Assembly (NCBI RefSeq): GCF_964194155.1
Contig: NC_135888.1
Location: forward strand, 15,004,001 to 15,068,000
Length of the DNA stretch: 64,000 nucleotides
Reading direction: 5' to 3'
Source: Cetorhinus maximus
Taxonomy: Eukaryota
The first letter of the stretch is position 1. Each line of letters begins with the position of its first letter. This document shows, in pieces, positions 1 through 64,000 of this stretch. A program made the position numbers and the translations under genes. The notes under the pieces were generated by a model. It had not been told where the DNA came from. It was given only the letters and a program-made list of their open reading frames with translations, and made no database searches.

Positions 1-178
1 CCTTAAGCATCTGTGTCATGTACTGGAATACATTCTGCTGAATAGCAGTGCTTCCCAAGCGCCTAATTACATGAGTTGATTCATCCAGGTTCAACGTATG
101 ACGCAAAAGAGCCCAAGACAGCAGCACCGGTGCATGATGCGATATGTCCCCTAACGTCAGCAGCAACTTGTCCATCTC
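1..178 (-). CDS. NUP188: NUP188 exon 11, truncated by window edge (EMDKLLLTLGDISHHAPVLLSWALLRHTLN...)
   Basis: cttgcag acceptor at 179-181; matches HHAPVLLAWALLRHTLN. Confidence 0.93.
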
Positions 179-1080
179 CTGCAAGGGAGAGATAAATTTC
201 ATAGAAAATTTGAATCTCACTAATTATAGAAAGTGAGATTAAAAGGTCCTTCTGTAAAGATGGCACGACTGACACAGAACTCGAAATAACTAAATACTGA
301 ATTTGTTGGCTCATATCAGATACAATTTACAGCACATACAAGAATCAGGTCAATGAAAATCAGTCCACTGTTAACTAGTTTTCAATCATTGCGAAATCTG
401 GGGCACTCGGTGCAGAATACTCTTTACACCTTTCAAAACAACTACTGCTCTATCATGTAACATCCTCAAACACAATAGAAAGAAAAACAAAACAAAACAA
501 GAAACACAATCACAGAGTGTTTCAGGACAAATGAATAGACAATGCATTTGTGCATCTCTAGTAAAATGTTCAATCACAATCCATAGGATTTCCACCTTGT
601 TCTCAACCAAAAGGTGAGCAAACAAAGCTTCTGCTTTTAAACCTAAATAATTGAACAATTGTTAATTCTAGTGCAGTTTGGTCATCTTAAGAGAGGTATG
701 GTGGGGAAACCAATTGATCATTTCAGGATTAGAGCAAAATGCTACTACTGTAAAAGATTTTAAAAAATACCTAAAATATCTCATTAAGGCATACTCAGAC
801 AAGGACAAGGCAAAATTATTGCGATACACAAAATCAACAGGAGGCATTTGCAGCAGACAAACCAACTTTTATTGCTCAATTATCCAAATGAAAGTCAAAC
901 TCTCAAATTCCAGTTTCATAATGTTAACCTGTAGTCTGCAAACGGTTACAACAAACAAAGCCATGATGGCCCTGAATTAATCATACTGACAAAAGATTAT
1001 TTTGCTGCTCCACTCTAGTCCTCTCCCATTACACTGCACCCAACATGTAGCATTTCAGTGATTAAGGAAGAAAAGGTTAC

Positions 1081-1195
1081 CTGGCAAACTTCCCGAGCGT
1101 TAGCAAACTGATGTTGCTCCACTCGCTCCTCTAGAGCACATTTATGTAGGAAATCGATGTCCATTCCTTCCACCAGGATCAACGTGCTGAAATAC
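1081..1195 (-). CDS. NUP188: NUP188 exon 10 (YFSTLILVEGMDIDFLHKCALEERVEQHQFANAREVCQ)
   Basis: tctag|...|gtaacc, 115 nt, frame continuous. Confidence 0.95.
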
Positions 1196-1599
1196 CTAGA
1201 GAGAAAGGTCAGAGCTCATACGGCTGAAAGCCCATGGGAGAATGGACAGAGGACCTATATGACAGGAATGTATACATTTAATCAACGAGATAAACAATTA
1301 CTGTAATGTTTAAACTCTAAATTGCCCATAGTTAAAACTGCTGGAGATGCAAAAAGTAACAAATATTCAACAAAGTGAATTGGGGCTGATTAAGCTATTA
1401 TTCATAATCCTTTGTGATTTAAAAGGACTTTTTACTCCTCAATTCACCCTCCCCACTTTCTGAAGGGATCAAAAACTTGAGTATGGCAACGTAGACACCA
1501 ATCACCTTTGTTATGATATGACAGATAACATGTGCCAGGCGGATCAAATCCACAAGGGGAAACTTGATCATGGGGTTACAACTGTTTTACAATTTGTAT

Positions 1600-2430
1600 T
1601 TTATTTCCAGATGGGTACCCTGAATTCAGAAGTCATAAGACTACCAAGACTTCAGGGTTTTTTTTAGAAAACTAAATTAAACATTTATTAACAAGAGAAA
1701 AGATTTGAAGCACATACACAGGTCTACAATTACTACTATAATAACTCCTAAAACCCCTAATTTTAATCTGGCTCCTAGTTACACCTCTGTTAAGGAAACA
1801 GTAAAAACAAATAGATTTAAACAGACCCAGGCAAAGCAACATGATACCCTGGACAGTGACTTTCAAAGTGAGCTTTCTTAGCTTTGGTTCCTGTAGACAG
1901 CAACTTAATGCACAGAAGCTGGATGCTTTTCATACTTGTGTTAGATCTTAGAATTCCTTCTCCTCTGACACATACCCTCATCGCCTTTATACATGTTTCT
2001 CCCTTTTTCATGCAGATTCCATTGTTCCAACATGTCTTTGGAACTTTACCCCTCATAATATAAATCTTTTCATAGTACTAATTTTATCAGTAACCTTTGT
2101 AAAAAAATAAACACACTGTTTGGCTTGGCTTCTTCTGGCTATGTTAACATCTTACCATTTAAAATTCAAACTAACCTAATGTATCTAAAAATGCAAATGT
2201 TCCTTACACCTCACACTCAAACTTCAGCCAGGTTTACATATTTAGCATTTCAAACCTAACTTCCTTTTTGATGATGACTCAGACTCCAGGCTGGCTGTCT
2301 CCAATTCAATTAAATCCCACACACATATACAGAGAAACTATCCAAAACCCCACTATTAACCTAGTTTACAATAAATCACAATAATACTATGAAAATTATT
2401 ATATTTTCATGCCTTACTACTCTTGTGACA
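1600..2430 (-). mobile_element. Probable degenerate solo-LTR-like repeat
   Basis: Composition and motifs resemble the other LTR-like repeats in the window; ends not clearly defined. Confidence 0.3.
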
Positions 2431-3607
2431 CGGATAGTATATTAACAAACTATTGTTCTACACAAAGTGCATCAAATCTGAGCCCAATTCTGTCCTCAAC
2501 AACTTCCAGCACAGGTCATGATGCTGAACAATTGTCCTCTTCCTTAACCCTTGAGATGTAGCACATTTAACACCAACCCATCTTAAATCACCGTAAGCTG
2601 GGCATTACAATTATTGGGCAATCACCTGGGATTTCTCATGTATTTGGTACAAAGCCCTTGCATCCTATAAACGAAAGTATGACCTTATATGCACAATGTA
2701 ACAGAGTGAAATAGAACAACCTCGTTATTTTCTAAAAATAGAAGTAAATAAGAACTAAAACTGAAGCCCTATCATGCCCTCCTAGTCACCAGATATTGGG
2801 ATAATGGTACCAGGCCGTTTTGTTTACAGGGCAAAGCCAGTTCTGTTAACCATACCATCAGGAATATTTTCAGCAGAAGCCTTATGTGTGCGTGTCCAAT
2901 ATAGCCTGGTGTCTTTCTGGTCTGAATGGCCCTGCTACTCATTCAGACAATTAGCTCAGCCATTAAGATAATCCACCGTTAAACATTTAGGTATTATTTT
3001 ATACAGAACTCCAGGATTTACTGTGCACAGAATTGTTAAATGTAATTGTCATAGTGGAGGAACATCCATTCCTGTCTCTTTTTTTTCCTATTATAGTAGT
3101 TGTAACAGTCCATGCATTTTACATTCATCTTCAATTGAAGCTCACTTGACTATTTGTATGAAAGCAGAAATCAAATTATGATTAAGTCAGAAACTAGTGG
3201 GACACATATAATCAAATATATTTTAAGCACACTGGACAGCGCCATTTTGCATTGAAGCAGTGGAAGCAAGAAACATTCTAATGTATTGCTCAAAAAGTAG
3301 AAGGGGGTGAATGAAAGTGGAGACATCCTACTGTTGTCAAATAAACTGCGGCACAGGTGGTGCATAACCCAAAGTGTCAAATATCATTTTCAAACATTCT
3401 GGACCAGTGCAGAATGTAACATTCGGTAAGTGATGAAATTTACACATTTTTTCAACAATTTATTGCTGGATATTTGAAAATTTATCCATATAACATTACA
3501 TTATAAATCACAAAACACTTCAACTGAAAATTCTTAAAAAACCAATTCATCTCAAAAATTATTTAACTACTTGCACATCAATCCTTTCATCTCTAGCACA
3601 TACTCAC

Positions 3608-3819
3608 CCAATACGATCAACTAGCCCATCCATGCTTTCGTCTATAAGATGCCTGTTTGTTTGTCTTGTTCCAAATCCTTGCTCTTTAAATATTCGTGCA
3701 AAAGCCAGGAGGTCTTCTGGTCCCATCTCAAAATAGGCGTAATATAGGAAGATAATCTCCAAAATCAGGGCCTGTTCCTTTAGACACTGTACAAACCATC
3801 GAGACACTTGACGTTCCGT
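3608..3819 (-). CDS. NUP188: NUP188 exon 9 (TERQVSRWFVQCLKEQ...GLVDRIG)
   Basis: tgtag|...|gtgagt, 212 nt; overlaps ORF 3604..3807. Confidence 0.95.
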
Positions 3820-3918
3820 CTACAGAAAACATTGAAAGGAGTTAATGTAATATGGTCTGTGCTAATTGAATGCAGCTTAATCAGGGAACAGGGTTTCTGG
3901 AACAGGTAACTGAATAAT

Positions 3919-4898
3919 TGTTACAAATGTGAGCTTTTATGAGATTGTATGATTTGGCACAATGCTTAATATTGGGTAAAATGGAGGAATGAAAGCGGTC
4001 ATGTAGCCTGTTCTGAATTCTGTTAATAGCAAACCTGGGTGGTTTCATTGTTAAGATTAAAGGAGGGCCCAGGTTCTTTTACTGGGAAGAAGGTGCATGG
4101 GCAGAAGCATCTATCTGACAGTGGATAGACTTTAGATCTCCTGAGTCCCAGGAAGGTATTAAAGAATGTCATGTTTATAAACAGCTATGCTTTAACTATC
4201 TATTTAATTTCAAAATAGAATAAATTTGGGAGTCTAATCGGATAGCTAATCAGTATGTCTACCTGGATACCAGGCCCATGTGATTCACGTGGACATGGAG
4301 ATGAGCTTCAAGAGGGGGAGGGTGCCTAAGTAGCCACTGTAGGATCACATTACAAGGTTCCCCTTTAATATATATCCCCAAATTTCATAGACAGAGCAGA
4401 TAGAGGTGGTAATTCTCTACAGTTCCCCACACAGAGATACAGGTGGGAGCTCAAGTTCAGATTGAAAAGACTAAATTCATGAGTATTTAAAACTAAGCTG
4501 GGAGATTTACTTAGCTTGAGCTAGGGGGAGAATCTCCAGGAAAATCTTCACCGTGAAAGACAGTTAAAAGTTATCAGGCTGGGAAAAGAAAAGAACGGAA
4601 GTAAACCCTTGGGAGTTAGGAATCACTTTGGACTGGTTCCGGTGGAACTGAATGTCTACTAAGGGACAGTGTAAGTTATAACTATGGAACGGGAGATTTT
4701 TGGGTCATTTCAAACGGTAAAAGGGGAAAATTCTAAGTTTAAGTTGCCTACAAAAATAGTGTTTGGTCAACGTTGGTTTAGTTATTTGTTGTAGTAAAAG
4801 TTGTAACGCTTTAAATCTTGTGGTGTGATCCTTTAAGCTGGTCACTGGGAATTCAAATTTCTTTTTAAAAGTTATCTGTTTCTACAGAGATCATAATA
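3919..4898 (+). mobile_element. Probable solo LTR-like element
   Basis: Starts TGTTAC, ends in decayed CATAATA; TAAT at both flanks could be a TSD. Confidence 0.4.
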
Positions 4899-5502
4899 AT
4901 GGAAGGTTCTGTAGCATAAACTGCCTTTGGAGATTTCGGAAATGTTATACATAAAAATAACTATCTTATTCAGGTTAAGTCTGAAAAGGGTGACCCCCAA
5001 GAAGAGAGAGAATTCTAAGTATACATAATTAAGCCAAAGCGCTTAAGCTTGGAGAAATGGCTGCACAGTACTGGCTACAATCTATACATTTCTAATAAGT
5101 AAGCTAATCACTGATTCACAGGTGAACAATTGAGGTTTATTTACTCTCACTGAGTTTCAAAGGATGAGATAAGCAGCAGCAGCAGTGTGGCCCCATAGAA
5201 ACACTTCAGGCAGAATTTTCTGTACCCGCTGGCAACGGGCGTGATAGGTGGCGTGAGCGATTGGTTTCATGACAGTGGGAAGGTCATTTGTGATTGTCTG
5301 CTTGGCCCGCCAATGGTGGGCCGTTTGATACCATCGGTCGTCGGGAACCTCATTATAATACATCAGCATATTATCAAGCCATCCCACCAGGCTCTTGCAA
5401 AGTAGCTGGATCGTCTGAGGCAGCTTCTGAGGGTCGGATGGGGGCGGGGGGAAACAAATGTAGCATTGCCTTGAGGTGACCTACTTGGGGGGAAGGGGGG
5501 GA

Positions 5503-5503
<1 letters not shown>

Positions 5504-5531
<28 letters not shown>
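5504..5531. repeat. (TG)n microsatellite within the Harbinger
   Basis: About 14 TG units. Confidence 0.9.
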
Positions 5532-5534
<3 letters not shown>

Positions 5535-6259
5535 ACTTGCCTTCAGGTGATGGCAATTGCAGTCTTGCCGTTGAGGTGACTTGTTGGGGGGTGGGGCCAA
5601 ATGCAGCCTTGCCATTGAGGCGACTGGTGGCAGGCGGGTAGTGGTGGTTAAAGGGAGCCCTGCCTCTGAGGCGACTGGTGGCAGGGCGGGAGGGGCATGG
5701 GCAAGGGCAGCCCTGCCGTTGAATATAGCACACAAGCAATTGGGGGTGGGATAGGGAAGAGGCCATGCATTCGGGAAACCTGTAGAAAGTGACCATTCCT
5801 CTGCAACTGAGACAGTTCAGGCAGAGACACATTGATATTATTGGGGTCGGACTCCGAACTTATCTGGCCACTCAAGCAACGCAGAGGCATCGAAGTGCCA
5901 CCAAGTTCTGCAGAGCCTCCCCAACCCCCCATCCCCCCGACACAGACTGCAAATTCATGAACACCTTAGTGGGCTGCAGAGCAGTTGGACTGCACAGAAT
6001 GTACAATCTCCTTGCTAAAGCTGACCATGTAGCAGACACTACTGGAGGCACTCACAGACTCTTGCAATGTCAGCATCCCGGTTTAGAACAGTGTCCCCCA
6101 CAGTTCCAGCTAACATGGTAGCCACGCAACACTCTAATCTCCAGCCATCCAAGTGGTGGGCAGCACTCTCCAGGAAGCGTTATGGGGCCGTCACACTTAA
6201 CTACGACAGGTTCTTAATACACCCATGCTGACCACTTGTCTCTCTCTTCCATCCTGCAG

Positions 6260-7507
6260 GAGGAGCACTTATGGGTCATAGAGTCTGGTGAACTAGCTGT
6301 ACACCTGATGGCCTACAAAGCATGAAGAGGAGAGGAGAGCGCGACTGAGGCTCCTGGCTGCACAGACGCAGGAGCAGCAGCCTTAGGAAGAAGGGGTGGC
6401 CAGGGCTCCCGCACGCGCCGCCCAAGGGGCACAGCGAGCCGTTGCTGGTCAGCACCCAGTAACACCCAGGGTCTATAGACGCTGCCTTTCACCTTGCAGA
6501 TGACCGAGAACCCGTGTCGCCGAATGCTGCGCATGTCTAGGGAACTGGTCGCTCACACCTGCCATTTACTGCAGGATTTGGCACCACAGGGACATGGAGG
6601 GCATCCACTACCAATGGCTGTGAAAGTGACTGCAGTGCTCAGTTTCTATGCCAGTGGCTCCTTTCAGGACTCCACAGGTGACATCTGTGGGATCTCTCAA
6701 GTCTCCACCCAAAAATGCAGCCATGAGGTCACGGATGCTACGACGGCACGCAACTTTGTTCGTTTTGCCCGGGACCAGGACAGCCAGGACGCAAGAGCGA
6801 TTGGATTCTCCCAGATCTCAGGTTTCCCACAGGCACAAGGTACGATTGACTGCACTCATGTGGCGCTCAGATCTCCATCGCAACACACGATGGACTACAT
6901 CAATCGCAAGGACTTCCATTCCCTGAATGAGCAGCTGGTGTGCGAACACCAGAAATGCATTCGGCAGGCGTGTGCACAGTTTCCAGGGAGTGTGCACGAC
7001 GCCTACATCCTCAGTTGGTCACAGGTCCCTAGTGTCTTCAAGGTCCATAGAGGCTACAGGGATGGCTCCTCGGGGACAAGGGGGCCGTGGTTGATGACGC
7101 CCGTTAGGTGGCCTCGGACTGCAGCAGAGTGACAGTATATTGAGTCTCAAGCTGCAGCTCACAACTAGGTGGAGCAGACCATCGGGATGCTGAAGATGAG
7201 GTTCCAGTGCCTGGACCGGTCTGGTGGAGCCCTACAACACAGTTCGCAGAGGGTGTCTCGCATCGTTGTCATCTGCTGCGCCCTTTACAACCTGGCGCTC
7301 CAATGAGACGACAAGCTAGCTGAGAAGGAGATGGAGGAGCTGCACGTCTCCTGCGATGAGGAGGATGCCAACAGCGATAAGGCTGAGGAGGTCCTCTGAG
7401 GCGGCGATGACAGGGACGAGGCCCTCGCACTAGCTAACCGAGGCAGGCGCGCTCAGGAGGCCCTCATAGCTGCTAGATTTGTGAAGGATGATGACAGCAC
7501 GCAGTGA
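6260..7507 (+). pseudogene. Harbinger (HARBI1-like DDE) transposase, frameshifted with stops
   Basis: GFPQAQGTIDCTHV, YINRKDFHSLN.QLVC, FPGSVHDAYIL, then in another frame VEQTIGMLKMRFQCLD; acceptor at 6259. Confidence 0.9.
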
Positions 7508-8244
7508 GGTGACGCCATAGTTCCTCATATCACATTTGTGAACATTTTGAGTCCCGTCAGGCTTATGGCAGTGCGAATACCCTCTGTGAGAATGCTCCTG
7601 TCATGGAGACGCGGTGGAGGCCCTAATAGCCACTCGATTGCAGGAGGATGATGACGACATCCATTAAGGACACTCCATAAATCTTCACACAGCCTCTGAG
7701 GATGTCTGACTCCTGTCTGGCTGAGGGCAGCTCGCTTGCACTCCGTGATCAGGGTCACGTCATAGAGACGCAGCCATGAAACTTTAGAAGTATCTGATGC
7801 TTTGTCCGCCTTCGACACATGAACCCTTCAGGAGCTGGAGCATAGCATCAGTGGTCACAGATGAAGAGATGGGTGCCAGTCCCTCCATAAAGGTGCTGAG
7901 GGCACACCGAGAGACTGAGAGAACTCTGTGGTGCCTGCCTATTACATTCTGGCAGCAATGACAACCGCTGCCGAGGTACAGGCATCAGTAATGTTTCCAG
8001 AAAGTGAGGGGCCAAACCATCACTTAGGTCTGAAAACTGCACAGAGCACAGGGAAGAGGCCCTGGACTGAGACACCTGCCTTTATCTTATGCAGAAAGGT
8101 TTCACATCTGAGTGACAAGAACACTGCTCATCAGAACAAGGAGCCATAGGCAGGAAGACATTCTTGGGAGTTTATTGACAATAGTGAACAGTATGTACAA
8201 GTGATTAACATCCATGCCCAGGTTGTGCAACTAATTCTCCTTAA

Positions 8245-8984
8245 GTGCACGGCCTTCACTTCCTTGCCCTCGCCCGCCACCCAGGCACGCCCTGGCGTGC
8301 CTTGTTGCCGTCCGGTGACGGAGGACCCCGTTGGGGGGGCCCTCTACGGAGGTGTCCTCCCGCTTTCCATCAGGGACCTGGGATGGAGGGTGTTGCATGC
8401 AGCAGGTCCCTATTATCGTAGGATGTGACGGTTCATAGACTCCCAAGATACCGGCCCTTTTTGCGGTCTTGTGGAGTCCGTGGACCACGTTTACGTAGAG
8501 TGTTGTAGACTGCACTCCCTTTTCAGTTATTTAAAAAACCTTTTATTACTGTTTTGTTTGCACTTCAGTCCCACGCTCCGGATTTACGAGCACCCAGTGC
8601 GGAGGGGGGCCTGGAGGGAGGAGGAACTCCTCGTGAACCTGCTCCAGGGCCTGGCCAAGTTAGCCATTAACAGGTCCAGGCAGTGGGCGATCGAGGGGGT
8701 TGTATGACCCGACTGTTTGCCCCTCTTTCGCGGTTACGTTCGCGGCTGGGTGTCCCTGGAGAGGGAGCACGCAGTGTCTGCTGGCACCGTCGAGGCCTTC
8801 CGTGCCCAGTGGGCACTGCGGGGACTGGGGTACTTTATCGACCCCTTTAATCACATTTTGGTTTAATGTTTGTAAGTTTTCTTTAAACTTTGTCTTTGGC
8901 TTTACAGCTATTCTAATTTAGGGGCTGTGTTTACTTTATCCCTCATTTTGTTAATTTAGTTTATTTGGTTGACTCTAAAGGAGT
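8245..8984 (+). mobile_element. 5'-truncated Tx1-like (L1 clade) LINE nested in the Harbinger
   Basis: DLGWRVLH...FCGLVESVDHVYVECCRL zinc-knuckle C-terminus, LAKLAINRSR; T-rich 3' UTR; 13-bp TSD TAATTCTCCTTAA at 8232 and 8985. Confidence 0.85.
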
Positions 8985-10661
8985 TAATTCTCCTTAACTG
9001 TCCTAACCCTGCCACTACATCTTGGTGCCCCCTGGACATCCACAGCGGAGGTGGAGGCAGCCTGCTGACTGCGTCGCCGTGTCTGGGGTTACTTTGGCAG
9101 GCGTCCTTTGGAGGGCTGCGGCTTGGAGGGCCCCGGCCTGCTTTCATGGTCCTGCTGTGAGGCAGTGGCACCCTCCTCGGTTTGCGGAGCTAGAGCTGCT
9201 GAGGTTACAGGAAGAGGGGTGTTGGATGGGCCGGACACTCTGACTCACCTGGATGGATGGGCCCCAAAGTGTGCACCTGCGGATCCTCCTCCCTATGGGT
9301 GCCCAGGGGCCCCAGGCTGACTCCTTGAGGAGCAGGGGTAGCTGGAGTGAGATTGAGCTGCCTGGCACTCTTCTCGCGTACATACTATTGGAGGCCAACT
9401 ATGTCATCAGCAATGGAGTTGAGCCTGCGCAGCAGTGCAAGAGCAAAGTCCTGGACCAAGGTCTCCATGGTGGCTACCATCCTACCAGTGTTGACCTCAG
9501 TGCATTGGCATGCCACGCTATCCCCTCTTAGTGAAGGCGAACGGACTCCTCCATCGTGCCTTGCAATCTGAGGAGTGCAGCAGACATACCTTCCTGATGC
9601 TCTCAAGCTTGTCTTTGCAGCTCCAGCAACTATGACAACCGAGTCCAGAGGCTTGTCATCTGACTCAGAAACGTTCTGGCCTCCAGCAGTCCTCCGAGTG
9701 CCGGACACCTGGGAAGTCCCTGCCACTGCCTGCAGTGGATCAGACAGTGCAAAGCGCTCACCACATTGTGATCCCAGGGCCACTCTAAAGCTAGATCCCA
9801 CCAAGGTGTAGGCTCTGCACTGGTGGAGGGTGTGGGTGAGCACTGTGACGGGACATCAAGGATGGTGCCTCCAGATTCCTCTTCAGAGGTTTATTCAGGG
9901 GCTTGATTGGAGGGCCTGGGTCATGGCTGCTGGCTGTTTAGCAGATGTGCCTGCGAAAGCAAAGAGAGATAATTAGCGCATGGCAGTAGCCTGTGAAAGA
10001 GGATACATTGCTCTCAGCATGGTTGTCTGATGGATGTTGCACTGCTGGATCCTCCTTGGTAGAGCAGCACCGACCTCACCATCAGCACAGGACTGGTCTG
10101 GATCCTCACCGGCCAGCTGGATGGCTCTGTTTTCAAAGTCCGTGAGGACCTCAATTCAGGCATTCTGCCACTGGTCTCTCTCTTGCTGTGTGCCAGCTTG
10201 TCCTACATGGTTAGAGATGGAGAAAGTGTAAGCAGGGTACCTGCCAGGCCAGATGACAAGTACACCTGGCCTGTGTGGGAGTTGAGCGGTCCCACGGACG
10301 GGATGAGGACAATGGAGAGTGAATGATGACGTCCCTTGAACCGGCAGTAAATGCGGGCCCTGTGGATGGGTGATGGGTTTGAGAGTGAGAGTGTTGAGTG
10401 ATGAGATGAGTGACTTACCCTGACGGAACAGAGGAGATCATTCATCTTCTTGTGGCACTGGGTGGCTGTCCTCTTTTGCAGGGCATTGGCACCGACCACC
10501 GCTGCCACTGCCTCCCAAACTAGGTTAGTGCTGTTGCTGCCCATGCTGCAGCCAGAGCTGGGGTTGAGGACATTCTGGCGGGCCTCCATGGCATCCAAAA
10601 GTCGCTTGAGAAATGCGTCGCTGAACCCGTGGGCTGCAGTCTTCTTCAGTTTCAGGGCCAT
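8984..10661 (-). pseudogene. Harbinger Myb/SANT-like DNA-binding protein gene (spliced, degenerate)
   Basis: Exon 10419-10661: FSDAFLKRLLDAMEARQNVL...WEAVAAVV...RTATQCHKKMNDL, donor GG|GTAAGT; further acceptors near 10202 and 9951; C-terminus ...GRVRTVKEN-stop; AATAAA on minus at 8171-8176. Confidence 0.8.
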
Positions 10662-11107
10662 GTCTTCTGTGCAGCAGTGGTGAGCTGGAAGCACTGAGAT
10701 GTGTGCTTGCAGCTGGACTTTAAACATGGCACCCGGTGTGATGCAGCAGCAGGGTGATGGCAGGCGGGTGAATGAGAGCCCACCCGCCTTGGAAACAGCG
10801 TGTTTCCCAGGAGTGCATAAATAATGAGGCAGGATCAGGACAACAGAGTGTGAAACCCGTCATTCCGGCCAGCGGGCAAAAAGTCACTTTACCCACCCGC
10901 TACCGCACTTAGTACAAATTTGGGAAAATTCCGTCTCTCCTGTCAGCAGGTTATGGATGATGGCCATATAAAAGTCACGATCATGATGTTCCTGCCTTTC
11001 TCTGTGATGCAGGAAGTATAGCAACAGGAAACAATAGTTTGGAAGAGGGCGAGGTAAATAACATAAAAAATAATTTAAATAAATACAAAATTAGGGATTG
11101 TACGTAC

Positions 11108-11227
11108 CATTAGATTCCCATGTGTTTCCCAAGTTGGAGCTTCAGTTCTGAACAATTCTTCAAACTGCTTCCGATAATTCACGACCAGTTCCTTCTCCAG
11201 CTTGTCAACACATTTTGAATACTCAAC
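11108..11227 (-). CDS. NUP188: NUP188 exon 8 (VEYSKCVDKLEKELVVNYRKQFEELFRTEAPTWETHGNLM)
   Basis: tatag|...|gtacgt, 120 nt. Confidence 0.95.
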
Positions 11228-11520
11228 CTATAGAATAAATCAATATTAATAGCTCATCAGTTGTTATAATTGACATACAGTATAACCAATAATAATTTTG
11301 TGCTATTCAGTTACCATCATTGATTTTCTGTGAAACCGAAGTACACAATGAGCAATATGTACCAATTCATTACATACTTATCAACAGTGCAATATAGAAA
11401 GTAATTCAACTTTTAGCTCTAAATAGTAGTAGGTGCCATAACAATTCCCAACAACTTTTCACTAAGCTGTGCAGTTTAAATATCATGTGAATAGTCCATT
11501 TCTGCATTAATTCAACTCAC

Positions 11521-11613
11521 CCTGTAAGGGTGTCGTTCATCCTGAAAATACGTGAGTAGGTATAGAACACAGCGTAATGTGTACAGTCTTTCCTCATAAT
11601 AGTATTCTGCAAT
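11521..11613 (-). CDS. NUP188: NUP188 exon 7 (IAEYYYEERLYTLRCVLYLLTYFQDERHPYR)
   Basis: ctcag|...|gtgagt, 93 nt. Confidence 0.95.
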
Positions 11614-12782
11614 CTGAGCACAGGAAGACAAGAAATACAGAATTTCAAGAAAAACACACAAAATTGGAAAATAAGTTGCAATAATTACCAGCCAATTTCA
11701 CACTGAACAAAAGAATTAAGTTTTATATTTTTGAGTGCAGTTGACATTTTTTTCCTGTTACAATGTCACCTCCCACTGACACAAATTCATTGATGGACTA
11801 AACGATCCAAGTCACATTGCACAGTCAACGGGTCAGGCAAAATGGCAAATTTTTTCCACAGTCAAGATAAATGACTTTACATAAGTTCTGGTGGCTTGGC
11901 TTTTGTAATTCTGCCCCAAAGAATGAACAGAAGCCATCACGCCCCTGGCAGATCAATTAAAGCCATGGCAACAGTGAAAACCACAACCCTCTGGACTGTT
12001 TATTAGAAAATACACTCACCAGAGTTAAAGGCGGCTATTACATCAAAGAAAAAAAAAGCACTGAAAACATCTATTTCCCTAGTACCACCCAGTTTCTGAG
12101 CTGAAAGCAATATATAAAGCGGTATTTAATTGTCTATTTCAGATAACTGCACATCAGACCACAGTGACCATACATTGCTTTTGCATTCATTTCCAGTTTG
12201 CTATATGACATCAAGTACAATTTCTCCCATTTCAGTACTTAAAATTAGGAAAGACAGAGTGGATTGATGTCATCCCACATCACAATGGTCTGAAACGAGA
12301 TCAAAAAACAGTTCTGCTTAGAAAACTCCCAAATTGAGAGTCAAGTACTTGAGAATTGAACAGTAAAAAAATAAACAAACAAGGTGTTAAATTCAATTTT
12401 TAAACATAAGTGCATGTGCTAGGGAAATAAAAAACTGAAGAATAACTTGACAGTCAGGGACACATTTCTTTAAATGCTTTGTTTTTTTTTAATCTTTCAA
12501 ATTAAGATCTTAGGTTCTGCCTTAACCTCTTCCATTTAAGTGTCTCCTGCATGCAATCAGGAGACATGAACCTTTAATCCAACAGCAACTGTCCCTCTTT
12601 TACCTCCCCGTTGTGTGTAGTCACAACTTCCATTCAGTCTTCCCCGCAGCAGCCCGACAGATTGGGAACTCAGTGGGGTTTGTGAGGAGGCAGAGATCAA
12701 ATTGGCATTCTTCATTACCACAGCCCTACCTGCTGGCTGCAGACGGGTGCTGTACTTTTTATGTTTAAACATAACCATATAC

Positions 12783-12827
12783 CTTCAGTTGCAGGGCCTG
12801 GCTCTGTCTCTCATCCTGCAACACTGC
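12783..12827 (-). CDS. NUP188: NUP188 exon 6 (AVLQDERQSQALQLK)
   Basis: tttcag|...|gtatat, 45 nt; matches VLQDERQSQAL. Confidence 0.95.
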
Positions 12828-13451
12828 CTGAAAAAAAACCAAAATAAACAAATGAACCAACTACATGGTAATAAATCCCATCTGTCAACACCCCAATAAG
12901 ATTTTCTTGTGAAATATAGCACAACTGTATATTTAATTCTGGATTTATAGTGGAAATTCAAGGGTGAATCAGAGCCTGATTCTGACTTGCAATTGTTGGT
13001 ATAAGTTCTACATGTCAAAACAGTTAACAGTGTCAAGGATGTATCACTGGCTTTGTTTTCAAGTCTGGGGCAAATCGAAAGTAGTAGAAACAGCTGGTAG
13101 ATACAGTGTCACATCCATTCCATTAGGTTATTCATTATGAAAAGGAAGGAAACTACGTTCATACCAAGTGAAAAATTACCTCTCCAGGTAAGGAAGCCTT
13201 CCTCATTAATGAGCTTCCTTATTGCTCATGAAGTTTTATTCTACCACGAAGTATCCATGTCAATGTTCCCCTTAAGCTACGTACATGCATGACCACACAG
13301 CAATGTGAATCCGCTCACAATTTACAGTCCACTCAAACTGTCCCCTGTAAGATACCACACGCGTAGCCATGCATTGAAATAAACAAAGAAAATTTTGAGG
13401 GATTATCAATCCACACTTGATCTATTAAAACATCAGTCAAAAGAGTCATAC

Positions 13452-13532
13452 CTTTATCGAGCCCTGTGTGCCTCTGTAATCCTCTTGTAGATACGACTGC
13501 AATATTTGAACACTCTGCTGTTCATCCAAACT
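13452..13532 (-). CDS. NUP188: NUP188 exon 5 (SLDEQQSVQILQSYLQEDYRGTQGSIK)
   Basis: cag|...|gtatga, 81 nt; YLQEDYRGT motif. Confidence 0.95.
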
Positions 13533-14036
13533 CTGCCCAAGAATAAAGCAATTATCACAACTGAATGCTATAGTAATAAACAAGCTGTGCATTTTTCAAG
13601 CTTTTTTTTCTAAAAAAACAAATCAAAAAAATAGAATTTCACTTCAAGACTGTTCAAAGTGGAATAGCAGTACTGCTTGAATGGAGCGTGAAAAGCAGAA
13701 ACCGATCTAAACATATTGAACAAAGCGGTCTGGTTTATAAGAATAAGTGACATTGAAAATTTAGCAATGAAAAATTATATTGAGGCCATCTAAAGTCATC
13801 CTTATAATAAAGAAACAAACAGACCAATTGGTCTTTACTACTACTGTCAGATTTTAGGTCACTTTGGGCTCCGAGCTTCCAAGTATTCAAAATGGGTTCA
13901 AACATCCCTGAACTCATTTTATTTTGGACCATTACGCCTGATGGAGATTTCCATTCCTTGTCAGTCAGATACACAGTCACAACGTGAGACTTGGTGCTAA
14001 CTCACTGACACCTAAAACAGTAATAGTGGCATGTAC

Positions 14037-14121
14037 CAAGAATTTACTGATCCGTAGCCCAAGATCCTTCAGCGGCGATACCACTTCCTTATCAGCCTTT
14101 AGCTTCTCTCCAGAGGGCACA
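14037..14121 (-). CDS. NUP188: NUP188 exon 4 (VPSGEKLKADKEVVSPLKDLGLRISKFL)
   Basis: ttacag|...|gtacat, 85 nt, frame continuous. Confidence 0.95.
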
Positions 14122-14727
14122 CTGTAAGAGAAACAACCAGCTTTCACCTCAGTTTTATTTCCATCAATTACCTTACTCAGTACCTGCAGTTGATAAGTTT
14201 AACAGCTACAGAACAAGGAAGTTATTTTGTCCTGAACTGCTATCGTTAGAGGCTATTTATTAATTTCACAAATAAAATCAGAAGCATTCTGGGCATACAA
14301 ATATAGCCACTGGGGTTCTTTAAGTCCCCTGACAATATTCACTTGATGGGTTAATTTACGCCCAAAAATGGCTATCCTGTAGGTTTTATTTCCAACCAAC
14401 AATACCTACTCAATGGAGTCTTTTATATCCATTGACAAAACCTATCTGCTGCTTGTGCATCCTCTTTGATTGCTAATTTTCACACACTGATACAAATAGT
14501 CACCCACTTACACATACTACACGATCCATACCCACTCTCAAAAGATATACAGTATCTCAAACTGCGTGGAAAATAAATCTAGCTAGCCTTACAACAAAAA
14601 AGTAAGCCATATTATCCAGCTATGAATATAAACCTCACTTATGTTTAAAGCATTTATTTATTTAAGGTACCACACAGTACCTCAACTATTGGTGATGCAC
14701 GAAGTACACAAATAGTATCTGCATTAC

Positions 14728-14801
14728 CTAGGGGGCTTGTAGTAAGACAGTCCAGCCAGCAACCGTTCACAATGCCGATCCAACTCGGCTTCAATCTGAT
14801 C
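14728..14801 (-). CDS. NUP188: NUP188 exon 3 (DQIEAELDRHCERLLAGLSYYKPPS)
   Basis: ttctttcag|...|gtaatg, 74 nt, in frame with exons 2 and 4. Confidence 0.95.
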
Positions 14802-15104
14802 CTGAAAGAAAATAACATGCATTTAAAATCTGATTCTGTAATTCTCCCTCTTTACATTTTATACTTATCATATATTGATCCTTTCTTCCAACCACACCCT
14901 CCCACTGATTGCAGTTTTAGTAGGAATTGCTTCAATAATGTTGTATCATTCCTGTTTTGTGTTATTTTATTTCCTGTGCAAGGCCCCAGTATGCCACAAC
15001 CTACTCCCAAGCCTTTTGCTGATGCAGTTCTATAGCTAGGCACTTAACAACAGTTTATGCAAGTGCCTTTTGATATTTCTAAAACTGGAGGAGCATTTTG
15101 CTTT

Positions 15105-15490
15105 TGATTGAAACATAAGATCCTGAGGTGTCTTGACAGGGTGGATGTGGAGAGGATGTTTCCTCTTGTGGAAAAATCTAGAACTAGGGGTCACTGTTTA
15201 AAAATAAGGATCGCCCATTTAAAACAGAAACAAGGCGAAATTTTTTCACTCAGATGGTCGTGAGTCTTTGGCACTCTCTTCCTAAAAAGGTGGTGGAAGC
15301 AGAGTTTGAACATTTTTAAGACATAGTTGAATAGATCCTTGGTATGCAAGGGGGTGATAGATTATCGGGAGTAGGTGGGATGCAGATTTCAAGTGACTAT
15401 CAGATCAGCCACGATCTAATTAAATAGCGGGGCAGGCTCGAGAGGCTGAGTGGCCGCTCATGCTTCTTGTTTGTATATTCGTTATGTTCG
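15105..15490 (+). mobile_element. CR1 LINE 3' fragment
   Basis: YKIL.GLDRVDVERMFPL...TRGH.LK-type RT C-terminus, degenerate; CR1 3' UTR. Confidence 0.85.
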
Positions 15491-15742
15491 AATACCTCAG
15501 CAAGGATCTGCATGTTGCATTGAGGACTGTGGCTACAAATCTGGCAACAGCAGCCATTTAGCGTCTTTTGAAAATTCTTTTAACCCACTGGTGCAGCATT
15601 TCAAAGGATTATTCACACCATCAATAAATCGTAGTGTTACTTCTACTGGTAACTCTGGAGAAATACCAATCCTTCAACAACACCAAGAGAAGCTAAGCAA
15701 CCAACTTCAAATTGGATAATATTTTGTCTGGGTTGAACTTAC

Positions 15743-15797
15743 AGTCTCTCTTAGCGCTGACCTCCCCAGTAAAATCGTCCACAGCTCCCGACTGCTC
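15743..15797 (-). CDS. NUP188: NUP188 exon 2 (SSRELWTILLGRSALRET)
   Basis: cag|...|gtaagt boundaries, 55 nt; near identity to recalled human SSRELWTILLGRSALREL. Confidence 0.95.
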
Positions 15798-16134
15798 CTG
15801 TGAACAAATTGATACTCTTCACACATAAGCCAGAATACAAATGCTATATACTAAAGACGACATCTATTTTATCTTAACAAAAATCAAAACTATCCTTCAA
15901 TCTTACCCAAACAAATACTCACCCAATCACCAGGCAATCACTTAGTCTCAGCCTTACCGGCAACTTAATGATGAAACATGAACATTATTTCCCTGTGAAC
16001 TTACGCCCAACATGAACTGGAGTTGACATTGCCTCTCAAATTAATCTCAAATAGGGACCCTCACAGCTGTTAGACAGGCGAGCTTTTAATCTCCAGTGTG
16101 AATTGGATGGAACTATTACGCTGGAAGGTGACAC

Positions 16135-17325
16135 TGTTATATTCCATTATTCCCAGTGTTTTATATTTCTACATATTACGTATGCGTTTTGAGAGTTCTT
16201 TTTTCAGAATAATTTTAAATTGCTTCAGAAGCTTCTGCAAAATGGAATCCCAATGAGGGTTTGGAAAACTTAATTTGAGTGTAATATCAACAAACAGCAC
16301 TAGCATTGGATTTGAAATGCATGTTATTTTCTTTCAGGATCACATTGAAACTGAGTTAGATTAGCATTGTGAACAGTGTAAGGAACATACCTTTTTATTT
16401 CTGCTGGACTGTTGTAAAGAGCATATCTTTTTATTTTCTTGGGCTGTGGTTTTAAAATTGGATTGTGGCTTTAAAAGCAACCATAGCTGCATGACATGTT
16501 CATTGGAACAGGGTAAGGAATATCTACAATGTTGCTATCCTGGAACAAAGTGTGCCATAAAAGAACAAGATGGTACCGGAAAGGAGTCCTGGGCTAAGGG
16601 GAACTGCCTGATGACAGCATTTTAATTGGCTCCTGACCAGGTGACCAGGGTTTGTGTGGTAGCAGTACAGCTCCTAGCCTGCAAAGAGGGAAGACCTAAA
16701 GCCTCAATCTCCTGTGTTTATAAGATTCCAGTAATTCAGCCATGGCAGCTATCTGGCTATTCCTCACATCTCTGTAACCTGTTTTCTATGAAAACCCCTG
16801 TCAAGAGGAAAAGGGGAAAAATCACCAGTAGAGACATTGAAAAGCAAGTTTTTCAACCAATGAACCACAGACAAAGTGTTGGGAGACCACCTCGTGCTAT
16901 CAACAACAAACCGCAAGGAATTTGGAAGACATCAAACAAAATCAACCCATCTAATCCTGTACTCCGGATTGGTGCTACCGAACAGTTTTTATCTTACCCT
17001 TAAAATCCATGTTTTGTGCGTCTTATGTGTGTGTGTGTGTGTTCATTTTAAGGGGTTTAAGAAGGGGTAGAGTTTAAGTTATTGAGTTAGAAGTTTGCAG
17101 TTCATACTTCTTTCTTTTGCCAATAGTTAAAGACCATTTGTTCAATAAACAGTTATTTACTTATTAAGTTTACAAACCTGGTGCTCATATTCTGTTAACC
17201 TAAATTAAACAGTTAGGTCGAATTGGGGCAATCTGGTGGTTTAGTCAAACTTTTCACATTTGTCACGGCTCAGGGGAACAGTGGGGCTTGATATTACAGC
17301 GCACTATCCCCAGTAAGTTGTAACA
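16135..17325 (+). mobile_element. Solo LTR-like element in NUP188 intron 1
   Basis: TGTTA...TAACA terminal inverted repeats, internal AATAAA near 17144; no TSD visible. Confidence 0.55.
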
Positions 17326-17326
17326 G

Positions 17327-17431
17327 CGGTTACTGGCTGGACTGTCTTACTACAAGCCCCTCGGTAATGCTGATACCTCCTTTGTACATCGCCAATAGTT
17401 GAGGTACTGTGGTATCTTAAATAAATAAATG
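17327..17431 (+). repeat. Inverted local copy of NUP188 exon 3 3' half plus start of intron 3
   Basis: Aligns to reverse complement of 14651-14765, including the identical run CTGGCTGGACTGTCTTACTACAAGCCCC. Confidence 0.92.
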
Positions 17432-20400
17432 ATGTTAAGCTCTACAAAGATCTCAAGCATATAATTTAAGCTAATACTTCAGCACTGTACTGAGGGAGAG
17501 CTGCATTGTCGGAGGTGCCATCTTTTCGATGAAGCATTAACCTGAGGCATCGGCCGGCGAAAAATCCTATGTCACTGTTTGAAGAGGAAAAGGAGTTTCA
17601 ACATTGACTTGGTCAACATTGCCCATTAAACCAACACCCCAGAGCAGAACATCAAATCATTCCTCTTTGTCAAATGAACTTTGCACTCAGAGTGAAGGAT
17701 ACTGGTCCTTGAAAACCATATCCTTCCCCCTCCCTCACCCCTTCTGTCACACACTCTCAAGTGTGATCCAGGGTGAACGTAGAATAAGGTTTGAATATTC
17801 TTCCAAAAAACTTTAACTTCAGCACCATTCCCTTCTTAATAGACATCACATTTCCAATTTAGTCTTCAGTATCAATTAATTCCAATAATTTACCCTTGTT
17901 ACATTTATTCCATTTACATTTTATATGTCAGTCCAACGTACATATTTGTTACTTCCTTCAAAAAAGTAATATAATTAAAATCACCCCTTCTCTACAATTT
18001 TACCTCTGCAATTGAGTATTTTTGATGACTACATGTTGTGCAAGTCTGTTATCCTACTTGTTGCACATGGGCATTGTTTTGCTAATAAACCAATAGGAAA
18101 GAGTTCCATTGTATTTAAATTTTCTCACTCACAAACACTAAACTCATTTATCCTGCTCAAACAATTCCATCTCAGCAAAATCAGAGCATCAGAACTCAAC
18201 TAAAGTTAAGTTTTACCTACCTGACTTAATAGAAAGCCTGAGAAAATGTTTTGTTTTTTAATTAAAACCAAGTTTAACCACTGTAAGGAGTTCATATTTG
18301 TCATCACTCGTTTAATTCTGGAATTGTCCAACTCTAATTTTAATAGATATTTTCCGATACAAAAAGCTGGAAAAAAAATCACCTGACTTTGTGACCCAGT
18401 TTTGGAATATAGGGGCATTTTCTATCTGCCATGCACACTCTAACCCAGATACAGAGTGTGTTAAAGGATGACGTGTGACATTCTACATGACCCAGCTGCC
18501 ATTAAGGGCTACTGGGAAAATTTAAGAGAATGCAGTCACTTAATAGTTAGCGGTTCCAGTCTGATGAGAAACAAAAATTCTTTCAGTTACTAGAAAATAT
18601 CTGGAATAGTTTTTAAATATTTGTCAATCTTTCCAAACACTATACTAGGGAGATGGGGAATGGAAATAAGCAGCAGCCAAAAAGTAGCAGATTTTGAATC
18701 CAATGTCTCAGTGCAAAATGAGTGGTTCTGTGGGCAAGTGACAAAATAACTACCTCTAAAACCCTTTAAACAAAGTAAAATTTACTGTTGCAAGATGTTG
18801 GTTTGAGGAGGGTTTGCCCATTTAGTTTACCCTTCAGGGCACCCACTCCACCAGATGGTGCAGCAGCGCACCATGGCTGGCAGGAAGTGATGGCAAGGCT
18901 CAGCACCATGCCCGGTATCTGCTGGACCTGGGAAGTTACAAATGTTAGAAAAGAGAGCATACCTTAACAAATGTGACAAGATGCTGATATACCCAAATAT
19001 ACCATGTCTCAAGCAGATGGCACAAATTGCACATCATAAAACGCTACCCATCAGCAATAACTTGCATATATATGGCATCCAGAATGGACTCGAGGGACCG
19101 AATGGCCTTCCAGGGCACTTCACAGGCAGATAACAGGACAAAATTAACACCAAGCAAAAGGAGGCGATATTAGGGCAGGTAATGAAAAGCTTCAGAGAGA
19201 TAAATTTTGAGGAGGATCTTAAAGAGAGTGAGAGAGACAGATGAAGAAACAAGAGAGGTTTTGGGAGAAACACCAAAGAATACACTACTTAATTTTGCAA
19301 GTTAAAATTATCCCATAAATGAATGAGTTTGTCCTCATGCATAATTTTTAAGATGGCAGTCCAGACAGTACTATTTATCACATGGCAGAGGTTAGGAAAG
19401 AAAACCATAATTAAAAAATAAAAAATGCAAAAGATGTACAATTCTCAGCATCTAAATGAAAAACAAAATGACAAGTTTAATATTTTCAAGAAAATCTCTC
19501 CACTATCTCTCCACTAATTCAAAGGCAAGTTTTCACAAAAATATTAACCGTTATTTTCTCTTCACATTCTGGTTGCAAAATATATAGGCAACACTGAATC
19601 ATCAAGTGTTTGAAAGAAATTCTAGATTCCATAACTAGATAACAATTTTACTCCATACCCACTGACCACATAAATTATTATAATCACATAGACTTCTAAC
19701 TGTAGAACTCGCCAAGTTGCTACATCATAAAAGCTCTGTATTAACAGTGCTAGCTCATGATACTTTTCTCACTGGATAAAGTGAAGGGGGTAAGGGGGTG
19801 AGGGGGCGGGTGGCAGAGATTAAAAATGCATTTCAACCTGAACAACACAGCCAATAAAAGTGAAACCATGCCTCTCACTAAAATGTAATGTTTATTCCTA
19901 CACTAAAGACTGAGCATAGCAACCTGTCATTCCCACTCATGGGTACTGTGGTGAAAATGGCACTGCACTGAGGGGCATTGAGTATCCTTAGATTCGTAAC
20001 ACACGCAGGGCCTGAGAGATGTTAGGAAGGCTGGATTTGTGGAGGTTTGCTAACATATCTGACTGCTGGCTAGATCATGTGCCATCCACATTTACTGGGA
20101 CTACTCGTATGAGCCTTGTTCGCAAGACCTTCTTTGGTAGAGAGCTGAGAATACCAGGCGCTATTTGAAGATCCTGGGTCCCAGGCGTTCCTTTCAGATC
20201 AGTGAGTGGCGGGGGGGGGGTGGTGAGAGAAAGAACAGTTTCCTGTCAGGATCCCCGTAAATTGATGTCCCTTGACGGGAAAAAATACCCGTAAAGCAAC
20301 AATTTTGGAAGTACTTGTTTGCAAACTGAGCAGGGTAAAAGATTAAAACTAATCTCCATGAAGGGCCAAAACCCCACTTTAGCGCAATTATCTGTCAGCC

Positions 20401-20609
20401 TGATGGGAGAGTTTGAATGTAAACTCGTGTCCAGCGCGCTCTCACCCAGTTACCAACTGTAAATCCCCAGGAACTGTATACACCGGCCTCCGATTCGCCC
20501 TTTATTTCAAATAACGTACATTTATTCCGCACGGCCACTTGGCTATGATTCGAATTGGGTTTTCTTTATGTTTTTAATTTTTAAAAAAGTTTCATTTATT
20601 TATCTTTAC

Positions 20610-20638
20610 CTCACATACGGCCCCACTGCCGCCGCCAT
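20610..20638 (-). CDS. NUP188: Nucleoporin NUP188, coding exon 1 (MAAAVGPYVR)
   Basis: ATG at 20638 in GGCAATGG context; 29 nt then AG|GTAAAG donor; resembles human N-terminus MAAAAGGPCVR; phase 2 fits exon 2. Confidence 0.9.
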
Positions 20639-20639
20639 T

Positions 20640-20845
20640 GCCGACCCGCCTCACGTGACCGACGCTTGGGCATTGCCCCCCTCTGCACGTGACCTACGTC
20701 GGCCCCGCCCTCTGTCCTGACCGAGATCAGGGGGGGTGGGACCACCCTCTTCACGTGACCGACATCGGCCCGCCTTTTTCCGCACGTGACCTTCGACGGA
20801 CAACACCCTCGTGTCACGTGATTCCCTTTTCATCATGGCCGCCTC
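20640..20845. promoter_or_regulatory. CpG-rich bidirectional NUP188/DOLK promoter with five CACGTG E-boxes and a GC box
   Basis: CACGTG at 20652, 20686, 20752, 20783, 20815; CCCCGCCC at 20703; local CpG enrichment; lies between NUP188 ATG (minus) and a plus-strand exon with donor sites. Confidence 0.8.
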
Positions 20846-20859
20846 CTGGAAGGTGAAAG
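20821..20859 (+). other. DOLK: Putative DOLK first exon containing an upstream ATG (20835)
   Basis: CATCATGGCCGCC followed by candidate donors AG|GTGAAA (after 20852) and AG|GTGTGT (after 20859); no transcript evidence available. Confidence 0.5.
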
Positions 20860-22202
20860 GTGTGTGTTTGTGTGGTGAGAGATTTTTTTTTATTATGGAT
20901 GATGCTTTTTTTTTGTATTTTTTCTAACTGTTTTGTTTTGCTGGTGGGATATTAAAGTGGGGGAATGTTCCCCTTTATTATTGTTTTCATATTCCCTACT
21001 AGCAATCGAATGCTTTTTATTCCGAGTGTTCCTAATCAGTAGCTGCTATTCTTAATCAAATGCCACTGTAGAGATCCACAGGCTGCGAGACTATTTTTTT
21101 CCACCACTCGCCACTGTTAAAATTGTTAAACCCGCTGATCTGACAGTTTCTTTCTTAGACACCCCCACCCCTCCCTGTTTTTTGAATTGTGACTGGAGGA
21201 TTAGGGTGTGTACTATAACTGGAACTCATTTATCACTATGATCAAAGTCTTACTATGCGGGAAGGTTTACTGTAACTATCCCACTTTACACTTTCCTACC
21301 TGTTGTTTGCTATTTTTGGCTGACAATTATTATGTAAAATGAAATTTGAATATTGTATTTTGGATTCAGTTATTCAAATTTCTTCATTTTGCCTGTTGGG
21401 CATTTTGTACTGGGCATATGCAATCTGTTTCCTGACCCCTGCTGTGTACATTTGGCCTGTGGGTTGCTGTCAGCTATTTCTAGCTCAGTACAGTCGCAAA
21501 CCTCCCATGTCTTGCTCATCTGGAGTGTAATTCTCTCATTTTGGTTTTAAATGTCATCTGAGTTGATGGGTCTCTTAAAAATAAACACAGGTTGGTATCT
21601 TTGAAACTGATTACATGCCAATTGAATATTTTTGATAAGTAGGGATTATGAAAATCAGATTTTATTTTTCCAACAATAAATCACTGGACAATTAATCAGT
21701 TTAAAAACTGTCCCCTCAAATTTGTGGAAAAAACCCACAAAATGTTCCTTATCAAAAATCAGGCCAAGAGATGCACATGTATCACAATGTTGAGGTTAGC
21801 ACCCACATTTGTATGTTGTCTATGTCATGCTGGCATCACAGATGAGTTGCACGCACATCCCCCGACCCAATGTTTGGAAGGAAAATAAAGAAATGCTGTG
21901 CAGTTTGTACACTTATGACTTCTTTAGGACTATATTCTTGACACTGCAGCAATTGTCAATCGTCCATTCCTCATTACATATTGAGCAAGACCAGCACAGT
22001 TACCACATTAGTAGTTCCCTGAAAACTTGGTTTCAATCAAAGACTGGTTAATGTCATACATTGTTTATTCAAAGCATGAATGAACCATTCCCATGTACAT
22101 GCTCCAGGAATATTTAACTTACACAAGCATGGCAACAATTAAGCGGCCGAAGACATAACAATAAACATCAGTTCTTCAATTTCAGTGTTTTTTTAGGAGT
22201 TA

Positions 22203-22655
22203 AGTCAGCCTGCATTTGGTGGTAGAACTCTCACCTCTGAGTCAGAAGGTTGTCAGTTCAATTCCCATTGCAGAGTCTTGAGCACAGTATCTAGGCTGAC
22301 CAGTGCAGCCCTGAGGGAGTGCTGCACTGTTAGAGGTGCCATGTTTCAGAAGAGATGTATATTGAGGCTCCTTCTGCTCTCTCAGGTGGATGTGAAAGAT
22401 CCCATGGCACTATTTGCATAAAAACAGGGAAGTTACTCTCGATGTCCTGGCCAGAATGTATCCTTCAACTATCAGTAAAATAGATTATCTAGTCATTATT
22501 TCATTGAAGATTGTGGGACCTTGCTGTGTGCAAATTGGCTGCCAAGTTTCCTAAGTTACAACAGTGACTACACTTCAAAAGTATTTACTTGGCTGTAAAG
22601 TGCTTTGGGACATCCTGAGGCTGTGAAAGGCATTATTTAAATGCAAGTGTTTTCT
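22203..22655 (+). mobile_element. Deu-domain SINE (SacSINE1/AmnSINE1-like), near full length
   Basis: tRNA-like head, core GAGGGAGTGCTGCACTGT.GAGGTGCC...GATCCCATGGCACTATTT, tail TGAAAGGC.TAT.TAAATGCAAG. Confidence 0.85.
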
Positions 22656-22794
22656 TCAAGTAATAGTCTGATGGTGAGTTGTATTAAGATATTGACTGTG
22701 AACTGTGTAAGTAATTGTGATTTTTCATTTTGCTTGACTGCACATTTTTAAGGACTTTACTTGTCTTCTTGAGTTCTAGTGATGTTCAAAATAA

Positions 22795-23163
22795 AATTGT
22801 GTATAAAATTATGAGGGGTATAGATAGGGTAAACAAGAAGGAACTTTTCCCCTTGGTGGAGGGATCAATAACAAAGGGGCATAGATTTAAGGTAAGGGGC
22901 AGAAGGTTTAGAGGCGATGTGAGGAAGAATTTTTTCACCCAGAGGGTGGTGGGAATCTGGAACTCACTACCTGAAAGGGTGGTAGAGGCAAAAACCCTCA
23001 TTACATTTAAGAAGTATTTGGATGTGCACTTGCGATGCCATGGCATACAAGGCTATGGGCCTAGTGCTGGAAAATGGGATTAGAATAGTTAGGTACTTGT
23101 TTGACTGGTGCAGAGTCGATGGGCCGAAGGGCCTTTTTCTGTGCTGTAGACCTCTATGACTCT
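22795..23163 (+). mobile_element. CR1 LINE 3' fragment, relatively young
   Basis: Open frame YKIMRGIDRVNKKELFPL...NFFTQRVVGIWNSLPERVV; CTCTATGACTCTA tail. Confidence 0.92.
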
Positions 23164-23844
23164 AAAAATTGCTGTTTGCTGATTTTCTCCAAATTTGCCT
23201 GGGTATTTTGGAACTCAAGGTTTCCCAACTGATTCACTGATTTTCTCTTTATTTGAATTAAAACCTGGGCTTTCAAATTGGAAATAAAAACTAGTTTTAA
23301 TGAGCCTTAATTATAAGCTTCATTCAGAACAGAACTGTAACCGTGAGAACTAAGCAATAGGTCCTGTAGGTCTTAGTTACAGTAAGAGGAACTTATTTTG
23401 TGAAAAGGTTTATAACTTTATCCATATGCACAAAAAAGCAACCAAGGTATTTCGATGGGTTTATAATCTGTCAGAATTTCTTTCTAACAAAAAACACACT
23501 GCTTCCATGTCACCAATTAAATATCCTGCTGTTCATTCACATGATTTGTCTATTTAAGATATATACTTTAAGCTAAAAATTATAACACATACAGGAAGAG
23601 ATATGAAACAAAAACCATAAATCATATGTTACAGATATCTATGGATGATGGCAGAAGGGTGAAGGACACAAGTAGCATTTCAATAAGACTTAGACTAAAA
23701 TAATTTCTTCGGGAAACAGGAAAAAGCCCAGGAAAGCATTGAAATGCCCAAAGTCACAAAAATGCAGGAAGCCTGAACAATTTTAATTTTGTTTAGCAAT
23801 TTTTGGTCACTGAAGAGAGACATTCGGTGCCATGTATTGAAGCT

Positions 23845-24483
23845 GGTTAAAAAGGCTAATGAGATATAGGTCCTTATCTAAAGAGGGCTGGAATTCAAAG
23901 GGGTCAAAGTTATGTTACAGCTGACAGAGCTCTGAATAGGACCCAATGCACTGCATTCAGTTCTGAGCACTGCACCTCTGAAAGGATATATTAGCCTTGG
24001 AGGTGGTGCAGCACAGATTCACCAGAGGGTACTGGGGCTAAAAGTGTTAAATTATGAGGGCAGATTGCATGGTATGGGCTATATTCCCTTCGATATTGAA
24101 GATTAATGGATGATCTAATTGAGGTGTGTAAGATGATCAAAGGATTGAATAAGGTAGGTAGATTGAAACTGTTTGCTCAGGTGAGAGAGTGCAGAACAAG
24201 GGAATATAACCTCAAAAATAGAGCTCAGCCATTCAGAAGGAAGCTCAGAAAGCACTCCTTGACACAAGGGTTAGTAGAATTCTGGAACTCTCTCCCCAGA
24301 AAGCTGTTGAGACTGGGACAATTAAAAATTTCAAAACTGAGATTGATGGATTTTTGTTAGGCAATGACATGAAGGGCTAAGGAACCAAAACAGGTAGCTG
24401 GAATTGAAATACGTATCTGTCATAATCTAGTTGAGTGGTGGAACAGGCTCAAGGGGCTGAATGGCCTACTCCTGTTCCTATGT
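23845..24483 (+). mobile_element. CR1 LINE 3' fragment
   Basis: DLIEVCKMIKGL...WNSLP remnants and AATGGCCTACTCCTGTTCCTATG tail. Confidence 0.85.
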
Positions 24484-25597
24484 CACAACAGAGAACGCAA
24501 AACACAATGCACAATCAATTCTTGTATTTACGTTTATGATGGCAGGAGTTATATACTGTGTCTGCTGGAGTGGAAGATACAACAGATAGTCTACCCTCTT
24601 TGTCAATTAATTATATGTTTCCCAGTTAACTGCATCAGACAGATGGTATATAGAGCAACAGCTGAAGCCTTATTAAAAAGCCTTTATTAATTCAGCAAAA
24701 TGGTGGTATTGTTAGCACAATAATGTTAGTGATTCTGCATCAATCATTGGTTTTCAGTAGAATTTTTGCATTTAATTTGTTATTCTAAACTGGAAATGAA
24801 TTGGCTAGTGGCTCCCTTCATTCTATGTATTCTAAACTGATGGCATTAACATTTTTCTGCCTGTTTATCACTGAAATAATGGGATGTCGAAAAAACTATT
24901 GTTACTCATTGCCAGTTGACTATTGAGGTCACATAATGATGAGGATATTATGTTTTTTATCAAGGGTCTTTCTGGAGACTATGTTGTGTAAACTGGGTTC
25001 TGTCTATTCCACTCCCATAAGCTTCCCTTTAAAGCATCACCCAGGGACAGCACCAAAAACATTTGAAAATCTCACATTATTTCTGTTTGTTGGGTGGTAG
25101 GTGGGGGCGGGGGGAAGAAATGTCACCTGAGCAGGAAATTCGCATGCATATTGGTTAAAAACTAGACTGTGAGCTCAGCTTCAGACTGCACGGTGCTTAA
25201 CTGCTGATCTCCCCAATACGAAGTGAGCTGAATTAAAGACAAACATAAGCAAGCTTGGTGAATCTAACAGATTGTTAAATTTCACCCCTGTATCTGACTT
25301 ACTGACATTCCTTTTGAGAGATGCGCAAATGGATGAAAAAGCCTCTCTACAACATTTGGCACTATTATCTTATAATCTAACTGTAACTAATGCAGTCTAC
25401 GTTACAATCTCTGTTCCAGGTCTGACAGTCAGTTAGATCTACCCAGTTGCACAGTTGGAAGAAAAACCAATCAGACAAAGGGGAAATTTAACCGAATAAA
25501 TCTTGGCAAACGGAATGGAACCTCAAACACTTCCCTGGATTCTAGAATAATTAAAACTTTCTCAATTCTCTGTACGTCAGAAGAAAAATCTGCAGCT

Positions 25598-27169
25598 ATG
25601 TTGAAAAATCCTGTCTTTGTGGAGTCTTGCATTGTTTTCATCATCGTATTGTCTGTCCACGCTGTGATCTGGAACACCTTTTCCTGGTGCACACTTGCTT
25701 TGGCGATTCAGGCTTTTTATGTTCAGCACAAGTGGGACCGGCTACTGAAGTCTGGAAATGCAGTTTTTCAATATAGAACGGCCTTTAGTAGTGGCCTGCT
25801 GCCGGCCAGCGTGGTTTTGCCTCTGCTAGGAACCGTGTTAAAGGAGCAGTGGGAAACGGTCGGAAATGTACAGTTTGAACGATTCTGCATTGTGTGTTCG
25901 GCTGCGGGAATGGCCATTGCTCTGTTCATCTCATTGCTGGGTTTGGGCCTCACAAAGCCACTGCCCACCAATACCAGCGTTGTGTACGGTTTTGCAACCA
26001 GCGCCATAATATATGGTCTTAAGCACACTCTTTCTGTTTCCGAGGTCATAGAAATCCTGGAGGTGTTATTGATTTTTGTCTATCTTTCTCTCATTGTCCT
26101 TTATATTATGCCACGGAGCTTCACCCCAGGAGAAGTTATGTTGTTCTTGTCAGGTTTGAGCATAGTCACCAACCAGCTGATTAAACGTTCTTTGACTTTC
26201 GGAGATGGTGGATATGATCCACTTGCATCATTCCTCTTGGTGACTGTGGTTGGGACGGCCCTTCTGGGATTGGTTTTCACTATTTTGTACTGCTTCATGG
26301 ACTCTAAGACCTGGGCTTCATCGCTGATTTTCCATGTGACGGCAGTCATTTTTGGATTGGGAATCATGGTGCCCTGGTTCTACCGACTGACCAGGAACCA
26401 TCTTTTTGCTTGGCTTCTCAACTTCCTCACATCCACCAGAACCAGGATCTACCTACTGAGCTACTGGATCACACTGGCATTTCTTGCTTCACTCATTGTC
26501 TTTCATCAGAACAGTAAGCAATCATCTGAATCGAAAGAGTACAAAGCTTCCACAGCTATGCGGAAAAGCTTCCATATCATTATAGTAGCAACCTACGTCC
26601 CAGGCCTCATCTATGATCGTCCGTTACTCTATATTGCTGCTGTGGTTTGCTTTGCTGCGTTTGTGGTGTTGGAATATATAAGGCATTTTAAGATTAAACC
26701 ACTTGGAATGATATTGAGACCAATGCTGGCCCTGTTTCTTGATGACCGTGATAGTGGTCCTTTGATCCTGACGCACATTTACCTGCTGCTAGGACTGACC
26801 CTGCCTGTATGGCTGTTCCCCGGAGTGTTTGCCCCAAAAAGCTCTTTTCCGGGGGAGGTAGCACTAGCTCCCTATGCTGGAGTCCTGGCCGTGGGGATTG
26901 GCGACGCCATGGCCTCTGCTATTGGAAGCACAATGGGAGAAGTTAGGTGGCCTGGAACGAAAAAGACCTTTGAAGGAACAGCAACCTCTGTCTTTGCCCA
27001 GATCATTGCTGTTGCTTTGATTCTCATCTTTGATAAAACAGTGAGCCTAAATGGCAGCTACACCTGGATTATGGGATCTATTGTTCTAGTCTCCCTGCTA
27101 GAAGCTTACACTGATCAAATAGACAATCTTCTATTGCCTTTGTATCTTTTCCTTATGCTGATGGTTTGA
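25598..27169 (+). CDS. DOLK: Dolichol kinase, 523 aa, single coding exon
   Basis: Multi-TM ORF; [50 protein letters not shown] motifs; synteny with NUP188 and PHYHD1. Confidence 0.98.
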
Positions 27170-27849
27170 ATGGGATAATTGGATATACGCTTATATCGTG
27201 GTGAATGTTCTGTTTTTTTCAGGTACAAGGGCACTATCCCTTTAACTGAAGTACAAAAACATACCAATGCCACCAGAAGAAGGAAATCATAATATTCAGA
27301 GGTGACTCAAAGCAAGTTAATATCTAACTGATAAATTATTAATTTAAGGCAGTGGTAACCTCATACAAAAGAATGTGTTACGGCTTCCCCAATACTAAAT
27401 TCATTCCGCGAGGTGAAATTAGGCCGTACACACAAGGAAGGTCCCCTAGTTTATTCCCTGGTCTATACTGAATTAACTTATCTCCCCTTGGCTGAGGGAG
27501 GTCAATTAAAATAAATCAGCCAGGGTTTCCACTCCTCAAAATTTATAAAGAAAGGAAGATGTTAATGTTTCAGGCGTACCCCTTCATTAGAACAGAGGAA
27601 TGAAGAACTGTGTCTGAAACATCAGAATGGTAAATGGCCACTGCTGGTGCCTTTCACATGTACCTCAACACAAGTCATCGGTTTGAAGAGGGAAAAGTTG
27701 TTGAGTGGTACTTATCAGTTTGTAAAAATGAAACAAAAATAATGAACTCCCACCATTGATGCAATCATATTAATCTTTTTACTTCTGATGCTTGATTGGC
27801 CATGACCGCTATTTTTTTCTTCACCCAATCAGAAGCCAAATTTTGCAAT

Positions 27850-28112
27850 AAATAAACTACTGCAGGTGCTGGAAATCTGAGACAAAAACCGAAATTGCTG
27901 GAAACACTCAGCAAGTCAGACAACAACTGTAATGAAAGGCAAAATGGTTAATATTTAAGGATTAATCTTATAAGTGCTCTGATAAAGGGTAATTAATGGC
28001 TGAAGGGTTAACCTTTACCTTGCTTTATAAATATTGCCTGACTTGCTGAGTTCTTCCAGCATTTTCTGTTTTTAATTCAGATTTCCCGCATCCGCAGTAT
28101 TTTGCTTTTGTC
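27850..28112. mobile_element. Inverted pair of Penelope-derived 3'-end fragments downstream of DOLK
   Basis: TGCTGGAAATCTGA...GCTGGAAACACTCAGCAAGTCAG and its reverse complement; related relics at 27560-27620, 51010-51125 and 62455-62590. Confidence 0.7.
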
Positions 28113-28844
28113 GCTATCCAATGACTCCTTTTGTTGAACAGTTCTCATGTGGCTATTAGATAAGAACAGTTTTGGGCTCAATATTAAATGCTCTTTCACT
28201 AACCCCACCCTGCATAATCAAACAGAGAAGATCGGAGAATAGAAATGATAAGATTTTGTTTTTTAAAAAGAGCAAGTATTGACTGAAGAAAAATATTTTA
28301 ATTGTACTCTCAATCAGATGATCTACTGATGGTGGAGTGTCATGGATTTCCATTGCTGGCAGTCAGGTGCAGAACCCAGACCTCAAAACATTTGCAAACC
28401 TAATCATGCACTAAAGATTTTACTGAATGTAAAATCATGGCTGAATCCTATATGCTATACATATTGGAAAATGCAGCGAACATTAGTCCTTAATGATTCC
28501 AAGTCAGCCAGGAATGGTACTATAGAGTAATTTGCAATAATGCAGAACCACATTCACAAAGCGTATATAGTATTAGGTATTCTGTTAAACTGCAAGTTTT
28601 TCTGTTCAAATTCTGTTAAACATAAGCAAGTTTTAATCTATCACTGGGGAAAGAAGCACTGCACAGACAGAAGGAGCTTCTTCAGAGTAAGTGAAGGGAA
28701 GATTAGGCAGGGTAAAAGAATTGGTGAGCCACTCAATCCAAGTCACTCTGTCCATCTTACAGGAACTGCTCCAGAAAATAATCAAGACATGGAAATCAGT
28801 TGCCAGTCATTCAGCAGTGACTTGTGTCTTGTCCTAAATCATAC

Positions 28845-29175
28845 ATAAGAACAAAAGAAATAGGAGCGGGAATAGACCACGTAGCTCCTTGACCCTGTTC
28901 CATCATTTAAATAAGATCATGGTTAATCATCTGCCTCGTTGCCATTTTCCTGCATGCTCCCCATATCCCACGATTTCCTAAGAGACCAAAATTCTGTCTA
29001 TCTCAGCCTTAAATATATTCAATAATGGAGCATCCACAACCCTCACCCTCTGAGTGAAGAAATTTCTCCTCATCTCAGTTCTAAATGATTGGCACCATAA
29101 CCAGAGACTGTGCCCCCGTGTTCTAAATTCCCCAGGTGGGGAAACAACCTCCGTGTCTACCCTGTCAAGCCCCAA
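28845..29175 (-). mobile_element. CR1 LINE 3' fragment
   Basis: GLDRVD...TRGHSL...RRNFFTQRV on minus. Confidence 0.85.
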
Positions 29176-32100
29176 TCCTAAAAGTTCTGGTTTTGGCTTG
29201 GTGTAAATTTTTATCTAATTATGTCCATATGAAGCCACCTTGCATACATTTCCGATGTTAAAGGCGCTTTTTAAATACAAGTTTTTGATGCCAGAAACAG
29301 AAAGAGTGGAGAAAGACAGATATCCTTACAAAGCAACCTCCCAGACATATACACACACAAGAAAAAGAGCTTACAAATGGTCTTTAGTTGCTAGAGAACA
29401 AAATCACAACTACATTGCATTCTGCACTAATTTATTTTTTTAACTTCTTGTTTTTCTCTTGCTGAGTGGGGCAGGTGTCACATTCCAAATTTCACCCCCA
29501 GGTAGATGTTAGTTTGTCTCATGTTTTCTGATTGGGTGATAGTTATCAGATCCACACCCACCTGAGAAAACTTAATCTCTTGGATGAAGAGGGGAAAAAA
29601 AAAATCACTACCTCATAATAATTGACTGGTGGACTCTTTAATAAACATTTTTTTGGGGTGCAATATTGCTGCTAAGGTAGAACATGAGTTTCATGACTAG
29701 GGCTGTGCTGATCAACTATCAGTTCAAACAGTTGCTATTCACCTTATCTTCAAAATAATGTATATTAAATAAGTTATATTAGAAAAGATTGACTTTGTCG
29801 GGCTTTAGGATCAGGTAGTGGAATAAGCTAGGCATCTGGGTGCTAGTTGCTATCTTGTGACGCCAGTTGGGGAACATGGGAGTACAGACATCACGGTAGG
29901 TTCAAGCTTGGCATGTGACATGTTTGTGGTAAAATAGGCTGACAACATTTACTGCCCAGGCTTATGAATGAAGAATGACCGCTGGGCCATACACTGGAAG
30001 GATGTCAGACATGAGGAGCAGCAAGAGCGATTGCCTGCAGAGAAGGCGGCAGGAGACCAAATGTGTTTACACTGAAGTTTCTCCCTAATGCTGGTGTTTC
30101 AGACTTGTATTTCATTCCAATCTAAACATAAGCACAAGTCATAGAATGCAACAAGAAGGATACTGTCTCTTGTCACTTCAGTTTGCTGGAGGACTGATTA
30201 ATTGAAGCACTGTTCCTTCCGTGTCATGTTGGGACACTTTAATAATACAAGTTAAATATTTCCCACAGTTAGATGATTTTTTGGTGATGTTTTGCACTGT
30301 AAAATGATTGTTGTCTTGAAGAAGTTTACTGAAATGAGATTTCTTGATTGTAAACTTTTTGATAAGGTGCATGTACAGCTGTTTATAATGGAATAGCATT
30401 AGGAAATGGAAGGTTCCGCAGGGCTACAAAACATTAAAAAAAGACATGTAAAATAAATCTATAATTAAGTATCACTAGCTGTGATTACCCAATATGTGCT
30501 TTGTTAACCCCTAAGCTGATGTGTATAAGACAACTTCATGTAGTTTGCTTGGCACCCTACAGTTAGCCTAGAAGTTTTTAACAATGTTGCACTGATGTCG
30601 GGATTAGTTTTCACGTGGCTATTGTCTCCAGTTATTAGTTTTAGTGATCCGTGAGTATTTGTTTCTATAGCCTCTTATCCCTTCTGGCCTATTCCAGTAT
30701 CATCTCTGCTTCCTCCTACGCTGCCTCCTACACCCTCTCTTCTCTGTACCCTCTTCCCCATCCCCCCTACCTTCAGTCATGACCAAAGAATCCCTTTGTA
30801 TGTCCCCCGACTTCATGCCACATTTATCTGTCTGAACATTCACAGCCAGTAGTACCCATACATCATCATCTGATCACCGCCATTATTATCCACAGAGAAA
30901 ACAAGGTGTCTGGAACCATCCCTCTGGAACCATTGAAGTGAGAAGGGGAGAAGTGGCAAAAGATGAAAGGAAGCAGAGATGAAACAGGAAAAATTCAAAG
31001 GCAGCCATGTATTTATAATCCCCACGCATACCGACATCTAAATATCCCAGTGTAAGGAATTCATAATTTTAGCACTTTCGTTCAGTTCAAATTCCCACTT
31101 TGGGGCCACACGAGTAAAGCGGCTAATCAGGTCCCCTGAAATCTCATCACGTCTATTACCATGCTAGCCTACTGGACATTACTCCACAGATGCAACACAT
31201 TCTGTGTCTTAGATATATTTATGGTACAGATTGTAGTGCAATTAATATACAGCCTCTTTCTTCCCCCACCCCACCTTCAAATGTGCTCAGGTTCAAATGG
31301 CCATCTCTGGTTTACAATGAGATAAATGATCATATAATGGGGATGAAATCTGTTCTAACCCGATTTTGACCTTCAAATTCATGGAAGTCTGGCATTTGCA
31401 CCTCGATTGTATTTAATGGTATGCAGGTGGATGGCGTAATTGGGGTTTCACTTGAGAGGATGTAAAGAGACAATCACCAAAACTGGAGTGTAGTTGAGTT
31501 CGGAGGTGTATGATTGTAATGTTCATTCTGCAAATAAATGTTAGACTGAGTAAAAATTGGCTCAAGTAACATTTTATGAATATAACAGAGTGTGCCGAAG
31601 AAATCAGAAACCCATGTAACATTGGACCTTTGTTCCGTGTATTGATTACCTTCTATATTATGCTTACATTGATCTGTATTGTAATGAAGTGTAGAAAGTT
31701 TGCACTGTATTCACTGAAAGTGTAAAATGTCACACAATAAATTGGAACTTATTGATCATCCAAGTGGATTTGATGATTTTCTTTCTTTCCTTCCTTTTCA
31801 TAATACTAGCTCTCTTTCTTCACAATTTCTGCTCCAAGGGAACCAAACATGGTGTAAACAAGGCTACAAAAGGCGTAAACAAGTTTCCCAAGACTTGGTT
31901 GACTCTAATTAATATTTGGGTATCTGAGCCAAGATCCTCAGGCATCTTCGCAAGATGCACAACTTACTTCAGTTTCTGTCAAGTTTATTACAGCATACTG
32001 AAATAATTAACTTCAATAAGCTTTCTTATTAAAAATTGCATATCACGTATTTCCAACAGAACAGATTTGTTTTTATGAACTGAAATTCTTAAAATAGGAG

Positions 32101-32238
32101 GAATAAAGCAAAGCATAGGACAGGTGAATTGCAGCTTTATATACTTGTGTATAAATGGTAAAATGTGAGGCCAATCCAAATCACAGTCAGAATGACAGAG
32201 TGGCAGATGAGCAGAAAGACAGTAGCAGAGGGATACAA

Positions 32239-32244
32239 TTTATT
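32239..32244 (-). terminator. Candidate PHYHD1 polyadenylation signal
   Basis: AATAAA on minus about 225 nt after the stop. Confidence 0.55.
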
Positions 32245-32468
32245 TTACTTAAGTATGTGAGCATTGTAACAGAAGAATAGGCAGTTCATCATGGTGAAAT
32301 TTACTTTGTAAATACACTCCCCACACCATAGGTATGTGAAGTTGTCCTTGTCCCAAAATGAATCTAATTAAAAGTATTATACTTTCCAGCTAACAGCACA
32401 ATACGACATTACACGTCGGTACATAATGTATTCTTGCATTCCATTGACACTGGGCAAAAAGGTGAAAT

Positions 32469-32514
32469 TTAAGTGTACAGAGGTGGGAATGGTAGTTCTG
32501 GAGTTGGCTGCAAC
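32469..32514 (-). CDS. PHYHD1: PHYHD1 last coding exon (LQPTPELPFPPLYT-stop)
   Basis: tccag acceptor; TAA at 32471-32469; the 11 exons total 870 nt = 289 aa plus stop. Confidence 0.95.
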
Positions 32515-32599
32515 CTGGAATTGAAAAAAAGAAAAAGTATATTCAGCACATGCATCGAAACAATGATCCAAACTTTATTCAGCCATACACTCTCTCAAA

Positions 32600-33100
32600 T
32601 TATAGAATCATAGAATGATACAGTACAGAAGGAGCCCACTCAGCTCATCATGCCTGTGTTAGCTCATTGGGTTATCCAATTATTCCCACTCCCATGTTCT
32701 TTCCCCGTTGCCCTATAAAATGCTTCCCTTTCAAGTATTTATCCAATTCTCATTTCAAAGTTCCAATTCAATCTGTTTCCACCTCCTTTTCAGGCAATAC
32801 ATTCCAAGTCACAACAACTCAAGTAAAAAAAATTGTTTCCTCTTGTTGCCTCTGGTTCTTCTGCATCAACAAAACTGTGCAGCCCAGAACTGAATGCAGC
32901 TGAGGCCTAACCAGTGTTCTATATAGAGGCTTAGCATAACTTCCTTGCATCTATTAATGAAGCCAAGGACCTGTTTTTATTTTAAACAGCTTGTCCTTCA
33001 AAGATTTGTGTAGATACATTCCCAGGTTTCTCTGTTTCTGTACCTCTTTTAAAATTGTACCATTTAGTTTGTGTTGCCTCCCCTCATTCTTCCCATCAAC
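32600..33100 (-). mobile_element. Degenerate CR1 fragment
   Basis: ATAGAATCATAGAAT tail and decayed RT C-terminus on minus. Confidence 0.7.
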
Positions 33101-33141
33101 TCTACAGCGTTAAGAGAAAAGTCCGAATGATGAAAGACCGT

Positions 33142-33569
33142 GGGCAGGATTTTCCGGTTGGCGAGCGGGGGCGGGGCCCACTCGCCAATATGTAAAATGA
33201 CGCAGGATGACATGACGTCGGGTGGAACTCCCGATGTTACCCCCGTGTCATTTCCATTTTCAGGTCGGTGGGGGCGCAGCCGAGTCAGCTGCGTGCCCGC
33301 CGACCTGTCGATGGCCTATTGAGGCCATTGAAAAACTAATTAAAGTCATTAATGGACCTGCCCGTCCAACCTTAAGATTGGCGGGCAGGCCGGGAGCCCT
33401 GGTGGGCTTTGGAAAAAGCATGAAACCTCGTCCACAGGCAGGATGGGGTTTCATGTGGGTATTTAGATTTTTATTAAAGGTTTCAATAAAAGTTATGGAC
33501 ATGTCCCAACTCATGTGACAGCGTGACAACTCACTCTTTCCCACCCCCAACGGGGGGAAAATTTTTCCC
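33142..33569 (+). mobile_element. Harbinger-type MITE
   Basis: GGGCAGGATTTTCC ... GGAAAATTTTTCCC ends similar to the large Harbinger TIR; 3-bp flanks CGT/CAT (CpG-decayed TSD). Confidence 0.75.
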
Positions 33570-33673
33570 CATTTGTCCCACAATGTTCAGCCTCTAGGAT
33601 ACTACAATCCCTTCTTTAGCTTCTAACATAATTTGAATATACCCAATGCTTTTGCCTCTACCTTGTCTCGTGG

Positions 33674-33810
33674 CAATTATTTTACTTAAATCTTTGAGCA
33701 TTGCCACAGAAGAATAGCCAGTTCATGGTGAAATTTACTTTGTAAACACACTCCCAACACCATAGGTATGTGAAGCTGTTCCTGTCCCAAAATGAATCCA
33801 ATTAAAAACA
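33674..33810. repeat. Direct copy of PHYHD1 3' UTR segment 32236-32375 inside the last intron
   Basis: Shared ATGGTGAAATTTACTTTGTAAA, CACCATAGGTATGTGAAG, TGTCCCAAAATGAATC. Confidence 0.92.
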
Positions 33811-34230
33811 TTGGACATTTTATCACTTCGTTTTGCACTGTTTTCCCCTCAGTTTTGTACATTTCTCACAAAATGTATACTTGCTTTAAATATACTTCTT
33901 CATTCATTTTAATTTATATTCTCTAATTTGACATTCCTGGTTGAATTTGAAGTGATATTCAGGGACTTCCGAAATTGCGGGTGGGACCAGAAATTCTCAC
34001 CCAAAGTCAACGGACCTTTTGCTGGTCCATCAAATTTTCCATCTCACCTTCGACGATTCCCACAGCGGGTGGGACCAGAAAATCCCATAGTCACATATGA
34101 ACACTTAGCAATTTAACTTGAAATTTCTCCCTCAAGCTATTGTAACAGGTCATCAATTTATTTTAAAAACCCAGCATTTATAAAGTTCTTGTGGAACTTC
34201 AAAATTTAATAACTTCCCAGGATGAAAAAA

Positions 34231-34460
34231 CAGTAAAAACTGGGAAATAAGAATACTGGTCCAAACTGATCTTGTATACCTTAAAATGAAACACCAGTAA
34301 AAACTGGGAAATAAGAATACTGGTCCAAACTGATCTTGTATAGCTTAAAATGGAACACCAGTAAAAACTGGGAAATAAGAATACTGGTCCAAATTGGTCT
34401 TGTATACCTTAAAATGGAACACCAGTAAGAACTGGGAAATAAGAACACTGGTCCAAACTG
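34231..34460. repeat. Minisatellite, 64-bp unit, about 3.6 copies
   Basis: CAGTAAAAACTGGGAAATAAGAATACTGGTCCAAACTG... starts at 34231, 34295, 34359, 34423. Confidence 0.95.
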
Positions 34461-35338
34461 TTTTCTCCCTCTGGGTTTGCATGTACATGTGATCGATGCA
34501 AACTGTAAACAGGACATGAAAGCATAATTCATAGTTTTAACACAATACAGTTCAAGTTTCTAGGCTTCAACATAACCAGCATCTTTTATGATAGATTGTT
34601 CAATCTTATTTCCTAAATCATTGAAAATATTCTCTATTTGCTGCTGAACATTAACATTAACACAACATTAATAACGTTAAAATAAACTTTGAATTATTCT
34701 TTCATATGCCATTTAGTTTGCTTCATGTGTACATCCTAGGTGTTTAAAGTTGCGCAATGACTTTAGAAACACCTTGTGAATAATGCCTCCATTAAAACAG
34801 CACAGTGGGGAGTTAGATGGACATGTTAAGTATTTGAACCTTAGTATCCCAGAACATAATTGTAAGGCCTGACTTTATACCGCCTAATATTTTAATTGGA
34901 TATGCTGTATTGAAATTAGCCAGCCTCAATTTAGACAAGAGATCAGAATTTTTAACCTCTCCAAGAAAAAGGCCAATCAATGTCTGGCATTGAAAGAAAG
35001 TGATGGGGAGGTGAAGTCAGGGATGCACTTTAAAATTCACCAAGAGTTTTTCAATCTCAGCCAGGGCAGTAGATGGCGCACTGCACAGCAACACCGTCCC
35101 CTCCAGGTGATCAAAAATCATCTTGACCATTAGATGTTTCATCAGCTGCCAACAGACTGACACAGAGGTTGACAGTTTAGACAATACCATCACTTGTAGT
35201 CAAAAGAAGAAATACTGCTGCTGGAAACAGCAGAGGGTTACATTAAGAGCAATAAAACCAAACCAACACTGAAGATGTTGTAAATGCAACTCTCTCATGC
35301 ACGCATACAGGCATTGAGGTACTAACTGAAATCCTCAC

Positions 35339-35465
35339 CAGTTCTCCTCACTCCAGCGACTATCCTGGGATTCCATCAGGTGGAAAGTGTAGACATGCCG
35401 TGATTTATCAGATGTGTTTGAAGCACTTTTGTGCACAACCTGTCCATGAATGAGGACAAGCCCAC
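35339..35465 (-). CDS. PHYHD1: PHYHD1 exon 10 ([43 protein letters not shown])
   Basis: tgcag|...|gtgagg, 127 nt; distal His (VHKS) and 2-oxoglutarate-binding Arg. Confidence 0.96.
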
Positions 35466-37068
35466 CTGCATAAAGCAAATCATCCAGCAAAAGGCAGGAG
35501 TCTTAGTTACACTTAGACAGTATCTTATTCGAATAAACATTCAGGTTAAGAACAATTTATGTTTATTCATTTCTGTATTTATATGGCAGCATTGTTAAAA
35601 TTAAATAAAAATAGTCCCACTGCCTCCAGTAGCACTGATACCCAAAAGGGTCCCCCCCTCCCCCCCCCCCATGCCCCGGGCACTGCCAGTATAGGACAGC
35701 ACATGCTCCAGGCCAGAAAACCAGGCTTTTGTGTACCTTCCCAACATCAGGGCAGGTCAGCAAGCAGCCTGCAACTTAAAGTCACAAATGTTGTTTGGGA
35801 ACCATCCCTCCGCTGTAATTGAGAGAAGCTTGAAGCACCGGCAATGCTCACACATTGCGGGAACCGCCAGGTAATTTTAGTACCGTGTCTCCTGCCAGCG
35901 CAAGATGGCTGCCAATACCCATCTGCGCTCGCGCATTGATCTACACAAGTGCAGAAATGCAATTATGTCACTCCGCTGCGTCCTGATATGTTCCTAGGAC
36001 ATTATTTCCTATTATCTATCCCGTTATCCCATTATCTATCACATTCATCACTTTAAACTGTAAGTGTACTAGATTGCTTTCTATGTACAGTTCTACGATT
36101 CAACGTGCAGCACCAGTTAAAACTATAGCTTTTTTTTGTTGCTTCACACAAATTGTAAATCTCTGGCTAACATAATTCAACATCCGCACAAACATTTATT
36201 CTTTCTAAAATTAATCTTTTTCAAAGTCATTTTTTTACTGTCTCCAAGGAAAAGATGGCAGCCAATATAGGGCTCCATTGTTTCTTCCCCTTTTAGAGAA
36301 TTTTCTTCCACTGTTACAAAACTACTTCTAAGCCTGTACAGGTTAGGCCGCTGCCTACTCTGTTTCTCGAAATGACGTAACAGAGTAAAACAAGAACTAT
36401 GCAGGGATGGAAACAAATGCAGTCTAATTTTAACAAGTAATCATTCACCAAATGATAAAATACTCAGCTGGCCTGCCTGCTTTGAGGACTACTCCAAAAC
36501 TACTTTTAAAACAAACTCTCAGGCATTGTCCTGGGCTCAGGTGCCAATTCATGTATTGCTTCCTTCCTGGTTGGCCTAGTCTTGCTACCTCCCCTCTGTT
36601 TTCCTCCCTCCCCTCCCTACAGTTGCACACCCACAGTACAGGGAATCAGGCTAGTAGACCATGTCATACTATAGGATGGAGCGTCACATTACTGCTTGGT
36701 TAAAGTCAAATCTATTTCTATTGCACAATAATTTCTAAACAGTGAAGAACATATTCTACAATTCCTTTTGTTTTTCTGTGAAAACCAAAAACCAGTGACC
36801 TTGACCGTAAACCAAATAATCTGAAGAGTAACAGAAGCAGAGTTCAGTGTAGGAATATAATCTCATGGTTCTGCGGATGATCACAAGTATTTTTGACATC
36901 GTCAGAGGCACCAGCTGTATTACTCGTAATGTCCCCTGATATTCCATAGCTACAGTTTCCATCAGTAACTTTGACCTGCACACCCACAATATATGGAGCT
37001 ACTTTACAATACAAAGCATTGCAGTCGATCTCCATTACCATCCCAGTCTAATACAAATTGGCATCTAC

Positions 37069-37185
37069 CTTTTTTAACCGGAACAGGGATGAATTCGTCA
37101 TCTAGATAACCATGTTCCTTCCCGATAAATTTGATCAGAGGATACTCTCCTTTTGCGGCACGCAACATCCTCCGTGTAATACCAG
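37069..37185 (-). CDS. PHYHD1: PHYHD1 exon 9 (AGITRRMLRAAKGEYPLIKFIGKEHGYLDDEFIPVPVKK)
   Basis: gacag|...|gtagat, 117 nt. Confidence 0.93.
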
Positions 37186-37961
37186 CTGTCAGTCAGAAAA
37201 ACAAAGTGCTATATAACGGGCATAAACAGACTTTATAGTGCCTTAGATTTTCAATCACTAATTACACACATTTTTGCATGCAAATTTTCCAGTTTTGTGG
37301 GGTTTTTTTCCCTCTGCTTCCTTTATGCCTACGCAACACACTTTCCTCAGCTGAGGAAGCGTGCCTAATCTCAGGGCTGTGGGGAGAAGAACCAGAGAAT
37401 GGCTTGAGGTGTCTGCCTTCCCGTCTTGCCACTCTGCCATAGAATGACTTCCATCCAGTACAAAGTAGCATGCTTGATCATCACCCCATACCTTAAACAT
37501 TCATCCCCTCCACCCAGTGGAGCACAGTGGCAGCAGTATGTACCATCTACAAGGTGCAATGCAGCAACTCAACAAAGCTCCTTCAACAGCACCTTCCAAA
37601 CCCACAACGTCCACCACCGAGGAGAACAAAGGCAGCAGACACATGGGAACACAACTGCCTGCAAGTTCCCCTCCATGTCATACACCATCCTGACTTGGAA
37701 CTATATCACCGTTCCTTCACTGGTGCTGAGTCAAAATCCTGGAACTCTCTTCCTAACGGTACTGTGGGTGTACCTACACCGCATGGGCTGCAGCGGTTCA
37801 AGAAGGCGGCTCACCGCCACCTTCTCTAGAGTGATTAGGGATGGGGAGCAAATGCTAGCCTTCTCAGAGACACCCAAATCCCAGGAATGAATGGAAAAAC
37901 CATCACTTTGCAACAGCAGCACAGCTGAGATTTGTGATTTCATAATTAATAGACAATCTCA

Positions 37962-38213
<252 letters not shown>

Positions 38214-38581
38214 TTATTGGAGATTATTCAGGGATGAATCTGCTACTGGACCAAGAGCAGGTAATCAACGTACATCCGCAAGAAGCTGTTGAGGCTAGGT
38301 CAATCGACCAGGAGAAGACAGGAAATACACATACCCTACCATTTCCTCTGAGCGCTGGCAGAGCCACCACTCACTACGTCACCAAGACTACTTCACAACC
38401 CTCCCACTGTTTAAAACAAAAGTGACAGAGGAATAAAAATAACCAAGCTAATAGTGAGATCATTGTTGAAAAAAGACTATGTTTACAAAAGAATCAGTCA
38501 CAGTTCTTGCGATGAACGACACTGGGGATATTATTCCTTTTACCATCACCCAGTCACAAGAGCAAATGGAAGGACAACCAG

Positions 38582-39170
38582 GTGGAATTGGATGAATTGC
38601 TCTGAGAGAGCCGGCACAGGCACAATGGGCCAAATTGCCTCCTGCCGTGCTGCAACCATTCTATGATTCTATGAACGTAAATCAGGGGGAGGAAACAGTC
38701 CCTCCTGGTTTGTACAGCTCAAGTGCTCACTACGTAAACTTACTGAATTATCAGCAGAACCACCAAGGGAACTTCCAGGCAAAATATTCTATTCTCAGGC
38801 TGCCCCTAACTTGCAGCTCCAAACCATAAAGCACTGACAAATCAAAACACACATTCGTCTTTTGCTATTTTTAAGGAAAGCATGATAATATTGCATACCT
38901 ATTAATTTATAAACGACACTGAAACCAAAACATATTACATAGTACCGTGGAAACAATAAATTGAAAGGTGCATCTATATTAAATGTTTTGCTTCAGGATT
39001 TATCTGGTCTTCAATAAGAACATAAGAAATAGGAGCAGAAATAGGCCATTTGGTCCCATGAGTATGCTCTGCCATTCAAAAAAAGTCATGGCTGATCCGA
39101 TTGTGGCTTTAATTCTTATTTCCTGCCTACCCCCATAACCTTTGACTCTCTTGTAGATCAAAAATCTGTT
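38582..39170. repeat. About 590-bp local direct duplication of 42108-42686
   Basis: Collinear CR1 tail, unique spacer and second CR1 tail; includes a 51-nt identical block. Confidence 0.9.
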
Positions 39171-39195
39171 GTATAGGAAGGAGGTTTGGCCATAC

Positions 39196-39217
39196 CTTCA
39201 CCACCAATTCCTGGTTG
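39196..39217 (-). CDS. PHYHD1: PHYHD1 exon 7, 22-nt microexon (QPGIGGE)
   Basis: ctacag|...|gtatgg; required for frame between exons 6 and 8. Confidence 0.92.
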
Positions 39218-39954
39218 CTGTAGAAGAAAAAATGTTGTTAGCATTTTGTATAAGCTTACAATGCAGCAGATTGCTCATAAAGTACAAAAACATCCCTAAA
39301 ATATCCTTAGACAAATTATTCAAGTCAGTTAGTACACGATAGTTAACTTGGGATTAAATTGATGAAGTTCAGTAACATGGCTGATAATCTTAGCATAGGT
39401 GGTCTTGTGGTGTGGTGGTAGTGCCCTACCACTGGGCCAGAAGCTCTGGGTTCAAGTCCCATGCCAGGACTAGTCGGTCACAGAAGGAATGTTCATGATG
39501 TGATTCAATGGGCTGATAATTAGCCTGGGAATCCTTCCACCACCACTATTCCCCAAAGGGAAAAAAATGTGTGTGAAGATATGCTAAAAGAAGAATCTTA
39601 GCATATCCATGGCAGGCATGTCAAAGAATGTTACAAAAAGATCAATAGTTCCATCAGTGTTAAATGCTGGAGCGGGTTCAGGTTACAATCCATTTATTGC
39701 TCTGCAACTGAGCTGCTACTGCAAAATTAAGAGACTAATTGACAGAAACAAAACATTAAAAAAAGAGGTAAGGTACTCAAAAGCTTTTGCTCTGTAGCTT
39801 ATAAACATAAATTAAATAGAGGAGAAAGACCATTCACCTTCTCCTTGTTTATCCACCCAGAACAAATTTATAGCTTCCCCCTACTATTTCTTAGATTTTT
39901 CCATGCTTTTGCCTCCAGTATTTTACTAGGAAGTCCATTTCAATAATTGGAGGG

Positions 39955-40447
39955 ACAATAACATAATGGTAATGTTGCTGGATCGGTAATCCAACACTGT
40001 AATAATAAAGTTGCTAACTAATACTCCAGAGTCATGAGTTCAAACCCCACCAAGGCAGCTGGGAAAATTTAAAATTTAATTAATTAATCAATCTGGAATA
40101 ACATTCTAATATCATTAATAATGATCATGAACTGCTGGGTTGTCATACAAGTCCATCTGGTTCATGAATGATCTTCAAGGTGGAAATTTCCCCTTTTTAG
40201 CCAATCTGACCCACACATGACTCCAGTCCATAGCAGTGTGGTTAACTCTTAACTGTCCTCTGAAATGACATAGCAAGCCACTCAGTTGTATCAAACCATT
40301 ACAGACAAAAGAAATATGGGTGTACCTACAGCACATGGACTGCAGCGGTTCAAGAAGACAGCTCACCACCGCCTTCTCAAGAATAATTGTAGGTGGGCAA
40401 TAAGTGCTGGTCTTGCCAGCGATGCTCATATCCCATGAATGAATAAG
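39955..40447 (+). mobile_element. SINE or internally deleted derivative of the tRNA-headed LINE
   Basis: Head and body collinear with 58085-58400, joined to the tail GGACTGCAGCGGTTCAAGAAG...ATCCCATGAATGAATAA. Confidence 0.85.
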
Positions 40448-40649
40448 AATTGAGCAAGCAGTGTGAAGGACCTCCTGAAGGAGATACATGGGTATTTATT
40501 ATTGTCTCATTATTGTCATCTTATATGCTTCAGAAGGGTGAGCATGTGTTTTGCATAACGCTCCCTGACATGTAACATCATCACAATCCAGTCACTTCAT
40601 GAATGAGGAAAGGGACTCACAGTCCCATCACTCCCCACTTTCTTCCTAA

Positions 40650-41330
40650 TTCACAGAATCACAGTGCAGAAGAGGCACTTCGGCCCATCGAGTCTGCACC
40701 GACACGTGAGAAACACCTGACCTACCTACCTAATCCCATTTACCAGCACTTGGCCCATAGCCTTGAATGTTATGACATGCCAAATGCTCATCCAGGTACA
40801 TTTTAAAGGATGTGAGGCAACCCGCCTCCACCACCCTCCCAGGCAGCGCATTCCAGACCATCACCACCCTCTGGGTAAAAAAGTTTTTTCTCACATCCCC
40901 CTAAACCTCCTGCCCCTCACCTTGAACTTATGTCCCCTTGTGACTGACCCTTCAACTAAGGGGAACAGCTGCTCCCTATCCACCGTGTCCATGCCCCCCA
41001 TGATCTTGTACACCTCAATCAGGTCACCCCCTCAGTCTTCTCTGCTCCAACGAAAACAACCCAAGTCTATCCAACCTCTCTTCATAACCTAAATGTTTCA
41101 TCCCAGGCAACATCCTGGTGAATCTCCTCTGCACCCCCTCCAGTGCAATCACATCCTTCCTATAATGTGGCGAACAGAACTGCACACAGTACTTCAGCTG
41201 TGGCCTCACCAAGGTTCTATACAACTCCAACATGTCCTCCCTACTTTTGTAATCTATGCCTCGATTGATAAAGGCAAGTGCCCCATATGCCTTTTTCACC
41301 ACCCCACTAACATGCCCCTCCGCCTTCAGA
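40650..41330 (-). mobile_element. CR1 LINE 3' fragment
   Basis: LYRTLVRPQLKYCVQFCSPHYRKDV.ALEGVQRRFTRM...YEERLDRLGLFSLEQRRLRG. Confidence 0.92.
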
Positions 41331-41669
41331 GATCTAATTCTCCTGAAACTATTGAATTCTTGCTGAGGAAGGGTTGTACAAATATCAGGTGTCTTCCAGT
41401 AGATTATCCAACTGAACCTCATGTGAGTCTTGAAAGTGAGTGTCAGCAGGACATTTGATTGTAGGGAGCAACAAAGTTGACCCTGATCTTGCCATCATCT
41501 AATGCTCACAGGCACACTCCAAATTGCGGTCAGATGGATAGCTATCAGAAGTAGGAATGCTAGCTGATTTTCTTCCATATAATCCAGAGAAAATGATGCC
41601 CGTTGTAGTGCCCCGATCATTACTCTGGTGGAGATAATAGAAAGCATTGGTTTGGCCTCAACTGGAGCA

Positions 41670-42200
41670 TTGTGTCCAATTCTGGGCACCGCTTTATGAA
41701 GGATGAGAAGGCATTGGAGAGGGTGCAGAAAATATTTACAGGGGTGGTTCCAGGAATAAGGAACTTAATTTACAAGGATAGGTTGGAGAAGCTGGGGCTG
41801 TTCTCCTTAGTGAAGAGAAGATTAAGCTTTGATGGAGGTATTCAAAATCACGAGGGGCCTGGACAGAGTAGACAAGGAGAAACTGTTCCCATTGGTGGAA
41901 GGATCGAGAGCCAGAAGACACCGATTTAAGGTGATTGGCAGAAGAAGCAACGGGCGACATGAGGAATTTTTTTTTTACACAACGAGCGATTAGGATCTGG
42001 AATATACTGCCTGAGAGTGTGATGCTGGCAGATTCAATCACGGCCTTTAATAGAGATAATTATCTGAAGAGGAAATAATTATAGGACTATGGAGAAAAGG
42101 AGGGTGAGTGGAATTAGGTGAATTGCTCTTACAGAGAGCCAGCACAGACATGATGGGCCGAATTACTCCTTCTGTGCTGCAGCCATTCTATGATTCTATG
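41670..42200 (+). mobile_element. CR1 LINE 3' fragment
   Basis: ALERVQK.FT...RLEKLGLFSL; ATTCTATGATTCTATG tail. Confidence 0.88.
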
Positions 42201-42529
42201 AACACAACTTGGGAGTAGAACAGGGTCTGTCCTGGTATGTACGGCTCAGGTGCTCACTGCATAAGCTTATCGAGCTATTGGCAGAGCCACCAAGGGAAGT
42301 TCTAGGCAAATTGTCTGTTCTCAGGCTGTCTCTAACCTGCAGCTCCAAGCCATTAAATGCTGGAAAATCATGTGCCTTTTACTATATTTAAAGAAGGCAT
42401 GATAATATTGCATACCTTTTAATTTAAAAACTGCATTGAAATCAAAACATATACATCGTACAGTGGAAACAATAAATTGAAAGGTGCATCTATATTAAAT
42501 GTTTTGCTTCAGGTTTTATCGCGTCTTTC

Positions 42530-43130
42530 ATAAGAACATAAGAAATAGGATCAGGAGTAGGCCATTTGGCCCCATGAGTCTGCTCTGCCATTCAAAAAGG
42601 CCATGGCTGATCTGATTGTGGCCTTACCCCCACTTTCCTGCCTAACCTCCACAACCTTTGACTTTCCTGTCGATCAAAAATTTGTCTAACTCAGCCTTGA
42701 ATATTTTCAATGACCCAGCCTCTACTGCTCCCTGGGGTAGAGAATTCCAAAGATTAACGACCCTCTGAGAGAAAGAATTCCTCCTCATCTCCGTATTAAA
42801 TGGGAGACCTCTTATTTTGAAACTGTGTTCCCTAGTTCTAGGTTCCCCGCAAGGTAAACGTCCTTTCAGCATCAACCCTATCCTTAGAACTTAAATGTTT
42901 CAAGAAGATCTCCTCTCATTCTTCTGAGCTCTTATTTTGTGCAGTCACCTTTTATATAGCACCTTATCGCATGGCTTTTGGAAATTCAAATACATTATAT
43001 CTCCTGGTTCCCCTTTGTCCATCCTGCTTGTTACATCCTCAAACAGCTCCAATAAATTTGTCAAACACAATTTCCCTTTCATAAAGCCATGTTGACTCTG
43101 CTTGATTGTATTATGATTTTCTAATGTCCT
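42530..43130 (-). mobile_element. CR1 LINE fragments
   Basis: RTREHSFKIRG...FSQRVVNLWNSLPQ on minus; CATAAGAACATAAGAAATAGG tail. Confidence 0.85.
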
Positions 43131-43196
43131 AAATTTCAGCTTCCAGACCTACTGAGTCACTGATAGTGAAAGCAGAGAAACAATCTCCTCACATAC

Positions 43197-43259
43197 CTTG
43201 AAGATATACATGCTCTGCACAATGACAGGTTCCTTTAGTTCCAACTTCCGGGCTACTTC
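43197..43259 (-). CDS. PHYHD1: PHYHD1 exon 6 (EVARKLELKEPVIVQSMYIFK)
   Basis: tgacag|...|gtatgt, 63 nt; QSMYIFK motif. Confidence 0.95.
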
Positions 43260-44289
43260 CTGTCACACAGAGACACAGATTAATTTCACAATGGATATAT
43301 ATTTTCTAGCCTTTCTTTGGATCTGTCAGATCTGCATCATTCCCCGAGCAATGAGGGCAGCCTAGCTGCCTGGTTGTCAAACCTCATAATGCTGCACACA
43401 GGTAGCTCACAGGAGGTGAGAACAACAGGGAATCTTTGTTAGCTTTTCCTTCTCCCCTATGGAGGAGCGCATGGGTTTAAAATCAATGCATTCGAGACAC
43501 GTGGAACACTTTCAATCCATGAGCCTGGTCATCAGCATCAGGAAGACTGATTAAATGCTAAAAAAATCTCAAGCCTTTTCAGTTTTTAAAAGGTGGCATG
43601 AGGAAGGTATCTCGCACAGGTATAGAAAATAGTAAAGGGCATAGGAAAAGTAAATCTGGATAACTAAGTTAAATTGGCAATAGGACAAGGGGTTCATATT
43701 CAAACTAGCAAAAGTCAGGAAGCTTTGATGCAATGATAAATTCACAGAATGAATTACAGGTGTGCAGCGGAGGCAAAAAATTGTAGAATCATTTAGGTGT
43801 AATGGGGATTACTAGAAGTATTTTTAAATGGATCATCTAGAATGGACCAAATAGCCTTCATTGTCCATATCTACTTTGTGGATGCCTGTCCTGATGACAC
43901 AATTTAAATCAAGGATGCACCACGTAGACAATCACAACCACACCCTTAGGTCCTAACAATGACTCCACCAACTTCCAAAGCAGTATTTAAAAATGCAGAA
44001 AACATTATCAGTAAATCAAAAATATGGAGGGTTGTGGGGCTGGAGGAGGTTACAGAGATAGGGAGGAGCAAGACCATGGAACGATTTGAATACAAGAATG
44101 AGAATTTTAAATTGGAGACAGTGCTGGACCAGGAGCCAATGTAGATCAGTAGGCGCCGAGCTAACTCAGTGCAAGTAAGGATACAGGCAGCAGGATGAGC
44201 CAAAGTTTAAAGAGGATGGAAGGTGGGAGGCCAACCATCAGTGCAATGGCACCTGGAGTTAACAAAAGTCAGCTGCAGCTGCAGATGAA

Positions 44290-44765
44290 ACCTGGGATAA
44301 GGAGGTTATCTTATGAGGAAAGGTTGGACAGGTTGAACTTATATCCATTGGAGTTTAGAAGATTAAGAGGTGATCTTATTGAAATATATAAGATCCTGAA
44401 GGGACTTAACAGAGTGGATGCTGAAAGGATGTTCCCTTTGTGAGGGAGACTAGAACTAGGGGACACAGTTTAAAAATAGGGGGTCTCCCATTTAAGATGG
44501 AGATGAGAAGAAATTTTTTCTTTCAGAGGGTCGTGAATCTTTGGAACTCTCTTTCCAAGAGAATGGTGGAGGCAGGGTCATTGAATAATTTTAAGGCGAG
44601 GTAGATAGATTCTTAACCAACAAGGGAGTTAAAGGTTATCGGGGGTAGGCAAAATGTGGAGTCGTGGCCACAATCAGATCAGCCATGATCTTATTGAATG
44701 GCAGAGCAGGCTTGATGGGCTAAATGGCCTCCTCCTGCTCCTAATTCATATGTTTGTATGTTCAT
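44290..44765 (+). mobile_element. CR1 LINE 3' fragment inserted into an older L2-like relic (43970-44980, minus)
   Basis: LSYEERLDRLNLYPLEFRRLRGDLIEIYKILKGL; flanking minus-strand sequence resembles L2 ORF2 C-terminus. Confidence 0.8.
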
Positions 44766-45203
44766 ACGAGGCAGGGGCAGGGACAGGTGACGGAGATGGA
44801 AATGGGGCATCTTGGTGATGGCGAGGATACGGGTTTGGAAAATCATCTCAGGGCCAAATAGGGTATCAAGGTTACAAATGGTCTGGTCAGCCTCAGAGAG
44901 TAGCTAAAACAGGGATGGAATAGGTGGCTTAGGAACAAAGCTTATACAATGGATTGGCTCTTTGCAATATTTAACTGGAGATCATATGCTTGACGTACTT
45001 GAAAGAAAACTATTTGTGGGGTGGGGGGATGGGAAGATGTTGCCAAAATTGGATTCAACAAAAATTTTATTTATTTCTACCTGGTTCTCCTGGCAGTAGC
45101 CATTTCAGTCTGATGTAACATGATAATCTTTATCGGGCATCACTGCTACACAAGCTCCCATATGCCAGTAGTTGCAGAGACAGTAAGCTCAAGAAAGACC
45201 CAC

Positions 45204-45259
45204 CTGCACTTTGAGTGAATGTGTGAGATTTTTGAATGTAGGTTCCAAGGCATGAAGAG
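45204..45259 (-). CDS. PHYHD1: PHYHD1 exon 5 (ALHALEPTFKNLTHSLKVQ)
   Basis: ccacag|...|gtgggt, 56 nt. Confidence 0.93.
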
Positions 45260-45986
45260 CTGTGGAGAAGAGTCACATTAAGAGTGGGTGTCTGAGCAAG
45301 AGAGACACGCTGCACAAAATGAAATATTAGAATTAGCGACCAGTGGGGCTCACTTGGAGCACAGTCTAAGCCTTATTGTCCCATCAATCAGATCTCTTTT
45401 CATTATAACAGAGTCCCAGCTGACATAAGGTGCTTTATGAAACTTACTTTTTTTTAAATTTCCTAAAAAGTAGAGAGTCTTACCAGAAATTTTATAAAGT
45501 AAAGGTGAGTGGTTATTGGGGAAAATATTTAAACTTTCACATCAATATTTCTAACTGACTTGATAGACCTTTATTGAAAATAAAGAACTCATATTTCTAC
45601 AATAAAAAGACTCTATTGCTCTGTGTGGAGATATTTGATTTCAGTTTTGCCACAATGGGGTTATTTCAAACAGCCCCAGTTTGTCTGGGTTAAAGAGCGG
45701 AAAAACCATCAACCATTCCCTTCCCGATCACTTGAAGATAAACAGAAAGCCCAGTGATAGGGTTAAAAACCAGCTGACTGAGCAGACACAAAGGCTTTGC
45801 AATTCACTCAATGCTCCCATCTGGTTTATCAGCATTTTGCTGATGCTTGGAACCTAATAATTTCACTAAAACTTTCAGTGAATGCTGATGGTCTGCTCAG
45901 CAGGATGTACTTGTGCTTCTTCAGACAGAATTTTAAAAATGGAATCATTCTCTATCTTCCCAAGTAGCGTAAACCAGTGACCTTAC

Positions 45987-46034
45987 CATGTCCAATTTTA
46001 TTTATGGATTTCTCTTTTGGTACAAGAAGGTCAC
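45987..46034 (-). CDS. PHYHD1: PHYHD1 exon 4 (GDLLVPKEKSINKIGH)
   Basis: tttag|...|gtaagg, 48 nt; SINKIGH motif. Confidence 0.95.
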
Positions 46035-46119
46035 CTAAATGAAGAGGAAAATGAGTATGAGTAGATTCCTGACCTACACTGAGTACGGCATCTTTCTAAT
46101 TCATCTAAGAATTCCAGAC

Positions 46120-46505
46120 TTCCCAGTTGCTCAGTTAATAAGGCCACTTTCTGGTGAGTAGTTCAGCCATATATAAGGTCCCAGGTTTGACCCTTACCTG
46201 TGTTGTCAGCCTGGGCACAAATAGCCCTCGTGCTTTCTGGGTTAGGGAGAGGACAATAAAAAAAAAACAGCAAAGTCTCCACTCATGATCACTTTGCAGT
46301 GATTTCTATTTAACATATACATGGATATTAAGTGAAAAGATGACTGATGTGCACTGTAAACCCTTGGCATTAAATACCACAACATAAGTCACTGTCAAAG
46401 CCCAGACATGAAGAATCATTGTGTGAGCAGGGTACTAGAGGGCAGCCAGTGTCCTTGGAACAATATCCCAACAGGAGTCAGTGGCTTCAGGAAAGGAAAG
46501 GAAAA
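46120..46505 (+). mobile_element. Ancient tRNA-derived SINE relic (LF-SINE-like)
   Basis: Decayed head AAGGTCCCAGGTTTGACCC and body; related fragments near 27400-27540 and 29650-30050. Confidence 0.45.
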
Positions 46506-47594
46506 ACAAATTATAGAGACATAAAGAACAGATGTTTGTATTGGCATGTTGGAGGTCCAACGCACTGCACAACTGACAAGAGTTGACAGCTATGATTCCT
46601 TACTTGTTGCTGGATTCCTGATCTTAAGCCATGGTATCTCAGAGAGTTACCAAGTGGAGACCATGGGGAGAGGGAAGGTCCCATCCCTTACCTGTCCTCT
46701 GTCACTTTCTAGCTAATTATTACAGAATGGCATGGTGGAACAAGAAGGAAATCCACCAACTCACCTGCAGAAATAAAAATGAGGACAAAACGATCTAGAA
46801 AAGGGGCAGTTTCATCCCAAAACACTGACACATGGTATATATTATCAGAAAGCATGAATGTGCATTCATATAGTGCCTTTCACATGTCCCAAACCACTTA
46901 ATAGCCAGTGAAGTGCAGTCACAGCTGTGGGAAAACCATAGAATCATAGAATAATGCAATGCAGGAGGAGGTCATTCAGCCCATCATGCCTGTGATAGCT
47001 TTTTAGTAGACCATCCAATTAGTCACACTCCCAACTGGTTCTCCATAGCCATGTAATCCTCAGGCTGTGTCTGATTCTTTTGCCATTCAGCTTAAATCTG
47101 TGTCATCGGATACCAACCCTTCTGCCACTGGAAAGAGTTTCACCTTTTCTGCTCTTATCAAAACCCCATTCACCATTTTGAACAGCTCATATCAAATCTC
47201 CTCTTAACCTTGTGGCAGCTGGTTGGCACATGGCAGAAATGAGATAAATTATGAGACCATCTATCTTAGTGATGCTGGTGGGTGGGTCAATATTGACCAG
47301 GACACTGGGAGAACCCCCTTGCAGATTATTACTTTGATGCCCATTAATAGAATCTCAGGACATAAACCTCCTTGCGTCTTGGTCAATGTTTTTGCCTCGG
47401 CCAATAGCACTTACAAACGGATTAAATGGCCACGTGTTTCATTGCTGCTTCTGAGATGTTGCTGGTGCAAAATGGTCAGCATGTTTGGGGAGATAATAAA
47501 AGTAACTGCACTTCAAAAAGCAATTCATTAGGTGAAGGACTTTGATGTGATAATAAAGGTTCCATATAAATGCAAATATTTCTTTTATTAACTA

Positions 47595-47699
<105 letters not shown>

Positions 47700-48164
47700 C
47701 TAAAATAAAAAGTTGCAACAATCAACAGCAAGTGCTTGACAAACCAGAATTTGTTATGAAGCGGAGATCCATTATCCAACCTCCAACACACTTGCTCACC
47801 TGCATCTTTTGAGGCCAGTCAGGAATGCATTAATACAAAGAAAAGAAATATGATTCATCTCAATATTTTACGGCCATCTAAAGTCAGCAGAGTTGGACTA
47901 CATGTATTAGTGAAAAGTAACTGAAAGCAGATCATAGGAAGAAGTTCTTTACTTAGAGACTGATAAAGCATTTGGAATAAACTGCCAGTGGAGAATAGTT
48001 GAGCTAAAAATATTTGGGACTTTCAAAATGCAGATGCTTCAAGGGAGAGTTAGGGTACTAGAGACAAGGGTTTCAATTGTCTGCATGGTATGTTCTCATC
48101 CTTCAGTTTTTTTGTGTTCTTTCAAACAGCAAAAAATTTGGCTTTTTGGCTAGATTAAACTCAT

Positions 48165-48920
48165 TCGCATTTGCACCACACAAGTGCCAGGCGATGACCA
48201 TCTCTAAGAAGAGAGAATCTAACCATCTGCCCTTGACCTTCAACGGCCTTACCATCACTAAATCCCCCACTATCAACATGCTGGAGGTTATCATTGACCA
48301 GAACCTTAACTGGACTAGCCATATAAATACGGTGGCAACAAGAGCAGGTCAGAGGCTGGGAATTCTATGGCGAGTAATTCACCTCCTGACTCCCTAAAGC
48401 CTGTCCACTACCAACAAGAGGCAAGTCAGGGGTGTGATGGAATACTCTCCACTTACCTGGCAGTGTGCAGCTCCAACAACTCTCAAAAGGCTCAACACCA
48501 TACAAGACAAAACAGCCTGCTCAATCCTTAAACATTCACTCCCTCCGTCACCAGCACACAGTGGCAGCAGTGTGTACCATCTACAAGATGCACTACAGCA
48601 ACTGACTAAGCCTCCATCGACAGTACCTTCCAAACCTGAGACCTCTACCGCCTAGAAGGACAAGGGCAGCAGACACAGGGGAACACCACCACCTGCAACT
48701 CCCTCTCCAAGTCACACATAGTCCTGACTTGAAGCCATATTGCCATTTCTTCACTGTTGCTAGACCATAAAATTCCCTCCCTAATAGCACTGTGAGAGTA
48801 CCTACACCACATGGACTGCAGTTGTTCATGAAAGTGACTCACCACCACCGTCTCAAGGACAATTAGGCAACAAATGCTGGCCTTCCCAACAAAGCCCCAC
48901 ATCTTGTGAAAGAATAAAAG
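48165..48920 (+). mobile_element. 3' fragment of the same LINE family
   Basis: KCQAMTISKKRESNHLPLTFNG overlaps 60470-60660 in sequence; carries the family tail; another copy at 37470-37895. Confidence 0.85.
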
Positions 48921-48952
48921 AAAATAGTAATTCGGTAGCACAGAGCTTGAGC

Positions 48953-49084
48953 ATTGCTGAAAAAAAGAGACATCCTGTCAAAGCTTTTCATCTTGTACCC
49001 ATCAGGACAGATTCGCTATTTTCAATAGTTTCCTGATGAGTGCAAGATGAAAAGCTTTGACAGCATGTCTCTTTCTTCAGTAAT
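48953..49084. repeat. Palindromic element made of two inverted hammerhead-bearing ends
   Basis: Arms 48953-49007 and 49031-49084; each has CTGATG(A/G)-GT(G/A)CAAGAT-GAAA-AGCTTT-GAC. Confidence 0.85.
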
Positions 49085-49489
49085 AATAAAAGAAAAAAAA
49101 TCTCCAAATCAACACTTTTTTGGTCCTTTATTTCTTTTCATTTCCATTCCAGTACTACATACATTCCACAACAGAAAGAGGGGATGCAGAATCATGTCCC
49201 AGATTCCATCACAGTCTTGCTCATTTAACTGGGAAAGGGACATACCAGCAGCTATCTCAACTGAAATGGCAAGTTGGCAATACAAGCTTAGAGTACAAGC
49301 AAAAGGGTGTTAAAATTCCACAAAAAAGGATCTAAACAATGCAAGTACAAAAGCAAGATGTTATTTTCAGCTTTCCTCATAGGTTTTATGGATCAATCTG
49401 AAGCAAGTCACCATTCCTTTGGTATTTGAACATTTCAGTTAATTAAAATAACACATCCATAATCAGTCTCATTGCCAAGGGCTAGCTGA

Positions 49490-49678
49490 AGCCAAGCGTC
49501 GATAGCGAAAGGAGCGCATGGCAACCCGGGCACCCTACCCACCCGTTCCCCCTACCGCCATCTGCTCCAGCTGTGACAGAGATTGTAGGTCATGCATTAG
49601 ATTCTTCAGTCACCTGAGAACTCATTTTCAGCGTGGAAGCAAGTCATCCTCGACCCCGAGGGACAGCCTAAGAGAAGA
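49490..49678 (+). mobile_element. RTE-clade LINE extreme 3' end
   Basis: C..CDRDCRS.I..FSHLRTH zinc-finger remnant and GTCATCCTCGACCCCGAGGGA.GCCTAAGA tail. Confidence 0.7.
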
Positions 49679-49785
49679 TAATCAGACACACTGACATACA
49701 CACAGAGCAATTGAGGCACACACACTTTGATCATTGACACATACACAGCAATACCCAGTATTTTCATACACACCTAAACACCAAC

Positions 49786-49944
49786 CTGAGTTTTAAGCTG
49801 CTCCGTTTCTTGTGTTGAGAATTCAGTGAGAAGGTCTTGGGGGACCTCCATCTCATCAATAATGTCTGATATCCGTGCTCTCAGGGAGTCACACTCATCT
49901 GCTGTGAAGAACCCTTCAATTGTAACAAAGCCATCTTTCCTGAA
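49786..49944 (-). CDS. PHYHD1: PHYHD1 exon 2 (FRKDGFVTIEGFFTADECDSLRARI...EFSTQETEQLKTQ)
   Basis: cttcag|...|gttggt, 159 nt; PhyH-family DGF motif. Confidence 0.95.
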
Positions 49945-50014
49945 CTGAAGATGGGAAGAAACAAAGTTTTAACAGACAAATTAAATCAGAACTTGCTCAT
50001 TAACTTCTTTACTC

Positions 50015-50432
50015 ATGGTCATCTTAGCAATAACCCTCTCACTTCTGAGTTAGATGGTCATAGGTTCAAGCCTCACTGTAGGAGTTCAGCACATAATCTT
50101 GCCTATAGCTTAATTCAGTACTGAGTGAGTGCTGCACCATCAGAGGCGTCATCTTTCAGATGAGACATTAAACTGAAATTGCACCTGTGAGTTTGGGCAG
50201 ATTTAAAAGATGCTGTTGACATTATTCAGGGAAGAGCAGGCAAGTTCTCAATATTTGCGTCTCAGCAACACAATCAAAAACAGATTATCTGGTCGTTATC
50301 ACGTTGCTGTTTGTGGGAGTTTTCTGTGCACAAATTGGCTGCGTGTTTCTGACCTTACAACATTGACTACACTTCAAAAAGCACTTTGGGATGTCCTGAG
50401 ATTATGAAAGTTGCTATATAAATGCAAGCTTT
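50015..50432 (+). mobile_element. Deu-domain SINE
   Basis: Collinear with 22203-22655 (head GGTTCAAGCC, core, CTATATAAATGCAAG tail); partial copies also near 17465-17640 and 47230-47580. Confidence 0.82.
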
Positions 50433-51171
50433 TACACTAGGAGGAGCATTTGCACATTTGAGTGGGGCAGTGGTAAGGGATCTACAATTTAAGGCAGCAA
50501 CTCCCTGGGGTTAAGGTGGGATTAGCTAGGGTTTTTGCTCCAATTTGTTATTCAATAATCCCTATTAGATGGCAAGTGGAGACAGCTATGATGCCCACTG
50601 GCACTATATTCCATTGTAGGGTAGAACCTGCCGGAATGGAGAAGCAAAATACACTTGAAAAATACACTTTCACGAGCTGTGCCTTGTCTCACAGCGATTA
50701 AAGCACTGAACTCTAGCTGAGAAAACAGGCTAGGAACCTGCTCTTAGAATAATGCCATCTCTGAAGTCAAAATTTAAATACCATTCGGCGGTAACAATGG
50801 ATGCTGTCCCTCCTTCCATCGATAATTTAAAATTGAGGTTTTCATGTGATGCAGGTGGATATAACATGGGGGTTAGTTGTAATGTGGATTCAATGTAACA
50901 ATGTGGTTTAAAACTGGCATAATGTCAATTTAATTTGATCTAGTGTGGTTTAAGTGTGGATTTGAGGCGATATAATGTGGTTTAAATGTGGTAATGATGT
51001 AGTTTTGACACAAAAGCAAAATGCTGCACATACTGGAAAGCACAGAGTGTGCTGGATATACTCAGCAGGGCTGACAGCATCAGTGGAGAGAGGAAGAGAG
51101 TTAACTTTTCAGATCCATGATCTTTCACCCCCCCCAGGTGACCACGAGGACTGTGGGTTTAATTTTTAAAA

Positions 51172-51500
51172 AATCATTCATGGGATGTGGGCTTCGTTGG
51201 CTGGGCCCAGCATTTATTGCCCATCCCTAATTGCCCCTTGAGAAGGTGGTGGTGAGCTGCCTTCTTGAACCGCTGCAGGGAGGTGAGGTGTCAGCTGTGG
51301 CTCAGTTCATAGCACCCTCGCCTTTGAATCAGAGGGTTGTGGGTTCATGTCCCACTCCTGGAAAACCAAGAACTGTGATTGTACTCGAAAGAGTTGCAAT
51401 CTGTGACTGTTGATAACTCGAAAGAGTTTGAACCGCTGCAGTCCCTGTGGTGTGGGTACACGCACAGCGCTGTTAGGGAGGGAGATTTTGACCCAGGGAC
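51172..51500 (-). mobile_element. 3' tail fragment of the same LINE family, interrupted by a short SINE
   Basis: ATTCATGGGATGTGGGC...CTTCTTGAACCGCTGCAG...GTGGGTACAC; split at a 14-bp duplication. Confidence 0.85.
51279..51427 (+). mobile_element. 149-bp tRNA-headed mini-SINE with 14-bp TSD and no poly(A)
   Basis: A-box-like TGGCTCAGTTCA, B-box-like GGGTTCATGTCCC; tail has ACTCGAAAGAGT twice; TSD TTGAACCGCTGCAG at 51265 and 51428. Confidence 0.85.
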
Positions 51501-51673
51501 TGTTATACCAAATCTGCTATAATGTGGCTATCCAATATTTACGCTATGTGTCCCGCGGTATAGAATCCAAACACATTTGCTGGTAACAATGTAACAAAGC
51601 GAAGGTAACACAAGCTTCCCTGGAACTTTCCAAAGTCGCCGAATCAAATTCGGAGTGTGTGACTGTCACTCAC

Positions 51674-51700
51674 CGCTGTGCTGAGTTCGTCCGTGACCAT
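51674..51700 (-). CDS. PHYHD1: PHYHD1 coding exon 1 (MVTDELSTA)
   Basis: ACAACATGG Kozak context, 27 nt, GCG|GTGAGT donor, phase 0 fits exon 2; CpG-rich surroundings. Confidence 0.75.
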
Positions 51701-52010
51701 GTTGTCTGAAAATATAGTCGCCTTCAGCCGAACAGCGAGACCGAGGAAGGAAAATGTCACTGCGTAAAGTCCAGCGGCTCCACTCTGCCTGTCACAATTG
51801 TGTGGACACACCCCAGACACTCGGGTCAATCTGTTGCCGGCGTTAACCGATGCAGGTCAGAGGGGCGTGTGTGTGTGTAAAAAACAAATATTTCACCATT
51901 GCAGTGGTTTCCCGAAACAAATATTTGAACTGGGGCCAGATTCTCCATATGACCGAAGAACAAGGTTAGAGTCAACGGAGAAGTTCCCAGTTGATTGGTC
52001 ACTGATTGAG
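51701..52010 (-). promoter_or_regulatory. Putative PHYHD1 promoter/5' UTR
   Basis: CpG-enriched stretch upstream of the start exon; CCAAT on minus near 51995. Confidence 0.45.
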
Positions 52011-52273
52011 GTTAATCTTTTACAAATACTGGCTAAGGAGCTTTTGAAAGGTTAATCTGTTAATTTTTTTTTGTCCCAGGTTCTTACGTGTACTTCTTAC
52101 ATGGCTCCTATATGAATGATTCTGGGTTTCCTAAAACACATTCACACACCAGCTTCAATATCCCACTGAACAGTTTTCCACTGCGGCGTAAAGACGCTGA
52201 GACCAGTGAAACAAAAACAGGAAATGCTGGAAAAACTCAGCAGGTCTAACAGGGTCTGTGGAGAGAAAAACAA

Positions 52274-52313
52274 GAGTTAACATTTCGAGTCGGTATGACT
52301 CTTCATCAGAGCT
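52274..52313 (-). ncRNA. Degenerate minimal type I hammerhead ribozyme in the Penelope 3' end
   Basis: Minus strand AGCT-CTGATGA-A-GAGTC ATACC GACTC-GAAA-TGTT-AACT; stem II intact, stem III CpG decayed. Confidence 0.7.
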
Positions 52314-52986
52314 AAAGGGAAGTAAAAATGTGATGAAATTTACACTGTTTAAGGGGAGTGGAGCAGGTGAAGTAGACTGAAAATAGGGTAAAAGGTGAGG
52401 CTATAACAATGAATAAAAATGAAAATAGATAAAAAGTAAGTGGATAAAAAAATAAAAATGGATATAGAAAGAAGGGGGTGAGGATGGAGGAGAGAGTTCA
52501 TGATCTGAAACTGTTGAACTCAGAAGGCTGAAAGTACCGGAAGATGAGATGCTGTTCCTCCAGTTTGCGTTGAGCTTCACTGGAACATTGCAGCAGGCCA
52601 AGGACGGACATGTGGGCATGAAAGCAGGGTGGTGTGTTGAAATGGCAAGCGACAGGAAGGTCTGGGTCATGCTTGCAGACAGACCAAAGACGTTCCGCAA
52701 AGCAGTCACTTGGTCTGAATTTGGTATCTCCAGTGTAGAGGAGACCACATTGGGAGCAGCGAATGCAGGTTAAATTGAAGGAGGTGCAAGTGAAATGCTG
52801 CTTCACCTGAAAGGAGTGCTTGGGCCCTTGGTTGGTGAGGAGAGGGGAAGTAAAGGGGCAAGTGTTACACCTTCTGTGGTTGCATGGGAAGGTGCCGTGG
52901 GAGGGGGTTGAGGTGTAGGGGGTGATGGAGGAGTGAGGAGTGGACCAGGGTGTTTCAGAGGAAATGGTCCCTACGAAATGCTGACA

Positions 52987-53071
52987 GGGGGGTGGGGGGT
53001 GGGGGGGTGGGGGGGGGTGGGGGGGTGGGGGGGTGGGGGGGGTGGGGGGGTGGGGGGGGGGGGTGGGGGGG
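52987..53071 (+). repeat. (G)nT G-rich tract inside the Penelope ORF
   Basis: About 85 nt of G runs separated by single T, flanked by direct repeat TGCTGACAGG. Confidence 0.9.
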
Positions 53072-55187
53072 TGCTGACAGGAAGATGTGTTTGGTGGTGG
53101 CATCATGCTGGAGTTGGCAGAAATGGTGGAGGATGATCCTTTGAATGTGGAGGCTGGTGGGGTGAAAAGTGAGGACAAGGGGGGCCCTGTCATGGTTCTG
53201 GGAGGGAGAGGAAGGTGTGAGGGCGGATGCGCGGGAGATGGGCCGGACACGGTTGAGGGCTCTGTCAACCACAGTGGGTGGAAAACCTTGGTTAAGGAAG
53301 AAGGAAGACATGTCAGAAGCGCCATTTTGGAAAGTGGCATCATCAGAACAGATGCGATGGAGGCGAAGGAACTGAGAGAATGGGATGGAGTCCTTCCAGG
53401 AAGCAGGGCATGAGGAGCTATAGTCAAGGTAGCTGTAGGAGTCAGTGGACATGTAATGAATATTGGTGGACAGTCTATCATCAGAAATTGAGACAGAGAG
53501 GTTAAGGAAGGGAAGGGAAGTGTCGGAGATGGAGCATGTGAAGGTGATGGAGGGGTGGAAATTGGAAGCAAAATTGGTCAATTTTCTAGGTCCAGATGAA
53601 AGCATGAAGTGGCACCAAAACAGTCATTGATGTACCGAAAAAAGAGTTGTGGGAGGGGGCCCGAGTAGAACTGGAACAAGGAGCGTTCCACATACCCCAT
53701 AAAGACACAGGCATAACTGGGGCCCATGCGGGTACCCATAGCCACACCTTTTATTTGGAGGAAGTGAGGCAAGTTTAAGGAGACATTGTTCAGTGAGAGA
53801 ACAAGTTCAGCCAGATGGAGGAGAGCGGTGGTGGATGGGGATTGTTCCGGCCTCTGTACAAGGAAAAAGCGGAGAGCCCTCAGACTATCCTAATGGGGGA
53901 TGGAGGTGTGGAGGGATTAGATGTCAATGGTGAAGAGGGGATGGTTAGGGCCAGGGAACTGGAAATTGTTGATATGACGTAGGGCATCAGAAGAATCGTG
54001 GATGAAGGTGGGAAGAGACTGGATAAGGGGAGAGAGAACAGAGTCAAGATAGGAAGAAATGAGTTCCATGGGGCAGGAACAGATTGACACAATCGGTGTA
54101 CCGGGACAGTCCTGTTTGTGGATTTTGGGGAGGAGGTAGAAGCGGGCTGCCCGGCATTGGGAGACTATGAGGTTGGAAGCTGTGGAGGGAAGATCTCAGA
54201 GGAGATGAGGTCAGTAACAGTCCTGGAAACAATGGCTTGATGTTCGGTGGCGGGGTCATGGTCCAGGGGGAGGTAGGAGGAAGTGTCTGAGAGTTGGCGC
54301 TCAGCCTCTGCGAGTTAGAGGTCAGTACTCCAGATAACAACAGGACCACCCTTGTTGGCAGGTTTGATGACAAAGTCAGGGTTGGACCCGAGAGAACGGA
54401 GTGCGGCAAGTTCAGAAGGAGACAGGTTAGAGTTGGTGAGAGGAGCAGAGAAATTGAGATGGCTGATGTCATGTTGACAGTTCTCAATGGAAAGATTAAG
54501 AGTAGGTAAGAGGCCAGAGGGAGGGGTCCAGATGGACGGAGAATACTGGAGACGGGTGAAAGGATCCATTGAACAGGGGGAGCCTCCTGCCCAAAGAAGT
54601 GAGCATAGAAACGAAGGCAGCAGAAGAAGAGTTCAGCATCATGCAGAGATCGAAATTCATTGAGGAGGGGGCGTAAGGGTATGAAACTGAGTCCTTTGCT
54701 GAGTACTGAATGTTCAGCATCAGAGAGGGGAAGGTCAGGGGGTATGGTGAATACACAGCAAGGGCTGGGATTAGAAGACGGGATGGGGTCAGGGGGATGG
54801 GAAGGGGTGGAAGGTCCTGGATGAGCGTGGTATCAATGAGTTGTTGGAGCTTGCGTTCCTTAGCACCTGAAAGAAAGGGACAAAGTTTCTTGTTAAGGCG
54901 TCGGATGAGACGAAGAATAAAATGAAACTGGGGACAAGGACAGCTTTGAGATAGGGTGAGATAGGGTGGAGGGAGAGGTCGAGTGTGTTCATATGGCGGC
55001 GCATGGCACTGAGTATGGATCTCAGGATGCGGCGAGAACAGCAGTCCAAGGAGCGTTGTATGTCCTGGAGATACCTGTAATCCTGTGTGGGTTCAAAACA
55101 TGAGGGATGGAACTTCAGTTGGAATCCACGTGGGGTAAGTCAGAGATGGACACAGTCACTGAGGAAGGAAATACGGCTGCGAAAGCG

Positions 55188-55353
55188 AGTTTTGGAAAAC
55201 ATCTTGTCAAACACCAGGAGGGAAATGGAAAGCAATGAAGGTGAACAGGGCAAAAGAGACAAATGGAAATCCTGTCAGAAATCTCTTTTGCCCTGTTCCC
55301 CTCCATTGCTTTCCATTTCCCAGCTGGTGTTTGACAAGGTGTTTACCAAAACT
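55188..55353. repeat. Inverted repeat (72-bp arms) at the Penelope 5' end
   Basis: 55188-55259 vs revcomp 55282-55353, 6 mismatches by hand count. Confidence 0.92.
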
Positions 55354-55525
55354 TGTGTTGGTGAAGTATAAGAGCCAATATAAACCTCAGTGAAAAGAAA
55401 GCCTAACCAACAAAGGATAACCATTAAAATATGATAATACTAGGCAGTAGGAGAAGTATGTGCCATTGTTTCATTCAAAATCTATCTAAATAATATGATA
55501 GGTGCATTTAGTTCAAATTGGTTGC

Positions 55526-55531
55526 TTTATT
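55526..55531 (-). terminator. Candidate polyadenylation signal of the LRRC8 gene
   Basis: AATAAA on minus about 70 nt after the stop. Confidence 0.45.
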
Positions 55532-55602
55532 TCCTTACATCCAGCATCTTTTTTCATGAGACATCAACTTCTTTGGGACTAAACTACTGACGTCTGATGC
55601 TG

Positions 55603-58017
55603 TTAGATCTGACCACCACCCATCTTTTCCCGTATTTCTAAAGGAAGTGACTCAACAACATAGTGTTCTATCACAAGTCCACTAAGCCTCAGCATTGGGC
55701 ATTGCCCTATTTCCACAGGGAGTTTTTCCAAGAGGTTTCCTTGAAGTTCCAGCTGAGATAGTTGGATGAGCTTTGCAATCTTCCCACTGACGGATGAGAT
55801 TAAGTTATTGCTTAGCTTCAGAGTCATGAGCTTGATACATTTGAAAAGCTGATCTGGTAGAGTGTCTATTTTATTGTAACCCAAATCCAAATAATACAGG
55901 TTTTTGAGGTTCCCAACATCTATTGGAATTACAGAAATGTTGTTGCTGTGTATGTCCAAATAATGCAGTTTATCAATAGTGAAAAGGACTTTTGGTAAAA
56001 CCTCAATCTGGTTGTTTGATAAGTAAAGATACTCAAGCTTCTTGATTGAATTAATAGTTGAAGGGATGGTCTTGATTATGTTGAACCAGAACTTCAAACA
56101 GGTTAAGTTTTGCAGATATTGCAAGTTGGAAATTTCTTCAATTTTGGTAAGATTGTTACCTTTAAGGTCCAAGACATGAAGTTTGGATAAAGCATAAGTG
56201 GCACTTGGGATTTTATCCAGTTCACAGTTGTGAAGTTCAATTTGAGTCAGATTTACCATTTTCTTTAAGATACTCAGGCTCGAGAGCTTGGTCTTATCAT
56301 TATGAATGCAAAGTTTGATCAAGTGGAATGCAACGTCGATGATAGTGGAGGGTATTTTAGAAAGACTTGTTTTTAGATAAAGGACTTTCAGAGAGCGAAG
56401 ACCCTTCATGGTTTCCAGTTCCAGAGCTTTTTTCTCAATGGCCAGCATTCCAGTTAGGTACAGCTCTTTCAGCTGGATCAGTTTGTAGATCCAATCGGGG
56501 ATTTCATCACGGCTCACATATTTAACTCCCACTTTCTTCAGTTGATTTCTCAGCCACATCAAAGCTGATGGTGTAACTTCGGTCACACAGTGTGAGAGCC
56601 AGATTTCTTCCAAGTGCTCAAGTTGGGTTATTTTGTTAGATATTTTAACATTGCTACAAAGCTCCAGCCTTAAGACCTGTAGGTCAGTAACTTCATAGAC
56701 AGATTCAGGAATTCCTGATAGCATGAAGAGGTACAACTCAAGCTGATCCTTCTTAGTTTTTTTTACATGTTGCTTCACCTTCTCCACAGTCCAATCATTA
56801 TTTAAACTTAATAATTTTAATTTTTGTTCACTCACTTCTGAGAGGAAGACTGTAAGACGTTTGCAATACAGAGTGTCATACTGATCAATCAAATGCAACA
56901 AGAAGGCAAAATCATTTCTTCCATCAGGGATATCACCAAACAGGCTTTCGCCTCGTTTCTCAAAGGAGTATATTTTCAGAGGTTTTCTGAAAACCCAACA
57001 TATTGTGTGGATGCCGAGTATCCAATAGATAATCACCAAACCCAGATACAGTAGGGCCAATTTCCCGATGAAACGAGCAGTGCTATAAGTACAATCAAAA
57101 GTCTTGTAAAAAACCAATTTTAGTGCATTAGGTTCACATAAATTATTAAAGTCGACAACATAAATATAGGCTGGAAAGTAACCAATAATAATTAAACAAT
57201 GTATTGTTTTGAACAATGTTTGGCCAGCATATAATTTATAGATTGTATCTTTCTCTTCAACATGGAATCTGAATTTCCTTACTTTCTCAAACAAAGCTTT
57301 GGCTTGCTCTGCATCCTTCTTGTCCATGGTTGAGGCAGGTACTGTCACGTTTGAGTGAATACGTGTGGGAAGTTTAATAGTTGATGTATCTCCTATAGTA
57401 CTGATGGTCTCAGTGTCATTTTCAGTGGTCTTTGGTGATGCCAAGGCTTCTTCCTGTTCACTGGCATCTACACAGATTGCTGTAGATAGTGCCTTGGATG
57501 TCCATGGTGACTGAAAACACTTTTGAAGGATGTCAAGAAATTGTTGCAATTTGGAGCTTGTTTTAGGATATGTGAAACAGAAGTTACTGCAGGTAATCAG
57601 GACAACTGTGTGGAATAAAATTAGATAAGAGAAGAACCTAGTAAACCAGGGAATTTGAGTATAACACATTTGATTGATATACCAGTACTGCCAAACGTAT
57701 AGCTTTGTAACCATCCCTTGGCGGACAGAAGGAAATGTATCTGGATTCATAAGTACTTCTGGATTGTCACTGATATCAGACATTCCTGGAGTATCTTGCA
57801 TGGGTGCACTAATCTCACTGTGTGCCCTTCCATTATTTTTGGGATGTGGCAAACAGAAAGTCTCATCCATGTAAAGCTGAATGCTGCAGCCAAAGATAGC
57901 CAACAACAACATAATAATAGTCAGGTAATCCATGAAGGTGTCCCACCAAGGTTTGAAGACCTTGTAGGCAGGTTGCTTATTGTCTTCCAAAATTGAAATA
58001 TTGCTGATCGAAAACAT
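55603..58017 (-). CDS. LRRC8-family volume-regulated anion channel subunit, 804 aa, divergent LRRC8D-like paralog; single coding exon
   Basis: KPWWD, INQMCY, PWT, EQAKALFEKV, NDFAF, DQYD motifs, four TM segments and C-terminal LRRs; acceptor tttattttcag|GT ATG TTT defines the start at 58017 (the 55 extra residues of the listed ORF are intron/SINE). Confidence 0.95.
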   Translation of the reverse strand: MFSISNISILEDNKQPAYKVFKPWWDTFMDYLTIIMLLLAIFGCSIQLYMDETFCLPHPKNNGRAHSEISAPMQDTPGMSDISDNPEVLMNPDTFPSVRQGMVTKLYVWQYWYINQMCYTQIPWFTRFFSYLILFHTVVLITCSNFCFTYPKTSSKLQQFLDILQKCFQSPWTSKALSTAICVDASEQEEALASPKTTENDTETISTIGDTSTIKLPTRIHSNVTVPASTMDKKDAEQAKALFEKVRKFRFHVEEKDTIYKLYAGQTLFKTIHCLIIIGYFPAYIYVVDFNNLCEPNALKLVFYKTFDCTYSTARFIGKLALLYLGLVIIYWILGIHTICWVFRKPLKIYSFEKRGESLFGDIPDGRNDFAFLLHLIDQYDTLYCKRLTVFLSEVSEQKLKLLSLNNDWTVEKVKQHVKKTKKDQLELYLFMLSGIPESVYEVTDLQVLRLELCSNVKISNKITQLEHLEEIWLSHCVTEVTPSALMWLRNQLKKVGVKYVSRDEIPDWIYKLIQLKELYLTGMLAIEKKALELETMKGLRSLKVLYLKTSLSKIPSTIIDVAFHLIKLCIHNDKTKLSSLSILKKMVNLTQIELHNCELDKIPSATYALSKLHVLDLKGNNLTKIEEISNLQYLQNLTCLKFWFNIIKTIPSTINSIKKLEYLYLSNNQIEVLPKVLFTIDKLHYLDIHSNNISVIPIDVGNLKNLYYLDLGYNKIDTLPDQLFKCIKLMTLKLSNNLISSVSGKIAKLIQLSQLELQGNLLEKLPVEIGQCPMLRLSGLVIEHYVVESLPLEIREKMGGGQI

Positions 58018-58084
58018 ACCTGAAAATAAATGCAAAAATTTAAAGTGATATTTGAAACTTACATTTTGTAGACACTTAGGGGAA

Positions 58085-60665
58085 GGGTTGCATAGTGTTA
58101 ATGTTACTGGACCAGTAATCCCGAGGCCCAGACACTTGAGTTCAAATCCCACCAACATGGCAGCTGGGGAATTTAAATTCAATTAATGAATAAACGTGGA
58201 ACTTAAAAGCTGGTCTCAATAATGAGGATCATGAAATGACTGGGATTTCATAAAACTGATCTGGCTCACTAGTGTCCTTCAGGGGAGAAAATCTCCCATC
58301 CTTACCCGGTCTAGCCTATACGTGACCCACAGCAATGTGGTTGACTGCCCTCTGAAATAGTCTAGCAAGCCACTCAGTGACATCAAACTGCTACAGAAAA
58401 GTTAAATAAGAATAAAACCAGACAGATCATCCTGTGTCGGCCTAGGCACTTAAAGACAAACTCAGACACAGCCCAGTTGAGCCTGGAATATCCGCCCCAC
58501 TAACCTCTAGGGACTTGTGCCACAATTGGGAGAGCTGTCCCACAGATTAGGCAAGCAATATCCTGATATAATCACACTCACCAAATCACACTTTAGAGCC
58601 AATGTCCCAGACTCCTCCAACATTATACCCACTAGAGGTGGCATCACAGTGATATATAGTCAGGAGGAGACCTTAACAATGACTCTGGACCTTATGAATT
58701 CTCATGACATCAGGTCAAACATGGGCAGGAAAACATCCTGCTGATTACCACTTATCACCCTCACTCAGTTGATGAATCAGTACTCATCTATGCTGAACAC
58801 CACATGGAGAAAGCAAGGGCAATGAATGTACTCTGAGTGAGGGATTTCAATGACTTATCACCAAGACTGGCTTGGTAGTACCACATCTAACTGAGCTGGC
58901 TGAATCTTGAAGCACATATTTGGGACTGGGCCTTTGGCAGGTGATGGGCAAACCAACTAGAAGGAAAATCTACTTGACTTCATCCTCACCAATCTACCTG
59001 TCACAGATGCATCTATCCATGACAGAAATGTTAGGAGTGACCACCACTCAGGCCCCTTTAAGTAAAGATCTTTCCTCACTCTAAGGACACCCTCCATTCT
59101 GTTATGACACTACCACTGTACTATATGGAATAGATTCAGAAAAGATTTGGCAGTTCAAAACTGGACATCCAAGAGGTGCTGTTTCCTGTAAAACAATCTG
59201 TTACCTCATGGCTCAGCATGGCCCTCACTCTACCATCACTGTCAAGCCAGTGGACCAACTCCGGTTCAATGAGGAATGTAGGAGACCATGTCAGGAGCAG
59301 CACCCTGCATAATTAAAAATGAGATGCCAACCTAGTGAAGTTACAACATAGGACTACAGGCATGCTAAATAGTGAAAGTAGCATTCTATAGACAGAGTTA
59401 AGCGATCCACAACCAATAAGATAGATTGAAGCTCTGCAGTCTTGTCACATCTAGTTGTGAATGGTGGTTAACAATTAAATATCTAACTGCAGGAGGAAGC
59501 TCCACAAATTTTTCCATTCTCAATGATGGGGGAGCCTAGCACATCAGTGCAAAAGACAAAGCTGAAGCATTTGTCATCATCTTCAGCAAGAAGTATCGAT
59601 TGGATGATCCATCTCGGCCTCTTTTTGAAGTCCCCAGCATCACTGATGCCAATCTTCAGCCAATTCAATTCACTCCACACTATGTCAACAAATGGCTGAA
59701 GCTTCCAGATACCACAAAGGCTTTGGGCCCTGACAACATGACAGCAGTAGTACTAAAGACTTGTCCTCCAGAACTAGCTGCATCCCTAGCCAAGCTGTTC
59801 CAGTACAGCTACAACACTGGTATCTATACAACAATGTGGAAAATTGCCCAGGTATGTCCTGTCCACAAAAAGCAGGACAAGTCCAATTCAGCCAATGATC
59901 AGCTCAAGAGTCTACTCTCAATCATCAGAAAAGTGATGGAAGGTGTCATTGACAATTAGCACTTACTCAGCAAAAACCTACTCACCAATGCTCAGTTTGG
60001 ATACAGCCAGGTCCACTTGGCTCCAGAGCTCTTCAGAGCCTTTGTCCAAGCATGGTCAAAACAACTGAATTCCAGAGGTGGTTGACGATGTCTGCCCTTG
60101 TCATCAAGGCAGCATTTGACCAGGGTGGCATCAAGGAGCCCTAGCAAAATTGAGATCAATGGAAGTCAGGAGAAACTTTCCACTGAGTGCACTCATACCT
60201 AGCATATAGGAAGATGGTTGTGGTTGTTGGAGGCCAATAATCTTAATCCCAGGACATTGCTGCAGGAGTTCCTCAGGGTAGTGTCCTAGGCCCAAACATC
60301 TTCAGCTACTTCATCAAAGACTTTCCCTCCATCATAAGGTCAGAAGTGATGATCTATGCTGATAATTGCATGGTGTTTTACACCATTCAGAACTCCTCAG
60401 ATACTGAAGCAATCCATGTCTCCATGCTGCAAGGCCTGGTTTTCATTAATAAGTGGAAGTAACATACACAAAATGCAAGGCAATGACAATCTCCAACAAG
60501 AGAGAATCTAGCCATTTCCTCTTTACATTTAATGGCATTTCCATTGCTGAATCCCCGCCATCAATGTCCTTTGGGTCACCATTGACCAGACACTTAACTG
60601 GAACAGTCATAAAAATGGCTGTGACTACAAGAGCAGATCAAAGACTGGAAATTCTGTGGTGACTA
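58085..60665 (+). mobile_element. Degenerate CR1/L2-group LINE with a tRNA-like 5' head, 3'-truncated
   Basis: B-box GAGTTCAAATCCC at 58138; APE remnants (PDIITLTKS, GDFN, LLDFILTN); RT remnants (KALGPDN, WKIAQVCPVHKK, GVPQGSVLGP, YADN). Confidence 0.85.
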
Positions 60666-60669
60666 ACGG

Positions 60670-61293
60670 GCATTTGAACGTTGCTGAGAGACCCTGAGCA
60701 AACATTTCTCCCATGTTCAGGGGCACTATGCGCCCTCCAGTTTCTCAGCTGGTGTGTCGTCTGGTGGTGGCAGACCTGGAGGCCCGTCATCTGGGTGCTA
60801 TGTTGCACTCACCTTGCCAGAATGAAGGTTATTGAACCTCTTTGGCACCGAACCAAGGTCCTCCTCACGATACTGCAGCTGCTCACTTGCTTTGCCATCT
60901 CCAGCCGGGCCTGTTTGGTTTCGCTGGTGACCTGTTCTTTCCACCCTCTGACAAGCAGACTCCTCATCCTGCTCACACAGCCTCCAGCATCACCTGAAAG
61001 GTGGCATTAATGAACATTAGTGCCACCCTGCCACAGGTGCCTGGCCTCTGTCTTGCCTCCTCCTGCCTGCCATTGCATTGCAGGACGGCTGCCAGAATAA
61101 TAGTTGGCAGCTGACTGGCACTTTCAGGAACCCAACTCCATCCCAAGACTGCCACTGTTAATTGGCCACCAAACCATCCTCCAGCCAATTAGAACTGTTC
61201 CCCGGGAAAATCATGACCCGTGACTGCTTCCCCTTTGGAGCGGGGTCAGGACTCAGGAATTGTACCGATATCACCATATGGAAAATCTTGCCC
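60670..61293 (+). mobile_element. Harbinger-type MITE remnant (right end)
   Basis: Ends GGAAAATCTTGCCC; GC-rich with TTAATTGGCC motif; a similar remnant lies at about 62835-63380. Confidence 0.55.
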
Positions 61294-61984
61294 CATAACT
61301 CTTGCCAGAAAGGGGGATATTGAAGTGAGAATGGGACAGAGTCAGCTGTGATATCTTGAATAGAAGAATGCAAAAATGTGTAAAAGCAATCGGGCTATGG
61401 TAAATGATCACACACAAGCAGTACAATGTATTTACTAGTTACATGTAGAAACAACAACTTATGAGTACAGAATGAGAATATTTTTCAAAGGCAGAGACCA
61501 ATTAGTAAAGAGAGAAATAACTAGATAGGAAACAAATATTTTTACTTACTCAAGACGGGATTTTGGACTGGACTAAATATAAATAGATAGCTTTCTCAGT
61601 AAACATCAGAATTTGTATTTTACAACTTATAAAGATAATATAAAATTATTTAAAATTGCAAAATTAATTATTTGTTCAAACTGATTTAAAAATTAACTGA
61701 CATCTGCCTGAGAAATATTGATGAAGTTCTAACAAATAGATTTAGAATGTTTCTATTGATGATACTGAATTTTGAACTTTTGATTGTCTTCAATATTCCA
61801 ATTCTTCTGCATTCATTCAAACTCTTGATGTCACAAAAACTGATAGGCATGACCTATCCTGGAGCTGGGCTGTCATCCATTCTTTGAATATATGAATGTC
61901 TTGAGCTTAGCACATGACCTTCACAGTTACAGCTATCCTATTTCAAAGTGTCATATCTTGTTCAATGTTTAAAATAACCCTAAA

Positions 61985-62005
61985 AGAGAGAGAGAGAGAG
62001 AGAGA
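61985..62005. repeat. (AG)n microsatellite
   Basis: About 10 AG units. Confidence 0.9.
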
Positions 62006-63589
62006 CCCATTTCGTGATGGGTTCTTCAGACCTGAATTTTACAAGTGATTACAATTGAGTTTACAAGCAGCTATGATCTTGTGAATTTGCTTATTTAGAC
62101 CACATCTCTGTGGAGAGCATTTGATTAATGGCAATCCCTGGTCTAAAATGAGCAAGCCAGATTAACATGGTAACATTTTACAATCAGATGACGTGGGGGC
62201 AAAGCCATAGGAACTCTGCTATTACTTTAATAATATACCATGTGTAAAGAGTCTATTTGAAATATGACTTTGAAAAAGCAGATATGTTAAATAATTTCAG
62301 GCATAAAGATTTGCTGTTTGGGTTCCCCAATGGCACAATAGATATGTGCCCCATTTGGTGCACTACTACTGAGCAATAAAGTGCACTACAAATACCCAAA
62401 ACATAGGTCAAAAGCTATAGCATTGTTCAAGCTAGGGAGTACCTCAAATATAATACAAAAGCAAAATACTGCAGATTCTGGAAATTTGAGATAAAAACAG
62501 AAAATGCTGGAAACACTCAGCAGATTAGATAGCATCAGTGGAGAGAAAAACAGAGCCAATGTTTTGTGGCCTTTCATCAGAACTGTGAAAACTTGGGAAA
62601 AGTAATAGGTTTTGTGTAGGTGAATGGAGGGAAGATGGGAAGAAGACAAAAGGGAAATCTCTGACAGGATGGAGAGCAGAGAGATTGAATGGCAAAAGTT
62701 TTCATGGTGCAAGCCAAAGGGGGTTCTAATGGGGCATGTAAAGGAATGGAAGATGGCAGAATTTTCAAAGGGGCGCAGGCTCGATGGGCTGAAGGGTCTT
62801 TTTCTGTGCCTGTTCTCTATGACTCTACGGCCAATGGGGGCTGGACTAGAAGCAGGCTGCCATGGAATTTCAAACTGGTGTGCCACTTTGCAGACACAAT
62901 CCCTGAGCCATTTTCGAGAAGGCTGGGTTGGGGCGTGAATGGTTACCCACCTGCAGGCGGCGGGCAGCCAATTGAGATAATTGATAGGCCTAGTAAGGCC
63001 CCTGTCCCGTACTGACTGGAATTTTCCAGTTGGCTTGCAGGTCCCACAGCGTAGCCAAAACACAGCCAGTGAAAGGAGGCAGCTTCCTGCTAAGAGATGA
63101 AGGGGCCAGCACCCCAAACAAATTTAAAACTCCCCCACGACCCTGGTGCCCATGGCAAACAATCGCAACAGCTGTGGCGACTGTCCATCCTGTGAAGGGG
63201 TTCCCATTCCACAATGGCGGTTTTTCAGCTGAGGGTGATCTGATTATCCAAAATTTTCAAATGCTGACAGCACCGCCATATCCCTTACCTACTTCAACAG
63301 GCTGCCTTTCGGTACACCCCACCATCCTTAATTAGACAACAAGTGCACTCTCTGACAATTAATTGGCCGCTGGTTAAAAAAAAATGATCAGGTAACTGTT
63401 TCCAATACGATGTGGGGTTGGGACCCTGAAGTTGTCCAGCTGTCACCAAAATGAAAATTCAGCTTAATGTTTCTAGAGGAGGTGTGAATGGCAGGATTTT
63501 GAATAGTTGCTGTCCAAACGCAAAGTAAAGAAAATAAAAGAGCAAGCGAAAAAAAAACCAGCAAAAAAAAATGAAACAAAGTGGGGAAA

Positions 63590-64000
63590 AAAGTTATGAT
63601 CTAAAATTGTTGAACTCAATGTTGAGTTCTAGAAGGTTGCAAAGTGCCTAGTCAAAAGGGGAGGTGCTGTTCTTCAAGCTTGCAATGAGCTTCATTGGAA
63701 CACCGTAGCAGGCCAAAGTCAGGGTAGGAGCAAGGTGGAGAATTAAAGTGAGAGACGGCTGGAAGCTTGGAGTCATGCTTATGGACTGAACAGAGGTGTT
63801 CCACAAAGTCTGTGTTTGATCTCCCTAATGTAAAGGAGACCATATCTTCAGCAGCAAATACATTATACTAAATAGGAAGAAATACAAGTAAATCACCGCT
63901 TTTCCTGGATAGAGTGTTTGGGGCTTTTGATGGTGCGGAGAGGGAAAGTGAAAGAGCAGGTGTTGCATCTCCTGCACTTGCATTGAATGATCATGGGAAG
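63590..64000 (-). mobile_element. Second Penelope-like fragment (GIY-YIG C-terminus), runs off window
   Basis: FVEHLCSVHKHD..LP..SHFNSPP...CKLEEQHL; collinear with 52500-52885. Confidence 0.85.

What the first reader, a model, noticed from the sequence alone, without database searches (positions are those of the whole stretch)
51265..51441. Candidate Tx1-mobilised mini-SINE sharing a 3' terminal ACTC-loop-GAGT hairpin
Seen: a 149-bp insert (51279-51427) bounded by a perfect 14-bp TSD. It consists of a tRNA-like Pol III head resembling the Deu-SINE heads in this window plus a short tail ending ACTCGAAAGAGT (the motif occurs twice, at about 51384 and 51416), with no poly(A) or simple-repeat tail. 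The Tx1-like LINE at 8245-8984 also has no poly(A), has a 13-bp TSD and ends in ACTCTAAAGGAGT, the same ACTC...GAGT stem abutting the TSD. Known: SINEs borrow the 3' recognition signal of their partner LINE. Inference: a SINE/LINE pair in which an L1-clade Tx1 recognises a terminal stem-loop rather than poly(A), and a Deu-SINE head switched partner from an L2-type to a Tx1-type tail.
Basis: partly seen in the sequence, partly recalled or inferred. Interest (0 to 1): 0.7.

Follow-up and report, generated by a model that had tools for sequence, protein, structure and literature searches.

The report
Short shark SINE with hairpin end
This is one copy of a young, abundant, very short jumping element in a shark-type genome that ends in a small RNA hairpin instead of a poly(A) tail, and it may be copied by a Tx1-type retrotransposon that ends in a similar hairpin, though that partnership rests on a single Tx1 copy.

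Summary
A 149-bp insert with a perfect 14-bp TSD interrupts a LINE 3' fragment whose three paralogues in the window lack it. It is not a one-off: in public sequence data the tail is about 3,700-7,900 times deeper than the unique flank. The 5' end is near 51285, and head-to-tail junction contigs end at the same GAGT followed by T. So it is a multi-copy tRNA-type SINE family of about 143 bp without poly(A).

The Tx1 link is plausible but unproven. The Tx1 copy also ends in hairpin-then-TSD, and the two ends match over 17-19 nt when anchored at the TSD (15 of 12,000 random sites score as well). But unanchored similarity is at chance level, the loops differ, a second Tx1 relative cannot encode the exact stem, and no further Tx1 ends could be fetched, so covariation is untested. 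Direct descent from a Deu-SINE head is only weakly supported. Tx1-mobilised SINEs are known (crocodilian SINEU, with poly(A)). A poly(A)-less hairpin-ended pair would be a new variant.

The parts
51265..51278 (+). left target-site duplication (14 bp, begins with TT)
   Evidence: identical to 51428-51441; present once in three empty paralogues
51279..51284 (+). copy-specific 5' extension, a near-duplication of the first five bases of the head
   Evidence: depth at 51280 is about 117 times the unique flank, against more than 53,000 times for the head; a 5-base-shorter form is seen in 3 contigs
51285..51358 (+). tRNA-type head: A-box-like word at 51298-51306; B-box-like word at 51343-51351 with one non-canonical base (51348); no T4 run
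   Evidence: Not detected as tRNA by ARAGORN or Rfam. The box definitions are recalled.
51359..51401 (+). tail part 1, including a long imperfect hairpin at 51377-51401 (10 pairs, GAAA loop, -9.6 kcal/mol)
   Evidence: the whole insert folds better than 200 of 200 shuffles (z -3.07)
51400..51427 (+). tail part 2, a diverged duplicate of part 1, ending in the terminal 4-bp hairpin at 51416-51427
   Evidence: unit alignment; pairing probability 0.74-0.97 in the last 25-40 nt; 9 junction rows end here
51428..51441 (+). right target-site duplication
51160..51490 (-). host: 3' fragment of a very abundant CR1-group LINE with an A-rich end (possibly Zenon-type; not tested), interrupted by the insert in antisense
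   Evidence: paralogues at 78-82% identity; very high depth; A-rich ends
8245..8984 (+). candidate partner: 5'-truncated, decayed Tx1-clade LINE (ORF2 C-terminus with two stops, 8246-8863; T-rich 3' UTR; terminal hairpin 8972-8984; no poly(A))
   Evidence: 33% identity, E 3e-12, to P0157, whose cluster holds a medaka protein named 'transposon TX1 uncharacterized 149 kDa protein'
8232..8244 (+). left 13-bp TSD of the Tx1 copy (right copy 8985-8997), begins with T

Best explanation
A young, multi-copy, tRNA-headed SINE of about 143 bp that retroposes by target-primed reverse transcription using a Tx1-clade (L1-superfamily) LINE of this shark lineage, not necessarily the family at 8245-8984. SHOWN: multi-copy family, fixed 3' end at a 4-bp hairpin, long TSD, no poly(A), head-to-tail dimers. 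INFERRED: (1) transcription from the internal tRNA-type promoter, ending in a few U just after the hairpin; (2) the LINE ORF2 protein recognises the terminal hairpin rather than poly(A); (3) the terminal U residues pair with A residues at the nicked target, which is why the base after the hairpin is T; (4) dimers arise by template jumping (short T-rich spacers) or by re-insertion at the same site (TSD-length spacers).
For: Tail depth is 3,708-7,905 times the unique flank in run X5. In X1 and X11 the tail is covered (21-31k and 35-78) while the unique flanks on both sides have zero depth. 10 of the 12 junction rows shown are tail-to-head; 9 of them end at the terminal GAGT with T next, 8 with TT. 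Both elements have a 13-14-bp TSD starting with T and a hairpin abutting it. The 3'-anchored score of 18 was reached by 15 of 12,000 random sites, and its best position in the Tx1 zone is exactly the TSD boundary, 8984 (0 of 1,500 with a coarser method). The window's CR1 copies end in simple repeats and the host-type LINE in A-rich tails; SacSINE1-type SINEs carry an L2 tail (PMC5499810). Precedent: Tx1-Mar mobilises SINEU, with tandem copies sandwiching a TSD (PMC4494074).
Against: Only one, decayed, Tx1 end was available. Unanchored, the tail scores 20 against the Tx1 3' UTR, below the 90th percentile of the null (21), and two CR1 ends score 22. Scanning 60-nt zones, CR1 ends reach 16-17 on the anchored score. 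The loops differ (GAAA against a 5-nt or 3-nt loop), and in stringent L2 LINEs the loop carries the specificity (PMC4176376). In the Tx1 context the hairpin is weak: pairing 0.26-0.46 in the last 40 nt, and absent from the lowest-energy fold. A second Tx1 relative (P0003) reads through its 3' end, and 0 of 6,912 back-translations contain ACTC-N3-6-GAGT. No loose-end row pointing to an abundant LINE sharing the tail appears among the 21 rows shown of 638. The B-box-like word is non-canonical. In X5, heads are about 7-16 times deeper than tails, which is unexplained.
Confidence: 0.55

Rival explanations
1. A real SINE family, but mobilised by a LINE of another clade (for example RTE, or a restriction-like-endonuclease LINE) not represented in this window. 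The resemblance to the Tx1 end is coincidence or convergence.
For: T-ending SINEs whose TSDs start with T are the described signature of RTE-related SINEs (PMC6007223). The tail has no significant unanchored similarity to the Tx1 UTR. The loops differ.
Against: There is no T-stretch about 10 nt upstream of this TSD (one site only). RTE partners in that paper end in microsatellites. The anchored Tx1 match has p about 1e-3.
Confidence: 0.22
2. Tx1 or L1 machinery moves it in relaxed fashion, priming on terminal U residues. The hairpin is a by-product (termination or stability signal), not a recognition element.
For: T follows the end in 9 of 9 terminal junction rows. The Tx1 hairpin is weak. SINEU-1 shares no tail with any LINE.
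Against: The hairpin motif is kept twice in the tail with no common variant listed other than a 1-base deletion at 51387, and the Tx1 copy ends in a similar stem.
Confidence: 0.12
3. The tail comes from a CR1-type 3' end and the element is moved by a CR1-group LINE.
For: The 8-nt word at 51373-51380 equals the terminal repeat unit of the window's CR1 copy near 40.65 kb (minus strand). CR1 ends score 22 unanchored and 16-17 anchored.
Against: Those scores are within chance for the search sizes used. The element ends in a hairpin, not in repeats. None of the CR1 ends examined coincides with a perfect direct repeat of 12 bp or more that brackets the copy (these copies are old).
Confidence: 0.08
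4. A one-off template-switch chimera, not a family.
For: Only one copy lies in the 64-kb window. The tool warns that summed contig depth is not a copy number.
Against: Depth thousands of times the flank; the head-tail junction is present in X11 contigs with 1-2 differences; many distinct dimer junctions.
Confidence: 0.03

Closest known systems
SINEU with Tx1-Mar LINEs of crocodilians (Kojima 2015, PMC4494074; abstract and whole Results section read, supplements not available)
   Same: A vertebrate SINE assigned to Tx1-clade machinery; tandem copies separated by a TSD; 5' extensions.
   Different: SINEU heads come from U1/U2 snRNA, all groups have poly(A), the link rests on a shared target (Mariner-N4_AMi), and SINEU-1 shares no tail with any LINE. 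Here the head is tRNA-type, there is no poly(A), no shared target is seen, and the link is a short terminal hairpin.
SacSINE1 / LmeSINE1 Deu-SINEs and CmiSINEs (PMC5499810, passages read; PMC3747384, passages and table read)
   Same: tRNA-type head in cartilaginous fish; tail switching by recombination is described for CmiSINEs.
   Different: They carry a Deu or CORE body and an L2 tail. The insert has neither, and its head is only about 69% identical to the window's Deu head.
Stringent L1-clade SINE/LINE pairs: maize and sorghum SINEs with monocot L1, and Chlamydomonas SINEX-3_CR with L1-1_CR (PMC3472496, PMC3747384; passages read)
   Same: An L1-clade LINE and a SINE sharing a structured 3' end.
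   Different: Plants and algae, a 45-80-nt shared region with covariation shown; the Chlamydomonas pair ends in poly(A). Here: vertebrate, under 20 nt shared, no poly(A), covariation untested.
T-ending RTE-related SINEs: Au-like, Sauria, AFROSINE (PMC6007223; passages read)
   Same: The TSD starts with T, matching a T-rich RNA end.
   Different: They have an RTE-derived tail and an upstream T-stretch, neither of which is seen here.
Stringent L2 LINEs ZfL2-1/ZfL2-2 and UnaL2 (PMC4176376; abstract and Discussion read)
   Same: The mechanistic model: ORF2 binds a 3' stem-loop.
   Different: L2 clade. The loop is the specificity determinant there, whereas the SINE and Tx1 loops here differ.

Membership tests
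tRNA-derived SINE (SINE2) | short, non-coding, multi-copy interspersed element | tested here: met
   143-149 bp; tail depth thousands of times the unique flank; interspersion inferred from low depth of this flank junction, copies not mapped
tRNA-derived SINE (SINE2) | tRNA-related head with A and B boxes | tested here: inconclusive
   aligns to other SINE heads above shuffles; A-box-like and B-box-like words present, but the strict patterns fail; no tRNA hit
tRNA-derived SINE (SINE2) | retroposition hallmarks (TSD, fixed 3' end) | tested here: met
   14-bp TSD with empty paralogues; 9 junction rows share the 3' end
tRNA-derived SINE (SINE2) | RNA polymerase III transcription | not testable with these tools
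   needs small-RNA data or an assay
Deu-SINE (SacSINE1 type) | Deu central domain | tested here: not met
   the window's Deu bodies do not hit the insert, and similarity ends after the head
Deu-SINE (SacSINE1 type) | L2-derived tail | tested here: not met
   tail scores 15 and 20 against the two Deu tails, within the null
SINEU | U1/U2 snRNA-derived head | tested here: not met
   no U1 or U2 match in Rfam at E up to 10
SINEU | 3' poly(A) tail | tested here: not met
Tx1-clade LINE (element 8245-8984) | ORF2 C-terminus related to Tx1-family proteins | tested here: met
   67% to P0001 (RVT_1 and zf-RVT, both below the curated cut-offs) and 33%, E 3e-12, to P0157 in a TX1-named cluster; no RT tree was possible because the copy is 5'-truncated
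Stringent SINE/LINE pair | SINE tail homologous to the partner LINE 3' end | tested here: inconclusive
   anchored p about 1e-3; unanchored at chance level
Stringent SINE/LINE pair | stem-loop conserved with covariation across LINE copies or families | not testable with these tools
   no genome held; no Tx1 loci found; P0003 is incompatible with the exact stem
RTE-related T-ending SINEs | TSD starts with T about 10 nt downstream of a T-stretch | tested here: inconclusive
   TSD starts with T, but no upstream T-stretch at the single site readable

The most novel reading that the evidence does not exclude
A vertebrate Tx1 (L1-superfamily) lineage is poly(A)-independent and stringent: its ORF2 binds a 4-bp terminal hairpin and primes on one or two U residues. 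A 143-nt tRNA-SINE family exploits this with a tail of only about 20 functional nucleotides, giving a minimal natural substrate for asking whether relaxed poly(A) recognition is a derived state in vertebrate L1-clade elements.
Probability: 0.35. Interest if true: 0.65.

Novelty: new variant of a known kind. Interest (0 to 1): 0.42.

Why it matters
L1-clade elements are the textbook relaxed, poly(A)-reading LINEs. Stringent L1-clade SINE/LINE pairs are described from monocots and a green alga, and Ohshima (PMC3472496) proposed that stringency is ancestral. A poly(A)-less vertebrate Tx1 with a hairpin-ended SINE partner would extend that to vertebrates and supply a very short test substrate. Even without the Tx1 link, it is an abundant young shark SINE family that my searches did not find described (8 paper searches answered). 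Repbase and Dfam could not be screened, so it may already be catalogued there.

Tried and rejected
No assembly is held for the window, so copies could not be counted or mapped directly. Exact tail patterns gave 0 hits in viral, metagenome and prokaryote genome contigs. Tx1 protein scans found no confirmed loci: 88, 201, 584 and 85 pattern matches, none confirmed. A search for other proteins reading through the Tx1 3' UTR returned only P0003 itself. Rfam and ARAGORN gave nothing meaningful on the insert. No RNA holder was listed. Run X15 (raw reads, another organism) has a few host-LINE reads and none on the insert, which is uninformative on the partner. The degenerate motif (2 hits, 0.01 expected) was designed from the two sequences themselves, so its chance figure is inflated and is not relied on. 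Target-site specificity for the host LINE site was rejected: depth at 51280 is about 0.2% of head depth. A target shared between the SINE and the Tx1 copy is not seen. Supplements of PMC4494074, which may show Tx1 3' junctions, could not be read. Earlier-scan look-ups by sequence and place returned nothing.

Full report
Observation. 51279-51427 is 149 bp between identical 14-mers at 51265-51278 and 51428-51441. The 12-nt hairpin motif lies at 51383-51394 and 51416-51427. The LINE at 8245-8984 has a 13-bp TSD and ends in an ACTC-5nt-GAGT stem. The insert interrupts, in antisense, the 3' fragment of an abundant CR1-group LINE. Three paralogues of that fragment in the window (78-82% identical) carry the target word once, so the 14-mer is a true duplication.

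Anatomy. The head (about 51285-51358) aligns with the two decayed Deu-type SINE heads in the window (scores 53 and 44; 20 shuffles reached at most 37). It has 50 identities in 72 columns with the better one, and scores 39 with an unrelated tRNA-type SINE at 39.4 kb. It has an A-box-like and a B-box-like word; the latter departs from the recalled consensus at 51348, and neither ARAGORN nor Rfam calls a tRNA. There is no T4 run until 51486. The 69-nt tail is two diverged units. The first forms a 10-pair hairpin (-9.6 kcal/mol), the second ends in a 4-bp hairpin with a GAAA loop that pairs with probability 0.74-0.97. The whole insert folds better than 200 of 200 shuffles.

Is it a family? No assembly was available, so I used public runs. 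14 of 19 listed runs, from 7 studies, hold words of the insert, 12 of them half or more; one may be the source. Four were laid on 50950-51700 at 85% likeness. In X5, a contig identical to the unique left flank over 239 bases has depth 65.5, while the two tail bins have 517,795 and 242,877, that is 7,905 and 3,708 times more, and the head bins 53,000-58,000 times more. The tool warns that summed depth is not a copy number, and only about 65% of X5 was read, so I take this as 'thousands of copies at least'. In X1 and X11, read whole, the unique flanks have zero depth while head and tail are covered at similar levels (X1 head 33-43k, tail 21-31k; X11 head 23-29, tail 35-78). X11 contigs span the head-tail junction with 1-2 differences. 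The only majority difference from the window copy in the insert is at 51359, so the family is young. Depth at 51280 is only 117 times the flank, which places the 5' end near 51285 and argues against targeting of this host site. X15 has no read on the insert.

The 3' end. Of 212 junction rows with intervening letters, 12 are shown, and 10 of these join a tail to a head at 51284-51287. Nine leave the tail at the terminal GAGT with T next (8 with TT); one leaves at the first hairpin. Counting those T's, 6 of the 9 spacers are 4-8 nt (5 begin with three or four T) and 3 are 11-17 nt. I read the short T-rich spacers as template jumps onto an RNA ending in oligo(U), and the long ones as re-insertion at the same site, as described for tandem SINEU-3. 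Both readings are inference, and the 200 hidden rows could differ.

The Tx1 link. The LINE is a 5'-truncated Tx1-clade ORF2 end with two stops: 67% identical to P0001, which has RVT_1 and zf-RVT hits below the curated cut-offs, and 33% identical (E 3e-12) to P0157, in a cluster with a TX1-named medaka protein. It is the only such fragment in the window. For: both elements end hairpin-then-TSD, both TSDs are 13-14 bp and start with T, and an alignment anchored at the 3' end scores 18, reached by 15 of 12,000 random sites (a count that may include sites in the insert itself), with its best position exactly at the TSD boundary. Against: unanchored, the tail scores 20 on the Tx1 UTR, below the 90th percentile of the null, while two CR1 ends score 22. 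With 60 end positions to choose from, two CR1 zones reach 16-17 anchored. The loops differ, and in stringent L2 LINEs the loop sets specificity. The Tx1 hairpin pairs at only 0.26-0.46 in its last 40 nt, 0.65-0.79 in its last 25 nt. One relative, P0003, is a frameshifted product that runs through its 3' UTR. It keeps the residues on either side of the stem position (YLVD-x-K in both), but 0 of 6,912 back-translations contain the exact stem and 1,104 could form some 4-bp stem. That copy may be decayed or shorter, so it neither confirms nor refutes. No further Tx1 DNA could be fetched, so consensus ends and covariation remain untested.

The Deu switch. The insert has no Deu body and no L2-type tail. 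In one search, of four positions where both window Deu heads differ from the insert (51324, 51328, 51334, 51348), only 51334 shows the Deu letter at 5% or more (40% in X5, 9% in X1). The abundant head pool is therefore mostly its own lineage, related to but not the same as the window's Deu heads. Why X5 heads are 7-16 times deeper than tails is unexplained: older elements with another tail, or consensus tail contigs in the unread part of the run.

Mechanism. Most likely (0.55): a short RNA ending in hairpin plus a few U is bound by a Tx1-clade ORF2, which nicks the target, primes by U:A pairing and makes a 13-17-bp duplication. Rivals: another LINE clade such as RTE (0.22; T-initial TSDs are its described signature), relaxed U-priming with an incidental hairpin (0.12), a CR1-derived tail (0.08; one 8-nt word matches a CR1 terminal repeat in the window), or a one-off chimera (0.03).

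Comparison with what is known. It works like a stringent SINE/LINE pair. It is not a Deu-SINE or a SINEU by their defining features. Tx1-mobilised SINEs are known in crocodilians but have snRNA heads and poly(A) (PMC4494074; abstract and Results read; supplements unavailable). Stringent L1-clade pairs are known in monocots and Chlamydomonas (PMC3472496, PMC3747384; passages). The shark SINEs named in the papers read are SacSINE1, CmiSINEs and HE1, with L2 or CR1 partners (passages). PMC13343379 (abstract and passages) describes poly(A)-tailed Zenon LINEs in elasmobranchs, a candidate identity for the host repeat, not tested. Eight paper searches listed no paper on a hairpin-ended Tx1-partnered shark SINE; the library lacks most subscription papers, and Repbase and Dfam were not available.

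Verdict. A real, abundant, young short SINE family with an unusual fixed hairpin end. The Tx1 partnership and hairpin recognition are plausible but rest on one LINE copy. New variant of a known kind; interest 0.42, or 0.65 if the stringent poly(A)-less Tx1 reading (probability 0.35) holds.

Noticed in passing
window 6479-7132 (+), 10203-10859 (-), around 8245-8984: The Tx1 copy lies between a DDE_Tnp_4 nuclease frame and a convergent Myb/SANT frame, that is, apparently inside a Harbinger-like transposon. PMC4494074 reports that crocodilian Tx1-9_AMi prefers Harbinger elements, so this could be a target preference.
   Followed up: partly
window 39398-39593: A second tRNA-headed SINE-like insert of about 196 bp with a perfect 12-bp TSD (39386-39397 / 39594-39605) and an A-rich end; a different family from the Deu-type copies.
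   Followed up: partly
run X5 laid on window 51285-51427: Many distinct head-to-tail dimer junctions of the SINE, with two spacer classes (4-8 nt T-rich, and 11-17 nt); one junction leaves the tail at the first hairpin, which hints at a shorter one-hairpin form.
   Followed up: partly
run X5 laid on window 51288-51358: Heads are 7-16 times deeper than tails and show CpG-type changes (28% and 13% at 51319-51320), which suggests a larger, older family with the same head and an unknown continuation.
   Followed up: no
window 27854-28103, 48961-49077, 55188-55353, 14644-17438: Long inverted-repeat elements (MITE-like or hairpin-like).
   Followed up: no
window 52498-55092 (-): Decayed reverse-transcriptase-like frames with a C-terminal nuclease-like region; resembles a Penelope element by recall (no Pfam hit for the one frame scanned).
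   Followed up: no
window 25391-27169 and 55603-58182: Two long intact single-exon frames (592 and 859 aa) that look like dolichol kinase and an LRRC8-family protein; the names are recalled, not searched.
   Followed up: no
window 34222-34460; 38639-39082 and 42166-42598: A 64-bp tandem repeat, and a local duplication at about 3.5 kb spacing.
   Followed up: no

Follow-up and report, generated by a model that had tools for sequence, protein, structure and literature searches.

X1, an intact LRRC8 gene in the 64,000-nucleotide stretch of the Cetorhinus maximus genome analysed here (the window), probably represents an unnamed subfamily of the LRRC8D lineage, descended from the LRRC8D copy that the first of two genome duplications placed beside LRRC8A, and is predicted to encode an accessory subunit that would join LRRC8A in VRAC, the swelling-activated channel, and alter its selectivity. 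An initial annotation of this DNA had proposed a genome-duplication sister of LRRC8D at this position. Phylogenetic trees support this proposal, which is refined in two respects, namely that the duplication in question would be the first and that X1 is one of a tandem pair, the other member being referred to as X2.

The X1 reading frame contains neither a premature stop nor a frameshift, and its product has the architecture of the LRRC8 family, with a Pannexin-like four-transmembrane domain at the start and cytosolic LRRs after it, in about 800 residues (Table 1). Pfam matches cover both parts, and in a PDB sequence search human LRRC8D is the best match (802 bits, compared to 737 for LRRC8A). 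The gene is intact and closer to LRRC8D than to LRRC8A, as had been proposed, and every motif previously named for it is found in the protein. Extracellular cysteines C55, C118, C294 and C309 align with the EL1 and EL2 cysteines of the family, and the Cys-to-Cys distance in EL1 (C55–C118) is 63, confirming that X1 lacks the very long EL1 of LRRC8D (87–99 aa). An AlphaFold2 model based on 108 sequences (mean pLDDT 81.9), superseding an earlier fold from 21 sequences in which the transmembrane part had a pLDDT of 63, exhibits four transmembrane helices, an EL1 helix beginning at residue 105 and an LRR arc. The Foldseek listing for this model consists entirely of LRRC8 chains, among which the top whole-chain TM-score is 0.72 (LRRC8D, 6m04_C), and the LRR domain aligns with isolated LRRC8A and LRRC8C LRR domains at TM-scores of 0.93–0.97 to the target.

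Table 1. Features of X1 and its neighbourhood (window numbering unless a contig is given; C10 is the contig carrying the window)
Feature	Position	Strand	Basis and remarks
X1, LRRC8 D-lineage gene	55603..58017	-	one coding exon, 804 aa, ATG 58017 to stop 55603; Pfam, PDB match, trees
X1 Pannexin-like pore domain, residues 1-339	57001..58017	-	Pfam Pannexin_like PF12534, E 5e-100; AlphaFold2; alignment
X1 EL1 helix tip, residues 107-111, predicted outer constriction	57685..57699	-	alignment, model
X1 residue 6 (Asn)	58000..58002	-	alignment
X1 cytosolic LRR domain, about residues 411-800	55618..56787	-	Pfam, model, TM-score
X1 splice-acceptor-like site	58020..58038	-	sequence; AG also in six paralogs
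X1 AATAAA, candidate polyadenylation signal, 72 nt past stop	55526..55531	-	sequence
X2, tandem sister	C10:15069461-15071965 (window numbering 67965-65461)	-	834 aa, one coding exon
True LRRC8A	C10:15095248-15099803 (window numbering 95803-91248)	-	815 aa, two coding exons, Arg at filter
PHYHD1-type (PhyH) exon, downstream neighbour	37962..38213	-	Pfam, above cut-off
Putative DOLK, a 523-aa membrane protein frame without introns	25598..27169	+	putative assignment
NUP188-like exon	11515..11697	-	Nup188_N, below Pfam cut-off, E 1.5e-3
Second NUP188-like exon	2..223	-	Nup188_N, below Pfam cut-off, E 4e-4

The description of X1 as a single-exon gene holds for its coding part only. A pyrimidine tract and an AG lie 2 nt ahead of the ATG, and an AG at 2–9 nt before the ATG recurs in the six other paralogs whose starts were inspected (X2, A, B, D, D2 and F1), suggesting a 5' untranslated exon and, most likely, an intron in the X1 5' UTR. 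None of the 15 splice joints listed out of 1829 leads onto this acceptor, and a covered piece upstream of X1 (61741–61881) has an edge without a canonical donor. Parts of the X1 frame are matched, at a depth of 2–7 and with 1–12% differences, by short contigs of possible RNA origin that belong to three runs in two studies, and a contig of a relative spans 55326–57732 of the X1 region with 57 substitutions and no gap. It is the long-term retention of an intact frame that provides the main sign of a presumably functional gene.

On the minus strand, genes are ordered LRRC8A, X2, X1 and PHYHD1, an arrangement established here for the Cetorhinus genome. A bona fide LRRC8A is found 33–38 kb upstream of X1 and on the same strand, past the right end of the window, so that X1 does lie downstream of LRRC8A, although not as its sole D-like neighbour since X2 sits between them. 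The PHYHD1-DOLK-NUP188 neighbourhood initially described is borne out to differing degrees. The PhyH exon scores above the Pfam cut-off, the two NUP188-like exons fall below it, and the 523-aa frame that we take to be DOLK had no match in Pfam, NCBIfam or PDB.

A six-frame search of the genome returned 17 matches that resolve into ten LRRC8 genes on three contigs. LRRC8A, X2 and X1 share the minus strand of C10, while C18 carries LRRC8B, LRRC8C and LRRC8D in tandem with an extra gene, F1 (the B model was used without its last exon), and C29 carries LRRC8E, a D-like gene (D2) 53 kb further on, and F2, 8 Mb away. The separate B-C-D cluster expected in this genome is thus present on C18, and its LRRC8D (C18:15805075) is 79% identical to a bat LRRC8D. 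Pairwise, X1 shares 47.6% identity with X2, 45.9% with LRRC8D, 43.4% with LRRC8A and 39–44% with the remaining paralogs.

Orthologs of X1, which the initial annotation had proposed to seek in shark, ray and chimaera genomes among others, were named from 14 cartilaginous fishes, including several shark orders as well as sawfish, manta, skate and Callorhinchus, and those of X2 from 13. The closest named relative of X1 among the matches listed is a white shark protein (96% identical), and identity is 76% to a skate, with TM1 100% identical, and 61% to Callorhinchus. The corresponding value for LRRC8D and Callorhinchus is 87%, indicating that X1 evolves much faster. X1 and X2 occur on contigs of identical size in 10 species, in five of which a protein scoring as canonical D is found on another contig, and their accessions are consecutive in Callorhinchus, Hemiscyllium and Chiloscyllium punctatum. 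X1 or X2 was the best match for 25 of 347 fetched proteins (at least 100 aa), comprising the two genes themselves, 19 named chondrichthyan proteins, two unnamed proteins with skate-like identity, and two weak matches (90 and 55 bits) that are distant proteins rather than orthologs.

A profile of X1 and X2 separates the pair from its relatives, members scoring 1200–1492 bits and the next unfused match, a canonical D, 1071 (among the best 120 of 863). Two high-scoring bony-vertebrate matches, in goby and snake, proved on reading their sequences to be fused models composed of D+D and E+D2-type parts. No bony-vertebrate ortholog of X1 or X2 appears in the ranked protein lists (best 120 of 681, 1005 and 863) or in one library of 50%-identity representatives. 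To judge by the ranked lists, both genes were apparently lost in bony vertebrates as a whole, a wider loss than the mammalian one first suggested.

Residues lining the predicted pore set X1 apart from other LRRC8 proteins. Its Tyr-Val-Trp occupies the positions of D102-R103-H104 in LRRC8A, with Val at the position of LRRC8D F143. Across X1 orthologs this filter residue is Val, Ile or Asn (Tyr in Callorhinchus), the D102 'lid' position is Tyr, Phe or His, with every other aligned paralog being acidic there, and the H104/Q position is Trp in 11 of 11. At the Glu-6 position Cetorhinus X1 has Asn, and seven of the nine X1 rows that include the N terminus have Asp. Altogether X1 replaces 11 family-conserved residues, including the D102 position; EL1 measures 58–67 aa across the X1 rows, and X2 retains a D-like filter. 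Glu-6 is also missing in newt F and lamprey proteins, and so does not define the whole LRRC8 family; it is described as conserved in human LRRC8A–E (PMC6120214).

These features are best appreciated against the known behaviour of VRAC subunits. LRRC8A partners place Leu or Phe at R103, the outer constriction, thereby setting the substrate range (PMC12182595, PMC13586245, PMC7229184), and no mammalian subunit but LRRC8A gets to the surface unaided, the others requiring LRRC8A (PMC12182595). By analogy, the replacement of E6, D102 and H104/Q makes it likely that X1 is an accessory VRAC subunit that assembles with LRRC8A and tunes its permeation. Like LRRC8B–E, it would need LRRC8A to reach the membrane, where, at the outer constriction, its small uncharged residue flanked by aromatics would stand in for part of the Arg103 side chains and loosen A packing, so that permeation would be less strictly anion-selective and would favour uncharged or bulky solutes. 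A complex prediction for the LRRC8A and X1 pore domains, run without alignments, returned a score of 0.01, which decides neither way.

With 11 conserved residues replaced, D102 among them, X1 could instead conduct poorly or act as an inhibitor, or it could form a channel alone or with X2, independent of LRRC8A, possibilities to which we assign a low but appreciable probability. All X1 orthologs replace E6, D102, H104/Q (by Trp) and positions 127, 147, 159 and 183, a ring of Trp residues could narrow the entrance, and the D102A mutation slowed LRRC8A function (bioRxiv 10.1101/331207). On the other hand, these replacements are maintained throughout the subfamily (Trp in 11 of 11), suggesting selection for a property, and Glu6 changes shifted halide selectivity only when introduced into both subunits and had little effect in one, while several N-terminal indels were likewise tolerated in one subunit (PMC6120214). 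A channel independent of LRRC8A also fits poorly with the mammalian rule that LRRC8A alone surfaces unaccompanied (PMC12182595).

As a predicted accessory subunit of LRRC8A, X1 is one candidate explanation for the unusual selectivity reported in skate VRAC, for which hepatocytes gave a Pcation/PCl of about 0.2 and a Pcholine/PCl of 0.55, compared to a ratio of 0.02–0.04 in most cells (Jackson 1996, as cited in PMC6363415). It is doubtful, however, that the ten genes amount to a ten-subunit VRAC, double the set of mammals, in which X1 is a purpose-built osmolyte subunit whose aromatic, uncharged pore entrance and missing Glu6 cause this cation and choline permeability and offer a route for methylamines and taurine. 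The related suggestion of an organic-osmolyte-type subunit, made when the gene was first described, finds no backing in the filter, since X1 does not keep the LRRC8D motif. Five extra LRRC8 genes compete for the skate role, and X1 is not singled out among them. In any event, its natural variation at E6, D102 and R103/F143, positions linked to VRAC permeation by mutagenesis, is maintained among cartilaginous fishes and makes X1 a ready reagent for the question of subunit selectivity.

The position of X1 within the family was examined using FastTree (52 rows, leaving out four fragmentary invertebrate rows and near-duplicates) and IQ-TREE LG+C20 (26 rows, leaving out long-branch rows and invertebrates). 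Both recover the topology ((X1,X2),(D,D2)), separate from A/B, C/E and F, so that X1 falls outside the LRRC8A clade and outside D, with IQ-TREE support of 100/100 for X1+X2, 99/98 for D+D2 and 100/100 for the D group versus A/B/C/E/F. Pore-only, LRR-only and Dayhoff-6 trees (30–31 rows, with hagfish, lamprey and amphibian sequences added) share this topology, support being 96, 99 and 97 for D+D2 and 100, 92 and 100 for X+D+D2, respectively. X has ten alignment columns in common with D/D2, compared to none with A, one with A/B, two with C/E and one with F, and twelve columns join X1 to X2. In its wide sense (D, D2, X1 and X2) the D lineage is thus a single clade with one coding exon and shared residues. 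Proteins of lungfish, gar, bowfin, perch and frog group with D2 and those of newt, frog and lamprey with F, hagfish and lamprey rows being placed within the A/B and F clades. Within both X1 and X2 Callorhinchus is the first branch, placing the tandem duplication before the chimaera–shark split.

Topology tests point in the same direction with varying force. Placement of X as sister to (D,D2) was the sole survivor of the AU test among 12 placements under LG+F+G4 and among seven under C20. Grouping of X1 with LRRC8A was rejected outright (p 1e-37 and 5e-49), X within D was rejected at p 7e-5 and 1e-3, and X with D or D2 at p 0.001–0.03, the weakest rejection being that of X+D (p-AU 0.0275, C20). 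In contrast, the SH test (C20) left X+D, X+D2 and X within D unrejected. With 0.54 changes per column in IQ-TREE LG+C20, the stem of X is long enough for attraction to the base of the D group to be possible.

A plausible course of events begins with an ancestral tandem array of A/B, C/E, D and F that would have been duplicated in two genome duplications and thinned by differential loss, C18 keeping B-C-D-F1, C29 keeping E-D2 and F2, and C10 keeping A and a D copy. The latter would have given rise to the X1/X2 tandem before the chimaera–shark split, to be lost eventually in bony vertebrates. The C/E, D/D2 and F1/F2 pairs each link C18 with C29, suggesting that these are the younger duplicates and that C10, with A and X, stems from the older round. 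The X split also predates the D/D2 split (in trees with no cyclostome D-type row), a timing that would favour the first genome duplication over the second.

Neighbouring gene families provide a further view of these contigs. Four BET-domain matches were found, on C10, C18, C22 and C29, of which the C10 and C29 members have BRD3 and BRD4, respectively, as best PDB match, and those on C18 and C22 are not separated by the PDB. BET genes are therefore present on all three LRRC8 contigs, and X1 lies in a segment paralogous to that of LRRC8D, as befits an LRRC8D ohnolog. AKAP95-family exons occur beside F1 on C18 and beside F2 on C29, and a search for the Notch NODP domain gave matches on C18, C22 and C29 and none on C10. 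SPOUT1-type exons were also seen on C10, 8.5 Mb off, and a genome profile search with PF10487 gave no match. In the human genome, segments 9q34, 1p22, 19p13 and 6p21 are paralogous. Human LRRC8A maps to chromosome 9 and the B-C-D tandem to chromosome 1 (table in PMC12182595), and the available text of PMC12284397 and PMC10013865 gives no pairing for the LRRC8 linkage group.

The same topology would fit equally well if X were a fifth lineage, a tandem D duplicate that predated the genome duplications and was kept beside LRRC8A, and hence not an ohnolog of LRRC8D. The presence of hagfish and lamprey proteins in the A/B and F clades indicates that tandem lineages are older than jawed vertebrates. 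This scenario nevertheless requires additional losses, of D on C10 and of X on C18 and C29, and no further LRRC8 remnant was detected in 144 kb of C10; we consider it improbable. Somewhat harder still to accept is a view in which X1 and X2 arose by duplication of LRRC8D or D2, evolved fast and were relocated beside LRRC8A in the cartilaginous-fish stem, with their basal placement a long-branch artefact. X is known only from Chondrichthyes among the matches listed and has a long stem, the SH test leaves the nested placements standing, and a one-exon coding sequence moves easily. Weighing against relocation are the AU rejection of those placements, the concurrence of three data treatments, the retained 5' acceptor, and the low odds that a relocated gene would by chance end up between LRRC8A and PHYHD1 with the orientation of the array and on a paralogous contig. 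A recent retrocopy can be set aside as well, considering the acceptor ahead of the ATG, at a position common to six paralogs, and the existence of orthologs as far away as Callorhinchus.

Finally, despite its location beside PHYHD1 and the 'LRRC8D-like' name given by RefSeq to its orthologs, there is virtually no prospect of X1 being a divergent LRRC8A or this genome's own LRRC8D, since the genome has its true LRRC8A 33 kb upstream and its true LRRC8D on C18 (43% and 46% identical, respectively), X1 neither groups with LRRC8A nor has its Arg103 or LRR-region intron, and nesting in LRRC8D is rejected by the AU test for a protein with a short EL1 and no F143. X1 is thus neither a member of the LRRC8A clade, nor the sole LRRC8D, nor a recent retrocopy, the three outcomes that would have contradicted the original proposal.

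Comparison with known systems places the D-lineage copy beside LRRC8A in context. LRRC8D (PDB 6m04, 9dx7, 9t5m) is its closest counterpart, being the top PDB sequence match and a member of the same clade, and sharing with X1 a one-exon coding sequence, ten diagnostic residues, an uncharged filter residue and four extracellular cysteines. Yet X1 is 46% identical to it, not orthologous, linked to LRRC8A and far faster-evolving, with Tyr-Val-Trp in place of the acidic-aromatic-Gln filter and Asn/Asp6 in place of Glu6. LRRC8A (SWELL1) has the same fold and is the tandem neighbour of X1 on the same strand, but at 43% identity it differs by its Arg103, second EL1 cysteine and intron in the LRR-coding part, all missing from X1. 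The teleost lrrc8da and lrrc8db are named extra D paralogs in fish; their position within gnathostome D makes them later duplicates with no relation to X1 and X2. Bmp16 and nanos1 paralogs follow the same evolutionary pattern, being ohnologs that cartilaginous fish retained and model species lost, although X1, unlike these, would be a subunit of a combinatorial pore, and its ancestral copy was duplicated again.

Abascal and Zardoya (2012) is reportedly the LRRC8 family phylogeny that reviews cite. In the literature searched, comprising few subscription papers and no supplements, no name, phylogeny or function was found for X1 or X2. Within the established LRRC8 family the two form a new subfamily, reached by a familiar route; a prior mention is possible, and their gene models are already in RefSeq. 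Reviews give five LRRC8 genes (PMC6363415, PMC12182595). The ten genes found here, with three unnamed subfamilies (X, D2 and F), suggest that mammals retain no more than part of an old tandem array of four lineages. Whether X1 matches an already named paralog, a question raised at the outset, has a divided answer. RefSeq models XP_041050411.1, XP_007900958.1, XP_060697209.1 and XP_048469345.1 are X1 orthologs (60–96% identity), but X1 and X2 orthologs are auto-named 'LRRC8D-like' or hypothetical, and in shark and fish annotations 'LRRC8D-like' covers four different genes, namely X1, X2, D2 and true D.

The tandem sister of X1 (the LRRC8D-lineage gene of this study), X2, lies outside the window, 7.4 kb upstream, and bears a C-terminal extension of 30 residues that is kept as far as Callorhinchus. 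The two genes also differ in the glycosylation sequons of the first extracellular loop, 2–4 in X2 versus 0–1 in X1, and in GC3 (0.64 versus 0.42). The pore-lining N terminus of X1 carries a one-residue insertion (residues 12–13, window 57979–57984), common only to the white-shark ortholog among the nine aligned sequences of X1 and its orthologs.

D2 is unnamed as a gene, its existing database label being 'LRRC8D(-like)'. Orthologs occur in lungfish (XP_043940464.1), gar, bowfin, perch and a frog, where the accession number is two apart from that of LRRC8E, together with a snake fragment. In F1 and F2 an intron is located 3' of TM1 and AKAP95-family genes adjoin both. The filter position (LRRC8A Arg103) is Arg in F1, as in LRRC8A. 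Relatives of this lineage are found in newts, lamprey and Discoglossus, the last carrying its relative and LRRC8D on contigs of equal size. Two sea anemones, Nematostella and Exaiptasia, also have LRRC8-like proteins (P0219, P0248), in contrast to the statement of PMC6363415 that LRRC8 genes have not been found among invertebrates.

Coordinates of LRRC8 paralogs (contigs C10, C18 and C29 of the source genome) and of repeat-related features (window)
Feature	Location	Strand	Description
X2	C10:15069461-15071965	minus	tandem sister of X1, 834 aa
F1	C18:15828855-15844950		fourth LRRC8 lineage
F2	C29:14400480-14420670		fourth LRRC8 lineage
D2	C29:6042362-6044860		LRRC8E-linked sister of LRRC8D
Inverted repeat	55188-55353		72 nt, 92% complementary
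DDE_Tnp_4 transposase fragment	6500-7132	+	E 1e-10
GC-skewed stretch	52400-55300		between X1 and PHYHD1; retroelement-like open frames

The inverted repeat, 250 bp past the X1 stop codon and embedded in sequence of high copy number in other sequencing runs, is probably a small mobile element. One open frame of the GC-skewed stretch had no match when scanned against Pfam, and this stretch is high-copy where covered by sequencing reads. The transposase fragment is flanked by NUP188-like exons.
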